From: Escherichia phage ECBP2 | DNA: 64,000 nucleotides | Strand: one strand, 5' to 3' | Sequence record: NC_018859.1 | In this document: positions 1 to 64,000 of the stretch, piece after piece | Position numbering within the stretch: the first letter of the stretch is position 1 | How the letters are laid out: each line of letters opens with the position of its first letter | Translations under genes and position numbers: made by a program | The notes under the pieces: generated by a model | Seen by the model: only the letters and a program-made list of their open reading frames with translations | Told to the model about the DNA's origin: nothing | The model's database searches: none

Positions 1-1716
1 CTTCCCTTTGCAGCGATTGGTTCTTATGTCAAGGACTCTAAGGGTCGCACCATTGGTGTAAATCGTACTGGTATCAACTCTGATATCAAACAGCTCACTC
101 AGAAAGTAACCTTTACACAACCTGTAACTGTTCCTGATGCAGTTGGAGATTATGATGCAGTAACTTTGAGACAGCTTCGTAATAGTGGTGGTGGTTCTGG
201 TGGTCCTACCATGAGCGGTATCTCCAACTTTGGTATTGGTGATTTCCATCTTCGTGACAGTCGTGCTTTCATTCCTGCATTTGAAGTTGTGTCTGATGGG
301 CAGCTTTTAAACCGCGCTGACTATCCAGATCTGTGGGCTTATGCACAATTATTGTCACCAATCGAGGACTCTTTGTGGCTTTCTGACAAGTTCAAGCGTG
401 GGAGATATAGTAAAGGGGATGGTTCTACTACCTTCCGTGTTCCTGATAGGAATGGCGTTCAGGCTGGTTCTATTCGTGCTTTATATGCTCGCGGTGATGG
501 TGGTTCTTCTTCTGCTAACGGAGATATTTTTGAATCAGCAGCACCAAACATTACAGCTGATGTGACCTCGTATTCTTCAACCTCATACTCACAGGTATTT
601 GGGATAACTCATGGTGCTATGTATGTAGACAACAGCACTTTCCCAACTGGTGATGGTGATGCTATCCCTTCAACTGGAAACATTGCCATCAAAGGTCGAT
701 TCAATACCTTACACCTAGACGCATCGCGATCAAACTCAATTTATGGTGCATCATCTGATGAAATCATGGGTCGTAACTTTGTTGGTGTTTGGACTATTCG
801 TGCTCATGGTGGTTTTACTGCTGCTAATACTTCTTGGTCTGTTATTAACAGCGACTCGACAGAGCCTCCTAGCGGTACACCGATTACTGGTGGTTTAGTT
901 TCTTCTAAATACTTAGTTGGAGGTGTTGATAAGTATCGGTCTTCTTTCCAATTGCAAGGGTCTAATGAAGTTGATTTATCAACTAGAATTACCACCATAA
1001 ATGATAAATATTCCATCGGAGCTGCAACTTGGGATTTTAAATTAGATGGTAAACTTCTTTTCAACAAGAGTCTAACTCCTAATGGAACAGGAAACGCTCC
1101 TGGAAATACCTACTTAACTCTAGCTAATACTTGGATGAGTTCTTCATACTCTGGATATGTAGGGTTTGTTGGTGGTGGGGCTGGGGTTTCTAATGGGGGT
1201 TGGAGAAACTTTATTTCTTTAGGGGCTCTAATCTTCCCAGACTCTAACCATCCATCCGCTGTTATTTCTCAAGTTTATGACTATGACCTTCCTACAGGAA
1301 ATCAACCTAATGGAGACATTGTCAGAAATACCTATTTCAGTGCTGAGAGCTACGACATTACCTTCGGGAACAACAGTGGGACTACTAATTACATCTTCAG
1401 TAAATCTCCAGTCTCTGACGAACGACTCAAGCATAGCATTAAGGAAGAAGGGACAGCCACAGCTCTTTCTAACTTAAACAAGATGGAGTATAAAACCTTT
1501 ATCTATAATTATGATGAGAAAGCAACTGTAAGGCGTGGGTTTATTGCCCAGCAACTTGAAGCTATTGACCCTCAATATGTTAGGAAGTATAAAACTTTCA
1601 AAGGGACTGATACCCTAGCTTTAGATGAGAATGTGTTGCTTTTAGATGCAATTGCTGCAATCCAAGAACTTACCAAAAAGGTTGAAGTTCTAGAAGCGAA
1701 GTTAGCAGAGAAGTAA
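1..1716 (+). CDS. tail fibre protein, 5'-partial, with C-terminal intramolecular-chaperone (S74-like) domain
   Basis: Reading frame is open from nt 1 (no stop before the track start at 166, which is a TTG); tail-collar-like LNRADYPDLWAYAQ; DAVTLRQLRN fibre motif; C-terminal SDERLKHS...GFIAQQLEAIDPQYV...LDENVLLLDAIAAIQEL resembles the auto-cleaving chaperone domain of tail fibres/endosialidases. Confidence 0.7.
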   Translation, partial: LPFAAIGSYVKDSKGRTIGVNRTGINSDIKQLTQKVTFTQPVTVPDAVGDYDAVTLRQLRNSGGGSGGPTMSGISNFGIGDFHLRDSRAFIPAFEVVSDGQLLNRADYPDLWAYAQLLSPIEDSLWLSDKFKRGRYSKGDGSTTFRVPDRNGVQAGSIRALYARGDGGSSSANGDIFESAAPNITADVTSYSSTSYSQVFGITHGAMYVDNSTFPTGDGDAIPSTGNIAIKGRFNTLHLDASRSNSIYGASSDEIMGRNFVGVWTIRAHGGFTAANTSWSVINSDSTEPPSGTPITGGLVSSKYLVGGVDKYRSSFQLQGSNEVDLSTRITTINDKYSIGAATWDFKLDGKLLFNKSLTPNGTGNAPGNTYLTLANTWMSSSYSGYVGFVGGGAGVSNGGWRNFISLGALIFPDSNHPSAVISQVYDYDLPTGNQPNGDIVRNTYFSAESYDITFGNNSGTTNYIFSKSPVSDERLKHSIKEEGTATALSNLNKMEYKTFIYNYDEKATVRRGFIAQQLEAIDPQYVRKYKTFKGTDTLALDENVLLLDAIAAIQELTKKVEVLEAKLAEK

Positions 1717-1722
1717 TCTAAT

Positions 1723-1743
1723 AGCCCCTTCGGGGGCTTTAGT
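1723..1743 (+). terminator. rho-independent terminator (AGCCCC-TTCG-GGGGCT + T-run)
   Basis: Perfect GC hairpin with TTCG tetraloop followed by TTT directly after the tail fibre stop. Confidence 0.6.
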
Positions 1744-1810
1744 AGTAAGTCTGTTCAAGAAGTAATGAAACTACTATATCACAAAAGGAATACACATAGG
1801 AGATACGAAG

Positions 1811-2029
1811 ATGAAAATGATGAAACAAATCAGTTATGGGTTAGCTTGTGTTGCTACCGGTTTTGCTGTGTCAGTGGCTGTTCCTGTTAACGCAGTGCAT
1901 CCTCTGGTAACACAACCTGCACCAGTTGAGAAATTGAGTGCATCATGTAAGCAGCGTACAATTCAGAATAATCTTGTGGTTATTTGTCCGGACTCTGATT
2001 CTAGTGCTCTGAGAAATATGCTTCAGTAA
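1811..2029 (+). CDS. small membrane/secreted protein immediately upstream of endolysin (holin candidate)
   Basis: 72 aa; N-terminal hydrophobic segment ISYGLACVATGFAVSVAVPV; AGGAG RBS upstream; position in lysis cassette. Confidence 0.4.
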   Translation: MKMMKQISYGLACVATGFAVSVAVPVNAVHPLVTQPAPVEKLSASCKQRTIQNNLVVICPDSDSSALRNMLQ

Positions 2030-2059
2030 TTTAGGGCTGACTGGAAAAGGAGGTGAAAA

Positions 2060-2551
2060 ATGGATAATGTCGCATTGCCACCGATACAACTGAGCTTAAG
2101 CCCAGAAGGGATGGAATTCATCATGAAGCATGAAGGTATGAGAACTCGTGCTTACCAAGATTCCGCAGGTATCTGGACGATATGTGTTGGGGCTACGCGC
2201 GATATGAATGGGTATCCAGTTAGACAGGGATTAACGTATTCTATAGAGGATTGTCTAGCTCTGCTAGATAGAGACACACAAGACTCTGTTCGTGCCACTC
2301 AGAAAAATATTAGGGTTCCTTTGCTAACCCACGAGTTTGATGCTCTCACCTCTTTCAATTTTAATGTAGGAGGAACAGCTCTATCAACTTCTAAGCTAAG
2401 GAAAGTGATCAACGGAGATGCTAAGGGTGATGTTTACTCAGAGTTCTTACGTTGGGATAAGATAACAGTCAGAGGTGTAAAACAACAGAGTCCGGGACTT
2501 CACAACCGAAGAGTTGCAGAAGCAGACCTATACACCATAGGTAAATATTAA
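2060..2551 (+). CDS. endolysin, GH24 lysozyme (muramidase)
   Basis: GMEFIMKHEGMRTRAYQDSAGIWTICVGAT matches the catalytic E...D...T region of T4/P22-type phage lysozymes; GGAGG RBS; no signal peptide. Confidence 0.85.
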   Translation: MDNVALPPIQLSLSPEGMEFIMKHEGMRTRAYQDSAGIWTICVGATRDMNGYPVRQGLTYSIEDCLALLDRDTQDSVRATQKNIRVPLLTHEFDALTSFNFNVGGTALSTSKLRKVINGDAKGDVYSEFLRWDKITVRGVKQQSPGLHNRRVAEADLYTIGKY

Positions 2552-2563
2552 TGGAGGTGCCTT

Positions 2564-3367
2564 TTGGCTATTGAAACTACAGCGGTAGTAACTACCGATT
2601 TAAATCCCCTGTACCCTCGTGACAGGGACTACATCTACGAAGGGGCGGCTCAACTCCGCCTCATTAAACAAGTGTTGATTAATACATTCCCTAATATCAC
2701 TGAACCAGTGAACCTGTCCTCTGAATCCTTTAAGGCTTTGTCAGAGAAGATCACATTTACTGGCGATGCAATGGATGTTGGTAATCTGATGATTAAGAAC
2801 CTAACTCCGGGTACAGGTGATAAAGATGCTGTAACCAAAGGTCAGATGGAAGCTTTCATGTTGAATTGGATGCAGAATAAACTTTATCGTATTGGTGCTT
2901 ACTATATCACTGAAGAAGATATCAACCCCGGTGATTCTAGCTCTCTCGGCTTTGGCTCTTGGGCTAAAGTTACTGGTGTTGTTATGGGTACTGGTGTTGT
3001 CAACCCCGATGGATCTGTTCCTAACGCCCAGCGTGTTGAGTTCCAAGCAGGCGGTACAGGTGGTCGTGTGTTCAATACAGTTCGTGCTGATAACATGCCT
3101 CTGACGACAATCAACGGTTCTAGTTTCCAAGTAAGTTCTTACTCTCACGCACACGGTATTACGATGGGTCGTGGTGATGCTAGTGGTCACAATAGCAACC
3201 CTAACTGGTATAGTCCGGGTGGTGGTTATACTCAGACAACTGATACAAATACTCACTCACACTCAATCTCTGGTTCTGTTAGTTTTGGTTATGATGATAT
3301 CTCTCGTCAGCCTATTAACACTTTACCACCGTTCCGAGCAGCACACATTTGGAGACGTATTAGCTAA
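2564..3367 (+). CDS. tail fibre-like protein (fibre N-terminal adaptor motif)
   Basis: DKDAVTKGQMEAFMLNW resembles the conserved DAVxxGQL motif of podovirus tail fibres (T7 gp17 N-terminal region); Gly/Ser/Thr-rich C-terminus. Confidence 0.5.
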   Translation: MAIETTAVVTTDLNPLYPRDRDYIYEGAAQLRLIKQVLINTFPNITEPVNLSSESFKALSEKITFTGDAMDVGNLMIKNLTPGTGDKDAVTKGQMEAFMLNWMQNKLYRIGAYYITEEDINPGDSSSLGFGSWAKVTGVVMGTGVVNPDGSVPNAQRVEFQAGGTGGRVFNTVRADNMPLTTINGSSFQVSSYSHAHGITMGRGDASGHNSNPNWYSPGGGYTQTTDTNTHSHSISGSVSFGYDDISRQPINTLPPFRAAHIWRRIS

Positions 3368-3376
3368 GGAGGTAGC

Positions 3377-6300
3377 ATGGCTCTCTATCCGATTAAATCA
3401 TTAGGCGCAGTTGGGGTTATCGCTGACCAAGCACCTACTGACTTAGCACCAAATGCTTTCACTAACGCTATTAATGCTCGGTTTGTTGAGCAGAGAGTCT
3501 TTAAGACGGGGGGTAATGCCCCTCTTTCTTATGTAGACGAAGATAAAGATCTGACTCCTCTCTCGTTCCTTTCAATGCCTTTCGATTATTATAGCGCAGG
3601 TACTAGCTTCCTTGTGGTAGGTACAGATAAGAAACTGTATAAACTTACCGATGAAAGTTTAACTGATATCAGCCGTAAGGTTGCTACAGCTACGAAGAAA
3701 GCATCAGCGACAATTAAGATTTATCCAGTGGTCTCTAGTATTTCCCCTAAAGAGACTTCTGTATCCATGAACTTTAACCAGACCAAGATTCTTGAAGTTG
3801 AAGTTAAACCAGTAGATGCACAGAATGCTAACCTAGTTTGGGAAGTGAGTAACTCTTCTTATGGTAGTATCGAGGTTGACCCTACTGATTCTAAGAAAGC
3901 TACACTGACTTCTAAATCAGTTGAAGGTAATCTAGTTGTTACGGTCAGTACAGCTGACGATTCTATCTCAGCTCAGATTGCAGTTAACATCATCGATGGT
4001 GATTCTGGTATTTATCTGAGTCAAGATACACTGACTATGCGTAAAGGTGGTACTTCTACTCTTACAGCTATCACAGGTAAACCTTCTGTAACTTGGACTT
4101 CTTCTAACCCATCTTTGATTTCGGTTTCTCCTAATGCTAACACTAAGACGGTTGTTCTTACAGCTCTTGGAGAAGGACAGGCAACTATCACCGCTGACAA
4201 TGGGACAAAGACTGCATCTTGTGTAGTAACAGCGATTCCTCAGATTGATAGTATCTCATTAAGCCAGACAGATGTTCAAATGAGTCGTGGTACTCAGTAT
4301 ATCTTGACAGCAACTGTTAGCCCAGCTAATGCTCCTAACCAAGCAATCACTTGGACTTCTTCTAATACCAATATTGCTACAGTAAGTGGTACAGGTACAG
4401 AAGCTACCATCACTGGTTTGCTTGCAGGTTATACGGAGATTACAGCAGTGACAGCAGAGGGAAGTCGTTCAGCAGTTTGTACTGTTCGAGTTGACCTATC
4501 CTCTCGTTTGGCAAGTAGGGCTATGTCAGCAATGGCTATCACTACAGAAGCTCCTGTAGAAGAACCGGTTGTTGAGTCAGAAGAAGTTACTTATTTTGAC
4601 ACTGATACAATTGGTATTGATACGTCAGGGATGTCAGAAGGGAATAACTTCTACGACTACTCCAACGTTATGGACTTGGAAGGATTTGGTAGAGCAGCAA
4701 TGCTTGCTAATGATCCTCCTCTCACTGGAGTTACTCTTGATGTTATTGATGCTTCTCTTGATGTAGGTGAAGAAATTGTTATCACAGCTACAGCATCTCC
4801 TACTGGAAGTTACACTTACAAGTGGACGGTTGATAAGAGTGGTTATGTTTCTACTACCTCTACAACTAACCCTACTTTGAAACTTACTGCTATTCGTAAG
4901 GGTGAGATTAAGGTGACTTGTACTGTAAGCCAGATGGTCCAGAAAGACTATGATGCGTTTGAAGATTATCCTTGGTATCATGCGATCATCTCTAACTGTG
5001 CAGTAGCAACTACTCACTACGAAACTCCTCAGGTTAAGGAATTCGATTCTGAATACTTCACTGATCTTCCGGGATGGGGTGAACAGACAGTTGTTGATGC
5101 AGATGGCAACCCTTCTGTTAAGAAGTATAACTGGAAGTGTGAACGAGTAAGGGCTTTTAATAATAGGTTGTTTGCTCTGAATATGAGAGAGTCTAACGCT
5201 TCTGGTGTTACTACTCATTATCCTCTTCGTTTACGTTGGTCTAACTTTGCAGAGGAAAACAAGGCTCCTGAGCTTTGGGATGATTATGCATACGACCGAG
5301 CAGTAACTTCTGACCTAGCAGCTAACATCGTAGGACAGACAGAAGCTCTTGAGAATGGTTACGCAGGGTATATTGACTTGGCTGACTCTAACGGTAGTTT
5401 GTTAGATGTTCTTCCTCTGAAAGATTACCTGTTCGTGTATACTGAGTTTGAAACCTACATTGGTTCTCCTACTAACAACACCTATCAGCCTTTGATGTTT
5501 AAGAAGCTGTTTAACGATTCAGGTATCCTTGCTCCTGAATGTGTGGTGGAAGTTGAGGGTGGTCACTTTGTAGTAACTCAGAACGACGTCATTCTACATA
5601 ATGGTGCTTCTAAGAAATCTATTGCTTCTAACCGAGTGAAGAACATGCTCATTAATGAGATTTGTCTGGTGAACCCAATTGCTACACGAGTTCATCTTCA
5701 TCAGGATAAGAAAGAAGTGTGGGTTCTTTATGTAGGTCCGGGTGAACCTAAAGAAAGTTTTGCTTGTACTAAGGCAGCTGTATGGAACTACGAGTTTGAT
5801 ACTTGGTCTTTCCGTACGATTCCTTACTCTTACTGTATCGGTCTGGTTGATCCTCCTGTTCTGGAACGTGGTCCTATCTGGGCTGATTTCCAAGAGATCA
5901 CTTGGGATGACCCTTCGATTGACAAACTGGTGTGGAGAAAAGATGCAACTAACTTCCGTCAGCGAGTTACAATCATAGGTTCTTTCTTGAAAGGATTTTA
6001 CCAAGTTGATATAGGAGCTTTGGATTATATCTATGACAGAACAAATGATGTGGTTATAGAGAAGCCTCTGGAAATGAGACTAGAGAGAACGGGGATTGAT
6101 TTTGATAACGTCACTAATGAATGGAATCAGAAACACATTAACCGATTTAGACCTCAAGTAACAGGAACAGGGACTTATACTTTTGAAGCAGGTGGTAGTC
6201 AATTCTCTAATGAGTATGGACACAACCACTCTACTAAAGAGTTTAGGGTTGGTGTAGATCGTCACGTAGCAGTCAGACTGAACCATCCATACCTATTCTA

Positions 6301-6382
6301 TAATGTTATAGATAATGATGTTAACAGTAATGCGTCTATGAATGGTTTAACCATAGAGTTTGCTGTTGGCGGTCGAAGATAA
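3377..6382 (+). CDS. large tail/virion protein with bacterial Ig-like (BIG2-type) domains
   Basis: 1001 aa; repeated ~80-aa Ig-like segments (e.g. ITWTSSNTNIATVSGTGTEATITGLLAGYTEITAVTAEG); GGAGG RBS. Confidence 0.6.
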   Translation: MALYPIKSLGAVGVIADQAPTDLAPNAFTNAINARFVEQRVFKTGGNAPLSYVDEDKDLTPLSFLSMPFDYYSAGTSFLVVGTDKKLYKLTDESLTDISRKVATATKKASATIKIYPVVSSISPKETSVSMNFNQTKILEVEVKPVDAQNANLVWEVSNSSYGSIEVDPTDSKKATLTSKSVEGNLVVTVSTADDSISAQIAVNIIDGDSGIYLSQDTLTMRKGGTSTLTAITGKPSVTWTSSNPSLISVSPNANTKTVVLTALGEGQATITADNGTKTASCVVTAIPQIDSISLSQTDVQMSRGTQYILTATVSPANAPNQAITWTSSNTNIATVSGTGTEATITGLLAGYTEITAVTAEGSRSAVCTVRVDLSSRLASRAMSAMAITTEAPVEEPVVESEEVTYFDTDTIGIDTSGMSEGNNFYDYSNVMDLEGFGRAAMLANDPPLTGVTLDVIDASLDVGEEIVITATASPTGSYTYKWTVDKSGYVSTTSTTNPTLKLTAIRKGEIKVTCTVSQMVQKDYDAFEDYPWYHAIISNCAVATTHYETPQVKEFDSEYFTDLPGWGEQTVVDADGNPSVKKYNWKCERVRAFNNRLFALNMRESNASGVTTHYPLRLRWSNFAEENKAPELWDDYAYDRAVTSDLAANIVGQTEALENGYAGYIDLADSNGSLLDVLPLKDYLFVYTEFETYIGSPTNNTYQPLMFKKLFNDSGILAPECVVEVEGGHFVVTQNDVILHNGASKKSIASNRVKNMLINEICLVNPIATRVHLHQDKKEVWVLYVGPGEPKESFACTKAAVWNYEFDTWSFRTIPYSYCIGLVDPPVLERGPIWADFQEITWDDPSIDKLVWRKDATNFRQRVTIIGSFLKGFYQVDIGALDYIYDRTNDVVIEKPLEMRLERTGIDFDNVTNEWNQKHINRFRPQVTGTGTYTFEAGGSQFSNEYGHNHSTKEFRVGVDRHVAVRLNHPYLFYNVIDNDVNSNASMNGLTIEFAVGGRR

Positions 6383-6387
6383 CAACT

Positions 6388-6412
6388 AGGGAGCTTCGGC
6401 TCCCTTTTATTG
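6388..6412 (+). terminator. rho-independent terminator (GGGAGC-TTCG-GCTCCC + TTTTATT)
   Basis: Hairpin with TTCG loop and T-run right after the 1001-aa gene. Confidence 0.6.
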
Positions 6413-6431
6413 TTTATAATTGGAGGTATTT

Positions 6432-7442
6432 ATGGGTGCTGGAGGTTTTCGTAAGAATACTGGAAGAAACAACACCACACTTCCCTACAACGTTGGGTTT
6501 CTAAACAATGTAGAGGATACGGATAAATATAACGTTGCAGTTTATGATGAATTACAGAAAGTCAGTACAGCAACCAATCAAATGTTCCAAGCAATCGACG
6601 AGATTCATGATGAGATAGATGTTCGTATTAAAGCTCTTCATGCAATGAATCTACAGTTCGATGAACTTGAGAACCGAATTACTACAGAGATTGAAACAGC
6701 AATTGCTGATATCCAAACACAGATGGGTAATCTATCCACTGAAGATATTTGGGATAGAAGCACTAATCCTCCTACTAAATTGGATGGTACAGTTGCAGGT
6801 TTCAAAACTTCTATTGAAGGTAATGACTTAAAGATTCAGACAGTACAAGGGATTGTGAACGAACAGGGAGAGGAGATTGCTTTAGTTCAAACAGAACTTA
6901 CTGCTCAGGGTACTCAGATTGCTGAAGTGGATGGTAAGGTTACTACCGTACAGAACTCTCTTTCTCAATACATGAGATTAGACAGCTATGAAGCTACATG
7001 GGGTGTCAACTCTTCTGTTAACGGTCAGTATGCTGGAGTTAAACTTACTAACAACGGTACGAATAGTCAATTCCAAGTAACAGCTAACAAGTTTATTGTC
7101 GGTGATGGTAACTCAGGTAACACACCTTTCGTATTTGAAGGCGGTAGGGCTAGGATGGAGTTCGCTGATATTAAGAACGTCAACATTACCACAGCTCAGA
7201 TTGCTAATGCTCGTATTCAGTTTGCTCAGATTGATAACGTGTGGATTACTGACGGTCAGATTGCTAACCTTACTGCTAACAAGATTACTGCTGGTTCTAT
7301 GAGTGGTTCTAATTGGAGACTTACAGTTGGTGGAGATTTTGTTATGGGTGGTACAGGTGGGGCACAGCTGTGGATGAATGGTAACAGGATTGATTTCTAC
7401 GATGGTGGTGGTGCTTTGAGAATTAGAATAGGGAGTTGGTAA
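6432..7442 (+). CDS. virion structural protein (coiled-coil N-terminus, fibre-like repeats)
   Basis: Track ORF starts at TTG 6420; ATG at 6432 has a GGAGGT RBS; repeats ITTAQIANARIQFAQIDNVWITDGQIANLTANKITAG. Confidence 0.5.
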   Translation: MGAGGFRKNTGRNNTTLPYNVGFLNNVEDTDKYNVAVYDELQKVSTATNQMFQAIDEIHDEIDVRIKALHAMNLQFDELENRITTEIETAIADIQTQMGNLSTEDIWDRSTNPPTKLDGTVAGFKTSIEGNDLKIQTVQGIVNEQGEEIALVQTELTAQGTQIAEVDGKVTTVQNSLSQYMRLDSYEATWGVNSSVNGQYAGVKLTNNGTNSQFQVTANKFIVGDGNSGNTPFVFEGGRARMEFADIKNVNITTAQIANARIQFAQIDNVWITDGQIANLTANKITAGSMSGSNWRLTVGGDFVMGGTGGAQLWMNGNRIDFYDGGGALRIRIGSW

Positions 7443-7443
7443 T

Positions 7444-8463
7444 ATGGCGTATGGAATATGGTGTCAACCAGTGGGGCCGGGTCCAGCTACTCCGGCTGCT
7501 TTGTTTATAGATAGTAATTTAACATTTCCACAATATCTAGGGGCTTTTAGTATATCCCCTTCTTGGAGTGCAAGGAATGCCTCTTTTACTGTCGGTTCCT
7601 TTGACGGACAAGGTGAGTTGCTTATTGTTCCTACTAGTCGGTTGATTCAAGATTATTATGTTGGTACAGACCTGATGCCAAGCTTCAGCACTGTCACTGG
7701 CATAGGAACCTCTGGTCAGACTGTTAATATAAATATAGACCCAGCTGGTGCGAGTGGTAACAACAACCGTAACTTCCCCATGAGCTTTCAAGCCTATAAA
7801 CTCTGGCCTAGAGGTAATAGGAGTTATGGTATCACTTTCTCTAACTCAGCTGACTTCTTCTCTATCTCTGATAGTGGAGTTGTTGGTCAATGCACTTGGG
7901 CATACAGAGGTGGTGTTGGTGACGGCTTCACTGTTCCTAATGCTGGACCTAATGCTCTGGTTTTTGCCAATTGGAGTCAGGGAGGTGTGTGTGTTGGTTA
8001 TAATCCAAGTAATAGTCAAATGATTATTACTCACAATAGATCTAATCAATCTGGTAATAACAGAGGGGCTTCTGTTGGAGACATGCGAATAGCAGTATTT
8101 GCCAGTGGTGTAGGAGTTCCTGAGCACAATGGTGGCCTAAACATCTATTCACCGGGGACTACTTCTTGTGTCTTTTCTACCTACAGAACTCCTTTTGCCA
8201 TAAACAGATTCTTCCCTTCTAGTGGAGGAGGTACTGGATTAGGTATTCCTATGATGTGCCTTAATACTACTAATGGAGCTATAACTGGTCAAGGTGGGGG
8301 TTGGATGTGGGTTCATGAAAGAACACATACAATGGAGAATGGTACTGTTGGTACAGGTTTTGGACCTCTGGTTGCTAACTGGACAGATCAATATCCAATC
8401 AATGTAAATATAAATTTGAACTTCACATACCCAATGCTAGAAGGTTCTTTAATATACGCTTAA
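7444..8463 (+). CDS. virion structural protein
   Basis: 339 aa ORF tightly packed in the structural operon; Gly/Asn/Ser-rich. Confidence 0.45.
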   Translation: MAYGIWCQPVGPGPATPAALFIDSNLTFPQYLGAFSISPSWSARNASFTVGSFDGQGELLIVPTSRLIQDYYVGTDLMPSFSTVTGIGTSGQTVNINIDPAGASGNNNRNFPMSFQAYKLWPRGNRSYGITFSNSADFFSISDSGVVGQCTWAYRGGVGDGFTVPNAGPNALVFANWSQGGVCVGYNPSNSQMIITHNRSNQSGNNRGASVGDMRIAVFASGVGVPEHNGGLNIYSPGTTSCVFSTYRTPFAINRFFPSSGGGTGLGIPMMCLNTTNGAITGQGGGWMWVHERTHTMENGTVGTGFGPLVANWTDQYPINVNINLNFTYPMLEGSLIYA

Positions 8464-8472
8464 GGAGGATTT

Positions 8473-9267
8473 ATGACAATACGCATGGGAGTGTCCGAGC
8501 TAGACCCTATGGTCCAGCAAGCTTCTAAAAAGTACGGCATTCCTGCTGCTCTTATCCATGCAGTTATTCAGAGGGAGTCTAGTGGTAGACCTTCTGTTGC
8601 ATCAGGTACAGGGCCGGTAGGTTTAATGCAAATAAGTAAAGGGCTGGCTAAGGATTATGGCTACAAACTAGAAGATCGTCTAGACCCTGCTAAGAATATT
8701 GATATGGGTGCTAGGTATATCAGAGACAACTTAAAAGCTTTTGATGGTGATGTGAAGAAAGCTATGGTGGGATATTCTGAAGGGACTGGTGGAGCAAAAC
8801 AAATGTTCGCTGGTAAGAAAGGATTCACACCTCAGGCTTTGGATTCTATGAACAATAAGAACTTTCTTCCTTTCTATACAGCTAATGATGCTGCTGGTCA
8901 GGTTGCTAACCCGATGGGTGCTTTACAGTCAGTACAGCCAGTGAATCAGTTCTCTCCTGAATTGGTTACTAGAGAAGGTGCTGCTAATGCTCCTACTCAG
9001 GCTGAGATTGCTGCTGCTAAGACAGGTGCTCTTGGTGGCTCCCCTACTGAGTTCTATTCTGATGATGTAGAGGAAGCTGGAGAAGATCAGAAGCCACAAC
9101 AGAACTTTGGTAATGCTGCACTAGCTGCTGCTGCAATGTTAGCGGGTAAGGCTCCTAAGTCTCAAACAGTTCAGAGAGCACATGCACCAACTCAAGCAGG
9201 TTCTCAATACAGCCCACATACACAAGCCGTTCTTAGACGTTTGGCAAGTGTTGGTGTTATTAAATAA
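8473..9267 (+). CDS. lytic transglycosylase (SLT domain) virion/ejection protein
   Basis: ESSGRPSVASGTGPVGLMQISKGLAKDYGY matches the SLT catalytic E-S...GLMQ...Y motif. Confidence 0.7.
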   Translation: MTIRMGVSELDPMVQQASKKYGIPAALIHAVIQRESSGRPSVASGTGPVGLMQISKGLAKDYGYKLEDRLDPAKNIDMGARYIRDNLKAFDGDVKKAMVGYSEGTGGAKQMFAGKKGFTPQALDSMNNKNFLPFYTANDAAGQVANPMGALQSVQPVNQFSPELVTREGAANAPTQAEIAAAKTGALGGSPTEFYSDDVEEAGEDQKPQQNFGNAALAAAAMLAGKAPKSQTVQRAHAPTQAGSQYSPHTQAVLRRLASVGVIK

Positions 9268-9279
9268 TAAGGAGGACGT

Positions 9280-10329
9280 ATGTCTTTATTCGGGTCTGCT
9301 TCTAAGACTAAAACTACAGTGGCTCCATCTTCTCAGGTTGATGCTCTGTTAAAACAGATTGTAGCTAATGCTCAGAATATGAATAGCAATGATGCAGGTT
9401 TCATCTCTCAGCAATTGGCTGGTCTCAATCCTAATCAACAAGCTGCTCTTTCTAACCTAGCTAACTCCTCTACCCTGAACCAGTTGAGTGGTATGTATAC
9501 TCCTCGTACACAGCAGGGCTTAGATCAGATGAATACTCTGGCTCAGAAGTATTCTGCTCTAGGTAACAACTCTATTGGTGCTGGTGATGTTAATAACTTC
9601 AGTTCTGGACTTAATAACTCAGCTCTTGCTCAGTCAACTGGTAAAGCAGCTTCTAATGTATCTCTCGGTAATGGCTCTGACTCAGGTTCTCTCCGTCGTG
9701 CTTCTGCTCAAGGTGCTGCTTTGAACTCTGCTAATACTAATCTGTCTCGTAGCATCTCTGGCAAGAATTTGGGTGTTAATGCGCTCCAGTCTAATAACTC
9801 TTTCCAACAAGGATTGCTTAATGCTCAGACTGGATTAGCTGGACAGAATTTGAATCTTGGTGCTCAAGGTACACAAGCTGCTCAACAGGCTATTCAGAAC
9901 CAACTTACTGCTGGTAATCTACAGCAACAGCAAGATCAAGCACAAGCTGACCTTAATTGGCAGAACGCTATTGGTAGTCAACAATATGGGTGGAATCAAC
10001 TCAACAACCAACTGAATGTATTAAACTCAGTAAGTCCTATGGCTGGTTACACAATTACTAACAAAGGAGCCGCTCCTAATACAACTCAACAGCTTCTTGG
10101 AGCTGGTGTCACTGGTCTAGGTATTGCAGGTCGGTTAGGTGCATTCACTCCTAGTCAACAAACTACGAATGCTTGGAACTCCTACAATGCTTCTGGTGGT
10201 CAATCTGGTATGGCTGGTCCTATGATTGGTGGGTCTAACCTTTCCAACTCTTCTGGTCAGAGTAACTGGTTGTCTACAGCTGGGAGTAATATTTTAGGTG
10301 GTGTTCTCGGAGCCTTCGGGGCGAACTAA
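9280..10329 (+). CDS. Q/N/S-rich virion protein with glycine-zipper C-terminus
   Basis: 349 aa low-complexity; C-terminal LLGAGVTGLGIAGRLGAF...ILGGVLGAFGAN; paralogous to the next gene. Confidence 0.5.
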   Translation: MSLFGSASKTKTTVAPSSQVDALLKQIVANAQNMNSNDAGFISQQLAGLNPNQQAALSNLANSSTLNQLSGMYTPRTQQGLDQMNTLAQKYSALGNNSIGAGDVNNFSSGLNNSALAQSTGKAASNVSLGNGSDSGSLRRASAQGAALNSANTNLSRSISGKNLGVNALQSNNSFQQGLLNAQTGLAGQNLNLGAQGTQAAQQAIQNQLTAGNLQQQQDQAQADLNWQNAIGSQQYGWNQLNNQLNVLNSVSPMAGYTITNKGAAPNTTQQLLGAGVTGLGIAGRLGAFTPSQQTTNAWNSYNASGGQSGMAGPMIGGSNLSNSSGQSNWLSTAGSNILGGVLGAFGAN

Positions 10330-10338
10330 GGAGGAGTT

Positions 10339-11307
10339 ATGGGTTTATTTGGTGGAGGGGGTAGCACGTCTACTTCCAAAATGACAAGACCTGAATATAT
10401 TCAAAATTATATTGACCAACTAGTCAATCAGGTGAATAACACAAGTTCAGGCGATTATGTTTATAAAGACAATGTAGGTTTTAATCAGAACCAAACTGAG
10501 GCTCTGAATAACCTTTCTCAATCAGGGGCACTAGGTGCTCTCTCTTCTCAGTACATGGGTGCTGCTCAATCTGGTCTAGGTTATCTTGACCAAGCTAATA
10601 CTGGTTACAACAATCTGACTAATTCAGGTCAAATCACTGGAGAACAGATTGGTGCTTTGGCTGGTCAACTCTATGATGATGACGCTGTTCAGGCTGCTAT
10701 TACAGCTAATAACGAACAGACCCAGCAAGACTTGGCTCGTAATGCTCTTCCTCAATTGGCTCAACAGTATGCTGGTCAGCAAGGTTCAGGTGCACGTATG
10801 GCTAAATCTTTTGCTCAGGGTGATGCTCTGAATCAGATGCAGAATACAGCAACCAATATTACTAACAGTGCTTATGACTCTGCTGTCAATCAGGCTCAGA
10901 GTATCCTGTCTGGTAATAGACAATCTCAGGCTTCCGCTCTAAGTGGTCTCTCTGGTATCGGTAACACTATGTCTAACCTTGGTACTCAGGCAGGTCAACT
11001 TTCTCAACAGCAGATGCAGAATCAATGGGCAGCAGGTTTGCAACAGCAACAACAGCAACAGTCTGAATTGGACAATGCTTATACTAATGCTCAGAATGCA
11101 GCCAATTGGGGCTATCAAGACATTAATAACCAACTCGGTGCAGCAGGCGTACTCAATGGTGCTTTAGGGACAACGACTACTAATAAAGTTTCAGGTGGTG
11201 GAAGTGGTTTCTTAGGTGGTGCTATGAGTGGCGCAGCAGCAGGCTCTTCCTTTGGACCTTGGGGTGCGTTAGCAGGTGGGGTCATTGGTGGGTTGGCTAG
11301 TTCTTAA
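10339..11307 (+). CDS. Q/N/S-rich virion protein (paralog of 9280-10329)
   Basis: MGLFGGGGS vs MSLFGSAS N-termini; shared QN-rich composition; C-terminal GPWGALAGGVIGGLASS. Confidence 0.5.
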   Translation: MGLFGGGGSTSTSKMTRPEYIQNYIDQLVNQVNNTSSGDYVYKDNVGFNQNQTEALNNLSQSGALGALSSQYMGAAQSGLGYLDQANTGYNNLTNSGQITGEQIGALAGQLYDDDAVQAAITANNEQTQQDLARNALPQLAQQYAGQQGSGARMAKSFAQGDALNQMQNTATNITNSAYDSAVNQAQSILSGNRQSQASALSGLSGIGNTMSNLGTQAGQLSQQQMQNQWAAGLQQQQQQQSELDNAYTNAQNAANWGYQDINNQLGAAGVLNGALGTTTTNKVSGGGSGFLGGAMSGAAAGSSFGPWGALAGGVIGGLASS

Positions 11308-11321
11308 TTAGGAGATTAATT

Positions 11322-12953
11322 ATGCAACAAACATCTTACGCGTATCTTCGTAGTCAAGACCCGCGCAATCAGATTTATGGTGATCGTCAGAGAGGGGTTA
11401 CGGCCTCTCCTTACATGTCTAGACCTGCTGGTCCAGCTGCTGACCTTTCTATGTATCAGCGTCCTGCTGTACCTGCTGGTTTGGATGAACAAGTACAACA
11501 AGCTCAGGCTGATCAACAGGCAATGGTCAATCCGGGATTCAAGCAACGTTTGTATGAACAGCAAGGCATTTCTGTCCCTACCAGTTTGGCTGGTATTGAC
11601 GCTGGTATTAATCCGGGTGAAGAAGGCTCTATGATACCTCCTGATGTAGCTCCTGCTTCTAGTCCTCTTCCGGTTACTGCTCCTGCTAAACCAATTGAAG
11701 AGTCAGATAAAGAATTTGCCCCTGAACAAGTACAACAGGCACAAGGTGTGATGAATACTATCGCTTCTGGAGTTCCTCAGGGTGAAGGTATGAGCGGTGC
11801 TACTCGTGCTGCTGACCAAGAACGTGTTAACCAAGATATCCTTAAAGTTGCACAATCTAAGAACCCAGCAGAAGCTTGGAAGACTATGCAGAAACAACCT
11901 TTCTATCAGAACTCTAGTTTCTATACTGGTTTGATGGGTGTAGGTCTTTCTATTATGTCTGGTAAGTCTCCGATTGAAGCATTCCAGATTGGTTCTGGTA
12001 TGGCATCTCAGGATGAAGCTAAACAACAGTTGGAGTTGAACCGTGATAACCTGATTGAACAAGGTTACTCTCAAGATTCTGTAGCTGCTGCTATAGCTTC
12101 TGGTGATCCTTCGATGTTGAAGATGCGTCAGATTAGTCCTCAGGAGAAGATGGCTCTTGCTGCTCAGGATGAAGCTCGTGCTAATCAAGAGTGGGATAGA
12201 CGTCAACAGATTCAAGACCAGTCGGTTCGTGAACGTGCTGCTGAAACTCGTCGTGCTGCTGAAGAACGTGCCGATGCACAGTTTGCTAAACAGAAAGAGC
12301 TTATTGGCTATCGTGATCAGGTTAAAGCAGACCGTGCAGAACAAGCTGCTCAGAGCTTCAACTTCAGTACGAAAGAGCTTCGTAACGTTCAGAATACTGC
12401 TGAAGGCTCTGTTGCTAAACAGTGGGCAGAAAAAGCAGCTCTGTTTAAACAGTCTCACAAAGACTTGGATTTGGCAGACAAAGCCATTAAAGATGGTGAT
12501 TATCAATCTGCTCGTACCGCTTACATGCAGGCTATCATGAACTCCGCAAGGGCTGAAATTGGTGCTAACCGCTCTCTGCAAGCAGATGACTTATCCCACT
12601 TTGCAGAAGACCCGTCAATCTTTGTTAAGACTGGTAACACTTGGTCTCTCAAAGCTGGTTATCGTCCTTCTGATGCAGCTCTGTCTTATGCTCGTAAGCA
12701 GGCAACAGTTGGTGCTTCTTCCGCTGATAAGGGTGTTCTGGAATCTAAGAAAGCTACAATTGATGCTTATATTGGTTCTGGCATGGATAAGAAGCGTGCA
12801 ACTGCTGTGGTTAACCGTGGTATCCCTTCTGGTGGTTTCTATGACCCATACAAGACTTTTGATGCAGAAGCTGATGAAGCTGTTGGTGGTGCAGCAACTA
12901 ATCCCAAACTTAATGGTGCTCTGTCTTCTAATGTTGATTGGATGATTCAGTAA
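11322..12953 (+). CDS. virion/ejection protein
   Basis: 543 aa ORF in the structural operon; Ala/Gln-rich helical composition. Confidence 0.45.
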   Translation: MQQTSYAYLRSQDPRNQIYGDRQRGVTASPYMSRPAGPAADLSMYQRPAVPAGLDEQVQQAQADQQAMVNPGFKQRLYEQQGISVPTSLAGIDAGINPGEEGSMIPPDVAPASSPLPVTAPAKPIEESDKEFAPEQVQQAQGVMNTIASGVPQGEGMSGATRAADQERVNQDILKVAQSKNPAEAWKTMQKQPFYQNSSFYTGLMGVGLSIMSGKSPIEAFQIGSGMASQDEAKQQLELNRDNLIEQGYSQDSVAAAIASGDPSMLKMRQISPQEKMALAAQDEARANQEWDRRQQIQDQSVRERAAETRRAAEERADAQFAKQKELIGYRDQVKADRAEQAAQSFNFSTKELRNVQNTAEGSVAKQWAEKAALFKQSHKDLDLADKAIKDGDYQSARTAYMQAIMNSARAEIGANRSLQADDLSHFAEDPSIFVKTGNTWSLKAGYRPSDAALSYARKQATVGASSADKGVLESKKATIDAYIGSGMDKKRATAVVNRGIPSGGFYDPYKTFDAEADEAVGGAATNPKLNGALSSNVDWMIQ

Positions 12954-12973
12954 GACCTAAGTCCTATCTCTTA

Positions 12974-12984
12974 TAATGTATATA
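12974..12984 (+). promoter_or_regulatory. TAATGTATATA promoter-like motif inside a GTCCTA...TAGGAC inverted repeat
   Basis: Exact 11-mer, 35 nt upstream of the ATG at 13019; same motif recurs at four other intergenic sites. Confidence 0.5.
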
Positions 12985-13018
12985 GGAGGTAGGACATTTT
13001 TATTTATAAGGAGAAATT

Positions 13019-16000
13019 ATGGCTAACTTAAAACCGTGGGAAGAAGCTTCTAAAAGCCCTGCGTATTTGAACGCCTCCCCTGAGCAACAGTCTCAGATGC
13101 GAGAACAATATAAAGCAGCAGGTGGAACAATTCCTGAGGCGGCTCCAGCTCCGAAACAAGAAGAACAACCGGGATTAATTGGTGACTTTGCTCAAGGTGT
13201 GTCCAATGCTATTCAATCAGGTGGTGCTAATATTGCAGCTAGTGCTGCTAGAGGTATTGGTGGATTAGTTGAGATTGGAGAGAATCTAACTGGTTCACAG
13301 ACAAGCTATGGTAAGCGTATTCAAGAGAACTCTAAGAATTTATTAGAAGAACGTCTCTCTAAGATTGAAGATGGTATTGGGAAGTCAGCTGGTCAGTATG
13401 CTGGTGTCGCTGCTGATATCGGTTTGACAGTTGCTAACCCTGCTATAGCTGCTGCTGTTATTGCAGCTCGTGAGACAGGCCGTGCTTATGCAGACCAAAC
13501 TCCAGAAGAGGGTGAAGAGAAGTCTGTTCTTGATGCTGGTTTAGTTGGTGGTGCTAACTTTGCAGCTCAGAAGATTCTTCCGGGGATGACAGGCACTGCT
13601 TCTACTACTCTAGGTCGTGTTGGTCAGAGTGTAGCATCTAATGCAGTGGCTGGTGCTAAAGGTGGTGCTCTTGTAGGTGCTGCTGAAGCACAGAACAAAT
13701 ATGGTGATGACACTACTCTTGCTAATATTATTGAAGGTGCTGTAGAAGAAGGTGCGATGGGCGCTGCTTATGGTGGGGCTATTGGTGGGGTTCATGGATT
13801 GATCAGTCGTCCTAGTCCTCAAGTATTTGACCGTACTCCAGAGCATGTTAAAACTGATATTGCCGCTGAAGATGAAGCGATACGTAGTGCTACTAATGCT
13901 GATGAATTACGTGAAGCGTATTCTAAAGCTGACAATGCTAACACTGCTTCTGCCCTTAACCTTCTGGACGAGAATGGTTTCCGTGTTACTGATGCTGTGG
14001 CTATGGATTCTCCTGCTGCTCAGCGTATCCTGAACACTGACCAAAGTCGTGCTGAGAAGGCTGCTACCATTCTGGAAGATCGTTCTAACGTTCCGGGTTT
14101 GAACCCTCTTGCTGCTCCTAACAAGCGTCAAGGTAAAGCGAACGCTGATAACGAACACAACCAGAAACAAGCCGTAGCAATGAAAGATGCGATGGCTGAC
14201 TATACGAAAGACAACACTAAGTCTCTATCTGACGTACTGGACAATCTTGACCGTGAATTAACATCTGCTCGTGCTAGTGGTGACTTTACTGGTAGTGCTA
14301 TGGATATTAAGAATCGTACTCAAGCTGACCGTGACTTCATTGATGCTTACAAAACTTTCTATAACGAAGCTAACCGATTCAAAGCTCGTGATGGTGAAGA
14401 CTTCAACAACTTCATCGAGAAAGCAACTGAACTACAGAAGCTAGCTGATAATGTTTCTCCAGAGATGAAGACTGCTATTGGTGGTTTGAAGAAACTCAAA
14501 GGTATGCCTGAAGGTTTCAACCCAATCCAAGATGCTTTCACTCTGAATAACACAGCTAAGTTAATGAGTAACCAAGACCGTGGTTGGACCTCTCTAACTG
14601 CTGACGGTTTCAAAGAAGCTGCTCCTCCGGTTCTGATTAAGAATCCACTTGGTGCTGCTAAACATGTTCTCAACCGTTTCCGTTCTGACCGTGCTCGCTC
14701 TCAACGTGAAGGCCAACAGGCGGCTAACAGCGAAGCTATTCGTTCTCTTGCTCGTAGTGATATGGAAGTAACTCGTGCTCGTGCTCAGGCTGATGAAGCT
14801 CGTGCTGCGATGGAGAAAGAACCTGAAGTTGATGACATTAAATTTAGAACTCAAAATGACCCGGAAATCGAACCGGTTCGGGAGCCTTCTGCTACTACTG
14901 TGACGGAAGAAATTTCCTCTCCTCAAACCTCTCCTTTAACTGCTCGTGATTTGGTCGCACAAAGACGTGCTTTGAAGGAAGCTCAAGCTAGACGTCAGGA
15001 AGCCGAAGCTAGTAAGATTCAGGAAGAGCCAACTCCCGAGCCAGAGCCACAAGAACCAGTTACTACAGCGAGAGATTTAGTTGCTCAACGTCGTGCTGTT
15101 TCAGAAGCTCGTAAACGTCAAGAAGCAGAAGAGGCCAGCAAGGCTGCTGAGAGCGCCCCCGAGGAACCAACTGTTCAAGCAGAGCCATTGCCTACCCGTG
15201 CTCCTAAAGCTCCTGAGGTTGAGGCTGAGCCTGTTAAACCGGCTACTGGAATCGAACGTCTGGCTGCTATGTCAAGTGCTGCTCGTCAAGCTACTAAAGA
15301 CCGTGCAGATCGCTTTGCTCGTTCTCTGTATACGGCAGGTGCGAAGGCTAAAGCTACAGCTGAAAACTTCCTTTCTTATAAAGGTGACCCGAAAGAGTTG
15401 ATGCGTCGTATTCGTCAGGAAGACCAAGCGAACAACTCCGAACGTCATGCTGAGATGGCTCGTAACCAACTTGCTTCTCAACAGGGTATTGCTGCTGCTA
15501 AGTCACAACGTGTTCGTTCTTCGTTTGCTGATTGGGTTAAGGAACGTGGTCTGCCTTCTGATATTGCTACCAAGGCATTACGTGCTGAGGAGAAAGGTAT
15601 TGGTGGGAACGTGACTAGTTTGGATTCACTGAAGCGTAGGTCTGAACGTCTGTATCAGAAACAACGTGATGATGAATTTAACAAACTATATGAGGAAGCT
15701 CTTGCAGAGAATAAGAAGATTGACAAAGCTGATGCCCCTAAACTGGTTGACCAGAAGAAAGAGTTACACAGTGAAATCAATACACTTCTTGATGCAGAGC
15801 CATTACGTCCAGCTCAGAAAGATGCTATGCGTAAGATGATGGAAGATTTTGTAGATGGGAAGTTTAAAGCTTCAGAGAGGGCTGGAAGGGAAGATGCTTT
15901 GGAAGTGGGACAGATGAAGGATATATGGGATGGCTTTATCAACACCTATAACCGTGAAGTTAACATGTTCAACAAAGCTAATAAGAACTCTCAGTACGAA

Positions 16001-17437
16001 GCAGCAGCTAAACACCTGCAAGCACGTCAGGAACGTCTTGATACGCTCCGTAACAGGGCTAAGGCTCGTAGTGATGCCAAGGCAGCGGTAGAGACAGAAA
16101 GGCAGTCTCTCGAAGCTATAGCGGCTCAGAAATCGGAGATGGAGAAACTGATGAAAGATCTGCCAGAGTCAGTACGTGAAGCTCAGGAAGGTCGTACGCT
16201 GAAACAGTTAGCAGCTCACCATGAGAAGAACTCTCCTGTACCACCAGAGCGTTTCCGTAGTATCATTGAACGTATCCACAACGCAGAGAGTGATTACATC
16301 GACCGTAAACGTCGACTCACTGAAGCGGAAGAAGATGCTCGTGAAGCTAAGTGGAATAAGATGTATGAGCAAGCGGAAGAGATGAACCGTAAGTTCGATA
16401 TTGACTCTCGTGTACAGCGTGATAAGAAGCTCAAAGAAGCTCAGGAAGCAGAGAATGACCGTATGGCAGTACAACGTCAACGTGATGACATTCACAAGCG
16501 CCTGATGCGTTCTATGGAGGATAAGGGTATTCCTAAGGAAGATGCAGAAATCTTTGCAGGTTCTTATATGGATAACCGTTACTCTCTTCTGGAGAAACCT
16601 ATGACTCCTACTGAGCACCAGAATGCTCGCTCTCGTATTGAATCTGATATCTCTAAGTTTGCTAAGGATTTTGAGAAGATGACACCAATCGAGAAAGATA
16701 TTGCTAAGGCAACTGGTGATATGGATGGGAAGGTAGAGGTGGATGCAGACACTTCGAAAGCTATCGAAGATGCGAAGAAGGTAGATTCTGAGTTGAAGAA
16801 ACTTCAGGATGAAGAGTTGGAAATGGAGAAAGTTCGTTCGGCGTTGCCGGAAGATGAAAGATCTCAAGCCTCCTCTGATATACTGGAAAGTATTAAGAAG
16901 CAGGAAGATGACTTTGCTAACAAAGCAGAGAAAGCTTTTATCGAAGGGAAAGACTTGCAGGAGCTGGCTAGTGTAGCGGAGGTTCTAGATAGGGTTCATG
17001 GTGCTGACAAAGCTGGTAATAACCGTCGCTTTGTGCGTGCTTTACAAACGGCTGCGGAGAACAAGAAACAATATGGAGATAATCCAGTGGCTTGGTTTAG
17101 TGCTGATGATTACTCTGCTATTGCGAAACTTGGTGCTGCTTCAGCGGGTGGTAACAAATCTAGAGCACTGGAGAAAATCTTTGGTTCTACTGCTGAACAA
17201 GCTAAAGGGAAACTTTTAGGGCGGGATGATGTAGCGAAGATTAGACATGTGATTGAAGAGAATCCTGATGTTAAGATTCCTTCTTACAAGACAACTACTC
17301 GACAAGAGTATTTACAGTTCTTGGAGAAGTATAATGACGAGGGAGAGTTGAAAGTCAAACGTGGTTCTCTGTCTGACAAGTTGGAGAGAGGTAAGCGTCA
17401 AGCTAAACTCCGTGTTAGAGTTCGAGCTAAGGAGTAA
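13019..17437 (+). CDS. giant virion (internal/ejection) protein, coiled-coil rich
   Basis: 1472 aa, highly charged; internal tandem repeat ARDLVAQRRALKEAQARRQEAEASK / ARDLVAQRRAVSEARKRQEAEEASK; last gene of the + arm. Confidence 0.55.
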   Translation: MANLKPWEEASKSPAYLNASPEQQSQMREQYKAAGGTIPEAAPAPKQEEQPGLIGDFAQGVSNAIQSGGANIAASAARGIGGLVEIGENLTGSQTSYGKRIQENSKNLLEERLSKIEDGIGKSAGQYAGVAADIGLTVANPAIAAAVIAARETGRAYADQTPEEGEEKSVLDAGLVGGANFAAQKILPGMTGTASTTLGRVGQSVASNAVAGAKGGALVGAAEAQNKYGDDTTLANIIEGAVEEGAMGAAYGGAIGGVHGLISRPSPQVFDRTPEHVKTDIAAEDEAIRSATNADELREAYSKADNANTASALNLLDENGFRVTDAVAMDSPAAQRILNTDQSRAEKAATILEDRSNVPGLNPLAAPNKRQGKANADNEHNQKQAVAMKDAMADYTKDNTKSLSDVLDNLDRELTSARASGDFTGSAMDIKNRTQADRDFIDAYKTFYNEANRFKARDGEDFNNFIEKATELQKLADNVSPEMKTAIGGLKKLKGMPEGFNPIQDAFTLNNTAKLMSNQDRGWTSLTADGFKEAAPPVLIKNPLGAAKHVLNRFRSDRARSQREGQQAANSEAIRSLARSDMEVTRARAQADEARAAMEKEPEVDDIKFRTQNDPEIEPVREPSATTVTEEISSPQTSPLTARDLVAQRRALKEAQARRQEAEASKIQEEPTPEPEPQEPVTTARDLVAQRRAVSEARKRQEAEEASKAAESAPEEPTVQAEPLPTRAPKAPEVEAEPVKPATGIERLAAMSSAARQATKDRADRFARSLYTAGAKAKATAENFLSYKGDPKELMRRIRQEDQANNSERHAEMARNQLASQQGIAAAKSQRVRSSFADWVKERGLPSDIATKALRAEEKGIGGNVTSLDSLKRRSERLYQKQRDDEFNKLYEEALAENKKIDKADAPKLVDQKKELHSEINTLLDAEPLRPAQKDAMRKMMEDFVDGKFKASERAGREDALEVGQMKDIWDGFINTYNREVNMFNKANKNSQYEAAAKHLQARQERLDTLRNRAKARSDAKAAVETERQSLEAIAAQKSEMEKLMKDLPESVREAQEGRTLKQLAAHHEKNSPVPPERFRSIIERIHNAESDYIDRKRRLTEAEEDAREAKWNKMYEQAEEMNRKFDIDSRVQRDKKLKEAQEAENDRMAVQRQRDDIHKRLMRSMEDKGIPKEDAEIFAGSYMDNRYSLLEKPMTPTEHQNARSRIESDISKFAKDFEKMTPIEKDIAKATGDMDGKVEVDADTSKAIEDAKKVDSELKKLQDEELEMEKVRSALPEDERSQASSDILESIKKQEDDFANKAEKAFIEGKDLQELASVAEVLDRVHGADKAGNNRRFVRALQTAAENKKQYGDNPVAWFSADDYSAIAKLGAASAGGNKSRALEKIFGSTAEQAKGKLLGRDDVAKIRHVIEENPDVKIPSYKTTTRQEYLQFLEKYNDEGELKVKRGSLSDKLERGKRQAKLRVRVRAKE

Positions 17438-17442
17438 ACAAG

Positions 17443-17487
17443 AAAAGCCCCCAACCTGTAAAAAGGAAGGGGGCTTCTTTATTTCTA
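17443..17487. terminator. bidirectional rho-independent terminator at the convergence point
   Basis: GCCCCC...GGGGGC hairpin flanked by T-runs on both strands, between the last + gene (stop 17437) and the last - gene (stop 17673). Confidence 0.55.
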
Positions 17488-17672
17488 GATATAGATTCGA
17501 CATTTTGATATCAAACCTTTATCACTTCTCTTGCCATATCTACTATACAGTAGGGGTGTGTCCTTGCTCTTAATAGAAACCATTAGAACAAAGAGAAAAC
17601 CCAAGGCTATTAGAATCCATCGAATTCATCATACATCCCAATTTTCTTCTTCGAAGTCAATCATAAGACCTC

Positions 17673-17975
17673 CTAGATTAGATCATAATACTTAATAATA
17701 TCAGAGAGCTTAAACTCTCGAATGTCATTCTTGTCATTGTCCCAAGCGGTCATTATCCAACAAGGTTTGCCCCCATTATGATAACGGGAAGAAGCAACTG
17801 AGGTTCGTATAGGAACAACGGAGCGGTCTGCAATTTCACCTCTCCAATTACGATAGCTAAAGCGAAGAGTTTGTGTCGTAGATACTTGATCATTTGTATT
17901 TTCCTTGTTCATAGATTCAAAGACTTCCTTCTCTTCAGGAGTCTCTAGATTTTTTAAATTCGCGTCTTGCATCAT
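17673..17975 (-). CDS. hypothetical protein
   Basis: Track ORF 17673-18032; internal ATG at 17975 has an AAGGAAG RBS and reduces overlap with the upstream HNH gene. Confidence 0.4.
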   Translation of the reverse strand: MMQDANLKNLETPEEKEVFESMNKENTNDQVSTTQTLRFSYRNWRGEIADRSVVPIRTSVASSRYHNGGKPCWIMTAWDNDKNDIREFKLSDIIKYYDLI

Positions 17976-18339
17976 TCTCTTCCTTAGTTTTAATCTTATG
18001 GCAAGGTTCTTTACACAAGACTTGAAAGCCATCTACCTCAACCAAAGCTCTCTCAATGATTTCATCCCAAGATGCTTCATGGTCCACTGGAACAATAGGA
18101 TTAATGTGGTCAACAGCTACTTCCTTAAGAGGAGAGTCATTACCACACATGGCACACTTGTAGTGCATTGCCAGCTTGCCAGTCTTAGGGTTGATCTTAC
18201 GTTCTGTCTGAGCTTCTTTGAGAGCATCAAACATAGGCTTCCACTTTCTAGTCAGAGAACGAATCCCTGACTTGATGAAGGAATTATAACGTGCTTCAGT
18301 CCACTGGTTTGAACATCTTGTTTTCTCAGCCTTCGCCAT
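17935..18339 (-). CDS. HNH endonuclease
   Basis: HYKCAMCGNDSPLKEVAVDHINPIV...LCKEPCHKIK: Cys/His HNH-type motif. Confidence 0.6.
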   Translation of the reverse strand: MAKAEKTRCSNQWTEARYNSFIKSGIRSLTRKWKPMFDALKEAQTERKINPKTGKLAMHYKCAMCGNDSPLKEVAVDHINPIVPVDHEASWDEIIERALVEVDGFQVLCKEPCHKIKTKEENDARREFKKSRDS

Positions 18340-18517
18340 AACCTACATCCATATCAGCGTCTTCCCAAATACGTTTGTTAATACGATGTGATTCTTTTTC
18401 AGCACGAGGGATACGTCCAGTACGACGATCAAATGCTTGATGTTTAATCTTCTGGTCTTTACGAGACTCACGATTAGAGGAATTTTCATCATACGAACGA
18501 TAGTCAAATTTACCCAT
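18326..18517 (-). CDS. small basic hypothetical protein
   Basis: 63-aa ORF, Arg/Lys-rich, fills the gap between flanking genes. Confidence 0.3.
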   Translation of the reverse strand: MGKFDYRSYDENSSNRESRKDQKIKHQAFDRRTGRIPRAEKESHRINKRIWEDADMDVGYGEG

Positions 18518-18530
18518 TATAATATCCTTA

Positions 18531-19349
18531 TTACCAAGTTTTATCTAACCATGACCATTCAAAGAGGTCACCTTCAGCTTGTCCGACGAAGAGCAATCGA
18601 GCATTTTCTAGCATCTTAGCTTCTGCTTCTTCCTCGAACCTCTTATAGTATTCCATTCGTATAATGTGATAAAGAGTACACTTATCGAATACCTTCTCAA
18701 TAAGTTTGATTGCAGCCTTGCTACCAATACCTTTACGACGCATAACTAGGTTGCCACCCCACATCATTTCAACTTTCTCACCACATCCGGGGATGTTGTC
18801 TGTACTGTCCCCAATCAACATCTGATAGAAGAAGTTCTGCCATGCTACTTCCTCTGATACATAATGAGGAGGTACTTCTTTCTGTCGTTCACCACAAGCC
18901 CAGCGATAATGCCATCCGGGAGTGATTAACAAATCCTTATCACGAGTACAGATGATAGTGTTCTTCTCAATACGTTGTCGTTCAGCGAGTGCATCATCTG
19001 CTTCTCTACCAAACACCTCAACGTACTGATAATGTTCTTTGATGTAATCACTAACGTTCTGCCAATGATGTGGCCTTTCTCCCGGAGGTCGGTTAGCTTT
19101 GTAACCTTGTTGCTGAGCAATATCAAATCGGAAGTTACCACCTTCACTAAAATAGAAGACAGTTCTTTCACAACCAGCTCTTGAGATGATTACATCAATC
19201 TTATGTTGGAGACGTTCAATCAAGAATCCATAATCAACTGGAACACGACCTGTGTCTAGAAAAGGATGCTCTTGTGTAAGAGCACCAACCTCATACCGTA
19301 GAACATCTCCGTCCACAATCGCTACTTCTGGATAAGATATATCACTCAT
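18531..19349 (-). CDS. 5'-3' exonuclease / flap endonuclease (T7 gene 6 / RNase H-like)
   Basis: GYKANRPPGERP (YKAxR motif) and GDSTDNIPGCGEK...IGSKAAIKLI (H3TH-like); likely start MSDISYPEVAIVDGD (GGAGGA RBS) overlapping the upstream stop as ATGAGTGA. Confidence 0.7.
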   Translation of the reverse strand: MSDISYPEVAIVDGDVLRYEVGALTQEHPFLDTGRVPVDYGFLIERLQHKIDVIISRAGCERTVFYFSEGGNFRFDIAQQQGYKANRPPGERPHHWQNVSDYIKEHYQYVEVFGREADDALAERQRIEKNTIICTRDKDLLITPGWHYRWACGERQKEVPPHYVSEEVAWQNFFYQMLIGDSTDNIPGCGEKVEMMWGGNLVMRRKGIGSKAAIKLIEKVFDKCTLYHIIRMEYYKRFEEEAEAKMLENARLLFVGQAEGDLFEWSWLDKTW

Positions 19350-19785
19350 GATTTCCTCCATGGTGTCGGATAAGGTGACAATTAGCACAGAGCATGACAT
19401 ATTTATCTAACTCTGCCTTAAGTTTAGGCCAGTACCGATAGTATGAAGGGTTTTCGTCTTTTGTTTGTTCATCCAGATGATGGAACTGCATAACACAAGG
19501 TGGGTATTCTTTTTTACAATCTAAGCAAACACCTCCCATGTATTCTATTGCTTTTATCTTAAGATCTCTATTTGCCTTATTAGCAACCTCTTGCCGTCTT
19601 TTTCTATTGGCAGCATACCAAGCTCTTTTCTTTTCTGCGGTACAAATCTTACAAGTTCCAGTCACACCCTTAGTGCACACCTTATTGGGGTGATATTCTG
19701 TTAGGGCTTTTTCAACCCCACAAACGTTACACACCTTAGTATCTGCATCCACAATTGCTACTTCAGGATAGATTACATCAGGCAT
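19342..19785 (-). CDS. HNH homing endonuclease (Zn-binding)
   Basis: CNVCG...CKIC...CLDC...QFHHLDE...CANCHLIRH; N-terminus MPDVIYPEVAIVDAD duplicates the N-terminus of the downstream exonuclease. Confidence 0.65.
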   Translation of the reverse strand: MPDVIYPEVAIVDADTKVCNVCGVEKALTEYHPNKVCTKGVTGTCKICTAEKKRAWYAANRKRRQEVANKANRDLKIKAIEYMGGVCLDCKKEYPPCVMQFHHLDEQTKDENPSYYRYWPKLKAELDKYVMLCANCHLIRHHGGNHE

Positions 19786-20377
19786 AGAGATCTCTCCGTG
19801 TCTGTGCAATACTGTACTCTAAATACTCCACTGCCTCTTCTACAGAACCATCATTAAAGAGAAGATAGGTTGAAAGGTTCGTGCCTTCAATATAGGAACG
19901 AGAGTCTCCTTCAAAAGTACATCCATCCCGATAAATCTGAATTACTCGAACATCGAAATGCTTTTCCAGTTCTTCAACTTCTGCTTTGAATCCACCATCA
20001 GAGAAAACGATAACATCGTTCTGTCCTAGCAGTTGTTGTTGTTGAATGCTGCTAACAGCAAGTTTACCCATGCAGGTATCCCCAAACATTGGCTTCAGAT
20101 AGTTCTCACTAGTTGAAATCATCAAATCTCGAACTGACTTACCGCCCCATTCAGGACGGTTATGTTCTTTCCACTCACGGTCGTTGTACAGCTCCATGAA
20201 CTCATGAAGAGGGAGACCTAATGCAGCAGCAGCCACTCGATACATAGGCTCCTTAAAAGCCTTTACATGAGGTCTAAACTCATCGTTACCGAGTGTCTTC
20301 TCTAACCAAGAATTAGCGATTGTATCTTTACCACAACCCGGTGGTCCATTCAGAATTACTACTAATGGTTTACTCAT
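19778..20377 (-). CDS. P-loop nucleotide kinase (dNMP kinase-like)
   Basis: Walker A VVILNGPPGCGKDT resembles the N-terminus of phage dNMP kinases. Confidence 0.5.
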   Translation of the reverse strand: MSKPLVVILNGPPGCGKDTIANSWLEKTLGNDEFRPHVKAFKEPMYRVAAAALGLPLHEFMELYNDREWKEHNRPEWGGKSVRDLMISTSENYLKPMFGDTCMGKLAVSSIQQQQLLGQNDVIVFSDGGFKAEVEELEKHFDVRVIQIYRDGCTFEGDSRSYIEGTNLSTYLLFNDGSVEEAVEYLEYSIAQTRRDLYA

Positions 20378-21027
20378 TATTGAATCATCCCTTGAAGATC
20401 TTCTTTATCAAAGTGCTTCTCTACTACCGCTTCATACAGATCACGATTCTCTGCATAACGGCGATAGAAAGTTCCGTGTGAAATTCCCAGCTCCTGCTGG
20501 ATGTGATCATGAGGTATTCCAAGGAAGAGCATAGAGAACATGCTTGCCATTTTCTTGGTATCCATAATATCACTTAAGTCTTGGAAGAAGAAAAAGATTC
20601 TAGATTCCAAGAATGGGTCTCCAGTAGAGTCATGCTTATCCATCGCAATCTCTAAAGGACTTTCCCACGAGTTCATCTCAGGAGGTCTAAACATATCAGC
20701 CTCTGGAATAGAGTAGATACGTCGGTCTCCAACTGTCTGACGGTTAGAACGAATTGACCAGATGATATTCTTAACACGATAAGTCATGTGCTCAATATCT
20801 TTTTCATCAGTGAGCAGAAGTTCTTCTTGCTTTGCAAACACAAAACGCCAAGCGTTCAGTAACACTTCCTGAGCAACATCCTCTGCTTCGTGATAATCTT
20901 TAATGTCATACATAAAATACTTATGCACAACTTTCCAGTTCTCCCGATAGAATTCATCGAAGGTTGGATAATACTTAATAGGAATGCCATGAATACGATA
21001 GCGTGTAGGTGTTGTCTTTTTCTTCAT
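20377..21027 (-). CDS. phage-encoded sigma factor-like protein
   Basis: [15 protein letters not shown] resembles sigma region 2; C-terminal [17 protein letters not shown] resembles a region-4 helix-turn-helix. Confidence 0.5.
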
Positions 21028-21051
21028 AAGTCGTCCTTAACTTACTTTACA

Positions 21052-21276
21052 TTAAACTACGCAGAATAAATACATAGCCGTTTCAGGGCAAGGGATGGCT
21101 GTCTGAATGCCACTCACTTTAATCCACATATCCTCTTCAGAGTCATAATAGGCCCAATAGGATTGATCTCCATCTACAAAGAACTTAAAGGTTCGTCCCC
21201 AAATCTGGTTGTTATACTCCCATACTGCATGAAATTGAGTAACACCTTCTGGTATTGTAAGTTCCGCTCTGATCAT
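21052..21276 (-). CDS. hypothetical protein
   Basis: 74-aa ORF between the sigma-like gene and the spanins. Confidence 0.4.
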   Translation of the reverse strand: MIRAELTIPEGVTQFHAVWEYNNQIWGRTFKFFVDGDQSYWAYYDSEEDMWIKVSGIQTAIPCPETAMYLFCVV

Positions 21277-21533
21277 TGTATCCCTCTCTTCTTGAGAGCT
21301 TTCAGTAAACCATTATGGTTAGCAGCACAGGTTGTGTAGTTGTCCTGATACCACTCTAATGTTGTTGCAAATGCCACTCCCTGTGCACTCTGAAGCAAAG
21401 GGAGATCAACATCACATTCAGCTTTTAGGTTTGTTGGTAAGGGCACTAGCTGCCTGCTGTTGTCGCTCGTTGAACAAGCTGACAAATTCATCGCTAGCAC
21501 ACACATTGTAAAAAACTGGCTTAGTCTTTTCAT
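21273..21533 (-). CDS. o-spanin (Rz1-like outer-membrane lipoprotein)
   Basis: Signal peptide with lipobox LSAC; Pro-containing short mature part; starts inside the i-spanin gene in another frame. Confidence 0.5.
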   Translation of the reverse strand: MKRLSQFFTMCVLAMNLSACSTSDNSRQLVPLPTNLKAECDVDLPLLQSAQGVAFATTLEWYQDNYTTCAANHNGLLKALKKRGIQ

Positions 21534-21765
21534 AATGCATCTCTTTGTAAATAGTTTCTGTGTTCTTCTTCCAGTTTGATAAACCAGTTAGAACTTTCTG
21601 AGCTACTTCATCAGCAGCCTTAGCTCTCTCTATCTCTATCTCTTGCTGTTTCTTCTCTTGGTCAAGAGCATTACTATCATTTCGATATTGCTCAAACTTC
21701 ATACCACCAAAGAAAACCAGAGCTGTAAAGATTAAGAAGCCGATATTATTTTGAAGCTTTTCCAT
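21418..21765 (-). CDS. i-spanin (Rz-like)
   Basis: N-terminal TMD IGFLIFTALVFFGG followed by a charged coiled-coil; track start 21789 is a GTG inside the upstream terminator hairpin, ATG at 21765 has a GGAG RBS. Confidence 0.5.
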   Translation of the reverse strand: MEKLQNNIGFLIFTALVFFGGMKFEQYRNDSNALDQEKKQQEIEIERAKAADEVAQKVLTGLSNWKKNTETIYKEMHYEKTKPVFYNVCASDEFVSLFNERQQQAASALTNKPKS

Positions 21766-21777
21766 TTTAACTCCAAC

Positions 21778-21802
21778 GAAAAAAGCCACCCGAAGGTGGC
21801 TA
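21778..21802 (-). terminator. rho-independent terminator (AGCCACC-TTCG-GGTGGCT + U6 on - strand)
   Basis: Hairpin plus T-run after the gene ending at 21825. Confidence 0.6.
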
Positions 21803-21824
21803 AGCTATTACAAGGAGAGATTCA

Positions 21825-22565
21825 TTAGAAAGGGCTGTCATCTTCTTCAAAGGTAGATTGCGGCTCTTCATTAATAGTAGGGATACTTGGAGTCGCGTCT
21901 TTCTGTTCAGTGTCAGAAGCGCGAGTAACTTCACGACCGGCCAGAGGAATGTTTTTAGCATCGTTAGCTTGAGTCAGAAGGTTACGTTGGAATGGAAACA
22001 TAGCTTGATAAGCAGCCAAGTTGGCGTCAGTTTCAGCGTACGGTTCGAAGAAGATAAGGTCGCTACGAGGAGCACCTACTGCATCACGATACTTGGTCGG
22101 GATTGGAGTGATGCTCTTGATGGAGTTTTTCTTCTCACCAGCTTTGTTGGTGTAAGAGTTAACTAGAATGTTGACAGGCTGACCAAGCAGCATATCTTTG
22201 AACCAACCCAAATCACCTTTCAGTGCTTGAACACTTGGGTCGATCATTTTAATTAGGTTCAGAATACCAGAGTTCTTAGCTCGTGGGTTTACATCGAAGG
22301 ATTTAAACTGACAAGCAGGACGTGGGTCCAATGCCTTACCATCACTATCTGTACCAGTTGCGTCAACACCAATCAGTTCAAATGCCAAGTCCATACGGAA
22401 AGCTGGGTTCTTAGGAGTAACTGCTTTGGTCTTAGGGTCAATCCAAGGGTCACGATTGTGAACACCTAAACCTACTACACGAACAATTCGTGCTTCGTAC
22501 TCGCCATCAGGGATTACATCGTAGTTGGATTTACGGGATACAGACAGTTCAGGGATCATAGACAT
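21825..22565 (-). CDS. putative ssDNA-binding protein (acidic C-terminal tail ending in Phe)
   Basis: 246 aa ending EEPQSTFEEDDSPF, like the acidic C-tails of SSB / T7 gp2.5; first gene after a TAATGTATATA motif. Confidence 0.4.
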   Translation of the reverse strand: MSMIPELSVSRKSNYDVIPDGEYEARIVRVVGLGVHNRDPWIDPKTKAVTPKNPAFRMDLAFELIGVDATGTDSDGKALDPRPACQFKSFDVNPRAKNSGILNLIKMIDPSVQALKGDLGWFKDMLLGQPVNILVNSYTNKAGEKKNSIKSITPIPTKYRDAVGAPRSDLIFFEPYAETDANLAAYQAMFPFQRNLLTQANDAKNIPLAGREVTRASDTEQKDATPSIPTINEEPQSTFEEDDSPF

Positions 22566-22622
22566 ATTAATATTTCCTTATATAAATTTAAGATTGTTGC
22601 TCTCTTTGAGCGGTTGGTATAC

Positions 22623-22633
22623 TATATACATTA
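22623..22633 (-). promoter_or_regulatory. TAATGTATATA promoter-like motif (- strand)
   Basis: Exact 11-mer about 55 nt upstream of the ATG at 22565. Confidence 0.5.
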
Positions 22634-22695
22634 CACCTATACAGATAAGGTTCTATTATACTATAACCTTTTTGGTAGTAGATAACAGTAAGTAG

Positions 22696-22706
22696 TAATG
22701 TATATA
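22696..22706 (+). promoter_or_regulatory. TAATGTATATA promoter-like motif (+ strand, no downstream ORF)
   Basis: Exact 11-mer pointing rightward into about 200 nt of non-coding sequence and then antisense to the next gene. Confidence 0.35.
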
Positions 22707-22913
22707 TGGTATAGTTAGTAAAACTATTGCACGGGACCGACGACTATAAGGCGCGGACAACCACCTCTCATAAGTTTGTTAGAAATTGAGAGACTACCGG
22801 AAGGGCAGGAGACACCTGCGAGATAAAAATAGAGAATTAAGGAAATCCTTGATTTAGGTTGAGGACTCCTAGGACTTTGATTCTCTATTAAAATCAAAAG
22901 AAAACTAATTAAC

Positions 22914-23492
22914 TTACCATTCAATAAACTGATTTAGATTAGTATACTTAACTTCTCTCTGAAACTGAAGATTAGATTCTCTCTGTTTAGTAAGAAGATT
23001 AAGTTCATCTTCCTTTCTTTTATCAAACTCTTTTCTAATCTCTTGCAGAGACACAGCTCTGTAATCAATTTGTTCCATAGAAGTACAAAAGTATCTCCAA
23101 TCTTTGATAGTAGAGTTATGAGTATGAGCATAGATATTATACTTTCCTCTCATTTCATCAGAGTGAATAGGAATATGAGTTACCCAAAACTCTTTGTACT
23201 TATAATCACCACTGATGTGTCTAAAGACTTTCATCATATCAGGGAGAAGTTCTAATCTGTCATGATTTCCTAAGACAAGATGTTTCTCTCCTTTTACTTC
23301 AGCGATGATATCAAGGGCATACTTTTCAAACACCCAATCACCGGTAAAGAAAGTTTTATCACGTTTAGTAACATGGTCAAACGCTGCTAAGATAGCTTTG
23401 TCGTGTTCTTCAATACTACTAAACCTCTTCCTAAAGCTACAGATGTTACGATGGCCTAGGTGACCATCACCTGCAAAATAAACTTCAGCCAT
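22914..23492 (-). CDS. calcineurin-like metallophosphoesterase
   Basis: YFAGDGHLGH ... FTGDW ... LGNHD match metallophosphatase motifs I-III. Confidence 0.65.
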   Translation of the reverse strand: MAEVYFAGDGHLGHRNICSFRKRFSSIEEHDKAILAAFDHVTKRDKTFFTGDWVFEKYALDIIAEVKGEKHLVLGNHDRLELLPDMMKVFRHISGDYKYKEFWVTHIPIHSDEMRGKYNIYAHTHNSTIKDWRYFCTSMEQIDYRAVSLQEIRKEFDKRKEDELNLLTKQRESNLQFQREVKYTNLNQFIEW

Positions 23493-23652
23493 TCTCGTAT
23501 GTGTCCTCATAATATGAGTAGTTGAAGGATTCAGCTTTCGTTTCAGCCTCCTCCATATCGTCTGTTTCCAGAATCACTCTCCAGCCAGAACCGTTAGGAT
23601 ATTCAGCTCCCTCATCTAGCCAGACTTTGTATCGTTTAGATTGTGCAACCAT
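23485..23652 (-). CDS. small acidic protein (paralog of 24220-24399)
   Basis: RYKVWLDEGAEYPNGSGWRVILETDDMEEAE vs KYSVWFNEEEEGFDEVGGWVNILNTDDIEEAE. Confidence 0.4.
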   Translation of the reverse strand: MVAQSKRYKVWLDEGAEYPNGSGWRVILETDDMEEAETKAESFNYSYYEDTYENG

Positions 23653-23839
23653 CGCAGATGTAATCTCCACTAAGAGACTCTTGTAGGAGTCGAGATTGCT
23701 CATCGGCATACAGAGCATCAATTTCTTCCTTGAGCTTTGCAAGTTCTACGAAGTTTATCAATTGACCATAATCCGTCGCATCAGTGACGAATTGAAACAA
23801 ACCTTTACCTTCAGCTTTAACAATATACTCTTTAGACAT
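23636..23839 (-). CDS. hypothetical protein
   Basis: 67-aa ORF, tightly packed. Confidence 0.4.
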   Translation of the reverse strand: MSKEYIVKAEGKGLFQFVTDATDYGQLINFVELAKLKEEIDALYADEQSRLLQESLSGDYICDGCTI

Positions 23840-24063
23840 TATAAGATCTCCCTTTGTTTGCTGTTAATGACCGTCATCGCTGTGACTGGATTGTTTGTTC
23901 CAAGATATTCCAGAACAGGGACACCCTTAGTCGGTTTATCAGCCTCTGTGTAATTCTTAACCTTGCCACCAAGAACCGCTAGAGAAGCCTGAGCTTCCGC
24001 TTCATCATAGTGAATTCGGTCAACTGTTTTCTTTCCAATCCTATAAGTGTGAACGTAAATCAT
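23839..24063 (-). CDS. hypothetical protein
   Basis: 74-aa ORF, tightly packed. Confidence 0.4.
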   Translation of the reverse strand: MIYVHTYRIGKKTVDRIHYDEAEAQASLAVLGGKVKNYTEADKPTKGVPVLEYLGTNNPVTAMTVINSKQREIL

Positions 24064-24266
24064 TTAACTTCCTCAATATCAACTAATTCAAAACTTCCTA
24101 TTTCTTCAAGCTTAATAATCTCTTTAACCTTCTCAACAGCTTTAATAGGGTTTTCTTCTTCTACAACTTTACACCCTGATACTTCAAGACTGCCTGTTCC
24201 ACGAAGGTATAAATTCAACTTATAAACTACTTTGTAGTATTTCATCGTGCTCCCAATTTCTTTCAT
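24060..24266 (-). CDS. hypothetical protein
   Basis: 68-aa ORF, tightly packed. Confidence 0.4.
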   Translation of the reverse strand: MKEIGSTMKYYKVVYKLNLYLRGTGSLEVSGCKVVEEENPIKAVEKVKEIIKLEEIGSFELVDIEEVK

Positions 24267-24399
24267 AATATCCAGAGTTGTAGTTTAGGGCGCATTTCTC
24301 GGCCTCTTCTATGTCATCTGTGTTTAGGATATTAACCCAACCACCAACTTCATCAAAACCCTCTTCTTCTTCATTAAACCATACGCTGTATTTCTTCAT
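24220..24399 (-). CDS. small acidic protein (paralog of 23485-23652)
   Basis: Start taken at MKKYSVW, overlapping the upstream stop as ATGA. Confidence 0.4.
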   Translation of the reverse strand: MKKYSVWFNEEEEGFDEVGGWVNILNTDDIEEAEKCALNYNSGYYERNWEHDEILQSSL

Positions 24400-24575
24400 C
24401 TTGATAAGACTCTCCCCCAATCCTTGATGTAACAGCGACCGTCAACCCACTTTGTATCTGACTTAAATTCTTGAGACAGTCTCACTTCACAATCTTCTCT
24501 ACTGGCATCCCCTCCGATATCAATCAGATACAGGAATAGGGCTATACCTAAAGCCCAAAGAATTAACTTCTTCAT
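24396..24575 (-). CDS. small secreted/membrane protein (59 aa, below track cut-off)
   Basis: MKKLILWALGIALFLYLIDIGG...; start and stop both overlap neighbours as ATGA. Confidence 0.35.
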   Translation of the reverse strand: MKKLILWALGIALFLYLIDIGGDASREDCEVRLSQEFKSDTKWVDGRCYIKDWGRVLSR

Positions 24576-24964
24576 CGTATCACCAGAGGCTCTTCAGAGT
24601 ATACAGGAGAGGCTATTTCTACCGGAGGTGCTGCTCTAAGGTCATTAAGCCTTACGCCCTTCAGCATACCATCTAGGTGGTCCATTTTAGGGATACCTAC
24701 AGGGAAGTCATCAATCCAAACATCCACAAAGAAACCCAAGCTCTGGGTGACGGAATCCTTCTGAACACCGTTGCAAAAGATAACAGGAATATCTAGACTT
24801 GCTGCATCTGCTAGAAGCTCCTCATTTGAATACCCATTGGGTTGAGCAAAACGATAGGTGACAATACGTACATCATGTCCACGAGATTTCATAAGACCTA
24901 CAATGTGGGTCCACATCTCTTTGTCCACTGTAAAAGTATCATCATAATCTAAACCAATATTCAT
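24572..24964 (-). CDS. HAD-superfamily phosphatase-like protein
   Basis: N-terminal IGLDYDDTFT (DxDxT motif). Confidence 0.45.
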   Translation of the reverse strand: MNIGLDYDDTFTVDKEMWTHIVGLMKSRGHDVRIVTYRFAQPNGYSNEELLADAASLDIPVIFCNGVQKDSVTQSLGFFVDVWIDDFPVGIPKMDHLDGMLKGVRLNDLRAAPPVEIASPVYSEEPLVIR

Positions 24965-24980
24965 ATTAGCCTCTTAGACA

Positions 24981-25004
24981 AGAAAAGCCACCCGAAGGTA
25001 GCTT
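24981..25004 (-). terminator. rho-independent terminator
   Basis: AGCTACC-TTCG-GGTGGCT hairpin + U-run on the - strand after the gene ending at 25003. Confidence 0.5.
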
Positions 25005-25245
25005 ATTTATTTTGTGTTTCCAGCTCGATAATACGAACCTTCAATCCATTGATTTCTGCATCAGCAGCTTCTAACTTAATCAAACTTTCTTCAGCGTTAG
25101 CTTCAATCTGGATAACAGCAGTAGTCAGTTCATACAAAGCTTGACGTAAGGTATCCTTACCCATAGAGTGAATCTGTGCAAGGAGGTGTTGTTTACCTTC
25201 AGATGTTTCCAGAGTTTCTTTTAATTCTTTAGAGGTTAGAGTCAC
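25003..25245 (-). CDS. hypothetical coiled-coil protein
   Basis: 80-aa ORF. Confidence 0.4.
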   Translation of the reverse strand: MTLTSKELKETLETSEGKQHLLAQIHSMGKDTLRQALYELTTAVIQIEANAEESLIKLEAADAEINGLKVRIIELETQNK

Positions 25246-25247
25246 TA

Positions 25248-25442
25248 TTAATTCCTTTCGTAGATTTTGAGAACTGTACCACCATCTTCTTCAATCTGAG
25301 CAACGACTTCATCGCGTTCTTCATCAGAATAAACTAGTTGGTTATGAAATTTACCAGTGGAGTCTTGATAATAGATATTCCACTTTGGAGCAGGTTTACG
25401 AATCAGGTCCATCATTTGGCTTTCTCCTCTCGTTCTACCCAT
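25248..25442 (-). CDS. hypothetical protein
   Basis: 64-aa ORF. Confidence 0.35.
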   Translation of the reverse strand: MGRTRGESQMMDLIRKPAPKWNIYYQDSTGKFHNQLVYSDEERDEVVAQIEEDGGTVLKIYERN

Positions 25443-25627
25443 GTTTGAAATAATTCACCGTAATCTTTGGCGTCTTCAAAACGCCCTTCATCCTGTGCGA
25501 GCTTCTGTTGATTCAAGCACCATTCAGAACTTTTTACTTCTTCCACTTCCTTGTCTCCTTAAAAAGAACTAATCAATAAGACTAGTTCATTTCGTAATAC
25601 CATTCAACTCTTCCACTGAACTAATCA

Positions 25628-25939
25628 CTACTTCTCCACCACAAAGAGGTTAACTTCAATGAAAGTTTCGTATTGTGTTGACTCCTGCTTACGGGTGTAG
25701 TAGAAATGACGACCTTCTAATGCACCTCCGTACTGAGTGGCACATCTTTTAACCATCTCTTTTATCACATCTATAACTGATACGCCTTTCCACGGACGTA
25801 ACCCATGAGTAGGAATTTCTGCTGTGCAGGTTACTTGTGTATAACCTACATCTTGTAGAGGTGTCTCAAGAATCAGCTTTGCCCAAGCATCAAAATTAAG
25901 CTTGGGGTTATATTTAACTTCAGTTTTGATATCAATCAT
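25628..25939 (-). CDS. hypothetical protein
   Basis: 103-aa ORF; its ATG overlaps the stop of polymerase exon 2. Confidence 0.45.
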   Translation of the reverse strand: MIDIKTEVKYNPKLNFDAWAKLILETPLQDVGYTQVTCTAEIPTHGLRPWKGVSVIDVIKEMVKRCATQYGGALEGRHFYYTRKQESTQYETFIEVNLFVVEK

Positions 25940-26094
25940 TAGTGAGTATGATTCCAGTTTAATCCAATCTTACAATCAGATGCAAGAGGACATTCCATCT
26001 TGAGATATTCCCCTGCTTTACGGACACACTCTTCAGTGAGAGTGCGCAGAATATTAACATCATCACGATGTACAGTGAACTGGCCTTCATCCAT
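25939..26094 (-). CDS. DNA polymerase (family A, T7-like), exon 2
   Basis: Translates to DEGQFTVHRDDVNILRTLTEECVRKAGEYLKMECPLASDCKIGLNWNHTH*, matching the C-terminus of T7 DNA polymerase; joining to exon 1 restores motif C as ...VIDMH|DEGQF. Confidence 0.6.
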   Translation of the reverse strand: MDEGQFTVHRDDVNILRTLTEECVRKAGEYLKMECPLASDCKIGLNWNHTH

Positions 26095-26698
26095 TCAGTT
26101 ATTCCCAAATTACTTCGGGTGTCGGACTATATCATAACAGCATAGCTAATTTGCTGTTGTTGGCGCTTCGAGGGTTTCCCTGTTAACCCCCTACTCCCTT
26201 AGGATAGTCTCTACACTTTCCACTTCCGAATCCATCTACAACCGATTCCGAAGCTCACACCAAACTTCTCTGCAAGATGTACACCAGAGCATTCTGTTTC
26301 TAGCCAATAGAGCCTTGCAGCCTCTTGCCTATCTCCATTTCTTCCAGTGTTTGATTCTATTGCATGTTCTGAACCTTCAAGCATTTCTAAGTGCTCAAGA
26401 TTGGAACAAGCTCTATTCTTGCATTTGTGATTTATTTCATAACCGTCAGGAATAGAACCAAAAGATTCTTCCCAAACATGCCTGTGATACATGACCCATT
26501 TGCCATCTATTACTTTTCTGAAATAACCATTTTTATTAAGTTTGTGTGAGATAGGGATGATACACCCTGTTTCGGTTGTTTCCAAAACAAGAGTTTTCTT
26601 AGCCATATCATCTCCTAATAGCTTAGCTCGGTATTGCCCTCAACTTAATGGTAGGGTTTCACCGAGTTCACCAACTTTTACATGCACAATGAAAGTTT
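26095..26698 (-). mobile_element. putative group I intron (604 nt) carrying an HNH endonuclease ORF
   Basis: Interrupts the polymerase at motif C; 5' exon ends in U (CAU) and intervening sequence ends in G; contains a free-standing ORF with its own start; stops in the polymerase frame. Confidence 0.5.
26211..26606 (-). CDS. HNH homing endonuclease (intron-encoded)
   Basis: YEINHKCKNRACSNLEHLE: HNH motif; lies entirely within the polymerase intervening sequence. Confidence 0.65.
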   Translation of the reverse strand: MAKKTLVLETTETGCIIPISHKLNKNGYFRKVIDGKWVMYHRHVWEESFGSIPDGYEINHKCKNRACSNLEHLEMLEGSEHAIESNTGRNGDRQEAARLYWLETECSGVHLAEKFGVSFGIGCRWIRKWKV

Positions 26699-28393
26699 AT
26701 GCATGTCGATAACCTTCGCACAACGAACACCATCACGCTCAATCCATTTATTGAGGAATAGCATTGCATACTTCATAACAATCGCCCCAGCGCTCTGTAA
26801 GAGCGTATTTAAGGCTTTATGGACCATAACCTTTCCAGTTGCATCTCTTCTCATTGTAATACGACGTCCATCCACACCGTAGATGTATCCACTTTGTGCT
26901 TTCTCGGTCATACGTTCAATAAGGATTGCAATACAAGGATTCTCTGCTAAGAATCTTGCTCTCATAATAGCCCCTTCGTCAGAGCCACCACCTACGATAC
27001 TTCCTAGTTTAGCGTCACCTGCCCCATAGTTAAAGGCATATATAAACGTCTTAGCGTTATCGCGAGTAGGAAGACCAGCAAGTTTTTGGTTATGTGAGTG
27101 AATATCTCCTTCTAAAAGAATATCTCTGTACATAACAGCAGAAGCTAGACCACGTTCAGCTTCTCGTTTCTTAGCTGGGTTGTTTTCTCGCTCTGCTTCA
27201 GCGAGCATCTCACGACATTCTTTAATAAGGTAGTGAGCTAGCATCCTCAGCTCAAGACCAGAGCCATCGTAACCTAAGAAGATTTCACGACCAGCAGGTA
27301 CATAGAACTTATAGGCACCTACAGGTTTGTCTTTCTTGCCCGGTTTTCCCACTTCGTAGATAATGTTAGTACCTTTTCGTACGTAACACCCATCAGGGAT
27401 ATGGTTGGTAATGATGAAAGGATAGTTATGACTATCGTCTGAGGAATAGTCAGATTGAAAAAGACTGCGGCACTCGTGACCAAACAAACCGCGAGAAGGA
27501 ATATTAACAACAATACGGTGTTTAAAACGAAATGTCGGAGTAGCGCAGCTATTAGCTTCGGCGGACAACTTACCATCTTCTCGTTCCTTGTCTATAAGAC
27601 CATTAATCAAGCCAAGCCTGTGAGCCGCTACAACACGTCTCTTAAGCAAACCTCCCACACCCCCTAGCTCACCCCCAAGACCTTCTTCAAGCGTCTCCTC
27701 GAGGTTTGTAGGAGCTGTAGGCCACTTGTTTGACATGGCTAAAGCTTTCTTAATTTCATCAAAGGTTACAGGCTTCTTCCTGTTCGGATTCAAGCCTAAA
27801 CCACTGACGTAGGCTTTCATGTAGTTGACAGTGTGATAACGGAAGTGTTTATCCAAGAACCGACGAATGTCAGCATCAATCATCTCAGCTGTCTGTTTTT
27901 CTTTAGCGTTTCCTCGCATCCAAGCAGAATACCAAGCAGCATATGTGCCATACTTCTTCATCGCTTTACGGATTTCGTAAGTATTCCAAGGTTTCTTGGA
28001 TGTGTTCCACTCTGGAGGAATGAAGCCTTCATCCATCAAGGCTTCTTTGATACGTGCATCTTTCGATGGGTCGAAGTCTACATACTCAACGCAAGTAAAC
28101 GCCCCACCGATATCTTCTCTTTTAAGACCAACTCTGTCACAATAAAGCTGAGGCCACTTCTGTAAAGCACCTGACTTCTTAAAAGGTTTCGAATAAGTTG
28201 AACCATCCACCCGCATTTTGGGGAGGAGAGGAATCAGTTCTTTATCAATATTGACAATAATCTCTTTGAGAAGGTGAACAAACCACCGAGCGTTTCTTCT
28301 GTGGAAGTTGACGCCATGCTTCGCCTGCTTTGAGATTATATCAGCGACTGTCATCTCCGTTATGAAAGGTAACTTATCAGGGTTATCCATCAC
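26699..28393 (-). CDS. DNA polymerase (family A, T7-like) polymerase domain, exon 1
   Basis: DGSGLELRMLAHY (motif A), RDNAKTFIYAFNYGAG (motif B), LNTLLQSAGAIVMKYAM; no exonuclease domain; the track ORF runs into a 6-codon tail and stop inside the intron. Confidence 0.85.
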
Positions 28394-28406
28394 CCACTCC
28401 TTATAG

Positions 28407-28760
28407 TTATTGATATATTAAATCAGTGAACGCTTGGTTATCCTCAACGATATCTAACTGTTCGTAGGATTCCGTTAGTTCATCCACATAAAAGACTGCT
28501 GGAATATCTTCTGCTCGCTGTCTACGAGCTTCTCTTCGTTCGTTACTGTTCCTCTGAACCTGTGCAAGTTTCATACCCCACACCTGCTCATACAACTCAG
28601 GATACTTATCACTAACCACTACAAAGTTTCGAGCTGGTTGGTTTCGGTTAATCTTCGCTGTTAATTCAATAAACTGACGAAACTCTTGAATGGAGAGGTT
28701 GTCATGAATATTGTCCCATTTGAGAACGCAGTGACGTTCTAGGCGTTGAGGTACTGGCAT
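28407..28760 (-). CDS. hypothetical protein
   Basis: 117-aa ORF immediately downstream of the polymerase. Confidence 0.45.
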   Translation of the reverse strand: MPVPQRLERHCVLKWDNIHDNLSIQEFRQFIELTAKINRNQPARNFVVVSDKYPELYEQVWGMKLAQVQRNSNERREARRQRAEDIPAVFYVDELTESYEQLDIVEDNQAFTDLIYQ

Positions 28761-28763
28761 AAC

Positions 28764-29033
28764 TTACTCCACTGTCGGGAAAGGTTTCAGATTGTTCATA
28801 GCTGTACGAACATCATCACAGATTTCAGGGTCACGATAAGAGAGGAATTTACCATCCTTACCACGAATCATTACATTCGTCCGTGCTGTTTTATTAGGCA
28901 ATAAAGAAATCCCTCCAATAAGATGGTTGGTAGGGTGTTGTCCTTGATTAACCTTGTAGTCATGAGTCTGAGCGTCACCATTAAAGAGATGATCACGAAT
29001 TTGGATTAAGCTAATCTTCATATTATGCACCAA
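28764..29033 (-). CDS. small protein, tandem paralog A
   Basis: KTARTNVMIRGKDGKFLSYRD...NLKPFP shared with the adjacent gene. Confidence 0.45.
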   Translation of the reverse strand: MVHNMKISLIQIRDHLFNGDAQTHDYKVNQGQHPTNHLIGGISLLPNKTARTNVMIRGKDGKFLSYRDPEICDDVRTAMNNLKPFPTVE

Positions 29034-29274
29034 AGTTAGGGAAAGGTTTCAGATTTTCAATAGACTCAGCAATACGCTTAGGAACAGCCTTATCACGGAA
29101 GGAGATGAACTTGCCATCAGGACCACGAAGGGCTACATTAGTACGAGCTGTTGTTTTGTTAAACTGAATCATCTCAACAGAGCTTGTAACATTTTCTACA
29201 GGAAAAGTATAGCTCTCAGTTGTGTTCAGAGAAGGGAGGAAATCAGTTACAGTGATGTAAGTTACTTTAGACAT
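29023..29274 (-). CDS. small protein, tandem paralog B
   Basis: KTTARTNVALRGPDGKFISFRD...NLKPFP. Confidence 0.45.
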   Translation of the reverse strand: MSKVTYITVTDFLPSLNTTESYTFPVENVTSSVEMIQFNKTTARTNVALRGPDGKFISFRDKAVPKRIAESIENLKPFPNFGA

Positions 29275-29295
29275 ATTTATTACCTTAGGTTACAT

Positions 29296-29326
29296 AAAAG
29301 AAAAGGCCACCCGAAATGGGTAGCCT
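29296..29326 (-). terminator. rho-independent terminator
   Basis: GGCTACCC-ATTTCG-GGTGGCC hairpin + U-run on the - strand. Confidence 0.5.
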
Positions 29327-29330
29327 TATA

Positions 29331-29657
29331 TTAACTTGAGCTTAAAGCTCCTTTTCTAGACTTGACTCCGCCTGCTGATTTTCCAGCACGATCTCCACTT
29401 TTGCCGCCGTTCGAGCGATTTCCAGAGATTGATTCAACACGTAAGTTACTTGACGCATTAGAACCTCCCGACTTGATTGATCGTTTATGTCCAACGTCTT
29501 TACCTCGGACAGCAGCTTTTCCATCGCGCTTTTCAACGATGCGACGTGCACGGTGGCGCTGAGCATCTCCGCTCTTGCTACCAACACCTGTCTCCCCACG
29601 TTTGATTGCAGTTCTTCGTTCTTGTGCATAATCACGTTTCGCCTTATCGGTCATCAT
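29331..29657 (-). CDS. highly basic Lys/Arg/Gly/Ser-rich protein
   Basis: 108-aa ORF behind AAGGAG RBS and a TAATGTATAC motif; an alternative 97-aa ORF in another frame covers the same DNA (29342-29635). Confidence 0.4.
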   Translation of the reverse strand: MMTDKAKRDYAQERRTAIKRGETGVGSKSGDAQRHRARRIVEKRDGKAAVRGKDVGHKRSIKSGGSNASSNLRVESISGNRSNGGKSGDRAGKSAGGVKSRKGALSSS

Positions 29658-29688
29658 AACTCCTTAATATATCAGTGTACACTAAGGA

Positions 29689-29698
29689 GTATACATTA
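29689..29698 (-). promoter_or_regulatory. TAATGTATAC promoter-like motif (- strand)
   Basis: About 32 nt upstream of the ATG at 29657, just after the PhoH stop. Confidence 0.45.
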
Positions 29699-29701
29699 TG
29701 T

Positions 29702-30439
29702 TTATGATTTTTCAGATTCCATTGCTTTAACAATAGCTTTACAGAAACCTGAACGAACAATATCATCCGATTCGCCATCTACTAGAGCGGCAAATTCAAA
29801 TAACTGGTGACGGTAGATGAAATCAGTAGCCCAATCAAGACCACTCTCACCACGCATGTCGTGCTGGTTAGTGTCCCCCATGCAGAACATCTGAGAGGTT
29901 TCACCAAGACGTGTCATGATTGAATATGCTTCATCAGGAGTAGTGTTCTGGAACTCATCAACAATCACGATAGCATCGTTGAACGAGCGACCACGTAGAT
30001 ATTCCAGAGGTACGAACTCAATATTACCATTACCTACTTGACATTCGTAGAAACCTTTACCGTAGCGCTGAGTAATAACATCAACGATTGGCATTAGGTA
30101 TGGTTCAAACTTCTCACGAAGCCCACCGGGAAGTAATCCAAGACTATTACCCATACCAACAGCAGGTCGGCTTAGGATAATCTTCTCAATCTTCCCACTC
30201 TTCAGAGCATCAATCACTGTAGAAGTGATTACGAAGGTCTTACCACAACCAGCAGGAGCATCTGTGAATACAACCTGTTTGGTTTTAATTGCATCAAGCA
30301 GCTCACTCTGGAATTGGTTCTGAGGTACTACCGGCTTAGCAAGAACTACTTCTTCAAATTCCCGCTTTCCTTTCTTGGTGACGAGAGCTTCACGACGTAA
30401 TTCTCTCCGTGACGCTTTCCGAGATTCTCTACGACTCAT
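29702..30439 (-). CDS. phoH: PhoH-like ATPase
   Basis: Walker A PAGCGKTFVITSTVIDAL and PhoH-typical overall layout. Confidence 0.8.
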   Translation of the reverse strand: MSRRESRKASRRELRREALVTKKGKREFEEVVLAKPVVPQNQFQSELLDAIKTKQVVFTDAPAGCGKTFVITSTVIDALKSGKIEKIILSRPAVGMGNSLGLLPGGLREKFEPYLMPIVDVITQRYGKGFYECQVGNGNIEFVPLEYLRGRSFNDAIVIVDEFQNTTPDEAYSIMTRLGETSQMFCMGDTNQHDMRGESGLDWATDFIYRHQLFEFAALVDGESDDIVRSGFCKAIVKAMESEKS

Positions 30440-30617
30440 TTCCTACCTCCGTGTTCTTCATATAAGAAGCTACAGGATTTACACTCTGAGCAATGGATAC
30501 CTATAACCTTAATTTCGACAAACTTCTTATTCTTCCCTTTAGTCGGGGAGCCTTTGGCAAGCTCCCGTATTACTTTCGAGTTCAAATGGAGAAGAGTTGA
30601 TTCACATTTAAAACATT

Positions 30618-30938
30618 TCAGATTGATTTGTCCTTATGTAAACGGTATACTTCAGTAGCCATACAAGCAATACGCTCGTCATGTGGGAGATGCATACCAG
30701 TAGAGCCGTTCCATCCTTCGAACTCTGAATCAAAGAATCCAACAGGCTCGGGATACATCTCTTGCAAAGTGGTTAAGTCATCAGCCACTTGTTGCCATTT
30801 GTCATCAGACCAGATTGGGTCATCCAACCAATAATACAGATAGGAATGGATAAGCATCTGCGTTCTGTGTCGTTTAATCACTTCAGCAGGACTAATCTCG
30901 TTTCCGTTAACAGTCCTAAATGTATTATCATTAATCAT
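30618..30938 (-). CDS. hypothetical protein
   Basis: 106-aa ORF. Confidence 0.45.
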   Translation of the reverse strand: MINDNTFRTVNGNEISPAEVIKRHRTQMLIHSYLYYWLDDPIWSDDKWQQVADDLTTLQEMYPEPVGFFDSEFEGWNGSTGMHLPHDERIACMATEVYRLHKDKSI

Positions 30939-31414
30939 TCCAAAACCCTTTCTTCTAAATCGTAAAAGATTTGATTTGTCCCATTATTCTCAACAAGCAC
31001 TGTTCCATTATCTAACAGGGTAGCAACTTGGGAATAAGGAATGTTCTTTAACATCAGAGCATTAATGGTCGGCTTATTTTTGAAGTAAGCGACAGGCTCA
31101 ACATAGAAGGAAATCCCACGACTTCCTTTAATTGGAGTGCTAGAAGATAGAACCCAAATTGTTTCTGGCTTGTCTATTTCCTTTTCAACACCAACCTCAA
31201 CAAGTGAGTCAGCAGCGAAACCTACAGGACGACTAGAAGAGCCAAGTGCCCGAATAAATCCTGGCAATTTTGACATGTTAGACCAACTACCAGTGTTTTC
31301 ATTAAACACAGGTCTTACGTCTCCATATGCCCAAACCAGATTATCATAGTCACGGGCTATGTATTTAACCCAATCAGGAACATCATACTCCCTTCCTTCA
31401 AAAATAACTTTCAT
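30935..31414 (-). CDS. hypothetical protein
   Basis: 159-aa ORF, ATGA overlap with neighbour. Confidence 0.45.
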   Translation of the reverse strand: MKVIFEGREYDVPDWVKYIARDYDNLVWAYGDVRPVFNENTGSWSNMSKLPGFIRALGSSSRPVGFAADSLVEVGVEKEIDKPETIWVLSSSTPIKGSRGISFYVEPVAYFKNKPTINALMLKNIPYSQVATLLDNGTVLVENNGTNQIFYDLEERVLE

Positions 31415-31645
31415 TTAGATAACCTTGTGCTTATAGATGTTAGGGTTGAAGTAGTGCAACCAGTTTATATATTGTTTCTGTTCGAGGTAGTGCCTGCAAT
31501 CATGACAAAAAGCATGACCCAAACCTGTTTCCTCATTCAGTTTGAAATTGATAAGAAGCTTCTGCTTTCGACAGAAGCTACATGCTTTAGTGGGCTTCAC
31601 GTAATGCATCCCAAGAGATTGGATATATTTTACGAAGCTCTTCAT
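31415..31645 (-). CDS. Cys/His-rich (zinc-finger-like) small protein
   Basis: CSFCRK...CHDCRH; start chosen at an internal Met to limit overlap with ThyX. Confidence 0.35.
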   Translation of the reverse strand: MKSFVKYIQSLGMHYVKPTKACSFCRKQKLLINFKLNEETGLGHAFCHDCRHYLEQKQYINWLHYFNPNIYKHKVI

Positions 31646-32237
31646 CAATTGTTGATGCGAACACTCGTACTTCGTACTGAGCATGGTCTGACAGTCGCTG
31701 ACGACACAACTCTGACCAACCGTATAGAGAACCAGTCCATACCCACTCAGTGATCATACCCTGAGGTAATACGAATCGAGCTTGTTCTGGAGCAATGAAC
31801 TTAATCAATTCATCGTACGACTCAAGAGCTGTTTCATATGCTCGGTTAATCAGAACTAGTGCAGAGTTTTGTGCTCCTGTGGTGAGGAGATTCCCTGCAC
31901 CTGCATGGAGGTCCGAAGGTCTTTCAAAAATCTCTTTAGGGATGAAGAGTTCAACTGCTCCATCTTTATACCGCCGGGACATTTCGTTCCACGAGAATCC
32001 AACTTGGTGTTTATTGAGTTGTCTAGCAATTGCAATGGGAGCCTTACACCGAAAGGTGATTTGAGGGTGTCGAAAAGGAGTCACATGACGTTCCCGAGCT
32101 AAGAATTTAATCAACCGCTCGTCACGTTCGTTCAGATCACCATCTCGTGTCACACCAAAGGAAACCCTTGCTGCATTGACCACAGATTTGTCGGAACCCA
32201 TGTGCTCTACCAGTGTTGCTTTTAAAAAATCAGACAT
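31587..32237 (-). CDS. thyX: flavin-dependent thymidylate synthase
   Basis: RHVTPFRHPQITFRCKAPIAIARQLNKHQVGFSWNEMSRRY matches the ThyX RHR...S...SxRY signature. Confidence 0.8.
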   Translation of the reverse strand: MSDFLKATLVEHMGSDKSVVNAARVSFGVTRDGDLNERDERLIKFLARERHVTPFRHPQITFRCKAPIAIARQLNKHQVGFSWNEMSRRYKDGAVELFIPKEIFERPSDLHAGAGNLLTTGAQNSALVLINRAYETALESYDELIKFIAPEQARFVLPQGMITEWVWTGSLYGWSELCRQRLSDHAQYEVRVFASTIDEELRKIYPISWDALREAH

Positions 32238-32697
32238 ACTTCAACTTCTCCTTGTTGTAAATTTCTTCTGCCTCTTCGCAAGAAGCAAAAGTTCCTAAAT
32301 GTATATTCTTACCTTTGACGCCGATAATGGCTCGATATTTATCACCAGAAGCTGTCTTACGAAGATACACACCTCTAGGAAGATTTCCTATCTTGTTATC
32401 AACATCGTACTGCCTTCTGTTATGACAGTTAGTAGATGGATTCACATCTCTTAGGTTATCAATTGAGTCATTAAGTTTGTTCTGGTCAATGTGGTCAATT
32501 TCAAACTCAGGGAATTTTCCATGAACAAAGAACCAAGCAAGACGGCAAGCTCTGTAGCTTTTCCCTTCATGCTCAATGTAACGATAACCTAGAGAAGATA
32601 CATACCCAGCTTGATTTCCTTTAACCCTTCGACCTTTTGTGTTCTTCCAGAAGAAGTCTCCAGTCTTAGGGTTGTATTCCAAGTCGTCTTGTATCAT
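32230..32697 (-). CDS. HNH homing endonuclease with AP2-type DNA-binding domain
   Basis: EIDHIDQNKLNDSIDNLRDVNPSTNCHNRR (HNH) plus RGVYLRKTASGDKYRAIIGVKGKNIHLGTFASCEEAEEIY (AP2-like). Confidence 0.7.
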   Translation of the reverse strand: MIQDDLEYNPKTGDFFWKNTKGRRVKGNQAGYVSSLGYRYIEHEGKSYRACRLAWFFVHGKFPEFEIDHIDQNKLNDSIDNLRDVNPSTNCHNRRQYDVDNKIGNLPRGVYLRKTASGDKYRAIIGVKGKNIHLGTFASCEEAEEIYNKEKLKYV

Positions 32698-32704
32698 TTC
32701 TTAC

Positions 32705-32920
32705 TTAATAGTGAATCTTTTTATAAATCAGGTTGCTTCCACTTTCTGTTTCAATCCCTTTCTGGATTGTAACTTTAGAAGCACCGGTATTAGCAATTTT
32801 TAAAGCTCGCTTAAACCGGCGAGCCTCTTTCCGTGTGGAGTATGTTGAGAAGCTAGGGATTGTGCTATCAAAATTAAACCACTTAACTACCCAAAAAGTA
32901 ATCCAAGGTTTCTTTTCCAT
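32705..32920 (-). CDS. small basic protein, family with 34785-35000 and 35000-35212
   Basis: Shared W..V..W......TRxEARxxKK core (STRKEARRFKR). Confidence 0.4.
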   Translation of the reverse strand: MEKKPWITFWVVKWFNFDSTIPSFSTYSTRKEARRFKRALKIANTGASKVTIQKGIETESGSNLIYKKIHY

Positions 32921-32921
32921 A

Positions 32922-33197
32922 TTAAATACCTTTCAGAGCCGTGTCTAAAAATGCACGGAGATTAGATTCAGTTTGCATACCTGATAAACTATAATGAGCA
33001 CCACTATTCTTATCAGGGACGACAAAGGCTGGGATACTGCGAACACCGTATTCAATGGCTCGCTCTCGACCATTACCTTCAGAGATATTTACTTCTTCAA
33101 CTTCTACACTGTAGTCAGCCACAACCTTCTTAAACACAGGAGCCATAGCTGCACATGGAGCACATGAATTACTATAAAACTTAATTACTTTACTCAT
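32922..33197 (-). CDS. thioredoxin/glutaredoxin-like protein
   Basis: MSKVIKFYSNSCAPCAAM with CxxC motif and thioredoxin-like length; start at internal Met 33197. Confidence 0.65.
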   Translation of the reverse strand: MSKVIKFYSNSCAPCAAMAPVFKKVVADYSVEVEEVNISEGNGRERAIEYGVRSIPAFVVPDKNSGAHYSLSGMQTESNLRAFLDTALKGI

Positions 33198-33387
33198 TCT
33201 ATTCCTTGTTAATAAACAGGTTGATATGACGCTGGGTAGCAGGAACAACAATAAAAGATTTATACTGACCTTTTGCTAAGTCATGAGCAATCTTCTTTGT
33301 CTGACCAAGACCCATCACACAGCCACTAACGATAATGGCATGTGCTTGTAATTCTTCAGGTAGGTTTAGTTTCACTCTTTAGATTCC

Positions 33388-33573
33388 TTATAGCATACAA
33401 AGAATAATAACAAGAGGTAGTGTTATAGCAAAATGTACCAGAACAACACTACCTAGCTTGATAGCTTTAACATCCTCTTCTGCTGGGTTTTCTTTAATTG
33501 CTAAATTTCGAGCTTTATATATAACAGTACCAACTATTAACGACCACACGGCCCACACAATCAGTGAAATCAT
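33388..33573 (-). CDS. small two-TM membrane protein (paralog pair)
   Basis: Two hydrophobic segments around an ENP motif (AIKENPAEEDVKAIKLGSVVLV). Confidence 0.45.
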   Translation of the reverse strand: MISLIVWAVWSLIVGTVIYKARNLAIKENPAEEDVKAIKLGSVVLVHFAITLPLVIILCML

Positions 33574-33582
33574 ATCAAACCC

Positions 33583-33804
33583 TTATGCAGTCAACAGGTG
33601 GAGAAGGAAAGGAATGACAACAGAGAAAATTACCAGAGCAATGCTGCCATGTTTAATGGGTTTAGCATCATTCGGATTTTCTTTAAGCATCTGTTTCTGA
33701 GCCAGATAAACGATACCACCAACAAGAATTGCCCACACAGACCATACGATTGCTGAAAACATATTCACATCCTTATAAAGAAGTTCGCCCCACCTCTTAA
33801 ACAA
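33583..33804 (-). CDS. small two-TM membrane protein (paralog pair)
   Basis: MLKENPNDAKPIKHGSIALVIF aligns with the adjacent gene. Confidence 0.45.
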   Translation of the reverse strand: MFKRWGELLYKDVNMFSAIVWSVWAILVGGIVYLAQKQMLKENPNDAKPIKHGSIALVIFSVVIPFLLHLLTA

Positions 33805-33825
33805 AGAGACAGGGCGGAGGTTTGA

Positions 33826-34392
33826 TTAGTAAGACACGTCACCACTAGAGTGGGACATGTTGCTCTTGACGAAGTAACAGAACTTGCCAAGACCTTCATT
33901 AATTTCTTGAAGCATACTCTGGTCTACTGGATAGGTGCACAAGTCTGAATCAAACTCGTCCATCTTTTCAATGATACACATCAGAGTCATGCACATGTCG
34001 GAAAGCATACCGTCCATGTCGAGATCAGCACTACCTTCTCTGAACCAAGCACAACTAAGATAGCTACTAGCTGTTGCATCCACTTTGATACAGTGATAAC
34101 GCATTCGCTCAGCTACTCGGTCTCCTGTTTCACGAGCATAGTCTTCTAATTCATCGAACATACCATGAACACCTTGGAAACCAGCTCCAGAGACGTTCCA
34201 GTGGTAATTCTTTGCTTTGATGTGTAGAAGCTCAAGGTTAGCCTGCACACCGCATAGGATGTGCTCTAGACTGTTACCGCTGATCAGTTTATTCATTCCC
34301 TCAAGACGAGAGATAGAGGAGTCAGTTGTAGAGAATGGGTTACTAGAACCCACTCGTGTTAGTTCAGGTAAGTCGAAGACATTATTATGCAT
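33826..34392 (-). CDS. Dps/ferritin-like protein
   Basis: KNYHWNVSGAGFQGVHGMFDELEDYARETGDRVAERM matches the Dps ferroxidase-site signature. Confidence 0.7.
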   Translation of the reverse strand: MHNNVFDLPELTRVGSSNPFSTTDSSISRLEGMNKLISGNSLEHILCGVQANLELLHIKAKNYHWNVSGAGFQGVHGMFDELEDYARETGDRVAERMRYHCIKVDATASSYLSCAWFREGSADLDMDGMLSDMCMTLMCIIEKMDEFDSDLCTYPVDQSMLQEINEGLGKFCYFVKSNMSHSSGDVSY

Positions 34393-34714
34393 TAGGAGTC
34401 TCTCCTTCTAAGTTGGTTGAATTGGCTACGTTACGAGCAATGTTGTCCATGACCTGCTGGGTAATAACAATGCAATTCTGTGGGTCTACAGACTTAGAAC
34501 GCCCCATTTCAGGGTCATAAACCTTAACACGTTTGGCTGTTGAGCCAGTAACTTGCAACACTTTGAGAAGATAACCTTGATTTCCAATAGACCATGCAAC
34601 AACATCACGATTCTTGATATAACGACCAAGCATATCACGATGATAGAACTGCTGCATAACTTTAGCTTTGCTAATCTCTTCAGATGGCGGGGCCACTTTA
34701 CTCAAATCTAACAT
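34385..34714 (-). CDS. hypothetical protein
   Basis: Track ORF 34385-34732; second ATG (34714) has an AGGAGAGAG RBS; an AATGTATATA motif lies just upstream. Confidence 0.45.
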   Translation of the reverse strand: MLDLSKVAPPSEEISKAKVMQQFYHRDMLGRYIKNRDVVAWSIGNQGYLLKVLQVTGSTAKRVKVYDPEMGRSKSVDPQNCIVITQQVMDNIARNVANSTNLEGETPNA

Positions 34715-34748
34715 AACTCTCTCCTGTTTCATACAATATTCTTATACT

Positions 34749-34759
34749 GTATATACATT
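34749..34759 (-). promoter_or_regulatory. AAATGTATATA promoter-like motif (- strand)
   Basis: Ten of eleven positions match the TAATGTATATA motif; sits in the 50-nt gap between genes. Confidence 0.4.
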
Positions 34760-34784
34760 TGAGAGTTATCATATCTACTACCAA

Positions 34785-35000
34785 CTAGTAATAAACCTTG
34801 CTGGATATGAATCCAGCACTGTTCTGGATATTTTCAATCCAACGATGAATCTCCACCTTTTCAGCGATTCCTAAAGCTTTTGTAGCTTTTATAGTTTTCT
34901 TAGCAAGACGAGCCTCTTGTCTTGTGTTGAATAATTGAATACAATCACCACCAAGAGCTTTGTTAGCCCATTTAGTACGAACTGCCCATAATTTATCCAT
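34785..35000 (-). CDS. small basic protein, family member
   Basis: NTRQEARLAKK; 71 aa. Confidence 0.4.
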   Translation of the reverse strand: MDKLWAVRTKWANKALGGDCIQLFNTRQEARLAKKTIKATKALGIAEKVEIHRWIENIQNSAGFISSKVYY

Positions 35001-35212
35001 TAGTAATGTACCTTTCCGCTGATATAGAAACGACCTGATTTAAAGTCTTGAGCTTTGTGGATAGTGATCTTATTAATTGTGCTTTCACAACTTAACAAGA
35101 ACTTCTTATGAGCGCGAGCTTCTTGACGGGTATTCCTAATACCCATTGACTCTGTACCACTGCTCCAGTGAATACGAACTACCCAACGTCTTTTCATTGT
35201 TCCAAACTCCAT
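35000..35212 (-). CDS. small basic protein, family member
   Basis: NTRQEARAHKK; 70 aa, adjacent to its paralog. Confidence 0.4.
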   Translation of the reverse strand: MEFGTMKRRWVVRIHWSSGTESMGIRNTRQEARAHKKFLLSCESTINKITIHKAQDFKSGRFYISGKVHY

Positions 35213-35403
35213 TATCTGTCAACCGATTTAGGGACAAACTGCATTACACAGACCTGATTACGAGGGAGATTTATTTCACAAGCGGCTCTTCTCGTCTCAA
35301 TCTTAACGCTAGAATCTGGACCAACGTTAGATATAAATACTCCCATAGCAAATGCCCCAACTACAAAACCAATAGCTAAGTAAGTAGCTTTTTCTTCTTT
35401 CAT
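35212..35403 (-). CDS. small membrane protein
   Basis: One TMD YLAIGFVVGAFAMGVFI. Confidence 0.4.
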   Translation of the reverse strand: MKEEKATYLAIGFVVGAFAMGVFISNVGPDSSVKIETRRAACEINLPRNQVCVMQFVPKSVDR

Positions 35404-35408
35404 CTTGG

Positions 35409-35942
35409 TTATACACCTTTAGATGCAACTACACCTTCAGAGTTATTATAACGACCCTTCACTGCATAGGAGTGTTCCCCTGCATGAGAGTGCTCAAACA
35501 TCACCATCTGACCAACACGCATACCAGCACGAACTCGTAAGCTGTGGTTGTGAGTAACGTTATGGAATTCAAAGGTTAGCTTACTGCTATTAAACCCTGC
35601 ATCAGCCCAACCAGCATGAAGGTGGTTCAAACCACAACGAGCCATTGAGGAGCGGAGTACAAACAGGCTTGAGATATTATCTGGAAGGTTAAACTCTTCC
35701 ATCGAGTGAGCTAAGAAGAACTGTCCCGGAGTGATAACGATACCATCTTCAGGGATTTTTACTTCTTTCCACTTGAGGTTTTCTTTAGCATCAATGTCAA
35801 CAATGCCGTCAGCCTGTTCTTCAACAAGGATAGTATCACCAATACGGATATCCACGCTAGCAGCGTTAACATATTTATGCTCCGCATCTAAAAAGCCATT
35901 ATCAATAACGCTGTGTAATTCTTGAGAACCTAAAAGACTCAT
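35409..35942 (-). CDS. dcd: dCTP deaminase
   Basis: ASVDIRIGDT...ITPGQFFLAHSMEEFNLP...GWADAGFNSSKLTFEF resembles the dCTP deaminase/dUTPase fold. Confidence 0.75.
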   Translation of the reverse strand: MSLLGSQELHSVIDNGFLDAEHKYVNAASVDIRIGDTILVEEQADGIVDIDAKENLKWKEVKIPEDGIVITPGQFFLAHSMEEFNLPDNISSLFVLRSSMARCGLNHLHAGWADAGFNSSKLTFEFHNVTHNHSLRVRAGMRVGQMVMFEHSHAGEHSYAVKGRYNNSEGVVASKGV

Positions 35943-37387
35943 GAGTTTCTATTTCCTTGTACAGATGATGCCAAATTGTTAATCATGTTGCGAGCTGTTT
36001 CACGAGATAGTGTAACACCTGCTAAGTTGTTATGAAGCTCACCAGATAGTTCACGAGCAGCAGCTCGAAGTTCTGCACCAAGTGCAGTGTCAGAGTGAGC
36101 CAGACCGTTACGACGACCGACAGGTCGAGGAGTATTGTTAGCATCATTAGCTAAAGATGGAAAATCAATACGAGCAGCTTCACGAGCCGCTATCGCTGCT
36201 ACTCGATCTTCCGTAGGGGTTGGCAAATCACCAACTTCTACACGTTCTATATCACCAGCACATAGACCCTGAACAACTGAGCTTACTGTTTCCCATGAAC
36301 GATGAGAACGCTGTAAATCACCCATTGACGGAGAAGGAATAGGACGAGCAGTTCCCCCTTGAACATGCCATGTACGGTTGTGGGTGTCCGTCCCAGAAGA
36401 ACGTGCACTACCAAAACTACCATTAAAAGTATTACGAGGGTCCATTGTAGAAGGGGCTGCGAATCTTGGGACTTCCTGTTGCCAAGAGTCACGTCTGTTG
36501 GTTCCCGGAGTCCAAGGTTGTGTGATTGCTTCAGCACCGATAGTGGTTAATCCACTAGACCATTCTGTCTGTAGGTTAACTTCCTCGTCCAGATAACTAC
36601 GACCCCTTTCCTGAGGAATGTTTAATATAGTTTCCATCATCTTCAGGGTATAATGACGACGCTGATTCTGATATAAATTTACACCAGCCATAGGTCCAAC
36701 TAAATCACTAATCAGGTGAACTTCTGGCTCACCGAAAGCTCCCATTGCAAGGTGCATATATTCGGTAGAACTGCTATAAACTGCAACAGTTGCTTCAGGC
36801 CACTTCTTGTGAACGTACTTCATTTCACGACTAGATACCACAGGAATGTCACGAGTGTATGACATTGCAAACAAACCTTCGTTTGACACATACAGATTAC
36901 CAAGAGTCATAAACCCTTGACAGATCATAGGGAAGCGACGGCTTAAAGTATCCATATCCAAAGGTAGATTAATCATCATCTGGATTTTAACTTGATCAAT
37001 CTCAATTTCCAGAATCTCTTGGAAAGTGAAAAGCGCTTCAGCATAGGTTGTCCCGTTAACAGGCTGAATTAGTCGAGATGTAACTTGAAGCCCCTTACTC
37101 TCTGTCCAAGACAAGAAGTTGTCAAGGAACAGTGCAGCATTACTTACGTTAGCAGGGCTGTTTTCCTGACGAGTGTTCCAACGGAATCCCCCTTGAACTA
37201 GGAAGATATCAACATCATTCGGAGTTCGATTTTGGAAGAACGTATCACGGATAGCACCACCTGCAATGACAGGATAGATACCATCAGGGACTACGTTATC
37301 TCTGATCAAATTACGAATTAGGTCAAGCCCTACACTGAGGGCTTCTCCTTCTTGAAGGTTCAATTCAGACAATGGAATCTTAATCAT
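35939..37387 (-). CDS. Pol-beta-superfamily nucleotidyltransferase (CCA-adding/poly(A)-polymerase-like head) with long C-terminal extension
   Basis: YPVIAGGAIRDTFFQNRTPNDVDIFLVQ matches the GG[AV]xRD...DxD head motif of class II tRNA nucleotidyltransferases; 482 aa. Confidence 0.5.
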   Translation of the reverse strand: MIKIPLSELNLQEGEALSVGLDLIRNLIRDNVVPDGIYPVIAGGAIRDTFFQNRTPNDVDIFLVQGGFRWNTRQENSPANVSNAALFLDNFLSWTESKGLQVTSRLIQPVNGTTYAEALFTFQEILEIEIDQVKIQMMINLPLDMDTLSRRFPMICQGFMTLGNLYVSNEGLFAMSYTRDIPVVSSREMKYVHKKWPEATVAVYSSSTEYMHLAMGAFGEPEVHLISDLVGPMAGVNLYQNQRRHYTLKMMETILNIPQERGRSYLDEEVNLQTEWSSGLTTIGAEAITQPWTPGTNRRDSWQQEVPRFAAPSTMDPRNTFNGSFGSARSSGTDTHNRTWHVQGGTARPIPSPSMGDLQRSHRSWETVSSVVQGLCAGDIERVEVGDLPTPTEDRVAAIAAREAARIDFPSLANDANNTPRPVGRRNGLAHSDTALGAELRAAARELSGELHNNLAGVTLSRETARNMINNLASSVQGNRNS

Positions 37388-37389
37388 TT

Positions 37390-37938
37390 CTACATTTTCC
37401 AGTTGAGAGATGGGGGATTCTTATAATCAAATCCTGCCATTTGGCAAAGACACATATAAACCTTAACTGTTAAGTTAACGTCTTGCTCACAATATGTGAA
37501 CATGTCTTCAGTGAATGCATCCCATGCTTCTTCCTGCTCACCATAATCACCCTTCAGCTCACCCAGAAATTCGCCCCATTGCTTGAGGCCGTGACCACGA
37601 GGGCCATGTCTTGGGTCGCCTTTGGGATATTCTGGATTGTCTCCAATACGGTCAGGCTTGAGATAACGACTCAGGCAAAGTGTATCGAAAACATTGAAGT
37701 GGAAAGGTATTACATGAGAGTAGAATTTAAAGAGAGCTGGAAGGTCGAAGTCGATAATGTTATGACCTACAACTACATCAGCTTCTTTCAGTTTGTGAAG
37801 AGCTTCTTCAATTTGGTGAGGGCGATACCCCCACCGTTCACCTGTAAGAGCATCAAATATCCAGATACACCAGACATTTTGGATGCCCTCATAGAGATTA
37901 TCACCCTCGATATCGAAGGCGAATATTTTCTTTACCAA
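37390..37938 (-). CDS. DNA polymerase 3'-5' proofreading exonuclease domain (separate gene)
   Basis: AFDIEGDNL (Exo I), [13 protein letters not shown] (Exo II), YCEQDVNLT (Exo III); aligns with the N-terminal ~190 aa of T7 DNA polymerase. Confidence 0.8.
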
Positions 37939-39722
37939 GGTCGTGCCTCCCCGTCTTGTGTGAGCAGAGAAGCTGCATCCTCACCATTGGTCAAGACAAA
38001 CGGATTAGCTTCATCAACTTCATGATCTTCTCGTTCTACAAGTCGACCTGTTTCATTGATGTACTTGGTGTAGCAAACACCTGTCTGACCATAGTTACGC
38101 TCTTTGAGGAGTCGTATGATTGACAAGTTCTTGCCTAACCCATCAGCTTGCTTATCTCGTTCAAAACCAATGATGCACTGACACCAACGCATTAGTGAAC
38201 GTGAACCAGTGAACTGAACCTCTTTCACCTGTCCACCTTCTTCGTGAGGAGCACCACCTGCCGGAGCATTCAAGTGAGATAATACAAAAGCAGTGAAGTC
38301 TAATTCCTTACACATACCAGCAAGCTCTGAGGCAATCTTACTGATTTCTGTATTCACTTCAGATGGGGTTAGGTGAGAGACTAGCGCAGTGATGTTATCA
38401 AGAATGATAAACTTACACTGATTCTCGACTACCCAGAAGCGAATACACTGCTTAATATCATCCCACTCATTCTGACCGAAGTTATCATACAAGAAGAATT
38501 TATCAGCATAACGAAGTGCTTCATCACGTAGCTGAGATTCCTCATATTCAACATCAGGTCGGTGGAAAGGTACAGATGCTGACTTACCTGCAATGTTTTT
38601 AACAGACATGCCTACCTTCTCTTCCAAGAAGAAGCCACCACCATTAAACCCATGTTCAAGGCAAAGCCATGCTACCAGTTCGTGTGCGATCAGGGTTTTA
38701 CCTGAACCAACACCACCACCGATTGCAACCATCTCTCCCCAACGAATACCGAAGGTCATTTCATTCAGAGTTTTCCACGGATAAGGAATACCCCACTCCG
38801 CTTTCTTCAGAGCATCTTCTAAACAATCAAAGACAGTAACAGCACCAGCAGGTGATTCCCGCTTCGCTGAATATTTCAGATTGTTGAATAACTCTTGACC
38901 TCGACCAGCGAGTAACATGTCATTTGCATCTTTGATTTCCTTCTCTTGACCATTGTAAGTGAAGGTTCCTTTCGGAATACGAGCAAATTTAACATGGGGG
39001 TATAATGCACGACCTTTAGTTAATGCAATCTCACCTGCATCATCATTGTCCATGCAGAGCACAATCTCCTCAAAACCATTCAAGAAGTCACGGTTACGTG
39101 AGAGAACGGAAGAGATTGAACCTGCACCAAACGGTAGAGATACACACGCAGGTTTGATGTTTGTAGCGTTCGTAAACGCAGTGAGCACATGGAAGCCAGA
39201 CATACAAGAGAGTGGGTCTTCAAAGATGAAGAGCTTCTTGTTGTACACGTCACCACGTTGTGCTTGAGCCATACCGAATAGGTCAGCTTCTTTAACACTG
39301 CCGATGTAATAGAATTTCTTGCTGTCCAGAAGCTTAACTTCATAACCAACAATGTTTCCATCACGTTCACGAGGGAAGAAATAACTATCAGGAGTTTGCC
39401 CATCCGTCTGACTTAAACCGATACGACATTCATATCGTTCAGAGACAGCTTTAGGAATCAAACGACGAGTAAGCTCGCCCTGAGGTAGCTCTAAGCAATC
39501 GTCTAAGATCTCTCGGAGTTCTTCAGGGGATAGTTCTTTCTTCTCATTCGGTGTAGGAGTTGTTCCCTTTTCGAAAACTTCATAACTGCCACAACGATTA
39601 CAACTGCCCCACTCTTCACCGGACTCTTCGTTTCGGAAGAGAATCATGTGATTGTGGGTCTTATCACGACCATGAGAGATACATTCCTTACAACCTGTAT
39701 CTCCTAGGATGATCTTTGACAT
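37932..39722 (-). CDS. primase-helicase (T7 gp4-like)
   Basis: N-terminal Cys4 zinc ribbon (CKEC...CNRC), primase region, Walker [10 protein letters not shown] of a DnaB-type helicase. Confidence 0.85.
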
Positions 39723-39758
39723 GCTCTATCCTCCTTGGAATTCCTTGAGCAGACTTCT

Positions 39759-39965
39759 TCAATAAAACGAACGTATTTCTTCCCACACATCATCTTGAAG
39801 ACTTTTAAAACCCTGTAAAGCTGATTGGGTTCTCATGATAAAATCTTCAGAATGTTTATTGCGGTCAAGCATACTGACAAACTTATCATAACGGTTAATC
39901 TTCCACCGTAACTTTAAGTAATCAGACTCAAGCTTTCTCAGCTTCTGTCGCTCAATTACTGTCAT
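39759..39965 (-). CDS. hypothetical protein
   Basis: Track ORF 39759-40064; internal Met chosen to limit overlap with the upstream gene. Confidence 0.35.
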   Translation of the reverse strand: MTVIERQKLRKLESDYLKLRWKINRYDKFVSMLDRNKHSEDFIMRTQSALQGFKSLQDDVWEEIRSFY

Positions 39966-40383
39966 CCTGTTCACCTGCCAGATACGCTGTCCAATCACCA
40001 GATTCAACCAGAACATCTTGTTCTTCGTCGATATGATAAATCCACGCTTCCACAGTTTCACCACTATCCAGCACTACTGGAATTAGTGTACGATTATAGA
40101 AGGTATATGGGTTGTCTTTACCACGATAACCTTCCAGACCGTCATATGGACCTTCCAGACCAGCTTGAGTTGTTTCAAACACTTCCACACGAACAGGCTT
40201 ACCATTACTGTCATGTTCCAGAGATACACTTGGGAAGTATGCTGTGCAATACTGATACAGGTTACAGTTGTTTACTGTCCACCCTTCACCAATAGACACA
40301 CCACCTGCACGAGCGTTGATAGCGTGGTTGTGTTGACCTTTACGAAGAGAACCATACGTTGCAACTAATACTTTATCAGACAT
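39952..40383 (-). CDS. gamma-glutamyl cyclotransferase-like (AIG2/GGCT fold) protein
   Basis: VATYGSLRKGQHNH (YGSL motif) and LEGPYDGLEGYRGKDNPY resemble the GGCT core. Confidence 0.55.
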   Translation of the reverse strand: MSDKVLVATYGSLRKGQHNHAINARAGGVSIGEGWTVNNCNLYQYCTAYFPSVSLEHDSNGKPVRVEVFETTQAGLEGPYDGLEGYRGKDNPYTFYNRTLIPVVLDSGETVEAWIYHIDEEQDVLVESGDWTAYLAGEQDDSN

Positions 40384-40387
40384 TACA

Positions 40388-40585
40388 TTACCTTTTGTTT
40401 AGAATTTCTTTTGTACAAGAAGTCCCGTTACACACGAGAATTGTTTGAGTTACAGAATCGACAACCGTTACATGGCTGCCACATTGAGTTATAATTTGAC
40501 CTCTCCCTGAATCTTTAGAGATGCATTCATCAGCGGCGATTGCTGATACGCTGAATAAGGAGAGGAGGAGTAAAATCTTTTTCAT
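40388..40585 (-). CDS. secreted Cys-rich small protein
   Basis: Signal peptide MKKILLLLSLFSVSAIA; four Cys in a 48-aa mature part. Confidence 0.45.
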   Translation of the reverse strand: MKKILLLLSLFSVSAIAADECISKDSGRGQIITQCGSHVTVVDSVTQTILVCNGTSCTKEILNKR

Positions 40586-40591
40586 GACTGT

Positions 40592-41008
40592 TTACCAATC
40601 GTATAGGAAACCAGAATATCCGGAGAAAATGATTGATCGAACATCTTTTTCAGAGATTAGTTCAAAACTCTTCTTAACAGCTTCCACAAGATCACTGTTC
40701 GACAATTCTTTTTCCTTGAACCAATACTCTTCAAAAATATCAGAGAAGGTGTAGGTTCGATATCTCTCCAAGTCATAATAATGGTCTACTGCATAGTTAA
40801 TAACTCTGCTGATAGAGCTAGAAGCCACAGGGAAAAGGGAGCTGTGCTCCATAAACAGGCACCAGCGATTAAAGAGTGGTATGTCTTCATCTTTCAGAAG
40901 ACTCTCTAGCTCTTCCTTTGCCTCTTTCTTATGCTTCTCAAAGAGGTTTTTGGAATACTCTACGTCTAAGATACGACTTTTAAACATATCCAGTTTATTA
41001 TCAACCAT
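40592..41008 (-). CDS. hypothetical protein
   Basis: 138-aa ORF with GGAGG RBS. Confidence 0.45.
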   Translation of the reverse strand: MVDNKLDMFKSRILDVEYSKNLFEKHKKEAKEELESLLKDEDIPLFNRWCLFMEHSSLFPVASSSISRVINYAVDHYYDLERYRTYTFSDIFEEYWFKEKELSNSDLVEAVKKSFELISEKDVRSIIFSGYSGFLYDW

Positions 41009-41064
41009 TTACAACCTCCAGTTAAATTCGAACTAGCCTCCTCTTTCGAAGAGGCTAAAGCAAA

Positions 41065-41250
41065 TTATTCTACTTCGAAGTGTTTGATCACACCAGTCAA
41101 CACATCAGATTGGAATGTACCTACCAACTCCACTCCTCGGAAGAAGTTAACACTTGTTCCAAGCGATTCAAAACGCTCTGCTTGAATATCTAGAGATTGA
41201 ATATTACCTTCTGAGTTTACTGTACGAAACATGATTGTGTATTTATTCAC
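41065..41250 (-). CDS. hypothetical protein
   Basis: 61-aa ORF. Confidence 0.35.
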   Translation of the reverse strand: MNKYTIMFRTVNSEGNIQSLDIQAERFESLGTSVNFFRGVELVGTFQSDVLTGVIKHFEVE

Positions 41251-41489
41251 AGAGTTGTTACTCCCTTATCTTCTTGTGCAATTGCGATGATACGCTCAAC
41301 ACATTCCATTGAATATTTATCACCTCGTTTAAGGAAGGTGACAATTGCAGAGAACTGATTACCAATCATTCTCTTGTTTGTGATTCCAAACTCTTCACAG
41401 AGTTGGTTAATAGCTTTACGAGAACCAACAATCAGAGGTTCTTTTTGTTCGGTCATTCCACGACTGATCAAATCTTCGATAGACAACAT
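41247..41489 (-). CDS. hypothetical protein
   Basis: 80-aa ORF, ATGA overlap. Confidence 0.4.
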   Translation of the reverse strand: MLSIEDLISRGMTEQKEPLIVGSRKAINQLCEEFGITNKRMIGNQFSAIVTFLKRGDKYSMECVERIIAIAQEDKGVTTL

Positions 41490-41514
41490 TACAAATTCCT
41501 TTTGTTTTTTTTAA

Positions 41515-42762
41515 TTACAGAGTTACTGCTACTTCACTACCTTCAACAGTTACAGACTCTAACTTACGAGGGTTATTAATCTGTGCTGGATGGACTGGAA
41601 CGTTCCAACCACTGCGGTAGAAGTTACGACCATCGCAGAACAGAATGACATTGGCAGACATTGCATTAGGTTGCAGGTTGTTGTAAACATGACGAATATT
41701 TGCAATCCAGTAACCACGAGACAAAGTATAACCAGTAGGTGCATTACGAATAGTTTGAGTATTCATCTGACCTTCCAGTTGCATTTCTTCAGGAACCACA
41801 TCAACTGAATCAACCGGTTGTGCTACTTGGCCTTCCAGTGCAAAGTTTTCATCGTCAGCACTTTCACTGTCAGCAACCAACTCACCGTCTCCGTCTTCGA
41901 TTGGAGCTTCAACAGGAGTCTGGTAAACTACTTTATACTGAGGAGTATAGAGAGGGTTTTGAGCTTTAACAAACTCAAGGATGTTGTGACGGTAGATATC
42001 CAGAGTTGTGCCAGTTAGGCCCGGTGCTGTATTAACTTCCAGTACCCATGCTTCTTGACCTTTGGTGATGATATCAACTGCACCGAAATCTAGACCCATT
42101 GATTCAACAGCTTTCACTGCGTTGATCAGAGAGGCATCGTTCGGAACGTCTGTGAAGGAACTTGAGTAAACCCAACCAGTGTGATGGTTACGAACATCTT
42201 CACGATAGTTAGGGTCTTCACGATAACCGTTACGACGAATCTTTTTCTGAACATAGGTGATAGCACCTTTGAACACATGGACACGCCATTCACGACGTGG
42301 GCCTTGAATGCCTTTAGTGTACAGTTCAGCTCGACCAAGACCATCACCCGGTTCTACAACAACAATGCCCGAACCAGAGTGACCAGTCAGCTCATGGCGC
42401 TCATACACAATATTACCAGTGTTTGACCACTCTTGAGCAGTCTCTTGAACATCTGTGTATTCCACAGTTTTAACACCTGCTTGGCCCATCACGCTGAAAG
42501 CACGACGTTTGTTCGCTGCCATATGTAAGGCTGCGGTACGGTTAAGGACGGTTGCAGAACCAAAGAATGATTCAGGATAGCGACGGTTCCCGTAGTTAAC
42601 AACCACATCACCTTCACGAGAACGCCAGCGGCTATTCTCTGAAAGAAGACCCATCACGTTAGCATTGATGCGTTCATCACGGATAGTATCACTGATAGCA
42701 GATACCAGAGCGTTAACAGAATCAGACGGGCCATACGGAAGAACACGGATACGAGTAGTCAT
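41515..42762 (-). CDS. ATP-grasp ligase (RimK/GshB-like) with C-terminal extension
   Basis: VYERHELTGHSGSGIVVVE, REWRVHVFKG, GLDFGAVDIITKGQEAWVLEVNTAPGL match ATP-grasp motifs. Confidence 0.7.
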   Translation of the reverse strand: MTTRIRVLPYGPSDSVNALVSAISDTIRDERINANVMGLLSENSRWRSREGDVVVNYGNRRYPESFFGSATVLNRTAALHMAANKRRAFSVMGQAGVKTVEYTDVQETAQEWSNTGNIVYERHELTGHSGSGIVVVEPGDGLGRAELYTKGIQGPRREWRVHVFKGAITYVQKKIRRNGYREDPNYREDVRNHHTGWVYSSSFTDVPNDASLINAVKAVESMGLDFGAVDIITKGQEAWVLEVNTAPGLTGTTLDIYRHNILEFVKAQNPLYTPQYKVVYQTPVEAPIEDGDGELVADSESADDENFALEGQVAQPVDSVDVVPEEMQLEGQMNTQTIRNAPTGYTLSRGYWIANIRHVYNNLQPNAMSANVILFCDGRNFYRSGWNVPVHPAQINNPRKLESVTVEGSEVAVTL

Positions 42763-42763
42763 T

Positions 42764-42994
42764 TTAGATACCTTTTAGTTTAAGAATTTCGTTACGACAG
42801 GATTGAATTTTAACTTCGATTGCCCAATACTCGGCGAACATTTCGTCTTCTTGGTCATCGTTTGGTGAATCAATTAGGTTGAAAGCAAACGGATACAGCT
42901 TTCGCTGCTCCGTCACCATTTGTTGAAGTCGGAGCTGTTGATACTCCAGCATTGTCAGGTGAGGCTTAGCTCCCTTGCTTGACATGAGGCTCAA
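42764..42994 (-). CDS. hypothetical protein
   Basis: 76-aa ORF inside the ligase cluster. Confidence 0.4.
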   Translation of the reverse strand: MSLMSSKGAKPHLTMLEYQQLRLQQMVTEQRKLYPFAFNLIDSPNDDQEDEMFAEYWAIEVKIQSCRNEILKLKGI

Positions 42995-43199
42995 CTTTAA
43001 TCCCCTTCATTTTCACGTAGTCAGCCAACACGTTGTTAATAACGGTTGGAAAAGGGATTTCAACTGGAGAGTCAACCAGCTTCCCAATACCTTCTTGCAT
43101 CCACTTCTGAATGGCTCGAAGGTTATCACATCCTGTGCTTGTCATTGGGATACGTCGAGTAGTTACAACGTTATCCAACATCAATTTACGAACTTCCAT
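42966..43199 (-). CDS. hypothetical protein
   Basis: 77-aa ORF inside the ligase cluster. Confidence 0.4.
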   Translation of the reverse strand: MEVRKLMLDNVVTTRRIPMTSTGCDNLRAIQKWMQEGIGKLVDSPVEIPFPTVINNVLADYVKMKGIKVEPHVKQGS

Positions 43200-43210
43200 A
43201 ACTTCACCTC

Positions 43211-45244
43211 TTAATGTTTACCTTTACAGTAATCTGAATTACAGATCACCCTGTTTTCTTTGTTTAGTGAGCAAATTTCTGCATCACGCCACGGAATTTG
43301 TTTATAACAGACTGCACAAAACCCAATTGAAGTCCAGAGGGCTTTTGTGAACTCAGCTGTTCGTTGTCCGTCGTAACTGACAACTGTTTTTCGGAGAGTT
43401 GTTTGCTTTTCTGGAAATGTCTCCGCTTTCTCAGCGGGCACCTCCTTTGGGGCATTCTTTGGACCATAAACAGAGATGGCATAGGTATCGCCACCACGTT
43501 TTTCCAAATAAGAGTTTGGAACATCAGACAATTCAATGTCACCAGAACGTTTAGCTGAGCTGACCATTACAATCATCCGGCTAAGCATACGCTGATCAAC
43601 ACGAACTGCTACTTCAGGGCGGCGTGGGTTAGTTGTGTCAACTGCTTTAGTCCAAATGTAACCTTCAGACAATGTAGTGTTAGTCACTTTGTCTTTGATT
43701 TCTTTGGCACAGACATAACAAATGTCTTCACCACGCAGTTTACTCATTTCATTATCAAACTCGAAATCAGTTTTAACATTACCACACACAGCACAGACAC
43801 CCAAAGGAATGTCTTCATCTTCTTCAGATGGTTTGGAGAGTGCTTCGAAACAGGCCGGATGCCAATATGCTTGGTAAGCGAACACAGCTTTCTTAGCATC
43901 TTTCCAATCAATGTGCTTATCACAACCACCACAATCACCGTGAGAATGTGATTCCCAGAACTTACGAGTGACTTCTACACCATTCTTAGTGATGAAGGAG
44001 TCTTCTAAGTCAAAAGGGATATCATCATCAAAATCAGCGGTGGTGCTTTGAGGCTCCTTATCGGTAGCGTCAACAAACAGCCCTGAAGTTAGTACGAGGC
44101 GAATCATACTGTCCACTTCGGAGATACAAGCAACTGTCCCGCGATACACTACCTTTGGGTTTTCGAGAGCCTTCAAGTACTCACTCTTGGCTACATTATG
44201 AACATCACCCTCAACATATTCTTGAGCAGCATCATCATAAATATAACCAACCATCTTACCACGGTCAGTGTTGTTGTAAGCATGGAACTCGTGAGGGATG
44301 ATATCCACACGACCATCACGACGATATGGAAGACCACGATCGGCAGCCAGTTTATTCTGATCTTCAATCGCTTTACGACGGCGAATGTCTCCGCTTGTCA
44401 CGCCGGGCTTGTCGTCTTTGTTTCCGTAAATGTCGCTTGTGCTGCTGCTTGATTTGTTTGTCTGTTGGCTCTGATATAGTGAGGAGTTCGAGTAATAGCC
44501 GCCCCAGCGACTCGTTACCGTAAAAACCGGAAGCTTGTGCTCCACCTCTTGAGTCAGAGTCATACGGTTGCCAGACAAATCAAAGATGTATTCAGTTCCC
44601 ACTTTACACTCAAAGTGATCATTGATACGGTTCTTGTGTGACTTGGAACGATTAAGAATCCACATCAACATATCTTCTTCAGAAGCACCAAACCAATCCA
44701 GACCACAACGGGCCAGATGGAAAGGACGTTCATCGTTACGAATGATATGCAGAGTATTGTCTTTGGCGTCATGCCAGATTAAAGTGAACGCACCATCCAA
44801 CTTCTGGATAGTCTCTGCTGCACCAATGGTGTTGATTGAATGACAGATGTTTTCGCTATCAACTTCGAAGTTCTTATGGTCAGGTAACAGCTCTTGGTCC
44901 ATCAATGTACCATTGTGAACCAGAGTAATGTCACCATGAGAGAACGGGTGAGCATTTCGAGCATTGACAGCGCCACGAGTGGCATGTCGGCTATGACCAA
45001 CAATCCACGCTGGAGGAACTACATAGTTCGTAAGCCCCTTAGTAATATTCGTGTACTCTGTCTGAAGCATGAAAGCATAAGAAGGAAGTGCTTCTTTATA
45101 AGAAAACACTCTTGCATCACTTTTACGCTGACCGAACACACCAGTTGAGTGCTGACCACGGAAGACTCCGGCATACAGAAGCTGGTTGAATACGTCTAAG
45201 TCTGTGGAGGTCATGTTGCCCCCAGCTAATACGATACCACAAAT
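43211..45244 (-). CDS. class-II glutamine amidotransferase (Ntn hydrolase) with Cys-rich C-terminal region; probable AUU start
   Basis: In-frame upstream extension reads stop-K-I-CGIVLAGGNMTS...; CGIVLAGG...VFRGQHSTG...GHSRHATRGAVNARNAHPF...LVHNGTL is the GATase-II signature with the nucleophile Cys directly after an ATT codon; AGGTGGA RBS 7 nt upstream. Confidence 0.7.
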   Translation of the reverse strand: MCGIVLAGGNMTSTDLDVFNQLLYAGVFRGQHSTGVFGQRKSDARVFSYKEALPSYAFMLQTEYTNITKGLTNYVVPPAWIVGHSRHATRGAVNARNAHPFSHGDITLVHNGTLMDQELLPDHKNFEVDSENICHSINTIGAAETIQKLDGAFTLIWHDAKDNTLHIIRNDERPFHLARCGLDWFGASEEDMLMWILNRSKSHKNRINDHFECKVGTEYIFDLSGNRMTLTQEVEHKLPVFTVTSRWGGYYSNSSLYQSQQTNKSSSSTSDIYGNKDDKPGVTSGDIRRRKAIEDQNKLAADRGLPYRRDGRVDIIPHEFHAYNNTDRGKMVGYIYDDAAQEYVEGDVHNVAKSEYLKALENPKVVYRGTVACISEVDSMIRLVLTSGLFVDATDKEPQSTTADFDDDIPFDLEDSFITKNGVEVTRKFWESHSHGDCGGCDKHIDWKDAKKAVFAYQAYWHPACFEALSKPSEEDEDIPLGVCAVCGNVKTDFEFDNEMSKLRGEDICYVCAKEIKDKVTNTTLSEGYIWTKAVDTTNPRRPEVAVRVDQRMLSRMIVMVSSAKRSGDIELSDVPNSYLEKRGGDTYAISVYGPKNAPKEVPAEKAETFPEKQTTLRKTVVSYDGQRTAEFTKALWTSIGFCAVCYKQIPWRDAEICSLNKENRVICNSDYCKGKH

Positions 45245-45321
45245 TTTCTAATCCACCTGAAGGGTAAACCCTTTCATCTAATTAACCTTTAAATGCGCCC
45301 TTTATCAGAGCGCCCATTGTA

Positions 45322-46422
45322 TTACAGCAGTCGTTCTAATTGCATTTCCAGATGGTCTGGAATATAACCAGTGACGTTATCATCACTGCTACCCGATTCA
45401 CGCATCAATGCAAACATGTGACGAATTTCACGAACCGTTGCGATTCGAGTGCTTTCAATCTGAGGGGTGTAATAGGTCATGATCTCTTCATAGACAGCGT
45501 TGGCATTACCACGAACATATCCCAAGAAACCATAGAAGTCACCCATATCACGCAAGTTGATAAGGACTTCACCATCAGGGCCAGTCTGTTGTACACGAAC
45601 ACGACCAACCAGAGTAACAGAATGTTCACGACAGAACAGAATATCACGAGCCAAACGATAACCACCAGTCAGGTCATCATCATTAGGTGTGTAGTCCAGA
45701 GGCAGATACTGAATCATAGGAGCGAAGCGTAGCTCATTCAGTTTCTCAACATATGCTTCATTGTCCAAATCTGCATACTCAACAGCCAGTTTCTTAAGAA
45801 CCAAGAAGCGGTTGACCAGATTAAGGAGTTGGCTTTTCTTCCACTTTGGCTCTGAGATACGAAATTCAACAGAACCAAACTGAGCCAGAGGTAATAGGTT
45901 AAGGGAGGTGTACTTGTCCCAGCTATTAACAAGAGTATTGAAGAAGGCTTCACCATCTCGGTTGAACGCTGAGGAAGCATTCATTACCTGTGCTTGAACA
46001 ACAGCAAAGGCAGGACAGAAGTTGCTACGATAACGATGATATCCAGAACATTTGAACATCATCTTTTCATAGAACGTCCATCCAAGAATTACTTTCTTCA
46101 GGATATTACTATCAGCGTCACGCATATCCATATGAACGTGAGTAGAGCAGCGCCAAGTCCCTTCAGCTTCAGAGTCTTGTACTGCTTCACTCAGATTGTT
46201 AATAGCACTAAGCAATTCTACACCGTTGTAAGGCCGTGCACAAACCATCTCACAGCCATCACGAAGTGAACCATCTTCAGTACAGACCCAAAGATCTGCA
46301 TCAATTTCAGAGGTTCCTTCAACTTCCAGCTCGATGCCAATACCACACTGAAAAGCGATGCTTGGGTGCGGCTCAGCCAGACGAGCATTACGGTATCCAA
46401 AAACTTGTGCTACGGTTGTCAT
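45322..46422 (-). CDS. amidoligase (glutamine-synthetase-fold carboxylate-amine ligase)
   Basis: QCGIGIELEVEG and WRCSTHVHMDMRD resemble the GIELE / HVHxG motifs of GCS2-type amidoligases. Confidence 0.55.
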   Translation of the reverse strand: MTTVAQVFGYRNARLAEPHPSIAFQCGIGIELEVEGTSEIDADLWVCTEDGSLRDGCEMVCARPYNGVELLSAINNLSEAVQDSEAEGTWRCSTHVHMDMRDADSNILKKVILGWTFYEKMMFKCSGYHRYRSNFCPAFAVVQAQVMNASSAFNRDGEAFFNTLVNSWDKYTSLNLLPLAQFGSVEFRISEPKWKKSQLLNLVNRFLVLKKLAVEYADLDNEAYVEKLNELRFAPMIQYLPLDYTPNDDDLTGGYRLARDILFCREHSVTLVGRVRVQQTGPDGEVLINLRDMGDFYGFLGYVRGNANAVYEEIMTYYTPQIESTRIATVREIRHMFALMRESGSSDDNVTGYIPDHLEMQLERLL

Positions 46423-47045
46423 AACGTTTCCACCAACTCTACATTATATGATGACAGATCTGAAGAAATATGCTTGAACTTCTCCAGAAGGTTTAAAGAT
46501 TGACGACCATTGTCGCCGTTACCAGCAGAAAGATCAACTTGACCTACAAAAGCCCCTTTGTAGTAAACTTTACCATCAACAGGGTTAATATAGATGAAGC
46601 GAGTAACCAGACCTTCAAAGTCAGGGTTGAACAGGTTATACACCAGCTCTCCTGGAATCGAACGTCCCATTGAAGGAGGTGCACCACGCAGCTTGTTCCC
46701 CATCAGACCCTTAGCTCGCTGACGAACAGGGTTGATATGAGTCCAGCTTACCATGTTGTTACCATGTTGCAGATAGCCCACATCTGGAGATTCCAGAATC
46801 AGGCTCTGATCAAACACAGGAATACCCTGAACAACCTGTCGCTCAAACTGCCCTTCGGAGTTCTTAGACCAGCGTTCAACTTCAAAGGTTAAGGCCATTT
46901 CGGCTTCGTGAGAGAAGTCGTCTTCCCCAAAGCGGTTTGGTTGGGTTACGTTAAGCACATACAGAGGGAGATTAATCCCTCGTTCTGCGCGTTGGGCAAT
47001 CCATGTTCCGCAATAATAATGCTGAAAATCTCTTAACAGGCTCAC
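46419..47045 (-). CDS. hypothetical protein (ligase cluster)
   Basis: 208-aa ORF, ATGA overlap with the amidoligase. Confidence 0.45.
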   Translation of the reverse strand: MSLLRDFQHYYCGTWIAQRAERGINLPLYVLNVTQPNRFGEDDFSHEAEMALTFEVERWSKNSEGQFERQVVQGIPVFDQSLILESPDVGYLQHGNNMVSWTHINPVRQRAKGLMGNKLRGAPPSMGRSIPGELVYNLFNPDFEGLVTRFIYINPVDGKVYYKGAFVGQVDLSAGNGDNGRQSLNLLEKFKHISSDLSSYNVELVETL

Positions 47046-47054
47046 GATAACACC

Positions 47055-47861
47055 TTAGATAATCTGAAGTTGAGAGGAGAACTTATCCGCTTCTTTAACA
47101 TCATTGCTGTTAATGATGTTGTGAAGCTTTTCGATAGGCAAACGGGAGTGCAGAGACATGAGGATTTCCATGTCACAGCCCTGAATAACCTTATCAACTT
47201 GATCGTAAACAAACTTACGAGTGGACTGTTCACCAATCCAGAAGTTCGACAGAGAACGATATTCAATACCGTAATCTTTATAACGAATCGCCGATGCCTT
47301 ACCGTAAAGTTCTTTACGACGAGTGTCCTTGTCCATCACAACCGCTGGAAGTGACAGGAAGTAATCGCACAGCACACCCAGCATCATCTGAGTCTGACGA
47401 CTAATTTCCAGTGTACCAGTAACACCGAGGTGAACGTGACCTCCAGCGGTACGCAGACCTTTGTCTGTCGCTACCGGAGATGGGTTTTTCTGACCAGTGA
47501 AGGCGTTGAAATCAGGAGTACAGCCAAATACGAAGGCTGACGGGTGGAATGATTCCAGCTCTTCAGCAGTATACACATGAGAGCTAATCCCAAGCGCAGC
47601 TTCCATACCACGTTCATGGAGAACTTTGTTGGTCAGATCAATACCACGCTGGATGTTATCATCAAACGCTTCAAACCCTTTCTGTGGGTTAATATCAAAT
47701 TCAGCCAGAACGTTGTCTTCTTGAAGACGAACATCAGGGGCCAGATCGATTTTGTTATCTTTAGAACAGCCCAGCTTACCAGCCACAGAGGTGATAACAC
47801 CAGAAGCAGTACGAACAAACATTTCAGGGTCAGAACCAATAAGGAAAGCACGCTTAGTCAT
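47055..47861 (-). CDS. second amidoligase-like protein
   Basis: FLIGSDPEMFV and AGGHVHLGV loosely mirror the amidoligase motifs; start at internal Met MTKRAF. Confidence 0.4.
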   Translation of the reverse strand: MTKRAFLIGSDPEMFVRTASGVITSVAGKLGCSKDNKIDLAPDVRLQEDNVLAEFDINPQKGFEAFDDNIQRGIDLTNKVLHERGMEAALGISSHVYTAEELESFHPSAFVFGCTPDFNAFTGQKNPSPVATDKGLRTAGGHVHLGVTGTLEISRQTQMMLGVLCDYFLSLPAVVMDKDTRRKELYGKASAIRYKDYGIEYRSLSNFWIGEQSTRKFVYDQVDKVIQGCDMEILMSLHSRLPIEKLHNIINSNDVKEADKFSSQLQII

Positions 47862-48804
47862 TGTAATACTCCACAAGTTCATCAAAAAGGGAAACAACAC
47901 GGGCACCAGCTTCTTCTGGTGTCATTGAGGAAGGTACTGCTTGCATCAAGCGTTCAATAAAACTGCGAACAGTAATTCTGTCCATACGCTGATCTAATAC
48001 TTCACGTTTATGGCCTGCACACATTGACCAGAGACGTAACCACTCACTCATACTTTCATAATAGTCAGGGTCTTGGTCACGACGACGGGCCATACTACGA
48101 AGAACTCCGTCATTATGGTTTCGTACATAACCATCTCTGTTAGCGTCAATACCAAATATATTCTGAACCCATACGTTTTCAGAAAATTCATCAGTTGAAC
48201 AGACCAGTGGCAAAAATGCGATTGCACTCATTTCACCGGTAAAATAGGTCGCTGCTGATTCATCATCAGTATCCACATCATGTGAATAATCCCAACGACC
48301 AAAGAAGTTACGACTTAAACCAGCTAAGCGTAAAGCTAAGCCGATTCGTTGTCGCTTGAGTAACTCTTCCTTGTCTTGAACGCCTTCCTGAAGGAACTCC
48401 ATTCCCATAAAATCCCCATCCAGATAACTCCGGAGGGTCATTAATCCAGTAAACACCTTGTCTGCTGGATGGTCTCGAAGGTTCACGGCAACTGAGTTCA
48501 CCGAAGTGACAGAGAACATGTTTTTATAACAAGACATTGAGTTAAAAATGTCTGTTGCTTCAACTAAAGCTCTTTCGATATCTTTAGCTGGTGTGCTATA
48601 AAAGTTGTGAGGCCAGAAGTTAATAACTCCAATTTCTGAAGTTCTATCACGAAGGCTTGAGAGATTGATACTGTCGCCATTAATGTCTGTAACAGAATAC
48701 ATATGCTGACAGTTGAAAGTACCAAAACAAGCTCGCCCTCTGAACACTGACTCACCAAAGTCCTCTGATGGTGTTACCGGAGCAGTCGATGCGGAGATTG
48801 ACAT
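47854..48804 (-). CDS. hypothetical protein (ligase cluster)
   Basis: 316-aa ORF. Confidence 0.45.
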   Translation of the reverse strand: MSISASTAPVTPSEDFGESVFRGRACFGTFNCQHMYSVTDINGDSINLSSLRDRTSEIGVINFWPHNFYSTPAKDIERALVEATDIFNSMSCYKNMFSVTSVNSVAVNLRDHPADKVFTGLMTLRSYLDGDFMGMEFLQEGVQDKEELLKRQRIGLALRLAGLSRNFFGRWDYSHDVDTDDESAATYFTGEMSAIAFLPLVCSTDEFSENVWVQNIFGIDANRDGYVRNHNDGVLRSMARRRDQDPDYYESMSEWLRLWSMCAGHKREVLDQRMDRITVRSFIERLMQAVPSSMTPEEAGARVVSLFDELVEYYND

Positions 48805-48812
48805 ATTCGCCT

Positions 48813-50033
48813 CTATTTATTGAAGAATAATTTTTCCAAAATGTTTTCCCACTCTTCTGAGGGACGTACTGTATAATTACTACCTGTCAGTCCATTGGAC
48901 ATACTACTGATAATGTTATACATGTTGTAGCTTCGAGCTGAAGCTGTTTCATTGTTCCAGTTATAACCGAACACAATTTTAGCAAAAGATGTTTCAGATT
49001 CAGCCACCTCTCGGATAAATTCAACCAAGAGTGACTTTTCTGTGATGATTGGGCGGGTATCTTCCGACAGATGGCAATATTGAGGCAAAAGGATTGGCAA
49101 GAACATCGAGTTGTTCACTCGACAATCACGAACACCTTCACTGCGATAGATCAGACTGGAGAAGTCTTCATCACGCAGGTGGCCTTCACCTTCAGTGTAT
49201 TCACACTGTCGCCATTTGGTCTGGCGAGGCTCAATCATCGTACTACCAACACCCACTGTATACAGAGATGCTTGGAAGATACAGGAATCGTAATCATTCC
49301 CTGTTAAAGCAACACGTTCGTTACCGAATACATTCACTGAAGAGTTGATCAGTCGGCTGAATGCAAGAGAGGCTAAAGGAGACCAGCCCTTCTTATACAT
49401 CTTGTTCAACATTTCATACACAGCAGATTTTTCATCATCTGTATAGAATGTGCGATTCAACATCAGATAGAACAGAGCACGATCAGCGGGACAGCCATCA
49501 GTGCAAACACCCATGAACCCCACTTCATGCCACACCAGACATGAGTCAGAGTCTTTGTCCATAAATGCTGCAAAGGTTTCCATAACAACACGATCAGTGA
49601 TGTCAGGACGGTTGTTTTCTTCTGCCCATGTTTCCACATGAGAAGGAGGACGAGGGTCTTCATTTTCTAACCCTTCACGGAAATACTGAGTAGCGATATA
49701 TTCAGTATCACCATAACGTCTTACACCGTGAGCTGGAAGATGTGTTCCGGAGTTCCAGATATACTTGATTTCAGACATAGGCAACATATTCTCAAGAACG
49801 TTCTCTTCAGCAGTGCCTTGACGAACCATCATATTTTTACTCCACACCTTGATGCGGATATTCCAGCCGTAGTTGCTGTCATACGTGTTGTAGTAGTCAG
49901 GATCATCGTCTTCATCATCTTCATCATAATCACCACCCTGATAGTAACCTGCTTTAAGGAAACCATAACAAGGAGGCCAGACGGTTACAACATCTTCTGA
50001 TTCTTTCCAGCTTTGAAGTGTTACAGGGAACAT
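48813..50033 (-). CDS. hypothetical protein (ligase cluster) with acidic N-terminal tract
   Basis: 406-aa ORF; DYDEDDEDDDPDYY. Confidence 0.45.
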   Translation of the reverse strand: MFPVTLQSWKESEDVVTVWPPCYGFLKAGYYQGGDYDEDDEDDDPDYYNTYDSNYGWNIRIKVWSKNMMVRQGTAEENVLENMLPMSEIKYIWNSGTHLPAHGVRRYGDTEYIATQYFREGLENEDPRPPSHVETWAEENNRPDITDRVVMETFAAFMDKDSDSCLVWHEVGFMGVCTDGCPADRALFYLMLNRTFYTDDEKSAVYEMLNKMYKKGWSPLASLAFSRLINSSVNVFGNERVALTGNDYDSCIFQASLYTVGVGSTMIEPRQTKWRQCEYTEGEGHLRDEDFSSLIYRSEGVRDCRVNNSMFLPILLPQYCHLSEDTRPIITEKSLLVEFIREVAESETSFAKIVFGYNWNNETASARSYNMYNIISSMSNGLTGSNYTVRPSEEWENILEKLFFNK

Positions 50034-50044
50034 CTTTTACCTCT

Positions 50045-50407
50045 TTACTCTGCTACCAGAAGGCCCAGAGATTTGCGAATGTAGGCAATGCTACGGAAGT
50101 TTCGGTAGTTTTCTTGGAAGCGCATTTTTTCGAATTCTGCTTCCTGAAGTTCTACCTCTGCTGCATTGTATCCTGCCACAGCCAAACTCACCACATCCTG
50201 AGGTAAGGTATTACGACGACGAATAAGATATTTATTCGCCTTTAACTTGCTTTGTGCACGAGCCATTTTGGCCTTTGCCGCCTTGATGCCATGAGCAATC
50301 CAGAGCAATTGCTGCTCCAAATCATTCTCGTCCATGCCACCCAAATCATTTGCTACTTTATGCAGCGTAGACAGGTTCACATGGCCTTTGATGGGGCGTA
50401 GGTTCAT
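50045..50407 (-). CDS. hypothetical protein
   Basis: 120-aa ORF. Confidence 0.4.
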   Translation of the reverse strand: MNLRPIKGHVNLSTLHKVANDLGGMDENDLEQQLLWIAHGIKAAKAKMARAQSKLKANKYLIRRRNTLPQDVVSLAVAGYNAAEVELQEAEFEKMRFQENYRNFRSIAYIRKSLGLLVAE

Positions 50408-50571
50408 AACTTCTCCTGTTTATCACATTGATTGGTAAGCCAGTTATAAGACCCTCTGTTGTTCTTGCTTAATTCACAAGATACAAAGGAAGTCACACGG
50501 GCAAACCCCACGGTGGCTAAGCAAATAAAGATTGCTGCCAATAAGAACTTAACTTTCAACTTATTATCCAT
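50404..50571 (-). CDS. small secreted/membrane protein (55 aa, below track cut-off)
   Basis: MDNKLKVKFLLAAIFICLATVGFA...; stop overlaps the next ATG. Confidence 0.3.
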   Translation of the reverse strand: MDNKLKVKFLLAAIFICLATVGFARVTSFVSCELSKNNRGSYNWLTNQCDKQEKL

Positions 50572-50590
50572 ACAACCTCTTCTTTGAACT

Positions 50591-50616
50591 TAAAAAAGGA
50601 CTCTCCTAAGAGAGCC
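50591..50616 (-). terminator. rho-independent terminator
   Basis: GGCTCTC-TTAG-GAGAGTCC hairpin + U6 on the - strand. Confidence 0.5.
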
Positions 50617-50684
50617 AAGCTTTAAGGCCAATTAAATAGATATCACCCAATATCTGTGGATAACCTGCTCTTAAAATATTCTAT

Positions 50685-50815
50685 CCGACGGATGTTCGAG
50701 GACTGTTCCTCTCCCTAGCATCGGCCCCATACGGGTAAGATTAAATTAAGTTTAGGTTAGTTGAGCCAGAATAGCTCACATAGCCCTCTGATACTCACAA
50801 GGGCTATAGATGTTA
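50685..50815 (-). other. conserved 3' non-coding element, copy 1
   Basis: About 130 nt starting at the stop of gene 50813-51064; core CTCACATAGCCCTCTGATAnnCACAAGGGCTATA...GATGTTAC is shared with 56348-56465. Confidence 0.5.
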
Positions 50816-51064
50816 CTCTGTGGCTCCGTCGAAGCGTAGGATTGCTGTTGGAACAGGAATCACAACCATGTCAATCTCTAAACGGAAGAGATGGCCTGTG
50901 CTTAGCTGAACTGCTGTTACCGGTTTAGCGATACCACCAACAGATGCTGAGGGGATTCGAATAAAGAAATCCCCCGGATATTCCGTTGCACGAAATACAT
51001 CTCCCGGTGACATATCCTTTACTTGGGTAATTGATTCAGGAGGGGTTTTATTAGCAATTTGCAT
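50813..51064 (-). CDS. small GDVF-motif family protein
   Basis: VKDMSPGDVFRA... Confidence 0.5.
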   Translation of the reverse strand: MQIANKTPPESITQVKDMSPGDVFRATEYPGDFFIRIPSASVGGIAKPVTAVQLSTGHLFRLEIDMVVIPVPTAILRFDGATE

Positions 51065-51297
51065 TACAGACCTTTCTTAGCACGATCTTTGGCAGTTTTG
51101 CCAGTGCGGATACGGTGGGAAACATTAACCAGCTCGCCGCCTTCGACGATGGTCACGCTTTTGTTTTTCGCAATATCAAACACAGACTTCTCTGTACCAC
51201 CCAGACGAATCTGACGCGGTTCACTTTGGGTCTGAGTTGACTTGGATTCAAACTGGAACGGCTGACGGATGGCATCAATTGCGCTAACTTTAGACAT
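51064..51297 (-). CDS. hypothetical protein
   Basis: 77-aa ORF. Confidence 0.4.
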   Translation of the reverse strand: MSKVSAIDAIRQPFQFESKSTQTQSEPRQIRLGGTEKSVFDIAKNKSVTIVEGGELVNVSHRIRTGKTAKDRAKKGL

Positions 51298-51325
51298 GTT
51301 TTTATTACCTTAAATTAAAGAGAGA

Positions 51326-51739
51326 TTAAACAACGAATTGGAACGCTTCGTATCCAAACTTGTACGAGAAACCGTGCTTGAACTTCACTACACGACCACG
51401 ATCACGGAAAGCTTTCAGACGACTGCTGAACCCAGCCATCGGCTCAGGGTCAATAGGGCTGCGAATCTTCATAGCTACAGAGTGCAGCTTGAAGCGCTTA
51501 CCAGTGCTACAGGCCATCATCACGTACTCCATACGAGTAGTCCAGATGTTAAGCACCATGCTTGTTTTCTCCGCTGACCAACCAGTCTTGCGGGCGATTT
51601 CCTTATGGATGTTAAGTTCCAAAGGAAGTGGGAATTGCTTGTTGAATGAAGCCGGATAAAGCTTGACCAGAAGATCAATGTTTTCTTTATACGTTAAGTA
51701 AGCCAATTTCTTGCTTACGTTGGGGAATTTCCCAGCCAT
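51326..51739 (-). CDS. ProQ/FinO-domain-like RNA-binding protein
   Basis: LYPASFNKQFPLPLELNIHKEIARKTGWSAEKTSMVLNIWTTRMEYVMMACSTGKRFKLHS follows the FP..F...PL.I...S...L..Y....Y...G..R.L pattern of ProQ/FinO N-domains. Confidence 0.5.
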   Translation of the reverse strand: MAGKFPNVSKKLAYLTYKENIDLLVKLYPASFNKQFPLPLELNIHKEIARKTGWSAEKTSMVLNIWTTRMEYVMMACSTGKRFKLHSVAMKIRSPIDPEPMAGFSSRLKAFRDRGRVVKFKHGFSYKFGYEAFQFVV

Positions 51740-51937
51740 TTTTGAAGCTCCAAAACAGCGCCGAAAAGAGAGGCGTCATAGTAGCTAAAGGGAGGAGAGA
51801 AGAGGGCTTATTTACTTGCCTTTTTCTGTCCGTTAATGTACCAGATAACTGAACCATCAGGCTGTCGTTGACCGAAGCCTTTCAAGTTAACCATTTCTTC
51901 TTCAGAGTAGGCACGTTTTCTCACTGATTTTCTCCTG

Positions 51938-52195
51938 TCAGTAGAAGGTGTGTGTAGAGTCGTCGTTCATAGATAACCAAACGAAGAAGACAATCACACA
52001 GAAAGCAATAATACCGAGAGTTGCAAGGATTATAGTGTTAGCTAATGTGATATCTAACACTCTTTGCAGGTACATAAAGAATTGTATGATACCACATAAC
52101 CCTAGCACGACCCCAATAACAATAAGGAGCCAGTACGTGCAGAGAAGGACTGCATCCAATAGTGATACATACTTTGGATCATCTTTATGTTTCAC
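51938..52195 (-). CDS. small multi-TM membrane protein
   Basis: Three hydrophobic segments. Confidence 0.4.
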   Translation of the reverse strand: MKHKDDPKYVSLLDAVLLCTYWLLIVIGVVLGLCGIIQFFMYLQRVLDITLANTIILATLGIIAFCVIVFFVWLSMNDDSTHTFY

Positions 52196-52448
52196 TAATC
52201 TTCTCCACTAAATCCAGAGTTGCCGATTCAAATACAACACCAACTGGCATATTGGATGCCATATTACGAACATATCCACTCTGCATCGACACAGCTCGGT
52301 GGTATTCACAACCATTAGAGCTTTTGTTTACTTTCATGTAAATGGTTTGTTCTTTATCTTCTTTCAAAGTAAAGAAAGAGCCGATAGAAACACCTGCCAC
52401 CATTAGAGGAATATCCGCAATACGAGTTTTGTTAATGGTCAGAGCCAT
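52185..52448 (-). CDS. small protein, divergent GDVF-family member
   Basis: IADIPLMVAGVSIGSFFTL. Confidence 0.4.
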   Translation of the reverse strand: MALTINKTRIADIPLMVAGVSIGSFFTLKEDKEQTIYMKVNKSSNGCEYHRAVSMQSGYVRNMASNMPVGVVFESATLDLVEKISET

Positions 52449-52451
52449 TGC

Positions 52452-52706
52452 TTACTCCTTAATAGTTGCTTCAGCTTTGATAGGAATAACAGCAACATCT
52501 TTACGAGGCGCTGTCGCTCGGCCTGTGTTAAGACAGGCTACGAGTCTGTGCTCATCCGCACCTTTAATGCAGAGTCGAGTTGAGAACTCGGTAGACAGCA
52601 AGATGTATAAATCACCATCTTCACTGTTAGGATACATAAAGCAATCCCCAAGTCGCAAAGCACTGAGGGGTATTGAATTTTTACCTGCTGGCATGTTAAC
52701 TTTCAT
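52452..52706 (-). CDS. small GDVF-motif family protein
   Basis: LSALRLGDCFMY. Confidence 0.45.
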   Translation of the reverse strand: MKVNMPAGKNSIPLSALRLGDCFMYPNSEDGDLYILLSTEFSTRLCIKGADEHRLVACLNTGRATAPRKDVAVIPIKAEATIKE

Positions 52707-52716
52707 TTCATCACCT

Positions 52717-53013
52717 TTATTTGTGAGAGTTTACGAACTCTTCAAGAACATTAACTGCATCTCGATATGCATTGGTAACTTTATACCAGTGATCAGTACC
52801 GAATGCACTCGGTTTGACGATTCTAACCAGACGACGGTGATAACGCACTGAGTAGACTAGATTCTCATAAGTCACCCTCAGTTCGTTTTTGCGTTCCATC
52901 TGAATAGATTTAAGGTGTCGCTTTGTTTTCCAGACTGTTACCGGCATAACCCTCTTACCTTGTTGTAAAGTATGGACCAATTTATGAAAGAACTCTCGGA
53001 AGAATGCTTTCAT
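52717..53013 (-). CDS. hypothetical basic protein
   Basis: 98-aa ORF. Confidence 0.4.
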   Translation of the reverse strand: MKAFFREFFHKLVHTLQQGKRVMPVTVWKTKRHLKSIQMERKNELRVTYENLVYSVRYHRRLVRIVKPSAFGTDHWYKVTNAYRDAVNVLEEFVNSHK

Positions 53014-53231
53014 AAATAGGGGGAGGGGACGAATCCTCCCATATCCTATTAATTAATGTTGCATGTAAGACCTAACAATCCGATGCTGTAGTGGATAGCG
53101 TAAAACGCTTACCGGCATTAAACCCAGCCCATGAGGGGCTTATGTGATTAAAATGCTCAACATTGAGCGGTTAGTTGATAGGAGATCTGAAGTCCTATCT
53201 CAAAGGACTCTCGTAAGAATCCTTCACGATA

Positions 53232-53486
53232 TTACTTAGTAATAAAGACTGTCACCTTATCCATTACCCAGCCTATCAACATAAGGAAAGGTAAGAAGAG
53301 GATAAAGATCAGCATAAAAGGCCAGAAGAATATTACCGTCCAAATAGAATATTCATCAGGCTTACCACTCCATGAGGAATGGAAGAAGTTGTAGAGTGTA
53401 TTGGTTTTGAAGCACCATTTAACTACAATGGCTGCTAACCACCAACCAATAACATAAATCAGGAGGACATACGCTGCTGTAATCAT
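53232..53486 (-). CDS. small multi-TM membrane protein
   Basis: Three hydrophobic segments, Trp-rich. Confidence 0.4.
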   Translation of the reverse strand: MITAAYVLLIYVIGWWLAAIVVKWCFKTNTLYNFFHSSWSGKPDEYSIWTVIFFWPFMLIFILFLPFLMLIGWVMDKVTVFITK

Positions 53487-53713
53487 TCACCGTTCCATTG
53501 ATAGTTGCGAGTTACCACGTTTCCGTGGATAAGGAAGTGCTGGCGGCGAAGGATATCTTTAACGTTGTAGTAGGCAGCGTTACCGAGATGGCCTTCTTTA
53601 ATAAGCCAACGAAGATTACGGATATCAACCAACAGCATTTTTACTTGCTGTTGGCATGAAGTTTGAGCTGCTGTTTCAAGTAGAGCTTTCGTATCAGAAT
53701 AATGACCGGACAT
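53483..53713 (-). CDS. hypothetical protein
   Basis: 76-aa ORF. Confidence 0.4.
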   Translation of the reverse strand: MSGHYSDTKALLETAAQTSCQQQVKMLLVDIRNLRWLIKEGHLGNAAYYNVKDILRRQHFLIHGNVVTRNYQWNGE

Positions 53714-53714
53714 A

Positions 53715-54041
53715 TCACCACTCCTTACCTGTTGTTGTCACAGAGCCACCACACAGCTCACCACGGGAGATGAAGTCATAACGTGACCAATCACCTTGGG
53801 TAGCCATATCACGCTTTGCATAAGCCTTCTCGTCAACAGCACCGCCATTGGAACAAGAAGCACCAGCATAACGCATATCAATTTCACCACTAGGAATCTT
53901 CTCCCCGCTGTGCCAACGGGAAACACAGACACCTTCTACCGATAATGCACACCATCCATCAGGACGATGCTGTACGCAGCCTGTAAGAGCTACACAGGCG
54001 ATAAAGATACAGGTTAAGGTAATTACACCACCCCAGCTCAT
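53715..54041 (-). CDS. Cys-rich lipoprotein
   Basis: Signal peptide ending in lipobox LTGC; eight further Cys. Confidence 0.45.
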   Translation of the reverse strand: MSWGGVITLTCIFIACVALTGCVQHRPDGWCALSVEGVCVSRWHSGEKIPSGEIDMRYAGASCSNGGAVDEKAYAKRDMATQGDWSRYDFISRGELCGGSVTTTGKEW

Positions 54042-54178
54042 GATCCCTCCTGAAGCGCCTTACGGCGGCTATCTCGCCAAGCCATCCAAGTGTAGATTTT
54101 GAGTTCTTCTCTTTCTTCTTCACTGAACAAACGAGGAGTGAAGATATCATCAAACCATTTATTAAACTCAGGGGTCAT
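54038..54178 (-). CDS. small protein (46 aa, below track cut-off)
   Basis: AGGAGG RBS; stop overlaps the lipoprotein ATG. Confidence 0.3.
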   Translation of the reverse strand: MTPEFNKWFDDIFTPRLFSEEEREELKIYTWMAWRDSRRKALQEGS

Positions 54179-54294
54179 ATACCCTCCTACGTTGATTGGT
54201 AGCCCCAAGATGCCGTATCTTATCCAACGACCCCATACAGACCTATAGGCTATTGTATGGCGCCGAAGGAGTACGCAAGCATCTTAGGGACATA

Positions 54295-54370
54295 TGGTGC
54301 ACCCTACAGGATTCGAACCTGTAACCAACGACTTAGAAGGTCGCTGCTCTATCCATTGAGCTAAGGGTGC
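54295..54370 (-). tRNA. tRNA-Arg (anticodon UCU), CCA encoded
   Basis: GCACCCTTAGCTCAATGGATAGAGCAGCGACCTTCTAAGTCGTTGGTTACAGGTTCGAATCCTGTAGGGTGCACCA folds as a cloverleaf: 7-bp acceptor, GCTC/GAGC D-stem, anticodon loop CUUCUAA, T-arm ACAGG-TTCGAAT-CCTGT. Confidence 0.85.
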
Positions 54371-54379
54371 TTGAATTGT

Positions 54380-54688
54380 TTATAAGGAGAAAGACTTCTT
54401 ACAATCCTTATCTTCAAAAGTGTAGTAGCCTGTTGTATCAGGGAAGTAGGCATACTTTGTTTCTTTGCCATCAGTAGCCATGACACGATTACCAGAAGTT
54501 GTTTCTACAAACAGAAGCCCATCTCTTACCATACCATTAGATTCTTTGATACCAGTTAAGCTATGCTCTTTAAGAGTGCATTGCTGAACACTCTGATACT
54601 TAACTCCAATCTCTGCACTATTAACAGAGATGATACCAATGGTTGTCATTAGTAGTAAGGTTGAGATGATAAAATGCTTTTGTTTCAC
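54380..54688 (-). CDS. secreted protein
   Basis: Signal peptide MKQKHFIISTLLLMTTIGIISVNSA. Confidence 0.45.
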   Translation of the reverse strand: MKQKHFIISTLLLMTTIGIISVNSAEIGVKYQSVQQCTLKEHSLTGIKESNGMVRDGLLFVETTSGNRVMATDGKETKYAYFPDTTGYYTFEDKDCKKSFSL

Positions 54689-54706
54689 ATTAACCTCTGG
54701 ATTTAT

Positions 54707-54916
54707 TTAACTGAAGATACGCAAGGCCACATCGTGATAGATATGACCGGGGACTTTGTGCTGTTCTATTTTCAAACAGCGTTTACAGACACGAGATACA
54801 CGAGACTCTTTCGCTTCAACTGGAGTGTCTTTAGCGTGAGTGATATGTAAGTTTTCAGTGATCACCCACTCGTGTTTACATCCAGAATCTTCGGGCTTTT
54901 TCTTACGAAAGAACAT
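54707..54916 (-). CDS. small zinc-ribbon-like protein (family with the next two)
   Basis: CKHEW...CKRC. Confidence 0.4.
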   Translation of the reverse strand: MFFRKKKPEDSGCKHEWVITENLHITHAKDTPVEAKESRVSRVCKRCLKIEQHKVPGHIYHDVALRIFS

Positions 54917-54924
54917 AACACCTC

Positions 54925-55089
54925 TTAGATCAAATCTGTTTTCTTGTGCTTACCACACACTTTACAGCGGGAGTAGATACGCAACCCTTGCTGCTCTCCT
55001 CCAGCAATACGATGTGTAACCTTTAGTTCATAAGTAGAAAGATCTTCCCACTCATGGAAATGAAAGAAACGTTTGAACCATTTAATCAT
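54925..55089 (-). CDS. small zinc-ribbon-like protein (54 aa, below track cut-off)
   Basis: MIKWFKRFFHFHEWEDL...CKVCGKHKK. Confidence 0.35.
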   Translation of the reverse strand: MIKWFKRFFHFHEWEDLSTYELKVTHRIAGGEQQGLRIYSRCKVCGKHKKTDLI

Positions 55090-55098
55090 AACGATTCC

Positions 55099-55245
55099 TT
55101 AGATTATGTCACGATGACTAACTTCACCACACACTTTACACTGGATATCGTAACGTACGCCCCTTGAATCTCCACAGATCAGCGGACGGGTGGCAATAAT
55201 CTTCCAATCATGACAATGAAAGACACGCTTTATCCACGTAATCAT
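55099..55245 (-). CDS. small zinc-ribbon-like protein (48 aa, below track cut-off)
   Basis: MITWIKRVFHCHDWKII...CKVCGEVSHRD; paralog of the previous. Confidence 0.35.
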   Translation of the reverse strand: MITWIKRVFHCHDWKIIATRPLICGDSRGVRYDIQCKVCGEVSHRDII

Positions 55246-55246
55246 A

Positions 55247-55504
55247 TTAAACACACGCCGGTAGTTCAATTAACTGAGGAGCACGACAAGGACCATCTTC
55301 ATACACACCAACCAACGTTGGCATGTAAGGCCCAGCGCACTGGTATTCGTCGAACAGTTCGTTATAGTTAGGCTTCCACTTCCAAGCCCACACATAACCC
55401 ATTCGATCAATGGCAATGTAACGAGTGTTCAGAGGAACCTGCATCATCACATCACCAACTGCTATTACTTTCGTAATAACTGCTGCTCGGAAATTTGTCT
55501 TCAT
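55247..55504 (-). CDS. hypothetical protein
   Basis: 85-aa ORF. Confidence 0.4.
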   Translation of the reverse strand: MKTNFRAAVITKVIAVGDVMMQVPLNTRYIAIDRMGYVWAWKWKPNYNELFDEYQCAGPYMPTLVGVYEDGPCRAPQLIELPACV

Positions 55505-55752
55505 GGCGCTTTAATCTCAATCTGAACATTGACAACAAATACAGTATGGTTTGCACTGTACACCGAAGTGCCTATGATTGGCTTGTCATCACTGAGGATT
55601 TCAACAGCGTGTTCAAGGTTGATCTTCAGATGAAGACGCCCTGATTCCATGAAGAAATCACCAGCACGTATCTCACCGAACTTGGCTGGCACACCGATAG
55701 AGGGTATCAGTATGTCAGTGCGACCTTTACGGTCAAATAAACGATTAAACAT
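55501..55752 (-). CDS. small GDVF-motif family protein
   Basis: FGEIRAGDFFME. Confidence 0.45.
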   Translation of the reverse strand: MFNRLFDRKGRTDILIPSIGVPAKFGEIRAGDFFMESGRLHLKINLEHAVEILSDDKPIIGTSVYSANHTVFVVNVQIEIKAP

Positions 55753-55796
55753 ATCAACCTCTCTTGTTAGTTTAAGTAAGAGTTATCCCTTAATTA

Positions 55797-55827
55797 AAAC
55801 AACAAAGGCCACCCCGAAGGGCAGCCT
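55797..55827 (-). terminator. rho-independent terminator
   Basis: GGCTGCCC-TTCG-GGGTGGCC hairpin + U-run on the - strand. Confidence 0.5.
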
Positions 55828-55831
55828 CTTA

Positions 55832-56029
55832 TTAAGCACTACGCAGTTTGTTATTCAAGAAGCGATCTTCTGCATTATATAGGAATGCATAGAATAATTC
55901 TTTTGCTACATCCCGATCGCAATTGAGACATTTAGAAACCTGTAACAACAGGCCATCGCGACTGTTAGGATGGTCAATTATCGCAAGACGAATAATCTCA
56001 CGGATACCAACATCATGCTCAGCCGCCAT
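55832..56029 (-). CDS. hypothetical protein
   Basis: Track start 56041 is GTG; ATG (MAAEHDVG) at 56029. Confidence 0.35.
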   Translation of the reverse strand: MAAEHDVGIREIIRLAIIDHPNSRDGLLLQVSKCLNCDRDVAKELFYAFLYNAEDRFLNNKLRSA

Positions 56030-56159
56030 AGAACCAATCACCTTGACGCTTACGGATGTTAGTGGTCAGACGAAGCATGGCAGACTCAATCTTCAGAGCA
56101 CCATTTGCTACTGCATCCATACGTTCAGGACGGTTCATACGTTTGGTTGTCTTTTTCAT
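56019..56159 (-). CDS. small basic protein (46 aa, below track cut-off)
   Basis: MKKTTKRMNRPERMDAVANG... Confidence 0.3.
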   Translation of the reverse strand: MKKTTKRMNRPERMDAVANGALKIESAMLRLTTNIRKRQGDWFYGG

Positions 56160-56190
56160 AACGTTCTCTCTTTGTTAATGGAGGCAGGAT

Positions 56191-56223
56191 TGCCAGTTAA
56201 TATAAAGGGAAGCCCTACACGTT
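56191..56223 (-). terminator. putative terminator hairpin
   Basis: GGAAGCC...GGCTTCC 7-bp stem with 11-nt loop followed by a U-rich run on the - strand. Confidence 0.35.
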
Positions 56224-56347
56224 AAGGCTTCCGCTTGTACAAACTGTCGAGAACTCTCTACCCCTAGATTGTTCTCTATCCCAAACCGATACATACCCCT
56301 ACATATCGGAATGCCATTCGAAAATTAAACAGGTTTTAGTCTATCAC

Positions 56348-56465
56348 CGGATGTTTGAGACAAGTCTCGCCCTAGCGGTGAGCCATATGGCATTGAGATT
56401 ATAGTTAATTGAGGAACATCCTCACATAGCCCTCTGATAAACACAAGGGCTATAAGTCGATGTTA
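56348..56465 (-). other. conserved 3' non-coding element, copy 2
   Basis: Core shared with 50685-50815; begins at the stop of gene 56463-56687. Confidence 0.5.
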
Positions 56466-56687
56466 CTTATTAGTTAGTCGAACGTTAGGCACAAGTTTAA
56501 CTGCTGCTGTTTTCATCTCTCCAATGACCTTACCGGTAGAGAGATTAACAAAATAAGCAGTGACTTCACCACCACAAGCTGTACGCATATAATAACTGCT
56601 TCCAGTTCTGTCAAACTGAAAAACGTCTCCCGGCTTTACATCACCAAGAGTTGTGACGCTTTGCTTTTTATCAATATCAATCTTCAT
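56463..56687 (-). CDS. small GDVF-motif family protein
   Basis: LGDVKPGDVFQF. Confidence 0.5.
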   Translation of the reverse strand: MKIDIDKKQSVTTLGDVKPGDVFQFDRTGSSYYMRTACGGEVTAYFVNLSTGKVIGEMKTAAVKLVPNVRLTNK

Positions 56688-56918
56688 TTAACCACCAATA
56701 TTCGTTACTTGTACATTAGGTACAGAGATAACTTCATGATCTTCAGGTATCTGGAACAAAGTCCCCTGACCAAGACCAACGACACGGCGCATACCCTGCA
56801 CATAGGTGTCTGTCTTTAGGTAGAGGTGTTCAGTGTTATTTTGTAATCGGAATACGTCACCCGGACGTAGATCGCTGAGCTTTTTAGTAACAACTAAAGA
56901 TGGGAGATTAATTTTCAT
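56688..56918 (-). CDS. small GDVF-motif family protein
   Basis: LSDLRPGDVFRL. Confidence 0.5.
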   Translation of the reverse strand: MKINLPSLVVTKKLSDLRPGDVFRLQNNTEHLYLKTDTYVQGMRRVVGLGQGTLFQIPEDHEVISVPNVQVTNIGG

Positions 56919-57157
56919 TACTTACTCTCGATAGCAATTTTGTATTCATACTTAGAGACTTCAGCGTCCGCAGAAACCTTAAGTATATCAGAGGTGTTGT
57001 TTAATTGCATTGCCGATGAATATTGAGATGATACCTTCATCCAGAAAAAGGTGTCACCATCGGGGTTTTGAAACTTGAAGATGTCCCCATTAGAGAGGTC
57101 ACCGAAAGTTAACTTATTTTGTTTAGGCTTGGGGATGATTTCGAAATTCATTTTCAT
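56918..57157 (-). CDS. small GDVF-motif family protein
   Basis: FGDLSNGDIFKF. Confidence 0.5.
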   Translation of the reverse strand: MKMNFEIIPKPKQNKLTFGDLSNGDIFKFQNPDGDTFFWMKVSSQYSSAMQLNNTSDILKVSADAEVSKYEYKIAIESK

Positions 57158-57345
57158 TTGATTAACACCAAATCAGTACGACGTTCGAAGGAAGGGGAAG
57201 ACTCACCATTCCACTGAACAAGATAACAGAGAACACCATCAATTATTGTTCTCTGACGAATAACACCTGTAATAGTTCCACCAACAAGGCGAACGGTGTC
57301 GCCAATGGTAATTTTAACCTTTGAGCGCATCTCCTGTTTCCTCAT
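57154..57345 (-). CDS. small protein related to the GDVF family
   Basis: KITIGDTVRLVGGTITGVI...LCYLVQWNG; start taken at an internal Met of track ORF 57154-57483. Confidence 0.35.
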   Translation of the reverse strand: MRKQEMRSKVKITIGDTVRLVGGTITGVIRQRTIIDGVLCYLVQWNGESSPSFERRTDLVLIK

Positions 57346-57619
57346 TCTGGCGTTTAATTTCTTCAGTGAGTTGCTTATTGAGATCTTGAATACGCTTAAT
57401 CTCCCAACCCAAAGAAGCCAAACGATCATTACGTGCTTCGATTTGCTCCTGCATCTTTGCCAGCTTAAGTCGAGTAGCATCATTAAAGTCTTCCTCTAGC
57501 TTAAGAAGGAACTCGTAACAACGCTTCCAGCTTGCTGATTTATTTCTTAAAATAATAAATCCTAGAGTAGAAATCGTTACAGTGAGTACGAAAAGAAATT
57601 TATAAACCTCTAAAGTCAT
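57314..57619 (-). CDS. membrane-anchored coiled-coil protein
   Basis: N-terminal TMD FLFVLTVTISTLGFIIL then coiled-coil. Confidence 0.4.
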   Translation of the reverse strand: MTLEVYKFLFVLTVTISTLGFIILRNKSASWKRCYEFLLKLEEDFNDATRLKLAKMQEQIEARNDRLASLGWEIKRIQDLNKQLTEEIKRQNEETGDALKG

Positions 57620-57820
57620 ATCTTTATCCTCTTAAAGTAAGATATTATAAGAAATATTATTTAGAATTTATTATTTCTAAACTTAATTTCTATCAATAAT
57701 TTTCAGAGGTCTATATACAGTCATTACCTCTGGTTCCGAATCACTACCACTTTTTGCAGAGAAAATCATAAGTAGGTGATTTATAAAGGAATTTAGTTTG
57801 CCAATCTTGGCACCTATGAA

Positions 57821-58207
57821 TCAGTCACGGGCACTATTATTGAACACTAAATCACCACAATACATAGGATTGGTATACCACTTTGGCACCCCTTCACTCT
57901 TACTTTGAAAGTGTGTACCGCTGTACAAAGGCACATAATCTTTCTTCAGTGCACGTCTTGCAAGCCGCTCGCTCTCTCTGATTGACTTCTTAGTCAGAGG
58001 GTTATCATCACGAATCAGCTTTACATAACGCTTAAAAGGTTTCTCCTTCTTTAATAAGACGGGTATCCACTCGAACTGGTTTCGTTGGTTTATAACCTGC
58101 TCGGCAGTCAGTTTTCGTTGTGACATTCTGTTTATTACGGTATCCGCTACTAATGCTTTGCAAGCGGTTGGCTGATTCCCTGCCTCATAATAAATAGTCA
58201 ATGTCAA
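57821..58207 (-). CDS. cell-wall hydrolase-like protein (SleB/CwlJ-type)
   Basis: YYEAGNQPTACKALVADTVINRM resembles the N-terminal motif of SleB-family hydrolases. Confidence 0.4.
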   Translation of the reverse strand: MTLTIYYEAGNQPTACKALVADTVINRMSQRKLTAEQVINQRNQFEWIPVLLKKEKPFKRYVKLIRDDNPLTKKSIRESERLARRALKKDYVPLYSGTHFQSKSEGVPKWYTNPMYCGDLVFNNSARD

Positions 58208-58260
58208 AAGTAGCTGGGCTGTCGTTATCAGAACTTACTACCCCCTTGTTTTACGGGCAT

Positions 58261-58285
58261 AAAAAAGCCCCATCCGAAGACGGGG
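58261..58285 (-). terminator. rho-independent terminator
   Basis: GCCCCGTC-TTCG-GATGGGGC hairpin + U5 on the - strand. Confidence 0.45.
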
Positions 58286-58445
58286 CGACCTGAAAGAGTG
58301 AACATGACCTCACTCATTTAAGAATCCTCGCAAAGACTCTTAAAAAAGCGGCCTCGTTAAAGGCCCGGTCAAATGACCATCCAATAGGGATTGAACCATG
58401 CCAATGATTCACAAAGGGAGTTCCCTTTAGGCATCACTAGCTACG

Positions 58446-58466
58446 CAAAAAGCCGCACAAAGGCGG
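58446..58466 (-). terminator. rho-independent terminator
   Basis: GCCGCC-TTTGT-GCGGC hairpin + U5 on the - strand. Confidence 0.45.
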
Positions 58467-58527
58467 CAGACACAAAGACGCTCAAGAAGAGCGTCATAGT
58501 AGTTGACTACTGGTACAGAGAAGAGGC

Positions 58528-58971
58528 TTACTTCACTCTCGCTTCCTTGATGGGGTCAATGTATTTTTCAACTCCCCATTTATGCTGACTATCAGCGTAG
58601 AAAACATCCGGTGCACACTGGCTTGTCTTAGGGAAAGCCTGCGGGTCTTTCGTGCTACCCTTAAACTTCTGTTTACCACGGGTGCGACCATTACAGAAGA
58701 TTTCTAACTTCTTCTCTTCTTCGGTTTTAGCTCCCCCGCTCTGTAACAAAGAACGTTTATGATCAGCTAACAACAACGCATCAGCACGATGGACACGATG
58801 GCCTACACGTTTTGCCACACTGGAAGGAACATGGGATTCAGCCTCAGCCTTTGCAGCACGACGTTTTAAACTGCGCTTACTGACGTGATTGGTTGCCTTC
58901 GACTTCTCTTTCTCCAGTTCAGAGATAGAAAAACAACGCCCGCCCTTCATGCTGATTTTAGATTTAGCCAC
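58528..58971 (-). CDS. hypothetical basic protein
   Basis: 147-aa Lys/Arg-rich ORF. Confidence 0.4.
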   Translation of the reverse strand: MAKSKISMKGGRCFSISELEKEKSKATNHVSKRSLKRRAAKAEAESHVPSSVAKRVGHRVHRADALLLADHKRSLLQSGGAKTEEEKKLEIFCNGRTRGKQKFKGSTKDPQAFPKTSQCAPDVFYADSQHKWGVEKYIDPIKEARVK

Positions 58972-59040
58972 AATCTTATTCCTTTTAGTGATAAGTTATA
59001 TCGGGCAAGCCCATCAAGGCGATAGGCTTGAACAAATAAC

Positions 59041-59250
59041 TTAATCAAGTAAACCGAATGACTTCCAACTGCGTAGCAGGATTGTACCGTCATCCATAGT
59101 TACACATAATTTTAGTAGTTTCTTATTGGCACTACTCACCGTTGTAATTCTTCCGGTTGTGCATTTACCTTTATTGCTGTAAAGATATACAACACGACGG
59201 CCTAACAGTCGGGAAGGAGCTTTCTTAAATTCTGAGATGTTAGTGATCAT
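59041..59250 (-). CDS. hypothetical protein
   Basis: 69-aa ORF. Confidence 0.4.
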   Translation of the reverse strand: MITNISEFKKAPSRLLGRRVVYLYSNKGKCTTGRITTVSSANKKLLKLCVTMDDGTILLRSWKSFGLLD

Positions 59251-59471
59251 AATGCTTGATACCTTTGAATGTGTTCAATACGGGTAGATTGAGCAAAGGA
59301 CGCTTTAACAGCCATTTTCCTAACTTCTTCTTTACGCTGATTGGTGTGTACAGTATCCCAATGGTTGTTATCACGTTGGCGCTGTAATATCTTACTGCAT
59401 TTGCGATGGTTTCCCGTGCTGCGATGTTTCTCACAAATAGGACACTTGCCAAAATTGCTACTGAATATCAT
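59247..59471 (-). CDS. small zinc-finger-like protein
   Basis: CPICEKHRSTGNHRKC. Confidence 0.4.
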   Translation of the reverse strand: MIFSSNFGKCPICEKHRSTGNHRKCSKILQRQRDNNHWDTVHTNQRKEEVRKMAVKASFAQSTRIEHIQRYQAL

Positions 59472-59695
59472 TTTCTCAATCCCAACTTTCTTAAGATACG
59501 GCCTAACGTTGTTTCTTGCGTGATAATATAGCTGATCGCTTCACGTTCCAACGTTTCGATCTTCATTGGCGACGGATACCATTCACCGGTAATCACACAT
59601 TTACACTCAACGCCATACTTTTTAGATAGGCGGTAATGTTGACCGTTGACAAGGTTTCTATAAATCGTGGTATGCGTAATTAACATGATCATCAC
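59468..59695 (-). CDS. hypothetical protein
   Basis: 75-aa ORF, ATGA overlap. Confidence 0.4.
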   Translation of the reverse strand: MMIMLITHTTIYRNLVNGQHYRLSKKYGVECKCVITGEWYPSPMKIETLEREAISYIITQETTLGRILRKLGLRK

Positions 59696-59797
59696 CTTTG
59701 ATTAAATTCTTTGATTAATGCACTGAATCAATGCACTGATAAAAGAAAAGGCGCTACCCGTTAAGATAGCGCCTTATGTTTATTCAAATTGTCTTAC

Positions 59798-60706
59798 TTA
59801 TGCTGCCTGACGTGCTGCCATAATCTCAGCCGCTTTACGCAATACTTCTTCCTCTTCTTCTTTCGCAGCTTGTTCGGTACGGGTAGCAACCGTTGAAGAG
59901 ATACGACCGCGCAGGCTTTCTAACTTCTCCTGCATTTTGGCAATGGTGGATTCCATTTCATCGGCATACGAATCCAGTGATTCCAGTTCCTTGCTTGATG
60001 CGTTCATCAGATAATCATCAGAGATCGCTACCGTTGAAGCCGTGACTTTCTTGATGAGTGAGTCAAAAGACTTCTTAACCTTGCCTACTTCTTCACTCAG
60101 GGCAATAGTATTATCACTGGTAGCGCCGTTACGTTCATCAGCCAATAATTTTGCTTCAATACGGATTGCATTTAAGCGTTCAACCAAAGCGTAAATATCT
60201 TGGTTAAAATCTTCCTTGTTTTTCGCCGGGATTTGCAGGTGTGCCGCCACGTTGTCATTGCAACCCTTGTAAAAGTTAGGGTTATCTACTTCAATTTCAC
60301 GACCTAACGCAAAGTTTTCGAAAGCGTTCGACCAGCGAGCGCGATTCTGTTCCATTTTGGCCTTAATTTGCGCTTCTTTCGCATCTTCTTTCGCTTTCGC
60401 TTCACCTTCCAGATTAATCCACTTTTTACGACCGTTTGCCGCATCGGTGTTAAACTTGACAGGAGTCAGGAAAGTGATTGCAGTGGCGATCACATCCATA
60501 TCACGAAAACGCTCGGTTAACAGAAAATCGACCGCCGCCTGCAATACGTCTAACTTTTTACCGTTGCTGCGGAAGTGCTGCAAATGACCTAACAGAAAAT
60601 TAGAAACATCTTGCTTAATCGCCGCGTTATTGCTACGAATGTTGTTAGCCAGTGCGTTAAAACCAGACTCTTTTACCAGATTAAAAATTTTAGCCATGAT
60701 ATTCAC
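59798..60706 (-). CDS. coiled-coil hypothetical protein (first gene of the - arm)
   Basis: 302-aa ORF; Ala/Glu/Lys-rich; visibly more GC-rich than downstream genes. Confidence 0.5.
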   Translation of the reverse strand: MNIMAKIFNLVKESGFNALANNIRSNNAAIKQDVSNFLLGHLQHFRSNGKKLDVLQAAVDFLLTERFRDMDVIATAITFLTPVKFNTDAANGRKKWINLEGEAKAKEDAKEAQIKAKMEQNRARWSNAFENFALGREIEVDNPNFYKGCNDNVAAHLQIPAKNKEDFNQDIYALVERLNAIRIEAKLLADERNGATSDNTIALSEEVGKVKKSFDSLIKKVTASTVAISDDYLMNASSKELESLDSYADEMESTIAKMQEKLESLRGRISSTVATRTEQAAKEEEEEVLRKAAEIMAARQAA

Positions 60707-61499
60707 CTTTCAATTGTAAGGGCACTATGCCCCGCTCTCTATGAGCTTTTTAAGTCGCCATTGACTTATCAATATCCACTCATTGTTAAGTAATTATTGA
60801 TAAGTGGGGCGGTCTTATCAGAAGTTAACCTTGCCGCCCCTTTATCTGTGATGTTTCATCTGGTATCTTTAATTAGTCGCTATAAACGAAGCCGACCTGA
60901 TAGCGATGATCAATCATCACAATAAGGCAGTGCGTCCGACTCTAATTAGTTACTTTATTGTAACCGTCGGCAATATCGTCTACTTTGCTTTCGCTCTCGC
61001 CTATCCTTTTATACTAACTCTCAATCGCTAACCATCGCCCACTACGGGAGGTTATTGCGAAAGAGTCATTAGCCGTCTAATATTCCGACGTTTTATATCT
61101 TTCGGCAAGTTTACTACATAACCCGACTATGTACTTTCATCTTATGATGAATCTCAAGCCGTTCACATCGTAAACGTTCACACTAAACCTTATTGTTAAA
61201 TAGCAATTTGCCACTTTTTAACCACTCCCCGCCGCTCTCAATTGAGCGTTAATTCGTCGGACTTGCCTACCCTGATTAACTTCTTTCACTGTAGCACCAT
61301 GTTAGCGATGGCCGCCGCTACCCTTAACCGTGGGCGATTAGCTTAAGCCTTTGCGTGTACTCAATGAATCCGTTTATCAGTGGTGACTTTTCCAGTAAGG
61401 GAATGTAAAACTGTTTACCCTGATATTTTAGGGAGTTTTACGCCGTTTTATCTGGTATGCTGTCCGATGGTTATTATCTTCCAGCATATTTAACCGATA

Positions 61500-62470
61500 T
61501 AGGAGAATGTTTAAATTGTTAAAGAGCGGTAAATCTATCAACGTGCTTTCTCACGTTATGCAACTGTTAGCCGTTGTTACGCTTTTCACTGAAGCGGTGA
61601 TTTGCTCAAGTGATGCTCATTATGGACCATGTTGTTTTTGCCGTCAATCACTTTTTTAATCTTTTTCGTCGTTCCCGCTATTGGGAGGATATATCAACCC
61701 GCTTTATTGGGTTGAAGATTAAGCGATGAGGCTTAACCCATGATTCATATTGTTAAAGAGCGTTTAGCCTTTTATAGTGTCTGCTAATCACTACATCATT
61801 AAAGGCTTACTTGTTCATTAACGGGGCGCCTAAGCCCGAACTACCCGCTGCACTATGTGCCACCTTTCCCGCGATACGTTGATTTGGGAACTAGTTAACG
61901 TTGTTTTGTTAACTTGTGGTTAGTATGGACTACCTTAACCACGTTTGCAACCTCTTTTTTATCATCTTCTTTTATTCTTTTCCCTTATCTCGCGTGAATC
62001 TATGCGAAAGGGCAAGATGATAAGTCTGATTTGTCTTTTAGGAATCTAGTGCGCTTTCAAGCATTGACCATTTGAAAGTATCGAACAAATGAGGCTTATT
62101 TTGTTGCTCATCGTCCGCATGTTCACGTATGAATCAGGAATCAATTCTAGTGGTCAACTAAGCGCCTTATAGTAATGACGTTCCCGCCACCTGTAAGACA
62201 AATCATATTTTTAAAGAGCGGGATTTTTCAAGTCATCGCTGACTATGCTCACTATATATCAGGCTTTTTCCGGTGTCAATACTCTTTTTCAAGTATTTTC
62301 ACTTTCTAGCCTGATTTTTAAAGAGCGGGGCAATTTCTTGCCTTGTATGTTTTACATCGTACCCGATGAAATGAAGTATACATTAATCAGATGAGGTTGC
62401 AATAGGGTAAAGCAAATTATTTTAAACTTTTTCACTATAGGGAGGTAAAAGAGCGGGCGCACGTGATACA
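61500..62470. repeat. dispersed copies of an AAAGAGCG(G) motif in a non-coding region
   Basis: TTAAAGAGCGG-like sites at about 61515, 61753, 62214, 62325 and 62449, plus 63701; no ORF of 60 aa or more between 60793 and 62352. Confidence 0.45.
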
Positions 62471-62558
62471 TCATAGGAAACGGCTTGTAAAGCGATAAAA
62501 AGCGGCCTGAAACGCACTGTAGCGAGCTAAAAGGGAGTAAGGTATACAATCACCTTAG

Positions 62559-62586
62559 AAAAGAAAAAAGCCTCATAGCGAGGCTT
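62559..62586 (-). terminator. rho-independent terminator
   Basis: AAGCCTC-GCTAT-GAGGCTT hairpin + U-run on the - strand. Confidence 0.5.
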
Positions 62587-62664
62587 ATAAGAAGGGTTTA
62601 AAACATCAGATAGATTATGACCATAGGCATGACCACGGCACAATAAAGAAGGAAGATCAGTCCT

Positions 62665-62772
62665 ATGGATTTAAGCATTACCCATAGCCGATAGTAAAAC
62701 ACCCAGCAGGAGAACGACCAGAAAAAACCCTACAACCGTTTTAATGATGAATTTAATAAACCACATAGCCAT
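62665..62772 (-). CDS. small hydrophobic peptide (35 aa, below track cut-off)
   Basis: MAMWFIKFIIKTVVGFFLVVLLLGVLLSAMGNA behind an AAGAGG RBS. Confidence 0.3.
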
Positions 62773-62860
62773 AAACCTCTTTAATTAAAGGATGTAAGAA
62801 TAAAGCATATCAGCGACGAATAACGCCACTGTAACGACGAATAAGCACCGCCAAAAATAA

Positions 62861-63127
62861 TCATTCCCCATTTATATCACCCTCAATCAGCCCATGATTT
62901 AGCAGGTTAGCAAGTGATAATCCACCGTCAAAATATATAGAACGAAAATCATCGCGGGTAATTTCAAAATCAGCAAAGGCTAGCCAATCTTTAAGAGGCT
63001 GATATTCCATCCTGCAAAAAGTGATAACAGGTAACGTTATCTGACCATCAAGTGTGTTAAACATGATAGATTGCTCGCCAACAAAACAAGAAAAGCCGTT
63101 TGATAATTTAACTTCTTTAATAGCCAT
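62861..63127 (-). CDS. hypothetical protein
   Basis: 88-aa ORF downstream of 63154-63645. Confidence 0.4.
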   Translation of the reverse strand: MAIKEVKLSNGFSCFVGEQSIMFNTLDGQITLPVITFCRMEYQPLKDWLAFADFEITRDDFRSIYFDGGLSLANLLNHGLIEGDINGE

Positions 63128-63153
63128 TATTTATACTCCAAAAAATAGATTAT

Positions 63154-63645
63154 TTACTTACTAGCCTTAATGCAGTTGGCTAAATTAACGTGAACGGTAT
63201 AAACAGCGTTATCAGCGTTATTATAAACGGTAGTCGCAAGCATTGATTCGTTCATCGGGCCATAACTGACCAGATTCGTGACAGCTTTCGCATGGCTGTA
63301 ACGTTGTACAGTGCCAAATGTAACTAGTTCAGGATCGTTATCAGTACGCTTGAGAACTAGATCACTGTTAGGCTGATTGTCTAGTGTTTTGGTACTAACG
63401 ACCAGACCATCACGGGAAACGTTACTGAATTTAACTTTTAACACGATTTGATTGGTGTCACTATCCGCACCGTTACAAATCAGCCAACCTTTATTGATGG
63501 AACTAGCGAAAACGTCAGCGGCATTAGTTGCAGGAGCAGGACTAGCGATAGCCTTATCAGAAAGAGAAGTTACCAGTGTACTAACACCGATCGCGGCGAC
63601 TAGCGCATAACTTGCCAGATTAATAGCCTGCATTACTTTCGCCAT
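63154..63645 (-). CDS. secreted protein
   Basis: Signal peptide MAKVMQAINLASYALVAAIGVSTLVTSLSDKAIA; AAGGAG RBS; TTGTCG-N16-TATAGT sigma70-like promoter upstream. Confidence 0.5.
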   Translation of the reverse strand: MAKVMQAINLASYALVAAIGVSTLVTSLSDKAIASPAPATNAADVFASSINKGWLICNGADSDTNQIVLKVKFSNVSRDGLVVSTKTLDNQPNSDLVLKRTDNDPELVTFGTVQRYSHAKAVTNLVSYGPMNESMLATTVYNNADNAVYTVHVNLANCIKASK

Positions 63646-64000
63646 TTTTGTTACTCCTTAGGTAGAATCAATTAACTATTGCCAACTATATAATAAAAGG
63701 AAAGAGCGACAACTATTTATTTTTAGCTTTCTTATAACTCACTGAATCTTAAAGAAATTTAATTTACTAACTTCTCTCATTCAGGGCATAGCTTACTACT
63801 TCTATTGTTACTTTATAACATAACGCCAGACCGACGGGGAGAACGTGCCGCATAAACAGACCTACGGGGCAACGGTACAACGTAACCAGCACGGGGGAAG
63901 GATAAACGGGTAACCTATAATGTATGTTGTTACATGATGCTATTGTTAGCGGCTTGCGGGGATAATATACCAATCAAATAATTAACCCATCAAACTATCA

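What the first reader, a model, noticed from the sequence alone, without database searches (positions are those of the whole stretch)
50813..57345. Eight-member family of small (74-87 aa) proteins with a G-D-[VIF]-F motif in the early region
Genes 50813-51064, 52185-52448, 52452-52706, 55501-55752, 56463-56687, 56688-56918, 56918-57157 and 57154-57345 share an N-terminal L-x-D-[LV]-x-P-G-D-V-F core and a conserved hydrophobic C-terminal half; three are in direct tandem. This degree of paralog expansion and divergence among host-proximal early genes is typical of host-takeover or anti-defence effector families. The fold looks like a small beta-barrel, but I cannot assign it to a family.
Basis: seen in the sequence. 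Interest (0 to 1): 0.7.

Follow-up and report, generated by a model that had tools for sequence, protein, structure and literature searches.

The report
Seven-copy small beta-barrel phage early-gene family
Seven of the eight small genes are true relatives: they belong to a large, unnamed, apparently phage-only family of ~75-residue SH3-like beta-barrel proteins in the early region of an E. coli podophage, and what they do is still untested.

Summary
The window is a phiEco32-like E. coli podophage (Gordonclarkvirinae), 91-94% identical to TH34, Bas88 and SU7. All eight ORFs exist on the minus strand.

Seven are homologous (50813-51064, 52185-52448, 52452-52706, 55501-55752, 56463-56687, 56688-56918, 56918-57157). 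A profile built only from distant homologs scores them at E 3e-18 to 5e-11. The seventh, 55501-55752, scores 0.005 and is confirmed by profile-profile comparison (96% probability).

The eighth (57154-57330, not 57345) is not a detectable relative. It is a separate KOW/Tudor-like mini-barrel.

The family has 1,284 clusters in 1.84 billion proteins. It has no Pfam, NCBIfam, PADLOC or PDB match and is split over at least 10 "unknown function" PHROGs. Members include N4 gp21, LUZ24 gp7 and nine phiEco32 genes.

AlphaFold (pLDDT 83) gives a six-stranded SH3-like barrel. Conserved residues are mostly core or glycine positions, and the surface is hypervariable. Copy number is 5-9 among close relatives, and dN/dS is 0.04-0.31.

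The most likely role is a non-enzymatic binding scaffold against host or defence proteins. That is inference only. The one tested relative, LUZ24 gp7, was not toxic to its host.

The parts
50813..51064 (-). m1, 83 aa family member (best match phrog_6570). It is the last gene before a terminator-like hairpin.
   Evidence: Independent profile E 7e-16. PHROG cross-hits. Identity to relatives ranges from 61% to 99%. dN/dS 0.15.
52185..52448 (-). m2, 87 aa divergent member with GSFF in place of GDVF (phrog_12612). It forms a tandem pair with m3.
   Evidence: Independent profile E 5e-11. hhalign 96% probability. The in-window five-sequence HMM gave only E=0.05.
52452..52706 (-). m3, 84 aa member (phrog_7832), motif LGDCF.
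   Evidence: Independent profile E 2e-15. It is 95-100% conserved among close relatives, with dN/dS 0.04.
55501..55752 (-). m4, 83 aa, the most divergent member (phrog_22099). It has an N-terminal extension and the motif AGDFF.
   Evidence: Independent profile E 0.0046 among 768 segments. hhalign of its subfamily against the family profile gives 96% probability, E 3e-9, over 55 columns.
56463..56687 (-). m5, 74 aa member (phrog_9955), first-listed gene of the tandem triple.
   Evidence: Independent profile E 3e-18. It is present in only 3 of 6 close relatives, at 59-91% identity. dN 0.23, dS 0.73.
56688..56918 (-). m6, 76 aa member (phrog_16423). This is the protein that was modelled.
56918..57157 (-). 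m7, 79 aa member (phrog_10911), motif NGDIF.
   Evidence: Independent profile E 1e-13. hhalign 98% probability. It is absent from 4 of 6 close relatives.
57154..57330 (-). m8, 58 aa. NOT a family member. It is a stand-alone KOW/Tudor-like SH3 barrel whose stop overlaps the m7 start.
62202..62279 (-). Context: two strong sigma-70 promoter matches (TTGACA-17-TATAGT, 11 of 12; TTGAAA-18-TATGAT, 10 of 12) at the head of the leftward early transcription unit.
   Evidence: They correspond to the early promoter cluster described for phiEco32 and SU10 (PMC4281155). This is a consensus match only, not shown to function.
50599..50616 (-). Context: terminator-like hairpin followed by a T-run, downstream of m1.
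   Evidence: SU7 has an annotated terminator at the syntenic place (L001 3587-3628).

Best explanation
The seven genes encode members of one large, so far unnamed and apparently phage-restricted family of ~70-90-residue proteins that fold as a six-stranded SH3-like beta-barrel. The conserved residues build the barrel: M1, I3, F/L14, L17, G20-D21-V22-F23, Y33-M34-K35, A46-V47, L49, T51-G52, V63 and V66. Almost every exposed position and three loops are hypervariable.

The genes are transcribed early by host sigma-70 RNA polymerase, in translationally coupled arrays. I infer that each paralog is a non-enzymatic binding module that docks stoichiometrically onto a different host protein, either a defence component or a non-essential host factor, and so blocks or redirects it. 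On this reading the array is a swappable accessory toolkit whose content differs between otherwise near-identical phages.

Shown: homology, distribution, predicted fold, early-region location by synteny, purifying selection, and copy-number turnover.
Inferred: binding as the mode of action, and host or defence proteins as targets.
For: - Family and homology.
- Size and spread: 1,284 representative clusters at E<=1e-3, mostly 69-100 aa and matched end to end. Predicted-structure matches to uncharacterised proteins of many virulent phages of Gammaproteobacteria.
- Named members: N4 gp21, LUZ24 gp7, Pa223_007, and nine phiEco32 genes (gp95-98, 104, 109, 113-115).
- Not an enzyme: conserved columns are mostly hydrophobic or glycine, and only D21, K35, T51 and D60 are moderately conserved polar positions.
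- Not typical of nucleic-acid binders: median pI is 5.4.
- Modular use: proteins with 2-8 tandem copies of the domain occur in big-phage contigs, as is usual for binding modules.
- Accessory behaviour: 5-9 copies among relatives that are 91-94% identical in DNA. m5 and m7 are present or absent, and m1, m2, m5 and m6 are far more variable than their neighbours. The LUZ24-group variant Pa223_007 is found in only 4 records.
- Functional constraint: dN/dS 0.04-0.31.
- Early expression. LUZ24 gp7 lies in that phage's early block.
- Conflict-type neighbours in other phages: a Gad2-like gene directly downstream of P0052, and PARP plus GT4-conflict genes upstream of the 5-repeat proteins.
- Phage-only so far: 56 phage records match the consensus by tblastn against 0 plasmids, and no true relative was found in 185,579 species genomes.
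- Precedent for SH3-like domains in a phage counter-defence binder: Nip of phage Phi3T (PMC11984713).
Against: - No member has a demonstrated partner or phenotype.
- LUZ24 gp7 gave no growth or biofilm phenotype when expressed in P. aeruginosa (PMC4635203). This fits a non-essential or defence target but equally fits no host target at all.
- The conflict-type neighbourhoods are three anecdotes, not a statistic.
- The fold's closest solved relatives are RNA- or ribosome-associated.
- D21, K35, T51 and D60 could form one shared ligand site. That would make the paralogs variations on a single function, for example a small-molecule sponge, rather than binders of different targets.
- The N- and C-terminal conserved segments are modelled with low confidence (pLDDT 56-61), so the oligomeric state is unknown.
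Confidence: 0.5

Rival explanations
1. The proteins are nucleic-acid-binding regulators. They would use the KOW/L2/Tudor-like barrel to bind RNA, the ribosome or RNA polymerase, and so tune early phage or host gene expression.
Confidence: 0.15
2. The proteins sequester small molecules. On this rival, oligomers of the barrel would use the few conserved polar residues (D21, K35, T51, D60) to bind immune signalling nucleotides or another metabolite, as the Tad and Acb sponges do.
For: They are small and abundant early proteins. A handful of conserved polar positions stand out on an otherwise variable surface. The conserved terminal strands are not placed confidently in the monomer model, which could reflect oligomerisation. 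One homolog sits next to a Gad2-like anti-defence gene.
Against: There is no sequence match to any known sponge family in Pfam. Seven highly divergent paralogs in one genome, and proteins with 5-8 tandem repeats, fit many different targets better than one ligand. No pocket has been shown.
Confidence: 0.1
3. The proteins have a phage-internal housekeeping role, for example as chaperones or adaptors for phage replication or assembly proteins, with no host target.
For: m3 and m4 are 95-100% conserved among close relatives, with dN/dS 0.04-0.08. LUZ24 gp7 is not toxic.
Against: Copy number (5-9) and presence or absence vary among near-identical phages. Distribution is sporadic in Bruynoghevirus. 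The genes lie in the early ORFan block rather than in the replication or morphogenesis modules.
Confidence: 0.12
4. The similarity is chance or compositional, and the eight ORFs belong to unrelated families.
For: It holds for m8 only: hhalign probability 1.8%, with a match limited to 12 columns around 'IGDTVRL'. A 'DLRPGDVF'-type motif also occurs by chance in an unrelated 344-aa bacterial protein.
Against: For m1-m7, full-length profile matches down to E 3e-18 come from a profile that contains none of them or their close relatives. hhalign gives 96-98%. A reciprocal PHROG network links them.
Confidence: 0.01

Closest known systems
PHROG families 6570, 7431, 7832, 8365, 9955, 10911, 12612, 16423, 22099 and 34455 (all 'unknown function')
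   Same: The seven proteins and their distant homologs hit these families, and the families cross-hit each other. N4 gp21 falls in phrog_7431 and LUZ24 gp7 in phrog_8365.
   Different: PHROGs keeps them as separate families with no name, fold or function. The evidence here says they form one superfamily.
phiEco32 gp95-98, gp104, gp109, gp113-115; N4 gp21; LUZ24 gp7
   Same: They share the family profile (E 5e-7 to 7e-18), the ~75 aa length, and a setting among small hypothetical genes. phiEco32 has tandem runs of 4 and 3.
   Different: All are annotated as hypothetical. They are only 27-41% identical to the window's copies, and one-to-one orthology with phiEco32 is blurred. Only LUZ24 gp7 has been tested, and it was non-toxic.
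Translation-protein SH3-like / KOW / Tudor barrels (ribosomal L2 C-terminal domain, EF-P domain I, Spt5/NusG KOW, Tudor)
   Different: There is no sequence or profile similarity to Pfam families or PDB chains. The family has an extra strand and conserved N- and C-terminal segments, is acidic, and stands alone.
Small SH3-like partner-binding proteins: VapX antitoxin (6zn8_F) and HspQ (5ycq_A)
   Different: The resemblance is in fold only, at 10-16% identity. There is no VapD-like or Lon-related partner gene nearby. Nothing indicates homology.
Nip of Bacillus phage Phi3T (counter-defence protein with two predicted SH3-like domains that binds the TIR NADase SpbK)
   Same: It is an early phage protein built from SH3-like modules that inhibits a defence protein by direct binding (PMC11984713).
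   Different: Nip is 279 aa and has an additional HU-like dimerisation domain. No sequence comparison was made here, so it serves as a functional precedent only.

Membership tests
GD[VIF]F small-barrel phage family (the PHROG 6570/7431/7832/... superfamily) | Full-length match to a family profile built without the window's sequences or their close relatives | tested here: met
   m5 3e-18, m6 1e-16, m1 7e-16, m3 2e-15, m7 1e-13, m2 5e-11, m4 0.0046, all among 768 window segments. hhalign gives 96% for m4 and m2 and 98% for m7.
GD[VIF]F small-barrel phage family | The same criterion applied to the eighth ORF (57154-57330/57345) | tested here: not met
   It is not among the hmmsearch hits. hhalign probability is 1.8%. 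It has no PHROG hit.
GD[VIF]F small-barrel phage family | Single domain of ~70-90 aa with the core pattern MKI...F..L..GD(V)F...YMK...(A)V.L..G...V.(P)V | tested here: met
   Alignments A1-A3 and column statistics. G20 is invariant. F23, G52 and V63 are conserved in at least 93% of sequences.
GD[VIF]F small-barrel phage family | Six-stranded SH3-like barrel | tested here: met
   [not shown]
Pfam KOW (PF00467), SH3 and Tudor families | Sequence match to the curated profile | tested here: not met
   None of the eight proteins, nor any of 123 family members, hits a Pfam family at E<0.1 other than scattered single hits. m8 resembles KOW/Tudor by predicted structure only.
Known anti-defence or defence protein families | Match to a described family in Pfam, NCBIfam or PADLOC | tested here: not met
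   There were no hits. A dedicated anti-defence profile library was not available.
Known anti-defence proteins (functional class) | Restores phage plating on hosts carrying a defence system, or binds a defence protein | not testable with these tools
   This needs experiments. The only indirect hints are the neighbourhoods.
Host-shutoff (growth-inhibitory) early proteins | Expression alone inhibits host growth | not tested
   The window's proteins were not tested. The distant homolog LUZ24 gp7 was among 13 early proteins expressed in P. aeruginosa and was not among the four inhibitory ones (PMC4635203 and its Table S2).
VapX-type antitoxins | Adjacent cognate VapD toxin gene and sequence similarity | tested here: not met
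   [not shown]

The most novel reading that the evidence does not exclude
The family could be a major, previously unrecognised class of phage immune-evasion or host-factor inhibitors. It would be a generic SH3-like 'binder scaffold' that virulent phages of Gram-negative bacteria diversify, duplicate into arrays (5-9 genes in Gordonclarkvirinae), concatenate into 5-8-domain proteins, and exchange between genomes, with each copy neutralising a different defence or host protein. This could help explain why Gordonclarkvirinae resist most tested defence systems without any recognised inhibitor (PMC11990801).
Probability: 0.2. Interest if true: 0.75.

Novelty: new member of a known kind. Interest (0 to 1): 0.45.

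Why it matters
Early-region ORFans are the least understood part of phage genomes and the main source of host-takeover and anti-defence proteins.

This work collapses at least ten anonymous PHROG families, with more than 1,000 sequence clusters, into one family with a predicted fold. The family has members in model phages (N4, LUZ24, phiEco32) and in the BASEL phages Bas86-Bas91, which can be studied on E. coli K-12 with restored O-antigen.

That gives a concrete, small set of genes to test. Copy-number and allele differences between 91-94% identical phages supply ready-made contrasts. If the proteins prove to be inhibitors, the conserved scaffold with a variable surface would also be of interest as a natural binder platform.

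If they have no host target, the finding is an ordinary paralogous ORFan family.

Tried and rejected
- Pfam, NCBIfam and PADLOC scans of the eight proteins and of 123 family members gave nothing.
- A profile search of all PDB sequences gave nothing below E=0.4.
- Foldseek against afdb50 was unavailable.
- The scan of 185,579 species genomes with m6 gave one hit. It is a chance 'DLRPGDVF' match inside a 344-aa protein of a high-GC MAG, not a relative.
- tblastn of the family consensus against plasmids gave no match.
- A second word-index search with A3 added nothing and showed no domain fusions.
- Three context look-ups landed on ~1 kb contigs and were uninformative.
- An in-window five-sequence HMM was too weak to place m2 (E=0.05) and m4 (E=0.69). 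A deeper profile was needed.
- Other small ORFs nearby were tested as possible extra members and rejected by hhalign, all at or below 6% probability: 51064-51297, 53483-53713, 55247-55504, 59041-59250, 59468-59695, 62861-63127.
- 59041-59250 is not related to m8.
- Literature searches for a description of this family, or of kuravirus anti-defence genes, found none.
Full report
**What the window is.** The region 50-58 kb matches 108 phage records, the best at 91-94% identity (TH34, Bas88, TH43, MLP3, SU7). All are phiEco32-like E. coli podophages of the subfamily Gordonclarkvirinae (Kuravirus/Suseptimavirus). Every gene under the finding is annotated 'hypothetical protein' in those records.

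**The observation.** All eight ORFs exist on the minus strand. I call them m1-m8:
- m1 50813-51064
- m2 52185-52448
- m3 52452-52706
- m4 55501-55752
- m5 56463-56687
- m6 56688-56918
- m7 56918-57157
- m8 57154-57345

m7, m6 and m5 abut or overlap by 0-1 nt, and m3 and m2 are 3 nt apart. There is therefore one tandem triple, one tandem pair and two solo genes. Most have recognisable ribosome-binding sites.

**Is the similarity real?**
- Pairwise phmmer links m1, m5, m6 and m7 strongly, m3 and m4 weakly, m2 barely, and m8 not at all.
- A five-sequence in-window HMM left m2 at E=0.05 and m4 at E=0.69, so outside data were needed.
- PHROG scans show a reciprocal network. m1, m2, m3, m5, m6 and m7 each have their own best family (6570, 12612, 7832, 9955, 16423, 10911) and cross-hit the others and phrog_7431.
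- A profile of the seven plus their close homologs (A2) found 1,284 representative clusters at E<=1e-3 in 1.84 billion proteins. Nearly all of the 150 listed are 69-100 aa and match end to end.
- From these I built a profile of 116 sequences that are each <40% identical to any window member. I searched it against all 768 stop-to-stop segments of the window. It recovered exactly m5, m6, m1, m3, m7, m2 (3e-18 to 5e-11) and m4 (0.0046). The next hit was at E=1.8.
- One caveat applies: these 116 sequences were originally retrieved with a profile that included m1-m7, so they are not fully independent.
- hhalign gives 96% probability (E 3e-9, 55 aligned columns) for the m4 subfamily, 96% for m2 and 98% for m7.

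Seven members are therefore established, and no further member exists in the 64 kb window.

**The eighth ORF.** m8 fails every test:
- hhalign probability is 1.8%, and only the 12 columns around 'IGDTVRL' align.
- It has no PHROG hit.
- Only two near-identical homolog clusters exist in 5.8 billion sequences.
- Orthologs are annotated at 177 nt, and the ATG at 57330 has a GGAG site.

**What the family looks like.** In the 123-sequence alignment:
- G20 is invariant, and M1, F23, G52 and V63 are conserved in at least 93% of sequences.
- I3, F/L14, L17, V22, Y33, M34, A46, V47, L49 and V66 are conserved hydrophobic positions.
- The only recurrent polar positions are D/E21, K/R35, T/S51 and D/N60.
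- Most other positions have near-maximal entropy. The loops at 26-31 and 37-45 also carry insertions and deletions.

This pattern describes a scaffold, not an enzyme. The seven window proteins range from pI 5.2 to 9.4. The 116 distant homologs have a median pI of 5.4, and only 10% are above 8.

**Where else it occurs.**
- Predicted-structure matches in BFVD are uncharacterised proteins of virulent phages of Escherichia, Morganella, Proteus, Serratia, Erwinia, Vibrio, Dickeya, Klebsiella, Providencia, Yersinia and Pseudomonas. They include N4 gp21 and PaP3 ORF65.
- tblastn with a family consensus hits 56 phage records and no plasmid.
- A pattern scan of 185,579 species genomes with m6 gave one hit, which is a chance motif match inside an unrelated 344-aa protein.
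- Profile scans of fetched genomes give nine members in phiEco32 (gp95-98 in tandem, gp104, gp109, gp113-115 in tandem). They give 8 in TH34, 7 in PAS59 and in this window, 6 in Bas88 and MLP3, and 5 in SU7 and Bas87. N4 (gp21), LUZ24 (gp7) and Pa223 (gene 007) have 1 each.
- The Pa223-type variant is present in only four Bruynoghevirus records.
- Metagenomic big-phage contigs encode proteins with 2, 5 and about 8 tandem copies of the domain.
- No member hits Pfam, NCBIfam or PADLOC, and the profile finds no PDB sequence.
- At least ten PHROG families, all 'unknown function', belong to the network.
- I found no paper describing the family.

**Genomic setting and dynamics.** The genes lie on the minus strand downstream of strong sigma-70 promoter matches at 62279-62202 and 61647-61619. 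They are syntenic with the block that the SU10 and YF01 papers, following phiEco32 transcription studies, call early genes (PMC4281155, PMC9965538). Early expression of this particular phage's genes was not measured.

Against six close relatives, neighbouring genes are mostly 85-100% identical at the protein level. The family members differ:

| Member | Identity or presence in close relatives |
|---|---|
| m1 | 61-99% |
| m2 | 66-99% |
| m6 | 74-95% |
| m5 | present in 3 of 6, at 59-91% |
| m7 | present in 2 of 6 |
| m3, m4 | conserved |

All members have dN/dS between 0.04 and 0.31, so they are expressed, constrained genes. m5 and m6 combine high dN (0.13-0.23) with high dS (0.48-0.73). This indicates replacement by divergent alleles through recombination rather than a local burst of positive selection. 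Paralogs within the genome are 17-33% identical, so the duplications are old.

**Functional clues.** Direct evidence is almost absent.
- LUZ24 gp7 (family E 8e-9) was one of 13 early proteins expressed in P. aeruginosa. Only gp4, gp6, gp9 and gp11 inhibited growth, so gp7 is not toxic (PMC4635203 and its Table S2).
- One distant homolog, preceded by another family member, sits directly upstream of a Gad2-like (Gabija anti-defence) gene.
- The 5-repeat proteins lie next to a PARP-domain gene and a 'GT4-conflict' glycosyltransferase in two contigs.
- The BASEL study notes that Gordonclarkvirinae resist most tested defence systems without recognised inhibitors (PMC11990801).
- Nip of phage Phi3T shows that SH3-like modules can act as defence-binding inhibitors (PMC11984713).

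These clues are suggestive, not probative.

**Conclusion.** The best-supported reading is a phage-specific SH3-like binder scaffold, used as an exchangeable early accessory toolkit. Its likely targets are defence proteins or non-essential host proteins.

My confidence is about 0.9 for the family and fold, about 0.5 for binding of host or defence proteins as the mode of action, and about 0.2-0.3 for anti-defence specifically. The rivals remain open: RNA/ribosome/RNAP binding, small-molecule sponge, and phage-internal adaptor. Chance similarity is excluded.

The family is a new, unnamed one within a familiar category of small early phage ORFan paralogs with a common fold. It is moderately interesting, mainly as a well-defined and testable candidate set.

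Noticed in passing
window 54925-55089 and 55099-55269 (- strand), possibly also 54707-54916: A second small tandem paralog pair of 54 and ~48-56 aa carries an H-x-W ... C-K-V-C-G pattern, like a zinc ribbon. The two are mutually significant (E ~1e-9 among 768 segments). The third neighbour shares the pattern but is not significant (E ~1). There is no Pfam hit.
   Followed up: partly
window 51326-51739 (-): A 137-aa early protein matches ProQ/FinO (PF04352) at E 3.7e-6 and 27.3 bits, just above the cutoff of 27. It may be a phage-encoded RNA-chaperone-like protein sitting between family members m1 and m2.
   Followed up: no
window 54380-54688 (-): A 102-aa ORF with a signal-peptide-like N-terminus lies immediately upstream of tRNA-Arg(TCT) (54295-54370). 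It has no counterpart in any of seven relatives (SU7, Bas88, phiEco32, TH34, MLP3, PAS59, Bas87) and no Pfam hit, so it looks like a strain-specific insertion.
   Followed up: partly
[not shown]
   Followed up: yes
window 57314-57619 (-): This 101-aa coiled-coil-like protein is annotated 'DNA helicase' in relatives and in phrog_12154. It has no helicase domain in Pfam (only a weak coiled-coil hit), so the annotation is probably a propagated error.
   Followed up: partly
window 57821-58207 (-): A SleB-type cell-wall hydrolase domain (PF07486, E 4e-7) is encoded in the early block, far from the lysis genes. It is 95-98% conserved among the six close relatives and 87% identical in phiEco32.
   Followed up: no
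L006 10001-11218; L015 10001-11548; L008 237-2741: Metagenomic large-phage contigs encode proteins made of 5, 5-6 and about 8 tandem copies of the same domain. In two contigs the gene follows a conserved GT4-conflict glycosyltransferase plus a WGR-PARP gene pair, near a phage sigma factor and a T4-type RNA ligase.
   Followed up: partly
L007 158-397 and the 122-kb contig: A distant family member, preceded by another member (L007 3-155, E 7e-5), lies directly upstream of a Gad2-like (PF26128) gene.
   Followed up: partly
L009 (TH34) 7727-7984; L011 (PAS59) 5545-5772: Close relatives carry extra family members at positions where this window has none. Array content therefore differs by gain and loss at several sites, not only at the tandem triple.
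   Followed up: partly
L016 (LUZ24) 7377-13075 versus L003 (phiEco32) 11931-19137: LUZ24 and phiEco32 share the same cassette: COOH-NH2 ligase, amidoligase, GFAT, a RimK-like protein (annotated ribosomal protein S6 glutaminyl transferase) and gamma-glutamyl cyclotransferase. The presence of the small-barrel family in both may reflect shared ancestry of their early and middle modules.
   Followed up: no

What the first reader, a model, noticed from the sequence alone, without database searches (positions are those of the whole stretch)
50685..50815. Non-coding element conserved more strongly than the flanking paralogous genes (copy 1)
Directly after the stop codons of two GDVF-family genes lies a ~130-nt element whose 45-nt core (CTCACATAGCCCTCTGATAnnCACAAGGGCTATA...GATGTTAC) is nearly identical between copies, whereas the adjacent coding sequences have diverged heavily. 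The core forms an 8-bp stem (ATAGCCCT/AGGGCTAT) with a 12-nt loop and has no U-tail, so it does not look like a terminator; a true terminator follows 70-250 nt later. Candidate roles are an RNA processing or stability element, a 3'UTR-derived small RNA, or a protein-binding site.
Basis: seen in the sequence. Interest (0 to 1): 0.65.

Follow-up and report, generated by a model that had tools for sequence, protein, structure and literature searches.

The report
Phage small RNA antisense to nrdD
The conserved non-coding stretch is the folded front half of an unannotated phage RNA whose next 34 bases are almost perfectly complementary to the leader of the host gene for the oxygen-free DNA-building-block enzyme (nrdD), so three different families of gut-bacteria phages probably use it to control that enzyme.

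Summary
A covariance model finds exactly two copies in the window, both on the minus (mRNA-sense) strand: 50820-50679 and 56466-56338. They are 68% identical, against 54% for the upstream genes, which is near the 50% shuffle baseline.

The element is a structured RNA domain. It has helices P1, P2, P3 and P4-P5 and an invariant 7x7 internal loop, CUAGGG(A/C) opposite (G/A)AACAUC. 96.5% of pair cells are paired and 15 of 27 pairs show compensatory changes. No Rfam family matches.

The domain occurs in all phiEco32-like phages (two copies), in 7-11-like Salmonella phages, in N4-like Gamaleyavirus (IME11) and in one very divergent metagenomic phage.

The decisive finding lies just outside the flagged coordinates. 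Bases 50679-50646 match 5,423 of 5,426 E. coli genomes (32/34), antisense to the nrdD 5'UTR at -43 to -10, abutting the Shine-Dalgarno sequence. This stretch is invariant in E. coli phages and fits the E. coli leader best. It recurs after the same scaffold in IME11. An intrinsic terminator follows (50616-50592).

Best reading: a roughly 230-nt early phage sRNA made of scaffold, anti-nrdD seed and terminator. The direction of regulation and the role of the scaffold are unproven. Copy 2 has the same scaffold but an unknown target.

The parts
50812..50818 (-). 5' boundary motif GAGUAAC (family pattern R-U-R-A-Y), which overlaps the stop codon 50815-50813. It can pair with GCUAUUC (50775-50769) to form helix P0, an extension of P1.
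   Evidence: Conservation begins here in every copy whatever the upstream gene. RNAalifold predicts P0. The variants GUAAC, GUGAC and AUAAC all stay pairable.
50780..50808 (-). P1 hairpin, UAUAGCCCUUG...CAGAGGGCUAU.
   Evidence: Exact repeat. 98% of cells are paired and 6 of 8 pairs change on both sides once IME11 and L271 are included. U.G to U-A changes fit RNA of this strand.
50763..50777 (-). P2 hairpin GAGCUA-UUC-UGGCUC. It is mutually exclusive with P0.
   Evidence: Compensatory variants: GAGUUA/UGACUC, GAGUUA/UAACUC, GAGCUA/UGGCUC, GAGGA/UCCUC and a 10-bp version in 7-11. L271 has GGUAUACA/UGUAUAUC and IME11 has GAUAGG/CCUAUC.
50736..50762 (-). A/U-rich linker AACUAACCUAAACUUAAUUUAAUCUUA. 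It pairs with the start of the anti-nrdD stretch (UAACCU with AGGUUA, CUUAA with UUAAG), so it acts as an internal mimic of the target.
   Evidence: RNAalifold closing helix. MFE fold. The same helix can be drawn in IME11, by reading the sequences.
50726..50735 (-). P3, a 3-bp hairpin with a conserved RUAU loop (CCC-GUAU-GGG).
   Evidence: 100% paired, and 2 of 3 pairs are compensatory: CCC/GGG, GCC/GGC, GGC/GCC.
50685..50724 (-). P4 (CCGAUG/CGUCGG) encloses the invariant internal loop (CUAGGGA at 50718-50712, GAACAUC at 50697-50691) and P5 (GAGGA...UCCUC).
   Evidence: 4 of 6 P4 pairs are compensatory, with up to 4 pair types. The loop letters are invariant in 38 sequences. The position after GGG and the position before AACAUC covary: A..G, C..A, A..A.
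50646..50679 (-). Anti-nrdD stretch AUAUUUUAAGAGCAGGUUAUCCACAGAUAUUGGG. It contains a perfect DnaA-box 9-mer at 50655-50663.
   Evidence: It matches 5,423 of 5,426 E. coli genomes once, 29/31 to 32/34, on the strand opposite nrdD and immediately upstream of its start codon. Duplex energy is -50.2 kcal/mol, net -25.5 after opening both RNAs. It is invariant in 26 E. coli-phage copies apart from one base in one sequence.
50638..50655 (-). Hairpin AGAUAUU-GGGU-GAUAUCU. Its 5' arm and loop carry the 3' end of the anti-nrdD stretch.
   Evidence: MFE and centroid folds. Predicted unpaired probability of the loop is about 0.8.
50592..50616 (-). Intrinsic terminator GGCUCUC-UUAG-GAGAGUC followed by U6. 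Proposed 3' end of the RNA.
   Evidence: Terminator scan. Annotated as a terminator in SU7 and 7-11. The stem is conserved and its loop varies across families.
56338..56466 (-). Copy 2 of the scaffold. P1 56454-56426, P2 56423-56411, P3 56391-56382, P4/loop/P5 56381-56344.
   Evidence: Covariance model hit of 111 bits. Coordinates.
56199..56309 (-). Tail of copy 2: two hairpins with GGGG loops (56309-56286 and 56276-56249), then a weak terminator-like hairpin (56232-56208) followed by CUUUAUAUU.
   Evidence: No match to E. coli genomes.

Best explanation
The flagged element is the structured 5' scaffold of a non-coding RNA of about 230 nt, spanning window 50820-50592 on the minus strand.

How it is made (inferred). 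The RNA is transcribed with the early genes by host RNA polymerase. It is probably cut out of the polycistronic transcript at or near the long irregular P0/P1 hairpin. It ends at the intrinsic terminator at 50616-50592.

How it acts (inferred from shown complementarity). Directly 3' of the scaffold lies a 34-nt stretch that is antisense to the E. coli nrdD (anaerobic ribonucleotide reductase) mRNA leader, positions -43 to -10. In the free RNA, part of this stretch is held in a helix with the A/U-rich linker. UCCACAG and a GGG loop stay exposed as toeholds. The RNA would pair in trans with the nrdDG mRNA right next to its Shine-Dalgarno sequence and change its translation or stability. The geometry favours repression by ribosome occlusion or RNase III cleavage of the 34-bp duplex. 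Activation by remodelling the leader is not excluded.

The scaffold. The scaffold (P1, P2, P3, P4, internal loop, P5) is a module shared by paralogous and distant phage RNAs that carry different 3' tails. It most likely provides processing, stability or a protein-binding handle.

Shown: the structure, the distribution, the complementarity and its conservation. Inferred: the discrete transcript, the trans action, the direction of regulation and the scaffold role.
For: Structure.
- On the hand-set structure, 96.5% of pair cells are paired against 34-47% when partners are slid.
- 11 pairs (MAFFT alignment) and 15 pairs (model alignment) show changes on both sides, against 0-6 in the controls.
- P1 and P2 have completely different sequences but are kept as helices in L271 and IME11.

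Distribution.
- About 100 Gordonclarkvirinae records carry the element, two copies each where examined.
- 7-11, SE131 and pSal-SNUABM-01 carry it.
- Metagenome contigs and L271 carry it.
- IME11 scores 40.5 bits, E = 8e-8.

Target.
- There is a single match per genome in 5,423 of 5,426 E. coli genomes. It lies on the strand opposite nrdD and abuts its start codon.
- My estimate for a 29/31 match between 236 nt and one genome by chance is about 2e-6.
- The matched region lies downstream of the NrdR-box promoter region, whose oligonucleotide sequence is given in PMC12176259. It is therefore in the 5'UTR.

Conservation and host tracking.
- The 34 nt are invariant across E. coli phages, apart from one base in one sequence, while neighbouring loops vary.
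- The core GGUUAUCCACA is kept in every copy-1-type RNA, including the Salmonella phages.
- The leader core UCUGUGGAUAACCUGUU is conserved in all five non-E. coli leaders sampled (Klebsiella, Salmonella and three unidentified enterobacterial contigs); E. coli has the same core but begins UU instead of UC.
- E. coli-phage RNAs pair best with the E. coli leader: -52 kcal/mol and 33 bp, against -46 to -48 kcal/mol and 23 bp for Salmonella and -41 to -43 kcal/mol and 19 bp for Klebsiella.
- The 7-11-like L269 pairs best with the Salmonella leader: -48.0 against -43.9 kcal/mol.
- IME11 has the same scaffold followed at the same place by UAUUUUAAGAAUGGGUUAUCACAGAAAAUG. Its two substitutions in the central AAUGGG segment, relative to perfect antisense, are G.U-compatible; a one-base deletion and one further difference at the 3' edge are not.

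sRNA-like 3' end.
- There is a hairpin plus U6 terminator with an A/U-rich stretch before it.
- Only about 25 nt separate the U-tract from the next start codon.
Against: - There are no expression data. No 5' end is defined and no conserved promoter was found. The sigma-70 scan and the gp36 consensus search were negative inside the element.
- About half of the anti-nrdD stretch is predicted to be paired with the linker in the free RNA.
- The strand asymmetry from G.U pairs is small: -52.2 against -47.2 kcal/mol for the window and -35.7 against -33.7 for IME11. The match alone therefore does not exclude a DNA-level explanation.
- The window encodes no NrdD of its own, so repressing the host enzyme has no obvious benefit.
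- 7-11, SE131 and L255 keep only 19-21 bp and show no preference for the Salmonella leader.
- Copy 2 and L271 share the scaffold but have no detectable target. The scaffold's own function is therefore unexplained.
Confidence: 0.6

Rival explanations
1. A cis-acting leader RNA that controls the terminator just downstream. It could work like HK022 put RNA, binding the transcribing polymerase so that it reads through. It could also work like a riboswitch or attenuator that sets read-through into phi32_90-80 (copy 1) and phi32_112... (copy 2).
For: - Two paralogous copies lie in the early operon, each 70-110 nt upstream of a terminator-like hairpin.
- There is no room for a promoter between the terminator and the next gene, so the downstream genes need read-through.
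- put RNAs also come as two similar copies upstream of terminators and have irregular helices (PMC9378689).
- The invariant internal loop looks like a binding pocket.
Against: - The RNA is 130-140 nt with five helices, whereas put is about 70 nt with two stem-loops.
- I found only 4-5 bp of possible antiterminator pairing (AAGAG with CUCUU), and it is weak in 7-11 and pSal. This comes from reading the sequences.
- This model does not explain the 34-nt host-specific complementarity to nrdD, or its recurrence in IME11.
- The downstream genes differ between families: phi32_90 in Kuravirus, an endolysin in 7-11, other genes in IME11 and L271.
Confidence: 0.12
2. Only an mRNA processing and stability element. 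On this view the long P0/P1 hairpin is an RNase III-type site, as in T7 early mRNA, and the rest is a structured spacer protecting the 3' end of the upstream message. The nrdD similarity would be incidental.
For: - It sits right after stop codons.
- The P0-P1 hairpin is about 20 bp and irregular, with internal loops.
Against: - A stabiliser needs neither an invariant 7x7 loop nor a conserved 34-nt single target match.
- The upstream gene varies while the element, tail and terminator travel together.
- The module occurs in three phage families. In IME11 it lies about 130 nt past the previous stop codon.
Confidence: 0.1
3. A DNA-level site. On this view the stretch shared with the nrdD leader, which includes a perfect DnaA box, binds the same host DNA-binding protein as the host site does. 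It could mark an origin or act as a roadblock or operator.
For: - TTATCCACA at 50655-50663 is the only perfect DnaA box in the window.
- The leader core containing TGTGGATAA is conserved in enterobacterial nrdD leaders.
- Strand asymmetry of pairing energy is small.
Against: - There is a single box, not a cluster. The GC-skew switch is at about 18 kb, not here.
- The E. coli-specific flanks, which are not conserved between host genera, are invariant in the phages.
- The stretch is embedded in an RNA with strand-specific G.U pairs and always lies between the scaffold and a terminator, in the antisense orientation.
Confidence: 0.06

Closest known systems
Phage lambda sRNA PreS/LPR1 (bioRxiv 10.1101/2024.10.31.621285)
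   Same: A phage-encoded base-pairing RNA that acts on a host DNA-replication gene (dnaN) during the lytic cycle. It shares the theme of taking over DNA-precursor and replication supply at the RNA level.
   Different: - No sequence or structure relation was tested or is expected.
- PreS is from a temperate phage and was found by Hfq RIL-seq.
- Here the phages are virulent and the complementarity is far longer (34 nt).
- A 140-nt conserved scaffold precedes the seed.
- The target is nrdD and the effect is unknown.
HK022 putL/putR antiterminator RNAs (PMC9378689)
   Same: Two similar structured RNA copies in early phage operons, upstream of terminators, with irregular helices and non-canonical pairs.
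   Different: - put is about 70 nt with two stem-loops, acts in cis on RNA polymerase and has no host-mRNA complementarity.
- Here there are five helices, a 7x7 loop and a host-directed antisense tail.
- Membership was not shown.
Prophage-encoded E. coli sRNAs such as DicF, and anti-sRNAs such as AgvB (my own knowledge, not checked here)
   Same: Horizontally carried regulatory RNAs that pair with host transcripts and end in intrinsic terminators.
   Different: - Those are short (50-150 nt) with 7-15-nt seeds and come from prophages.
- This RNA is in virulent phages, is processed from an operon and has a large conserved scaffold shared by paralogs.
GlmY/GlmZ paralogous sRNAs (my own knowledge; Rfam models gave no hit)
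   Same: Two homologous structured sRNAs in one genome, of which only one carries the base-pairing stretch for the target leader.
   Different: - No sequence or structural match.
- Different target and different protein partners.
T7 early-mRNA RNase III sites (my own knowledge)
   Same: Irregular intercistronic hairpins directly after early genes that define RNA ends.
   Different: T7 sites are single hairpins. They have no conserved downstream domain and no antisense tail.

Membership tests
Any Rfam 15 family | Score at or above the family's gathering threshold | tested here: not met
   The only window hit is tRNA-Arg. At E <= 10 on 50560-50840 the only hits are STnc100 (21 bits against a threshold of 47) and Ocean-VII (10 bits against 53.5). 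This covers the hammerhead, twister, pistol, hatchet, hairpin, GlmY/Z and riboswitch models.
Intrinsic (Rho-independent) terminator | G+C-rich hairpin directly followed by a U-tract | tested here: not met
   P1 is followed by GUGAG and has no U-tract. The scan places terminators at 50616-50599 and 56232-56208 instead.
tRNA / tmRNA | Cloverleaf detected by ARAGORN | tested here: not met
   The only tRNA is at 54295-54370.
Trans-acting base-pairing sRNA | Significant, conserved complementarity to the translation-initiation region of an mRNA | tested here: met
   32/34 nt antisense to nrdD at -43 to -10 in 5,423 of 5,426 E. coli genomes. Net interaction energy -25.5 kcal/mol. The seed is invariant. 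Pairing is best with the host's own leader.
Trans-acting base-pairing sRNA | 3' end formed by an intrinsic terminator with a U-tail | tested here: met
   7-bp stem plus U6 at 50616-50592, conserved across families.
Trans-acting base-pairing sRNA | Discrete stable transcript, effect on the target and chaperone binding | not testable with these tools
   No expression or interaction data are available.
HK022 put-type antiterminator RNA | About 70 nt, two stem-loops, acts on RNA polymerase beta' zinc-binding domain | tested here: not met
   Size and architecture differ: 130-140 nt, five helices and a three-way junction. Activity cannot be tested. Sequence was not compared because no put sequence was held.
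HK022 put-type antiterminator RNA | Paralogous copies in early operons upstream of terminators | tested here: met
   Two copies, each upstream of a terminator-like site.
Riboswitch with terminator expression platform | Mutually exclusive antiterminator and terminator pairing linked to the aptamer | tested here: inconclusive
   Only AAGAG/CUCUU (4-5 bp) could be drawn, and it is weak in 7-11 and pSal (reading). The downstream genes are not related between families.
Sigma-70 or phiEco32 gp36 promoter | -35/-10 hexamers, or tAATGTAtA (PMC8948821) | tested here: not met
   No sigma-70-like site lies in either element. No TAATGTATA with <= 1 mismatch lies inside them. The nearest is 56710-56718, upstream of the preceding gene.
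DnaA-dependent origin | Cluster of DnaA boxes next to an A/T-rich unwinding element | tested here: not met
   There is one perfect box (50655-50663) and one 1-mismatch box 90 bp away. Overall 29 one-mismatch matches were found against 18 expected, with no cluster.

The most novel reading that the evidence does not exclude
The scaffold is a reusable protein- or machine-binding handle, and the sequence immediately 3' of it is an exchangeable guide. That would make a modular 'handle plus guide' RNA system that phages of at least three families pass around and re-target. One version is aimed at nrdD. Copy 2 and L271 would be aimed at targets still unknown. The effect could be carried out through a dedicated host or phage effector rather than by plain antisense occlusion.
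Probability: 0.12. Interest if true: 0.9.

Novelty: new variant of a known kind. Interest (0 to 1): 0.78.

Why it matters
If true, this is a conserved small RNA of virulent coliphages that reaches into host deoxynucleotide supply under anaerobic, gut-like conditions.

It is shared horizontally by three unrelated phage families: Gordonclarkvirinae, Grimontviridae and Schitoviridae (Gamaleyavirus). Several of these phages are therapy candidates.

It gives a directly testable target pair, a new structured-RNA family for Rfam, and an explanation for non-coding DNA that is conserved between phages with almost no other nucleotide similarity.

It also flags the conserved nrdD leader element UCUGUGGAUAACCUGUU as a regulatory site in enterobacteria.

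I found no paper in the held library describing a Kuravirus sRNA or any phage RNA directed at nrdD.

Tried and rejected
- Rfam (gathering and E <= 10) and ARAGORN: nothing at the site. The weak STnc100 hit is not linked to nrdD, because nrdD leaders match no Rfam family.
- Promoter inside the element: the sigma-70 scan and the gp36 consensus search were negative. The -10-like TATAAT in copy 2 of this window is not conserved in Kuravirus.
- Degenerate IMG/VR pattern scans gave almost only chance matches. The covariance model rejected them, and the 23-26-bit hits L022/L027 are a terminator before a coding region.
- L005, L006, L013, L253, L258, L263 and L270 are chance matches.
- The search for related loci with the gp89 homologue found nothing.
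- GAP52 lacks the element.
- Origin or DnaA cluster: not supported.
- Copy 2 tail against E. coli genomes: no match.
- Targets inside the phage: only chance-level 11-13-mers. That output was also cluttered by trivial self-matches.
- Unrestricted RNAduplex runs were uninformative and were replaced by restricted ones.
- The Pavlova 2012 phiEco32 transcription paper could not be retrieved.
- Fetching a Salmonella leader through NrdD proteins returned Klebsiella and unidentified enterics. A Salmonella houtenae contig present in the 'phages' collection supplied it.
- 11-nt GNRA-receptor, K-turn, loop-E, hairpin-ribozyme and CsrA-site resemblances were considered by eye and dropped, because they were not consistent across the copies.

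Full report
**1. What is at the coordinates**

All genes around the finding lie on the minus strand. The window is a phiEco32-like podophage. Its closest records are TH43 and TH34, of the SU7 type, in the genus Suseptimavirus of the Gordonclarkvirinae.

Read on the minus strand, the flagged stretch starts at the stop codon of ORF 51064-50813. The proposed second copy starts at the stop codon of ORF 56687-56463.

The hairpin core occurs exactly twice in the window, with none expected by chance.

Identity between the two copies:

| Segment | Identity |
|---|---|
| Whole domain | 68% |
| Upstream coding sequences | 54% |
| Downstream 140 nt | 51% |
| Shuffled baseline | about 50% |

The two upstream proteins are weak paralogs. 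The hairpin has no U-tract, and terminator-like sites follow at 50616-50599 and 56232-56208.

**2. It is a structured RNA, read on the mRNA-sense strand**

I compared the two copies with homologues from phiEco32, SU10, LAMP, Paul, MN05, NJ01, KBNP1711, 7-11, SE131, pSal-SNUABM-01 and metagenome contigs. They share a common architecture, in 5' to 3' order:

- a 5' motif of the form R-U-R-A-Y;
- P1, whose base UAUAGCC/GGCUAU is conserved in sequence among the enterobacterial podophages and whose distal part varies;
- P2, a hairpin with a 3-nt loop;
- an A/U-rich linker;
- P3, 3 bp capped by RUAU;
- P4, which encloses an invariant internal loop, CUAGGG(A/C) opposite (G/A)AACAUC;
- P5;
- UAGA.

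On a MAFFT alignment of 38 distinct sequences, the structure I wrote down has 96.5% of cells paired. Slid controls give 34-45%. Eleven pairs change on both sides, against 0-4 in the controls. In P4, 4 of 6 pairs are compensatory.

With IME11 added, on the model-fitted alignment, 15 of 27 pairs change on both sides, against 0-6 in the controls. That alignment leans towards the structure because it was fitted to it.

P2 was misaligned by the tools, so I checked it by hand. It shows GAGUUA/UGACUC, GAGUUA/UAACUC, GAGCUA/UGGCUC, GAGGA/UCCUC and a 10-bp version in 7-11.

U.G to U-A and U.G to C-G changes fit RNA of this strand.

The nucleotide after GGG and the one before AACAUC covary as A..G, C..A and once A..A. 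From my knowledge of isostericity families, this is what a non-Watson-Crick (sheared-type) pair would show. I did not test that.

RNAalifold on full-length copy-1 RNAs adds two more helices:

- AGUAAC/GUUAUU, here called P0, which extends P1 and competes with P2.
- A closing helix between the linker and the sequence 3' of P4.

In copy 2, P0 shows AACAUC/GAUGUU, AACAUC/GGUGUU and AACACC/GGUGUU, and never a C.A combination.

No Rfam family matches. A covariance model built from the family finds only the two copies in the window.

**3. Distribution**

- The element is in about 100 Gordonclarkvirinae records, with two copies each where I looked. In phiEco32 they lie between phi32_113 and 112 and between phi32_91 and 90.
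- It is in the 7-11-like Salmonella phages, upstream of the endolysin gene.
- It is in several metagenome contigs.
- L271 is a contig binned as a Flavobacterium MAG. The region looks like a phage early region. There P1 and P2 have entirely different sequences but remain helices, while the P3/P4/loop/P5 core is kept. The model scores it at 69.6 bits.
- The gene upstream of copy 1 differs between phages, so the element is not tied to the 'GDVF' genes.
- In this window's lineage the distal part of P1 in copy 1 looks like that of copy 2, whereas Kuravirus copy 1 has a short UUCG-type P1.

**4. The lead that changes the picture**

I searched the copy-1 RNA against all complete E. coli genomes. There is one match per genome in 5,423 of 5,426 genomes, covering window 50679-50646 at 29/31 to 32/34 identity, under no annotated feature.

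The site lies immediately upstream of the nrdD start codon, on the strand opposite nrdD. The phage RNA is therefore antisense to the nrdD mRNA leader CCCAAUUUCUGUGGAUAACCUGUUCUUAAAAUAU, which is followed directly by GGAGCGAUCAUG. Of the two differences, one gives a G.U pair and one a U.U mismatch.

The stretch lies downstream of the NrdR-box promoter region, whose oligonucleotide sequence is printed in PMC12176259. I infer that it is part of the 5'UTR of about 135 nt.

- The duplex energy is -50.2 kcal/mol. Opening both RNAs costs 12.7 + 12.0 kcal/mol, leaving -25.5 kcal/mol net.
- UCCACAG and the GGG loop of the following hairpin are predicted to be accessible.
- My estimate of the chance expectation for such a match against one genome is about 2e-6.
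- The 'perfect DnaA box' I had noticed at 50655-50663 is part of this stretch.

**5. The complementarity is selected and tracks the host**

- The 34 nt are invariant in 26 E. coli-phage copies, apart from one base in one sequence, while loops and the linker vary.
- GGUUAUCCACA is kept in every copy-1-type RNA, including the Salmonella phages.
- The leader core UCUGUGGAUAACCUGUU is identical in Klebsiella, Salmonella houtenae and three other enterobacterial leaders, while the flanks differ between genera. The E. coli leader begins UU rather than UC but is otherwise the same.
- E. coli-phage RNAs also match the E. coli-specific flanks and pair best with the E. coli leader:

| Leader | Duplex energy (kcal/mol) | Longest pairing, at most 1 mismatch |
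|---|---|---|
| E. coli | -52 | 33 bp |
| Salmonella | -46 to -48 | 23 bp |
| Klebsiella | -41 to -43 | 19 bp |

- The 7-11-like contig L269 pairs best with the Salmonella leader, including its UUAUAAAUAU flank: -48.0 against -43.9 kcal/mol.
- 7-11, SE131 and L255 keep 19-21 bp over the conserved core and show no host preference.

I then searched the leader against the phage collection. Besides the Gordonclarkvirinae, 34 records matched at 80-90% identity, and those listed are N4-like Gamaleyavirus phages of the Schitoviridae.

In IME11 the covariance model hits at 40.5 bits, E = 8e-8. The RNA has a new P1, a new P2, the linker, P3 (GCC-GUAU-GGC), a new P4 (CUGACG/CGUCAG), CUAGGG...CAUC and UAGAC. 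It is followed at the same position by UAUUUUAAGAAUGGGUUAUCACAGAAAAUG and then a hairpin. Its two substitutions in the central AAUGGG segment, relative to perfect antisense, are G.U-compatible. A one-base deletion and one further difference at the 3' edge are not. The duplex with the E. coli leader is -35.7 kcal/mol.

The unit 'scaffold + anti-nrdD stretch + terminator' is thus shared by three phage families.

**6. Interpretation**

The best-supported model is a phage early non-coding RNA of about 230 nt (50820-50592). Its 5' scaffold is the flagged element. Its 3' part pairs in trans with the nrdDG leader at -43 to -10.

- The linker resembles the leader, 16 of 20 nt by my reading, because it pairs with the seed. 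This gives an internal mimic, and the longer leader duplex could displace it.
- The RNA must come from the polycistronic early transcript, since no conserved promoter was found.
- The long irregular P0/P1 hairpin is a candidate processing site. This is inference only.
- The direction of regulation is open. A 34-bp duplex abutting the Shine-Dalgarno sequence argues for occlusion or RNase III cleavage.
- Against that, the window has no NrdD homologue. Lambda PreS shows that a phage sRNA can raise expression of a host replication gene.
- The predicted pairing of UGUUCU with the Shine-Dalgarno sequence in the E. coli leader weakens to mostly wobble pairs in the other leaders when their sequences are read against it.

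**7. What remains unexplained**

- The role of the invariant internal loop and of P3.
- The targets of copy 2 and of L271. The tail of copy 2 has two conserved GGGG-loop hairpins and no E. coli match.
- The interplay between P0 and P2.

**8. Rivals**

- A cis-acting element controlling the terminator, put-like or riboswitch-like, fits the context but not the size, the varying downstream genes or the nrdD match.
- A pure processing or stability element, and a DNA-level DnaA or operator site, each explain only part of the data.
- None is strictly excluded without expression data. The strand asymmetry of the pairing energies is small.

**9. Novelty**

No Rfam family matches, and the GenBank records inspected carry no non-coding-RNA annotation. 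Phage Paul annotates a 31-aa ORF across the element. Nothing in the held literature describes a Kuravirus sRNA or a phage RNA against nrdD.

The kind, a phage-encoded base-pairing RNA, is known. The large shared scaffold, the 34-nt host-specific seed, the occurrence in virulent phages of three families and the target are new.

Noticed in passing
window 56249-56309 (minus strand): The tail of copy 2 carries two hairpins with GGGG loops closed by UA/UA (GUAGGGGUA and CUAGGGGUAG). They are conserved in Kuravirus copy 2 and echoed in L271 (UGUAGGUGUA, CAGGGGUG). The motif resembles the CUAGGG strand of the invariant internal loop. No E. coli match was found.
   Followed up: partly
window 56710-56718 (minus strand): A near-consensus phiEco32 gp36 (middle/late) promoter element, TAATGTACA, lies about 25 nt upstream of the ATG of the small gene that precedes copy 2. 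That gene plus copy 2 could be a short transcription unit of its own. Matches with one mismatch are at chance frequency in the window.
   Followed up: no
window 54295-54370 (minus strand): A tRNA-Arg(TCT) gene lies between the two RNA copies. The early region thus carries at least three non-coding RNA genes within 6 kb.
   Followed up: no
window 50780-50808 compared with L003 8009-8033: In the SU7-like lineage the distal half of P1 in copy 1 is like that of copy 2, whereas Kuravirus copy 1 has a short UUCG-capped P1. This suggests sequence exchange (gene conversion) between the two copies.
   Followed up: partly
L273 1234-1260 (E. coli, strand antisense to nrdD): Right after the stretch shared with the phage, the E. 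coli strand antisense to the nrdD leader has a small hairpin followed by T6 (GGAAAGGCGTTTTCCGGTTTTTT). The leader also holds a second TGTGGATAA further upstream. Whether E. coli makes its own antisense RNA here is unknown.
   Followed up: no
L280 (Cronobacter phage GAP52, 45000-76631): GAP52 is a relative of 7-11. It encodes its own NrdD-like anaerobic reductase and lacks the RNA element and the anti-nrdD core. The window phage has the RNA but no NrdD homologue.
   Followed up: partly
window 50404-50571 (minus strand): The 55-aa ORF right after the terminator (the phi32_90 homologue) is annotated in phiEco32, SU10 and LAMP but not in SU7 or MN05. It has no Pfam match.
   Followed up: no
phages collection, record AGRM01000005.1 (L281): A 501-kb Salmonella enterica subsp. 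houtenae chromosome contig is filed among the phage records. It supplied the Salmonella nrdD leader. Several 4-5 Mb chromosomes are also filed among the 'plasmids'.
   Followed up: yes
L273 about 1400-1416 compared with window 50689-50698: The 10-mer TCAAACATCC (3' strand of the internal loop plus the first P4 base in C..A-type copies) also occurs in the FNR/NrdR region upstream of the E. coli nrdD promoter, in nrdD-sense orientation. This is probably chance, with roughly 0.05 expected.
   Followed up: no

What the first reader, a model, noticed from the sequence alone, without database searches (positions are those of the whole stretch)
51326..51739. ProQ/FinO-domain-like RNA-binding protein in the early region
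The N-terminal 90 aa follow the ProQ/FinO pattern (FP..F...PL.I...S...L..Y....Y...G..R.L). ProQ-family proteins bind structured 3' ends of RNAs, and the gene lies within about 500 nt of copy 1 of the conserved 3' hairpin element and within the same early region as copy 2 (about 5 kb away), raising the possibility of a phage RNA-chaperone and target pair.
Basis: partly seen in the sequence, partly recalled or inferred. Interest (0 to 1): 0.6.

Follow-up and report, generated by a model that had tools for sequence, protein, structure and literature searches.

The report
Phage-encoded minimal ProQ/FinO RNA-binding protein
A small gene in the early region of this phiEco32-like E. coli phage does encode a ProQ/FinO-type RNA-binding domain, but public databases already label its near-identical relatives that way, and the nearby conserved RNA hairpin is unlikely to be its dedicated partner.

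Summary
The ORF at 51326-51739 (minus strand, 137 aa, pI 10.1) is a real gene under strong purifying selection. It is a true ProQ/FinO-domain protein. Pfam ProQ scores just above its cut-off. A profile of 39 homologues hits the solved ProQ, RocC, FinO, Lpp1663 and NMB1681 structures at E 2e-14 to 2e-6. A confident AlphaFold model (pLDDT 93) matches only FinO-domain structures. The 3'-nucleotide pocket (Y72, R82, T67) and the helix N-cap (S55) are kept. The conserved Arg/Lys contacts (ProQ K35, K54, R58) are absent, the turn Gly is Asn, and there is an extra conserved C-terminal helix.

The "chaperone plus target" idea is only weakly supported. The flagged hairpin has no U tail. It is the 5' part of a larger covarying structured RNA present in two copies. 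That RNA also occurs in about 76 Kuravirus genomes that lack this gene, and it is absent near FinO-like genes of other phages. The RNA does end in a ProQ-type intrinsic terminator, which also closes the gene's own operon.

UniProt already names the 97%-identical SU7 orthologue "ProQ/FinO domain-containing protein". The protein is a new member of a known kind, of moderate interest. Side observation: homologues in other phages sit beside NARP1 NAD+-reconstitution genes.

The parts
51326..51739 (-). CDS of the 137-aa ProQ/FinO-domain protein; coordinates include the stop codon. The FinO domain spans about residues 10-110 and an extra C-terminal helix spans 114-128.
   Evidence: ORF; Pfam ProQ 27.3 bits vs 27.0; phrog_18901 E 1e-62; family profile vs PDB ProQ/RocC/FinO; AF2 pLDDT 93.1; Foldseek top 26 hits all FinO-domain structures; dN/dS 0.059.
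51748..51751 (-). Shine-Dalgarno GGAG, 8 nt upstream of the ATG.
   Evidence: Read directly from the sequence. SU7 annotates a ribosome-binding site at the equivalent place.
51758..51777 (-). Small hairpin GACGCC-loop-GGCGC just upstream of the gene. Its sequence is conserved in Kuravirus phages and marks the left edge of the gene's presence/absence polymorphism.
   Evidence: Comparison of the window with phiEco32, CHD5UKE1, LAMP, WFI101126 and Paul. Its function is unknown.
50813..51297 (-). Two small co-oriented genes immediately downstream (51064..51297, 77 aa, phrog_6662; 50813..51064, 83 aa, phrog_6570). They lie in the same apparent transcription unit as the FinO-like gene.
   Evidence: ORFs with overlapping or abutting stop and start codons; PHROG hits. 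Homologues of the 77-aa gene (phi32_93) are present in phages that lack the FinO-like gene.
50780..50808 (-). No U tract follows it.
   Evidence: Repeat family D1; pattern search; fold; helix 1 of alignment A4 is 98.8% paired.
50670..50815 (-). Conserved structured RNA core, copy 1: hairpin 1, a variable second hairpin, a 3-bp hairpin, and a 6-bp stem enclosing a 5-bp hairpin flanked by the invariant segments GCUAGG and AACAUCCG.
   Evidence: Covariance model R1 scores 140 bits, E 4e-25. Covariation: 98.2% of cells paired vs 32-51% in slid controls, and score 0.398 vs 0.159 in shuffles, 0/500. No Rfam family.
50592..50616 (-). Intrinsic terminator GGCUCUCUUAGGAGAGUC-C-UUUUUU closing the operon and the structured RNA. 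It is preceded by an A-rich UUAAAG that can pair with the U tail. This is the most plausible FinO-domain ligand in the neighbourhood.
   Evidence: Terminator scan; annotated as a terminator in SU7; conserved with compensatory changes in 9 phages. Ligand rules come from PMC7367173 and PMC9674577.
56330..56462 (-). Conserved structured RNA core, copy 2, which includes hairpin copy 2 at 56426-56454. It follows the stop codon of the paralogous small ORF 56463..56687.
   Evidence: Repeat D1; model R1 scores 126 bits, E 3e-22; alignments A2 and A4.
56198..56232 (-). Terminator-like hairpin GGAAGCC-loop-GGCUUCC followed by CUUUAUAUUA, at the end of the copy-2 noncoding region.
   Evidence: Terminator scan; fold.

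Best explanation
[quoted passage not shown] It lies in the early (host-takeover) gene cluster of a Suseptimavirus-type, phiEco32-like E. coli podophage. Shown here: it is a real, selected gene; it has the FinO fold; and it keeps the two structural devices that solved FinO domains use on RNA. The first is the pocket for the 3'-terminal nucleotide (Y72 and R82, plus T67 and aromatic F104). The second is the helix N-cap that grips consecutive backbone phosphates at the base of a hairpin (S55, directly before helix 56-66). Inferred: soon after infection the protein docks on stem-loops that end in a free 3'-OH tail, meaning intrinsic terminators of phage and possibly host transcripts. There it would shield 3' ends from exonucleases or polyadenylation, or help RNA-RNA pairing, as ProQ, FinO and RocC do. 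The terminator of its own operon (50592-50616) closes a conserved structured RNA and has the A-rich flank and U6 tail typical of ProQ ligands. It is a reasonable ligand, but probably one of several. The protein lacks the conserved Arg/Lys contacts of ProQ and RocC and has an extra conserved C-terminal helix, so its specificity and affinity may differ from the characterised members.
For: Gene reality: ORF and RBS; full-length PHROG match; annotated orthologue; dN/dS 0.059. Family membership: Pfam ProQ above the gathering score; 39/39 homologues hit Pfam ProQ. The profile of the 39 hits PDB ProQ NTD 5nb9 at E 2.4e-14, RocC 7rgu at 9e-12, FinO 1dvo at 4e-10, Lpp1663 6s10 at 6.5e-9 and NMB1681 3mw6 at 2e-6. 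The AF2 model has pLDDT 93.1 and pTM 0.87. The 26 best PDB fold matches are all FinO-domain structures, with target-normalised TM about 0.7. Functional residues: P29, F32, L40, W66, R69, Y72 and R82 are invariant across the 39 homologues. The mapping to RocC and ProQ residues uses the HMM alignment and the numbering in PMC9674577 and PMC7192607. Net charge is about +14 and pI 10.1. Ligand availability: four terminator-like sites lie on the coding strand in 50-58 kb. The operon terminator is conserved and has an A-rich flank. Independent annotators reached the same assignment for homologues: 'ProQ/FinO domain-containing protein' for SU7 and 7-11 in UniProt/BFVD, and 'proQ RNA chaperone' in Erwinia, Aeromonas, Hafnia and Shewanella phages.
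Against: No RNA binding was or could be measured. Several residues whose substitution abolishes RNA binding in E. coli ProQ are different here: K35->E41, K54->A56, R58->S60, G37->N43, D82->K84, G85->S87, L71->V73. The Arg equivalent to RocC R75 is reported as about 80% conserved across the family, yet it is non-basic in this protein and in most of its phage relatives. The Pfam score is only 0.3 bits above threshold for this one sequence. Kuravirus relatives do without the gene, so it is accessory. The 'early' timing rests on homology to phiEco32 and was not tested for this phage.
Confidence: 0.6

Rival explanations
1. Dedicated chaperone-target pair. The protein is specific for the conserved hairpin, or for the larger two-copy structured RNA it belongs to, and controls the stability, processing or activity of that RNA.
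For: Proximity and shared transcription unit: the copy-1 RNA is the 3' end of the gene's own operon. The RNA is genuinely structured and conserved. It ends in a terminator with ProQ-ligand features. Grimontviridae phages SE131 and pSal-SNUABM-01 carry both a FinO-like gene and a homologous RNA about 6 kb apart.
Against: The RNA is present in 101 phage records, but a FinO-like gene at >=95% identity occurs in only 20 of them. About 76 of those records match at only 80-90% identity and fall outside that gene-carrying set. Five Kuravirus loci checked directly have both RNA copies and no FinO-like ORF, by tblastn or by family HMM. FinO-like genes in six other phage lineages have no match to the RNA model within 5-6 kb.
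Confidence: 0.12
2. Host-takeover competitor. The protein mainly acts on the host. It competes with E. coli ProQ for its sRNA and 3'UTR ligands, or protects or sequesters host RNAs, and so rewires host post-transcriptional control early in infection.
For: The gene lies in the variable early cluster thought to act in host takeover (PMC8948821). It has the same recognition devices as ProQ, so overlap in ligands is expected. It is accessory and patchily distributed, like other takeover genes.
Against: There is no direct evidence. It lacks the ProQ linker and Tudor-like C-terminal domain (137 aa). It lacks the K35/K54/R58 equivalents that E. coli ProQ needs for its ligands.
Confidence: 0.13
3. Repurposed FinO fold. 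The ribose-and-phosphate pocket is kept, but the protein's main ligand is not an RNA hairpin. It could be a nucleotide or an NAD/ADP-ribose-derived molecule, or an RNA end carrying such a group, functionally connected with phage NAD+-reconstitution anti-defence genes.
For: Homologues lie directly beside Prs-like and NAMPT-like genes (NARP1, Adps+Namat), or beside NAMPT with NMNAT/Nudix, in at least six separate contexts. NARP1 identity follows bioRxiv 10.1101/2024.02.11.579819. The duplex-contacting basic residues are lost while pocket residues are invariant.
Against: The N-cap position and helix are retained, which argues for continued backbone recognition. This window has no Prs or NAMPT homologue. 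Gene adjacency may only reflect a shared early-gene module. No ligand data exist.
Confidence: 0.05
4. Non-functional or mis-called ORF.
For: The GenBank records of related phages call it a hypothetical protein.
Against: dN/dS is 0.059. It has a full-length PHROG family and 44 homologues in a 1.8-billion-protein library. The fold prediction is confident.
Confidence: 0.01

Closest known systems
RocC FinO domain of Legionella pneumophila (PDB 7RGU/7RGT), bound to the RocR terminator
   Same: It is the best structural match: Foldseek E 3e-4, target-normalised TM about 0.7, rmsd about 3 A, with profile E 9e-12. It shares the pocket Tyr and Arg (RocC Y87/R97 = Y72/R82), the Thr (T82 = T67) and the N-cap Ser (S70 = S55).
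   Different: RocC R75 is S60 here and G52 is N43. RocC has a long C-terminal extension and one dedicated sRNA partner. Here there is one extra conserved helix, and no dedicated partner is supported.
Minimal FinO-domain proteins: Neisseria meningitidis ProQ (NMB1681, PDB 3MW6) and Legionella Lpp1663 (PDB 6S10)
   Same: They are also little more than a bare FinO domain of similar size, and both are recovered by sequence profile and by fold. This is the architecture class the phage protein most resembles.
   Different: They are chromosomal global RNA binders. Sequence identity is only 15-25%. They keep the conserved basic contacts that the phage protein lacks.
E. coli/Salmonella ProQ
   Same: The N-terminal FinO domain is homologous: this is the top PDB sequence hit, 5NB9 at E 2.4e-14. 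Y70 and R80 are conserved as Y72 and R82.
   Different: There is no linker and no Tudor-like C-terminal domain. K35, K54, R58, G37, D82 and G85, all needed for RNA binding in ProQ (PMC7192607), are substituted.
Plasmid FinO and FopA (dedicated antisense-RNA partners FinP and Inc)
   Same: They are mobile-element-encoded FinO domains (1DVO hit at E 4e-10).
   Different: No cis-antisense partner was identified. The nearby structured RNA does not co-occur with the gene across phages.
Other phage FinO-like proteins: SU7 A0A8F3C9D8, Salmonella 7-11 G0X555 (two-domain, 234 aa), the Erwinia Kolesnikvirus 'proQ' gene, and the Aeromonas Lahexavirus 'RNA chaperone'
   Same: They belong to the same subfamily, at 97% identity to SU7 and 27-35% to the others. 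Most homologues likewise have a non-basic residue at the R58 position, and many carry the C-terminal F-x-K-x-F-x-K-x-[FY]-G-x-P-A-[FL] helix. They are already labelled ProQ/FinO in UniProt or GenBank.
   Different: Many of them sit beside NARP1 NAD+-reconstitution genes and this one does not. The 7-11 group has an added C-terminal domain. I found no experimental characterisation of any of them.

Membership tests
ProQ/FinO domain family (Pfam PF04352) | Sequence-profile match at or above the curated threshold | tested here: met
   27.3 bits vs gathering score 27.0, E 3.7e-6, which is marginal for the single sequence. All 39 homologues hit PF04352, best E 1.7e-20. Their joint profile hits five solved FinO-domain proteins at E 2e-14 to 2e-6.
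ProQ/FinO domain family (Pfam PF04352) | FinO-domain fold (helical core with a beta-hairpin) | tested here: met
   AF2 model with pLDDT 93.1 and pTM 0.87: helices 10-27, 44-52, 56-66, 70-79, beta-hairpin 81-83/93-95, helix 98-110. The top 26 Foldseek PDB hits are all RocC, NMB1681, Lpp1663 or FinO, and the next hit has E > 1.
ProQ/FinO domain family (Pfam PF04352) | Pocket for the 3'-terminal nucleotide: conserved Tyr and Arg (RocC Y87/R97, ProQ Y70/R80) | tested here: met
   Y72 and R82 align to these positions and are invariant in all 39 homologues. The role of the residues is from PMC9674577 and PMC7192607.
ProQ/FinO domain family (Pfam PF04352) | Alpha-helical N-cap (Ser/Thr/Asp) that binds consecutive hairpin phosphates (RocC S70, ProQ S53) | tested here: met
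   S55 aligns to it and lies immediately before predicted helix 56-66. Homologues have S, T, D or H at this position.
ProQ/FinO domain family (Pfam PF04352) | Nearly invariant Gly in the beta-turn before the pocket helix (RocC G52, ProQ G37) | tested here: not met
   This protein has N43 (LELNI). The consensus of the 39 homologues is Gly (LaiGi). Asn can also occupy such turns, so this is a deviation and not a disproof.
ProQ/FinO domain family (Pfam PF04352) | Conserved Arg/Lys on the N-cap helix contacting the RNA backbone (RocC R75, ProQ R58; about 80% Arg in the family per PMC9674577) | tested here: not met
   S60 occupies this position, and most of the 39 phage homologues also have a non-basic residue there. 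K58, two residues earlier, aligns with RocC K73.
ProQ/FinO domain family (Pfam PF04352) | Binding of a stem-loop with a free 3'-OH single-stranded tail | not testable with these tools
   This needs EMSA, ITC or CLIP. Only ligand availability was checked, through the terminators found.
Enterobacterial ProQ (global chaperone architecture) | FinO domain plus a basic linker plus a Tudor-like C-terminal domain | tested here: not met
   The protein is 137 aa in total. After the FinO domain there is only one helix, 114-128. No other Pfam domain was found.
FinO/FopA/RocC-type dedicated protein-RNA pair | A cognate structured RNA that travels with the protein gene | tested here: not met
   The candidate RNA is present in Kuravirus phages that lack the gene. 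It is absent near homologous genes in six other lineages. The two co-occur only in Suseptimavirus-type phages and Grimontviridae.

The most novel reading that the evidence does not exclude
This phage FinO-like subfamily has kept the ribose/phosphate pocket but lost the usual duplex-contacting Arg/Lys residues. It may be a functional accessory of phage NAD+-reconstitution anti-defence modules, since it sits beside NARP1 or NAMPT/NMNAT genes in at least six other phage contexts. It might recognise an NAD/ADP-ribose-derived ligand, or RNA ends modified with one, instead of acting as a classical sRNA chaperone. The copy in this phage would then be a stand-alone version of that function.
Probability: 0.05. 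Interest if true: 0.8.

Novelty: new member of a known kind. Interest (0 to 1): 0.4.

Why it matters
FinO/ProQ proteins are one of the three main classes of bacterial small-RNA partners. They are well studied on chromosomes and plasmids. Reviews note that homologues occur on phages (PMC9977716), but I found no study of one from a virulent phage. A 137-aa, single-domain version made early in infection would be a compact model for how the FinO domain reads RNA 3' ends without the usual Arg/Lys contacts. It would also open a way into phage post-transcriptional control. Near-identical orthologues occur in the BASEL phages Bas86 and Bas88, which makes deletion and CLIP experiments feasible. Two side observations may be worth more than the gene itself. 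One is a covarying structured RNA present in two copies per genome, with no Rfam family. The other is the recurrent adjacency of homologues to NAD+-reconstitution genes.

Tried and rejected
1. A single-sequence search of PDB chains found nothing meaningful, best E 1.3. The alignment-based profile was needed.
2. The search for homologous proteins returned only the protein's own 90% cluster. The exhaustive representative search supplied the 44 homologues.
3. The search for related loci with alignments A1 and A5 failed because no stretch was conserved enough. Contexts were collected one at a time with the look-up of encoding contigs and the fetch of an annotated region instead.
4. A scan of IMG/VR with the RNA core pattern GCTAGG-N(8-22)-AACATCCG gave 120 loci. 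None of the 26 of them re-scored with the covariance model matched, so that sample is chance and the pattern is too loose for a collection scan.
5. Rfam gave no family for the intergenic RNAs at gathering or at E <= 1. It found only the tRNA-Arg and sub-threshold TarB and ryfA matches.
6. NCBIfam gave nothing useful for the gene or its neighbours.
7. A search for a second, divergent FinO-like ORF with the family HMM found none in the window or in the Kuravirus loci.
8. I checked whether the gene is driven by a gp36 middle/late promoter. No exact TAATGTATA lies between 29.7 and 62.4 kb, and one-mismatch hits are at chance level.
9. Literature searches for a characterised phage-encoded FinO/ProQ protein found none.
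Full report
**What the window is.** The 3 kb around the finding matches 96 phage records at 80-95% identity. All are phiEco32-like E. coli and Shigella podophages of the subfamily Gordonclarkvirinae. The closest are TH34, TH43, Bas88, PAS59, EK010 and vB_EcoP_SU7, genus Suseptimavirus. Genes on the plus strand up to about 17.4 kb are large structural genes. From 17.7 kb onward genes run on the minus strand, and toward the right end they are many short ORFs plus a tRNA-Arg(TCT) at 54295-54370. In phiEco32 this variable cluster of small leftward genes is the experimentally defined early class and is thought to act in host takeover (PMC8948821). In the window, exact matches to the middle/late gp36 promoter element TAATGTATA occur only at 12974, 22625, 22696, 29690 and 62377, so none lies near the gene. 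"Early region" is therefore reasonable, but it rests on homology.

**The observation.** A GGAG lies 8 nt upstream. The ORF matches phrog_18901 end to end at E 1e-62 and equals the annotated SU7_91. Against SU7 it has 24 nucleotide differences but only 4 amino-acid changes, giving dN/dS 0.059. It is a real, constrained gene. The product is strongly basic, with 24 K+R against 10 D+E and pI 10.1.

**Is it ProQ/FinO? Sequence evidence.**
- The single sequence scores 27.3 bits on Pfam PF04352, against a gathering score of 27.0. Alone, this is marginal.
- An exhaustive HMMER search of 1.8 billion representative proteins found 44 homologues.
- Thirty-nine of these, aligned as A1, all hit PF04352 individually, best E 1.7e-20.
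- Their joint profile hits the solved FinO-domain proteins: E. coli ProQ NTD 5NB9 (2.4e-14), Legionella RocC 7RGU (9e-12), F-plasmid FinO 1DVO (4e-10), Lpp1663 6S10 (6.5e-9) and Neisseria NMB1681 3MW6 (1.9e-6).

**Is it ProQ/FinO? Structure evidence.**
- AlphaFold2 run with A1 gives a confident model, pLDDT 93.1 and pTM 0.87.
- Its 26 best PDB matches by Foldseek are all RocC, NMB1681, Lpp1663 or FinO, with target-normalised TM about 0.7 and rmsd about 3 A.
- The 27th hit has E > 1.

The homology claim is therefore solid.

**Functional residues kept.** I used the HMM alignment, the family alignment and the residue roles described for RocC-RocR (PMC9674577) and ProQ (PMC7192607).
- The pocket that buries the 3'-terminal nucleotide is intact. 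RocC Y87/R97, equal to ProQ Y70/R80, are Y72/R82 here. Both are invariant in all 39 homologues.
- T82 corresponds to T67.
- The position that is usually His or Tyr on the last helix is F104.
- The N-cap serine that grips consecutive phosphates at the hairpin base (RocC S70, ProQ S53) is S55. In the model it sits immediately before helix 56-66.

**Functional residues lost or added.**
- The Arg reported as about 80% conserved across the family (RocC R75, ProQ R58) is S60. It is non-basic in most of the phage homologues.
- ProQ K35 and K54 are E41 and A56.
- The near-invariant turn Gly (G37/G52) is N43 in this protein, although the subfamily consensus is Gly.
- D82 and G85 are K84 and S87.
- After the FinO domain there is one extra helix, 114-128, carrying a motif F-x-K-x-F-x-K-x-[FY]-G-x-P-A-[FL] that many homologues share.

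The protein is thus a bona fide but divergent, minimal FinO-domain protein. RNA binding is inferred, not shown.

**Distribution of the gene.**
- tblastn against 50,697 phage records finds the protein at >=95% identity in only 20 Suseptimavirus-type records.
- It then appears at about 30-35% identity in Erwinia, Salmonella, Hafnia and Enterobacter Kolesnikvirus myophages, in 7-11-like Grimontviridae, in Aeromonas Lahexavirus and in a Shewanella phage.
- Several of these are already annotated "proQ RNA chaperone" or "ProQ/FINO family protein".
- The viral structure library labels the SU7 orthologue (97% identical) and the 7-11 homologue "ProQ/FinO domain-containing protein". The domain assignment is therefore already public.
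- A review notes that FinO/ProQ homologues occur on phages (PMC9977716). I found no experimental study of one from a virulent phage.

**The gene is a presence/absence polymorphism.** Kuravirus phages (phiEco32, CHD5UKE1, LAMP, WFI101126, Paul) lack the gene, by tblastn and by family HMM. At the equivalent place, between the phi32_94 and phi32_93 homologues, they have a 107-nt spacer whose left part is conserved with the window. The gene is an accessory cassette.

**The proposed RNA target.** The repeat is real. TATAGCCCT-loop-AGGGCTAT occurs on the minus strand at 50780-50808 and 56426-56454, two matches against 0.1 expected by chance. Each copy begins a few nucleotides after the stop codon of a paralogous small ORF, 50813..51064 and 56463..56687. 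It is not a terminator, because no U tract follows it. It is the first hairpin of a much larger noncoding element of 231 and 261 nt. The two copies share:
- a second hairpin;
- a 3-bp hairpin, CCC-GUAU-GGG or GCC-AUAU-GGC;
- a 6-bp stem enclosing a 5-bp hairpin, flanked by the invariant segments GCUAGG and AACAUCCG.

Each region ends in an intrinsic terminator.

**Conservation and covariation of the RNA.**
- Homologous regions exist in 101 phage records, including phiEco32 itself and the Grimontviridae SE131 and pSal-SNUABM-01.
- On 16 sequences, 98.2% of cells form pairs, against 32-51% when partners are slid.
- The covariation score is 0.398 against 0.159 in shuffles, with 0 of 500 shuffles reaching it.
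- Nine of 24 pairs show double changes.
- Over the full copy-1 region, 13 of 67 pairs show compensatory changes.
- Rfam has no family for it.
- A covariance model finds exactly two copies in the window.

**Does the RNA go with the protein?** It does not do so in any strict sense. About 76 records carry the RNA at 80-90% identity but not the gene. This was checked directly in five Kuravirus loci, which hold both RNA copies. Conversely, the RNA model finds nothing within 5-6 kb of FinO-like genes in the Erwinia, Aeromonas and metagenomic lineages. The two co-occur only in Suseptimavirus-type phages and Grimontviridae. What remains in favour of a link is positional. The copy-1 RNA is the 3' end of the gene's own operon. 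Its terminator, GGCUCUCUUAGGAGAGUC-C-U6, is preceded by UUAAAG. That gives it the hairpin, the tail of at least four U residues and the A-rich 5' flank that characterise ProQ-domain ligands (PMC7367173). In Kuravirus the same terminator would have only host ProQ available. I therefore treat it as one plausible ligand among several terminators in the region, not as a dedicated partner.

**Mechanism.** The best-supported reading has three steps. An early, abundant, basic, minimal FinO-domain protein docks on terminator hairpins with free 3'-OH tails. It does so through the N-cap and the Tyr/Arg pocket. This stabilises transcripts or assists pairing. The first two elements are shown at the level of sequence and predicted structure. 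The binding and its consequences are inferred from RocC, ProQ and FinO. The rivals, each with its refuting experiment, are given in the Rival explanations section:
- a dedicated pair with the structured RNA;
- competition with host ProQ;
- a repurposed pocket;
- a non-functional ORF.

**An unexpected context for the homologues.** Outside this phage group the FinO-like gene repeatedly sits next to NAD+-related genes:
- ProQ then Prs-like (P0002);
- ProQ, an 82-aa ORF, Prs-like, then NAMPT-like (P0003);
- ProQ, Prs-like, NAMPT-like (P0004);
- NMNAT/Nudix, ProQ, NAMPT (P0010);
- Prs-like, NAMPT-like, ProQ in Erwinia phage Pistou;
- ProQ, one gene, Prs-like, NAMPT-like in SE131 and pSal-SNUABM-01.

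tblastn confirms these assignments. The Prs-like plus NAMPT-like operon is the NARP1 anti-defence pathway, Adps plus Namat, and the paper describing it does not mention a ProQ-like neighbour (bioRxiv 10.1101/2024.02.11.579819). Other contexts lack it: the window, Aeromonas LAh_8, and P0005, P0013 and P0015. The lineages are not fully independent, so this is a lead and not a finding.

**Verdict.** It is already present in public annotation of near-identical orthologues. The specific hairpin-target idea is not supported, although the operon's terminator is a sensible ligand. The protein is a new, divergent member of a known kind and is of moderate interest. The two-copy structured RNA and the NARP1 linkage are the parts that deserve separate follow-up.

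Noticed in passing
50585-50815 (-) and 56205-56465 (-); homologous regions at L005:3853-4080 and 9822-10033, L003:7944-8160, L004:7944-8175: A conserved, covarying structured noncoding RNA occurs in two paralogous copies per genome in Gordonclarkvirinae and in one copy in Grimontviridae. It has no Rfam family. Each copy starts right after a small paralogous ORF and ends in an intrinsic terminator just upstream of the next gene. It could be a 3'UTR-derived sRNA, a leader/attenuator, or a put-like read-through element. PMC8948821 notes that phage 7-11 must have an undefined antitermination strategy.
   Followed up: partly
L130, L131-L133, L134, L136, L139, L003, L004 (loci of homologous FinO-like genes): FinO-like homologues in at least six other phage contexts lie directly beside Prs-like (Adps) and NAMPT-like (Namat) genes of the NARP1 NAD+-reconstitution anti-defence pathway, or beside NAMPT plus NMNAT/Nudix. 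The window itself has no Prs or NAMPT homologue. The NARP1 paper I read does not mention this neighbour.
   Followed up: partly
50813..51064, 52185..52448, 52452..52706, 56463..56687 (all minus strand): A family of paralogous 74-87-aa proteins is scattered through the early region, with cross-hits among phrog_6570, 12612, 7832 and 7431. Two members are the ORFs that immediately precede the two structured RNA copies. Their function is unknown.
   Followed up: no
55753-56204 (-), including the terminator at 55804-55829: Downstream of RNA copy 2 there is a further stretch of about 450 nt without a sizeable minus-strand ORF. It ends in a strong terminator (11-bp stem, GC-rich) and has a sub-threshold Rfam ryfA-like match at 55801-55956 (E 0.4). 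It may hold another noncoding transcript.
   Followed up: no
53014-53231 (-): Another intergenic region of about 220 nt contains several hairpins. One is GGGAGGAUUCGUCCCCUCCC, immediately before the ATG of ORF 52717..53013. That ORF and this region are absent from SU7 but present in TH34.
   Followed up: no
51719-51739 (-) in the window; L005:4990-5060 (-) in phiEco32: The FinO-like ORF begins ATGGCTGGGAAATTCCCC, which contains a palindrome. Kuravirus phages lack the gene but have a hairpin GCGTAGGGAATTCCCTCTACGC followed by AGCCAT, the reverse complement of ATGGCT, at the same site. This may be a trace of the insertion or deletion event, or coincidence.
   Followed up: no
BFVD entries G0X575 (Salmonella phage 7-11) and K4F7Y7 (Cronobacter phage GAP52): Fold search shows that 7-11 has a second, unannotated FinO-like protein (125 aa) and that GAP52 has one too (144 aa). 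Both are too divergent for tblastn. Some phages may therefore carry two FinO-domain proteins. No second one was found in this window with the family HMM.
   Followed up: partly
62377-62385 (-): An exact match to the phiEco32 gp36 middle/late promoter element TAATGTATA lies at the far right of the minus-strand cluster, upstream of what should be early genes. Its significance is untested, and one-mismatch matches occur at chance frequency.
   Followed up: no
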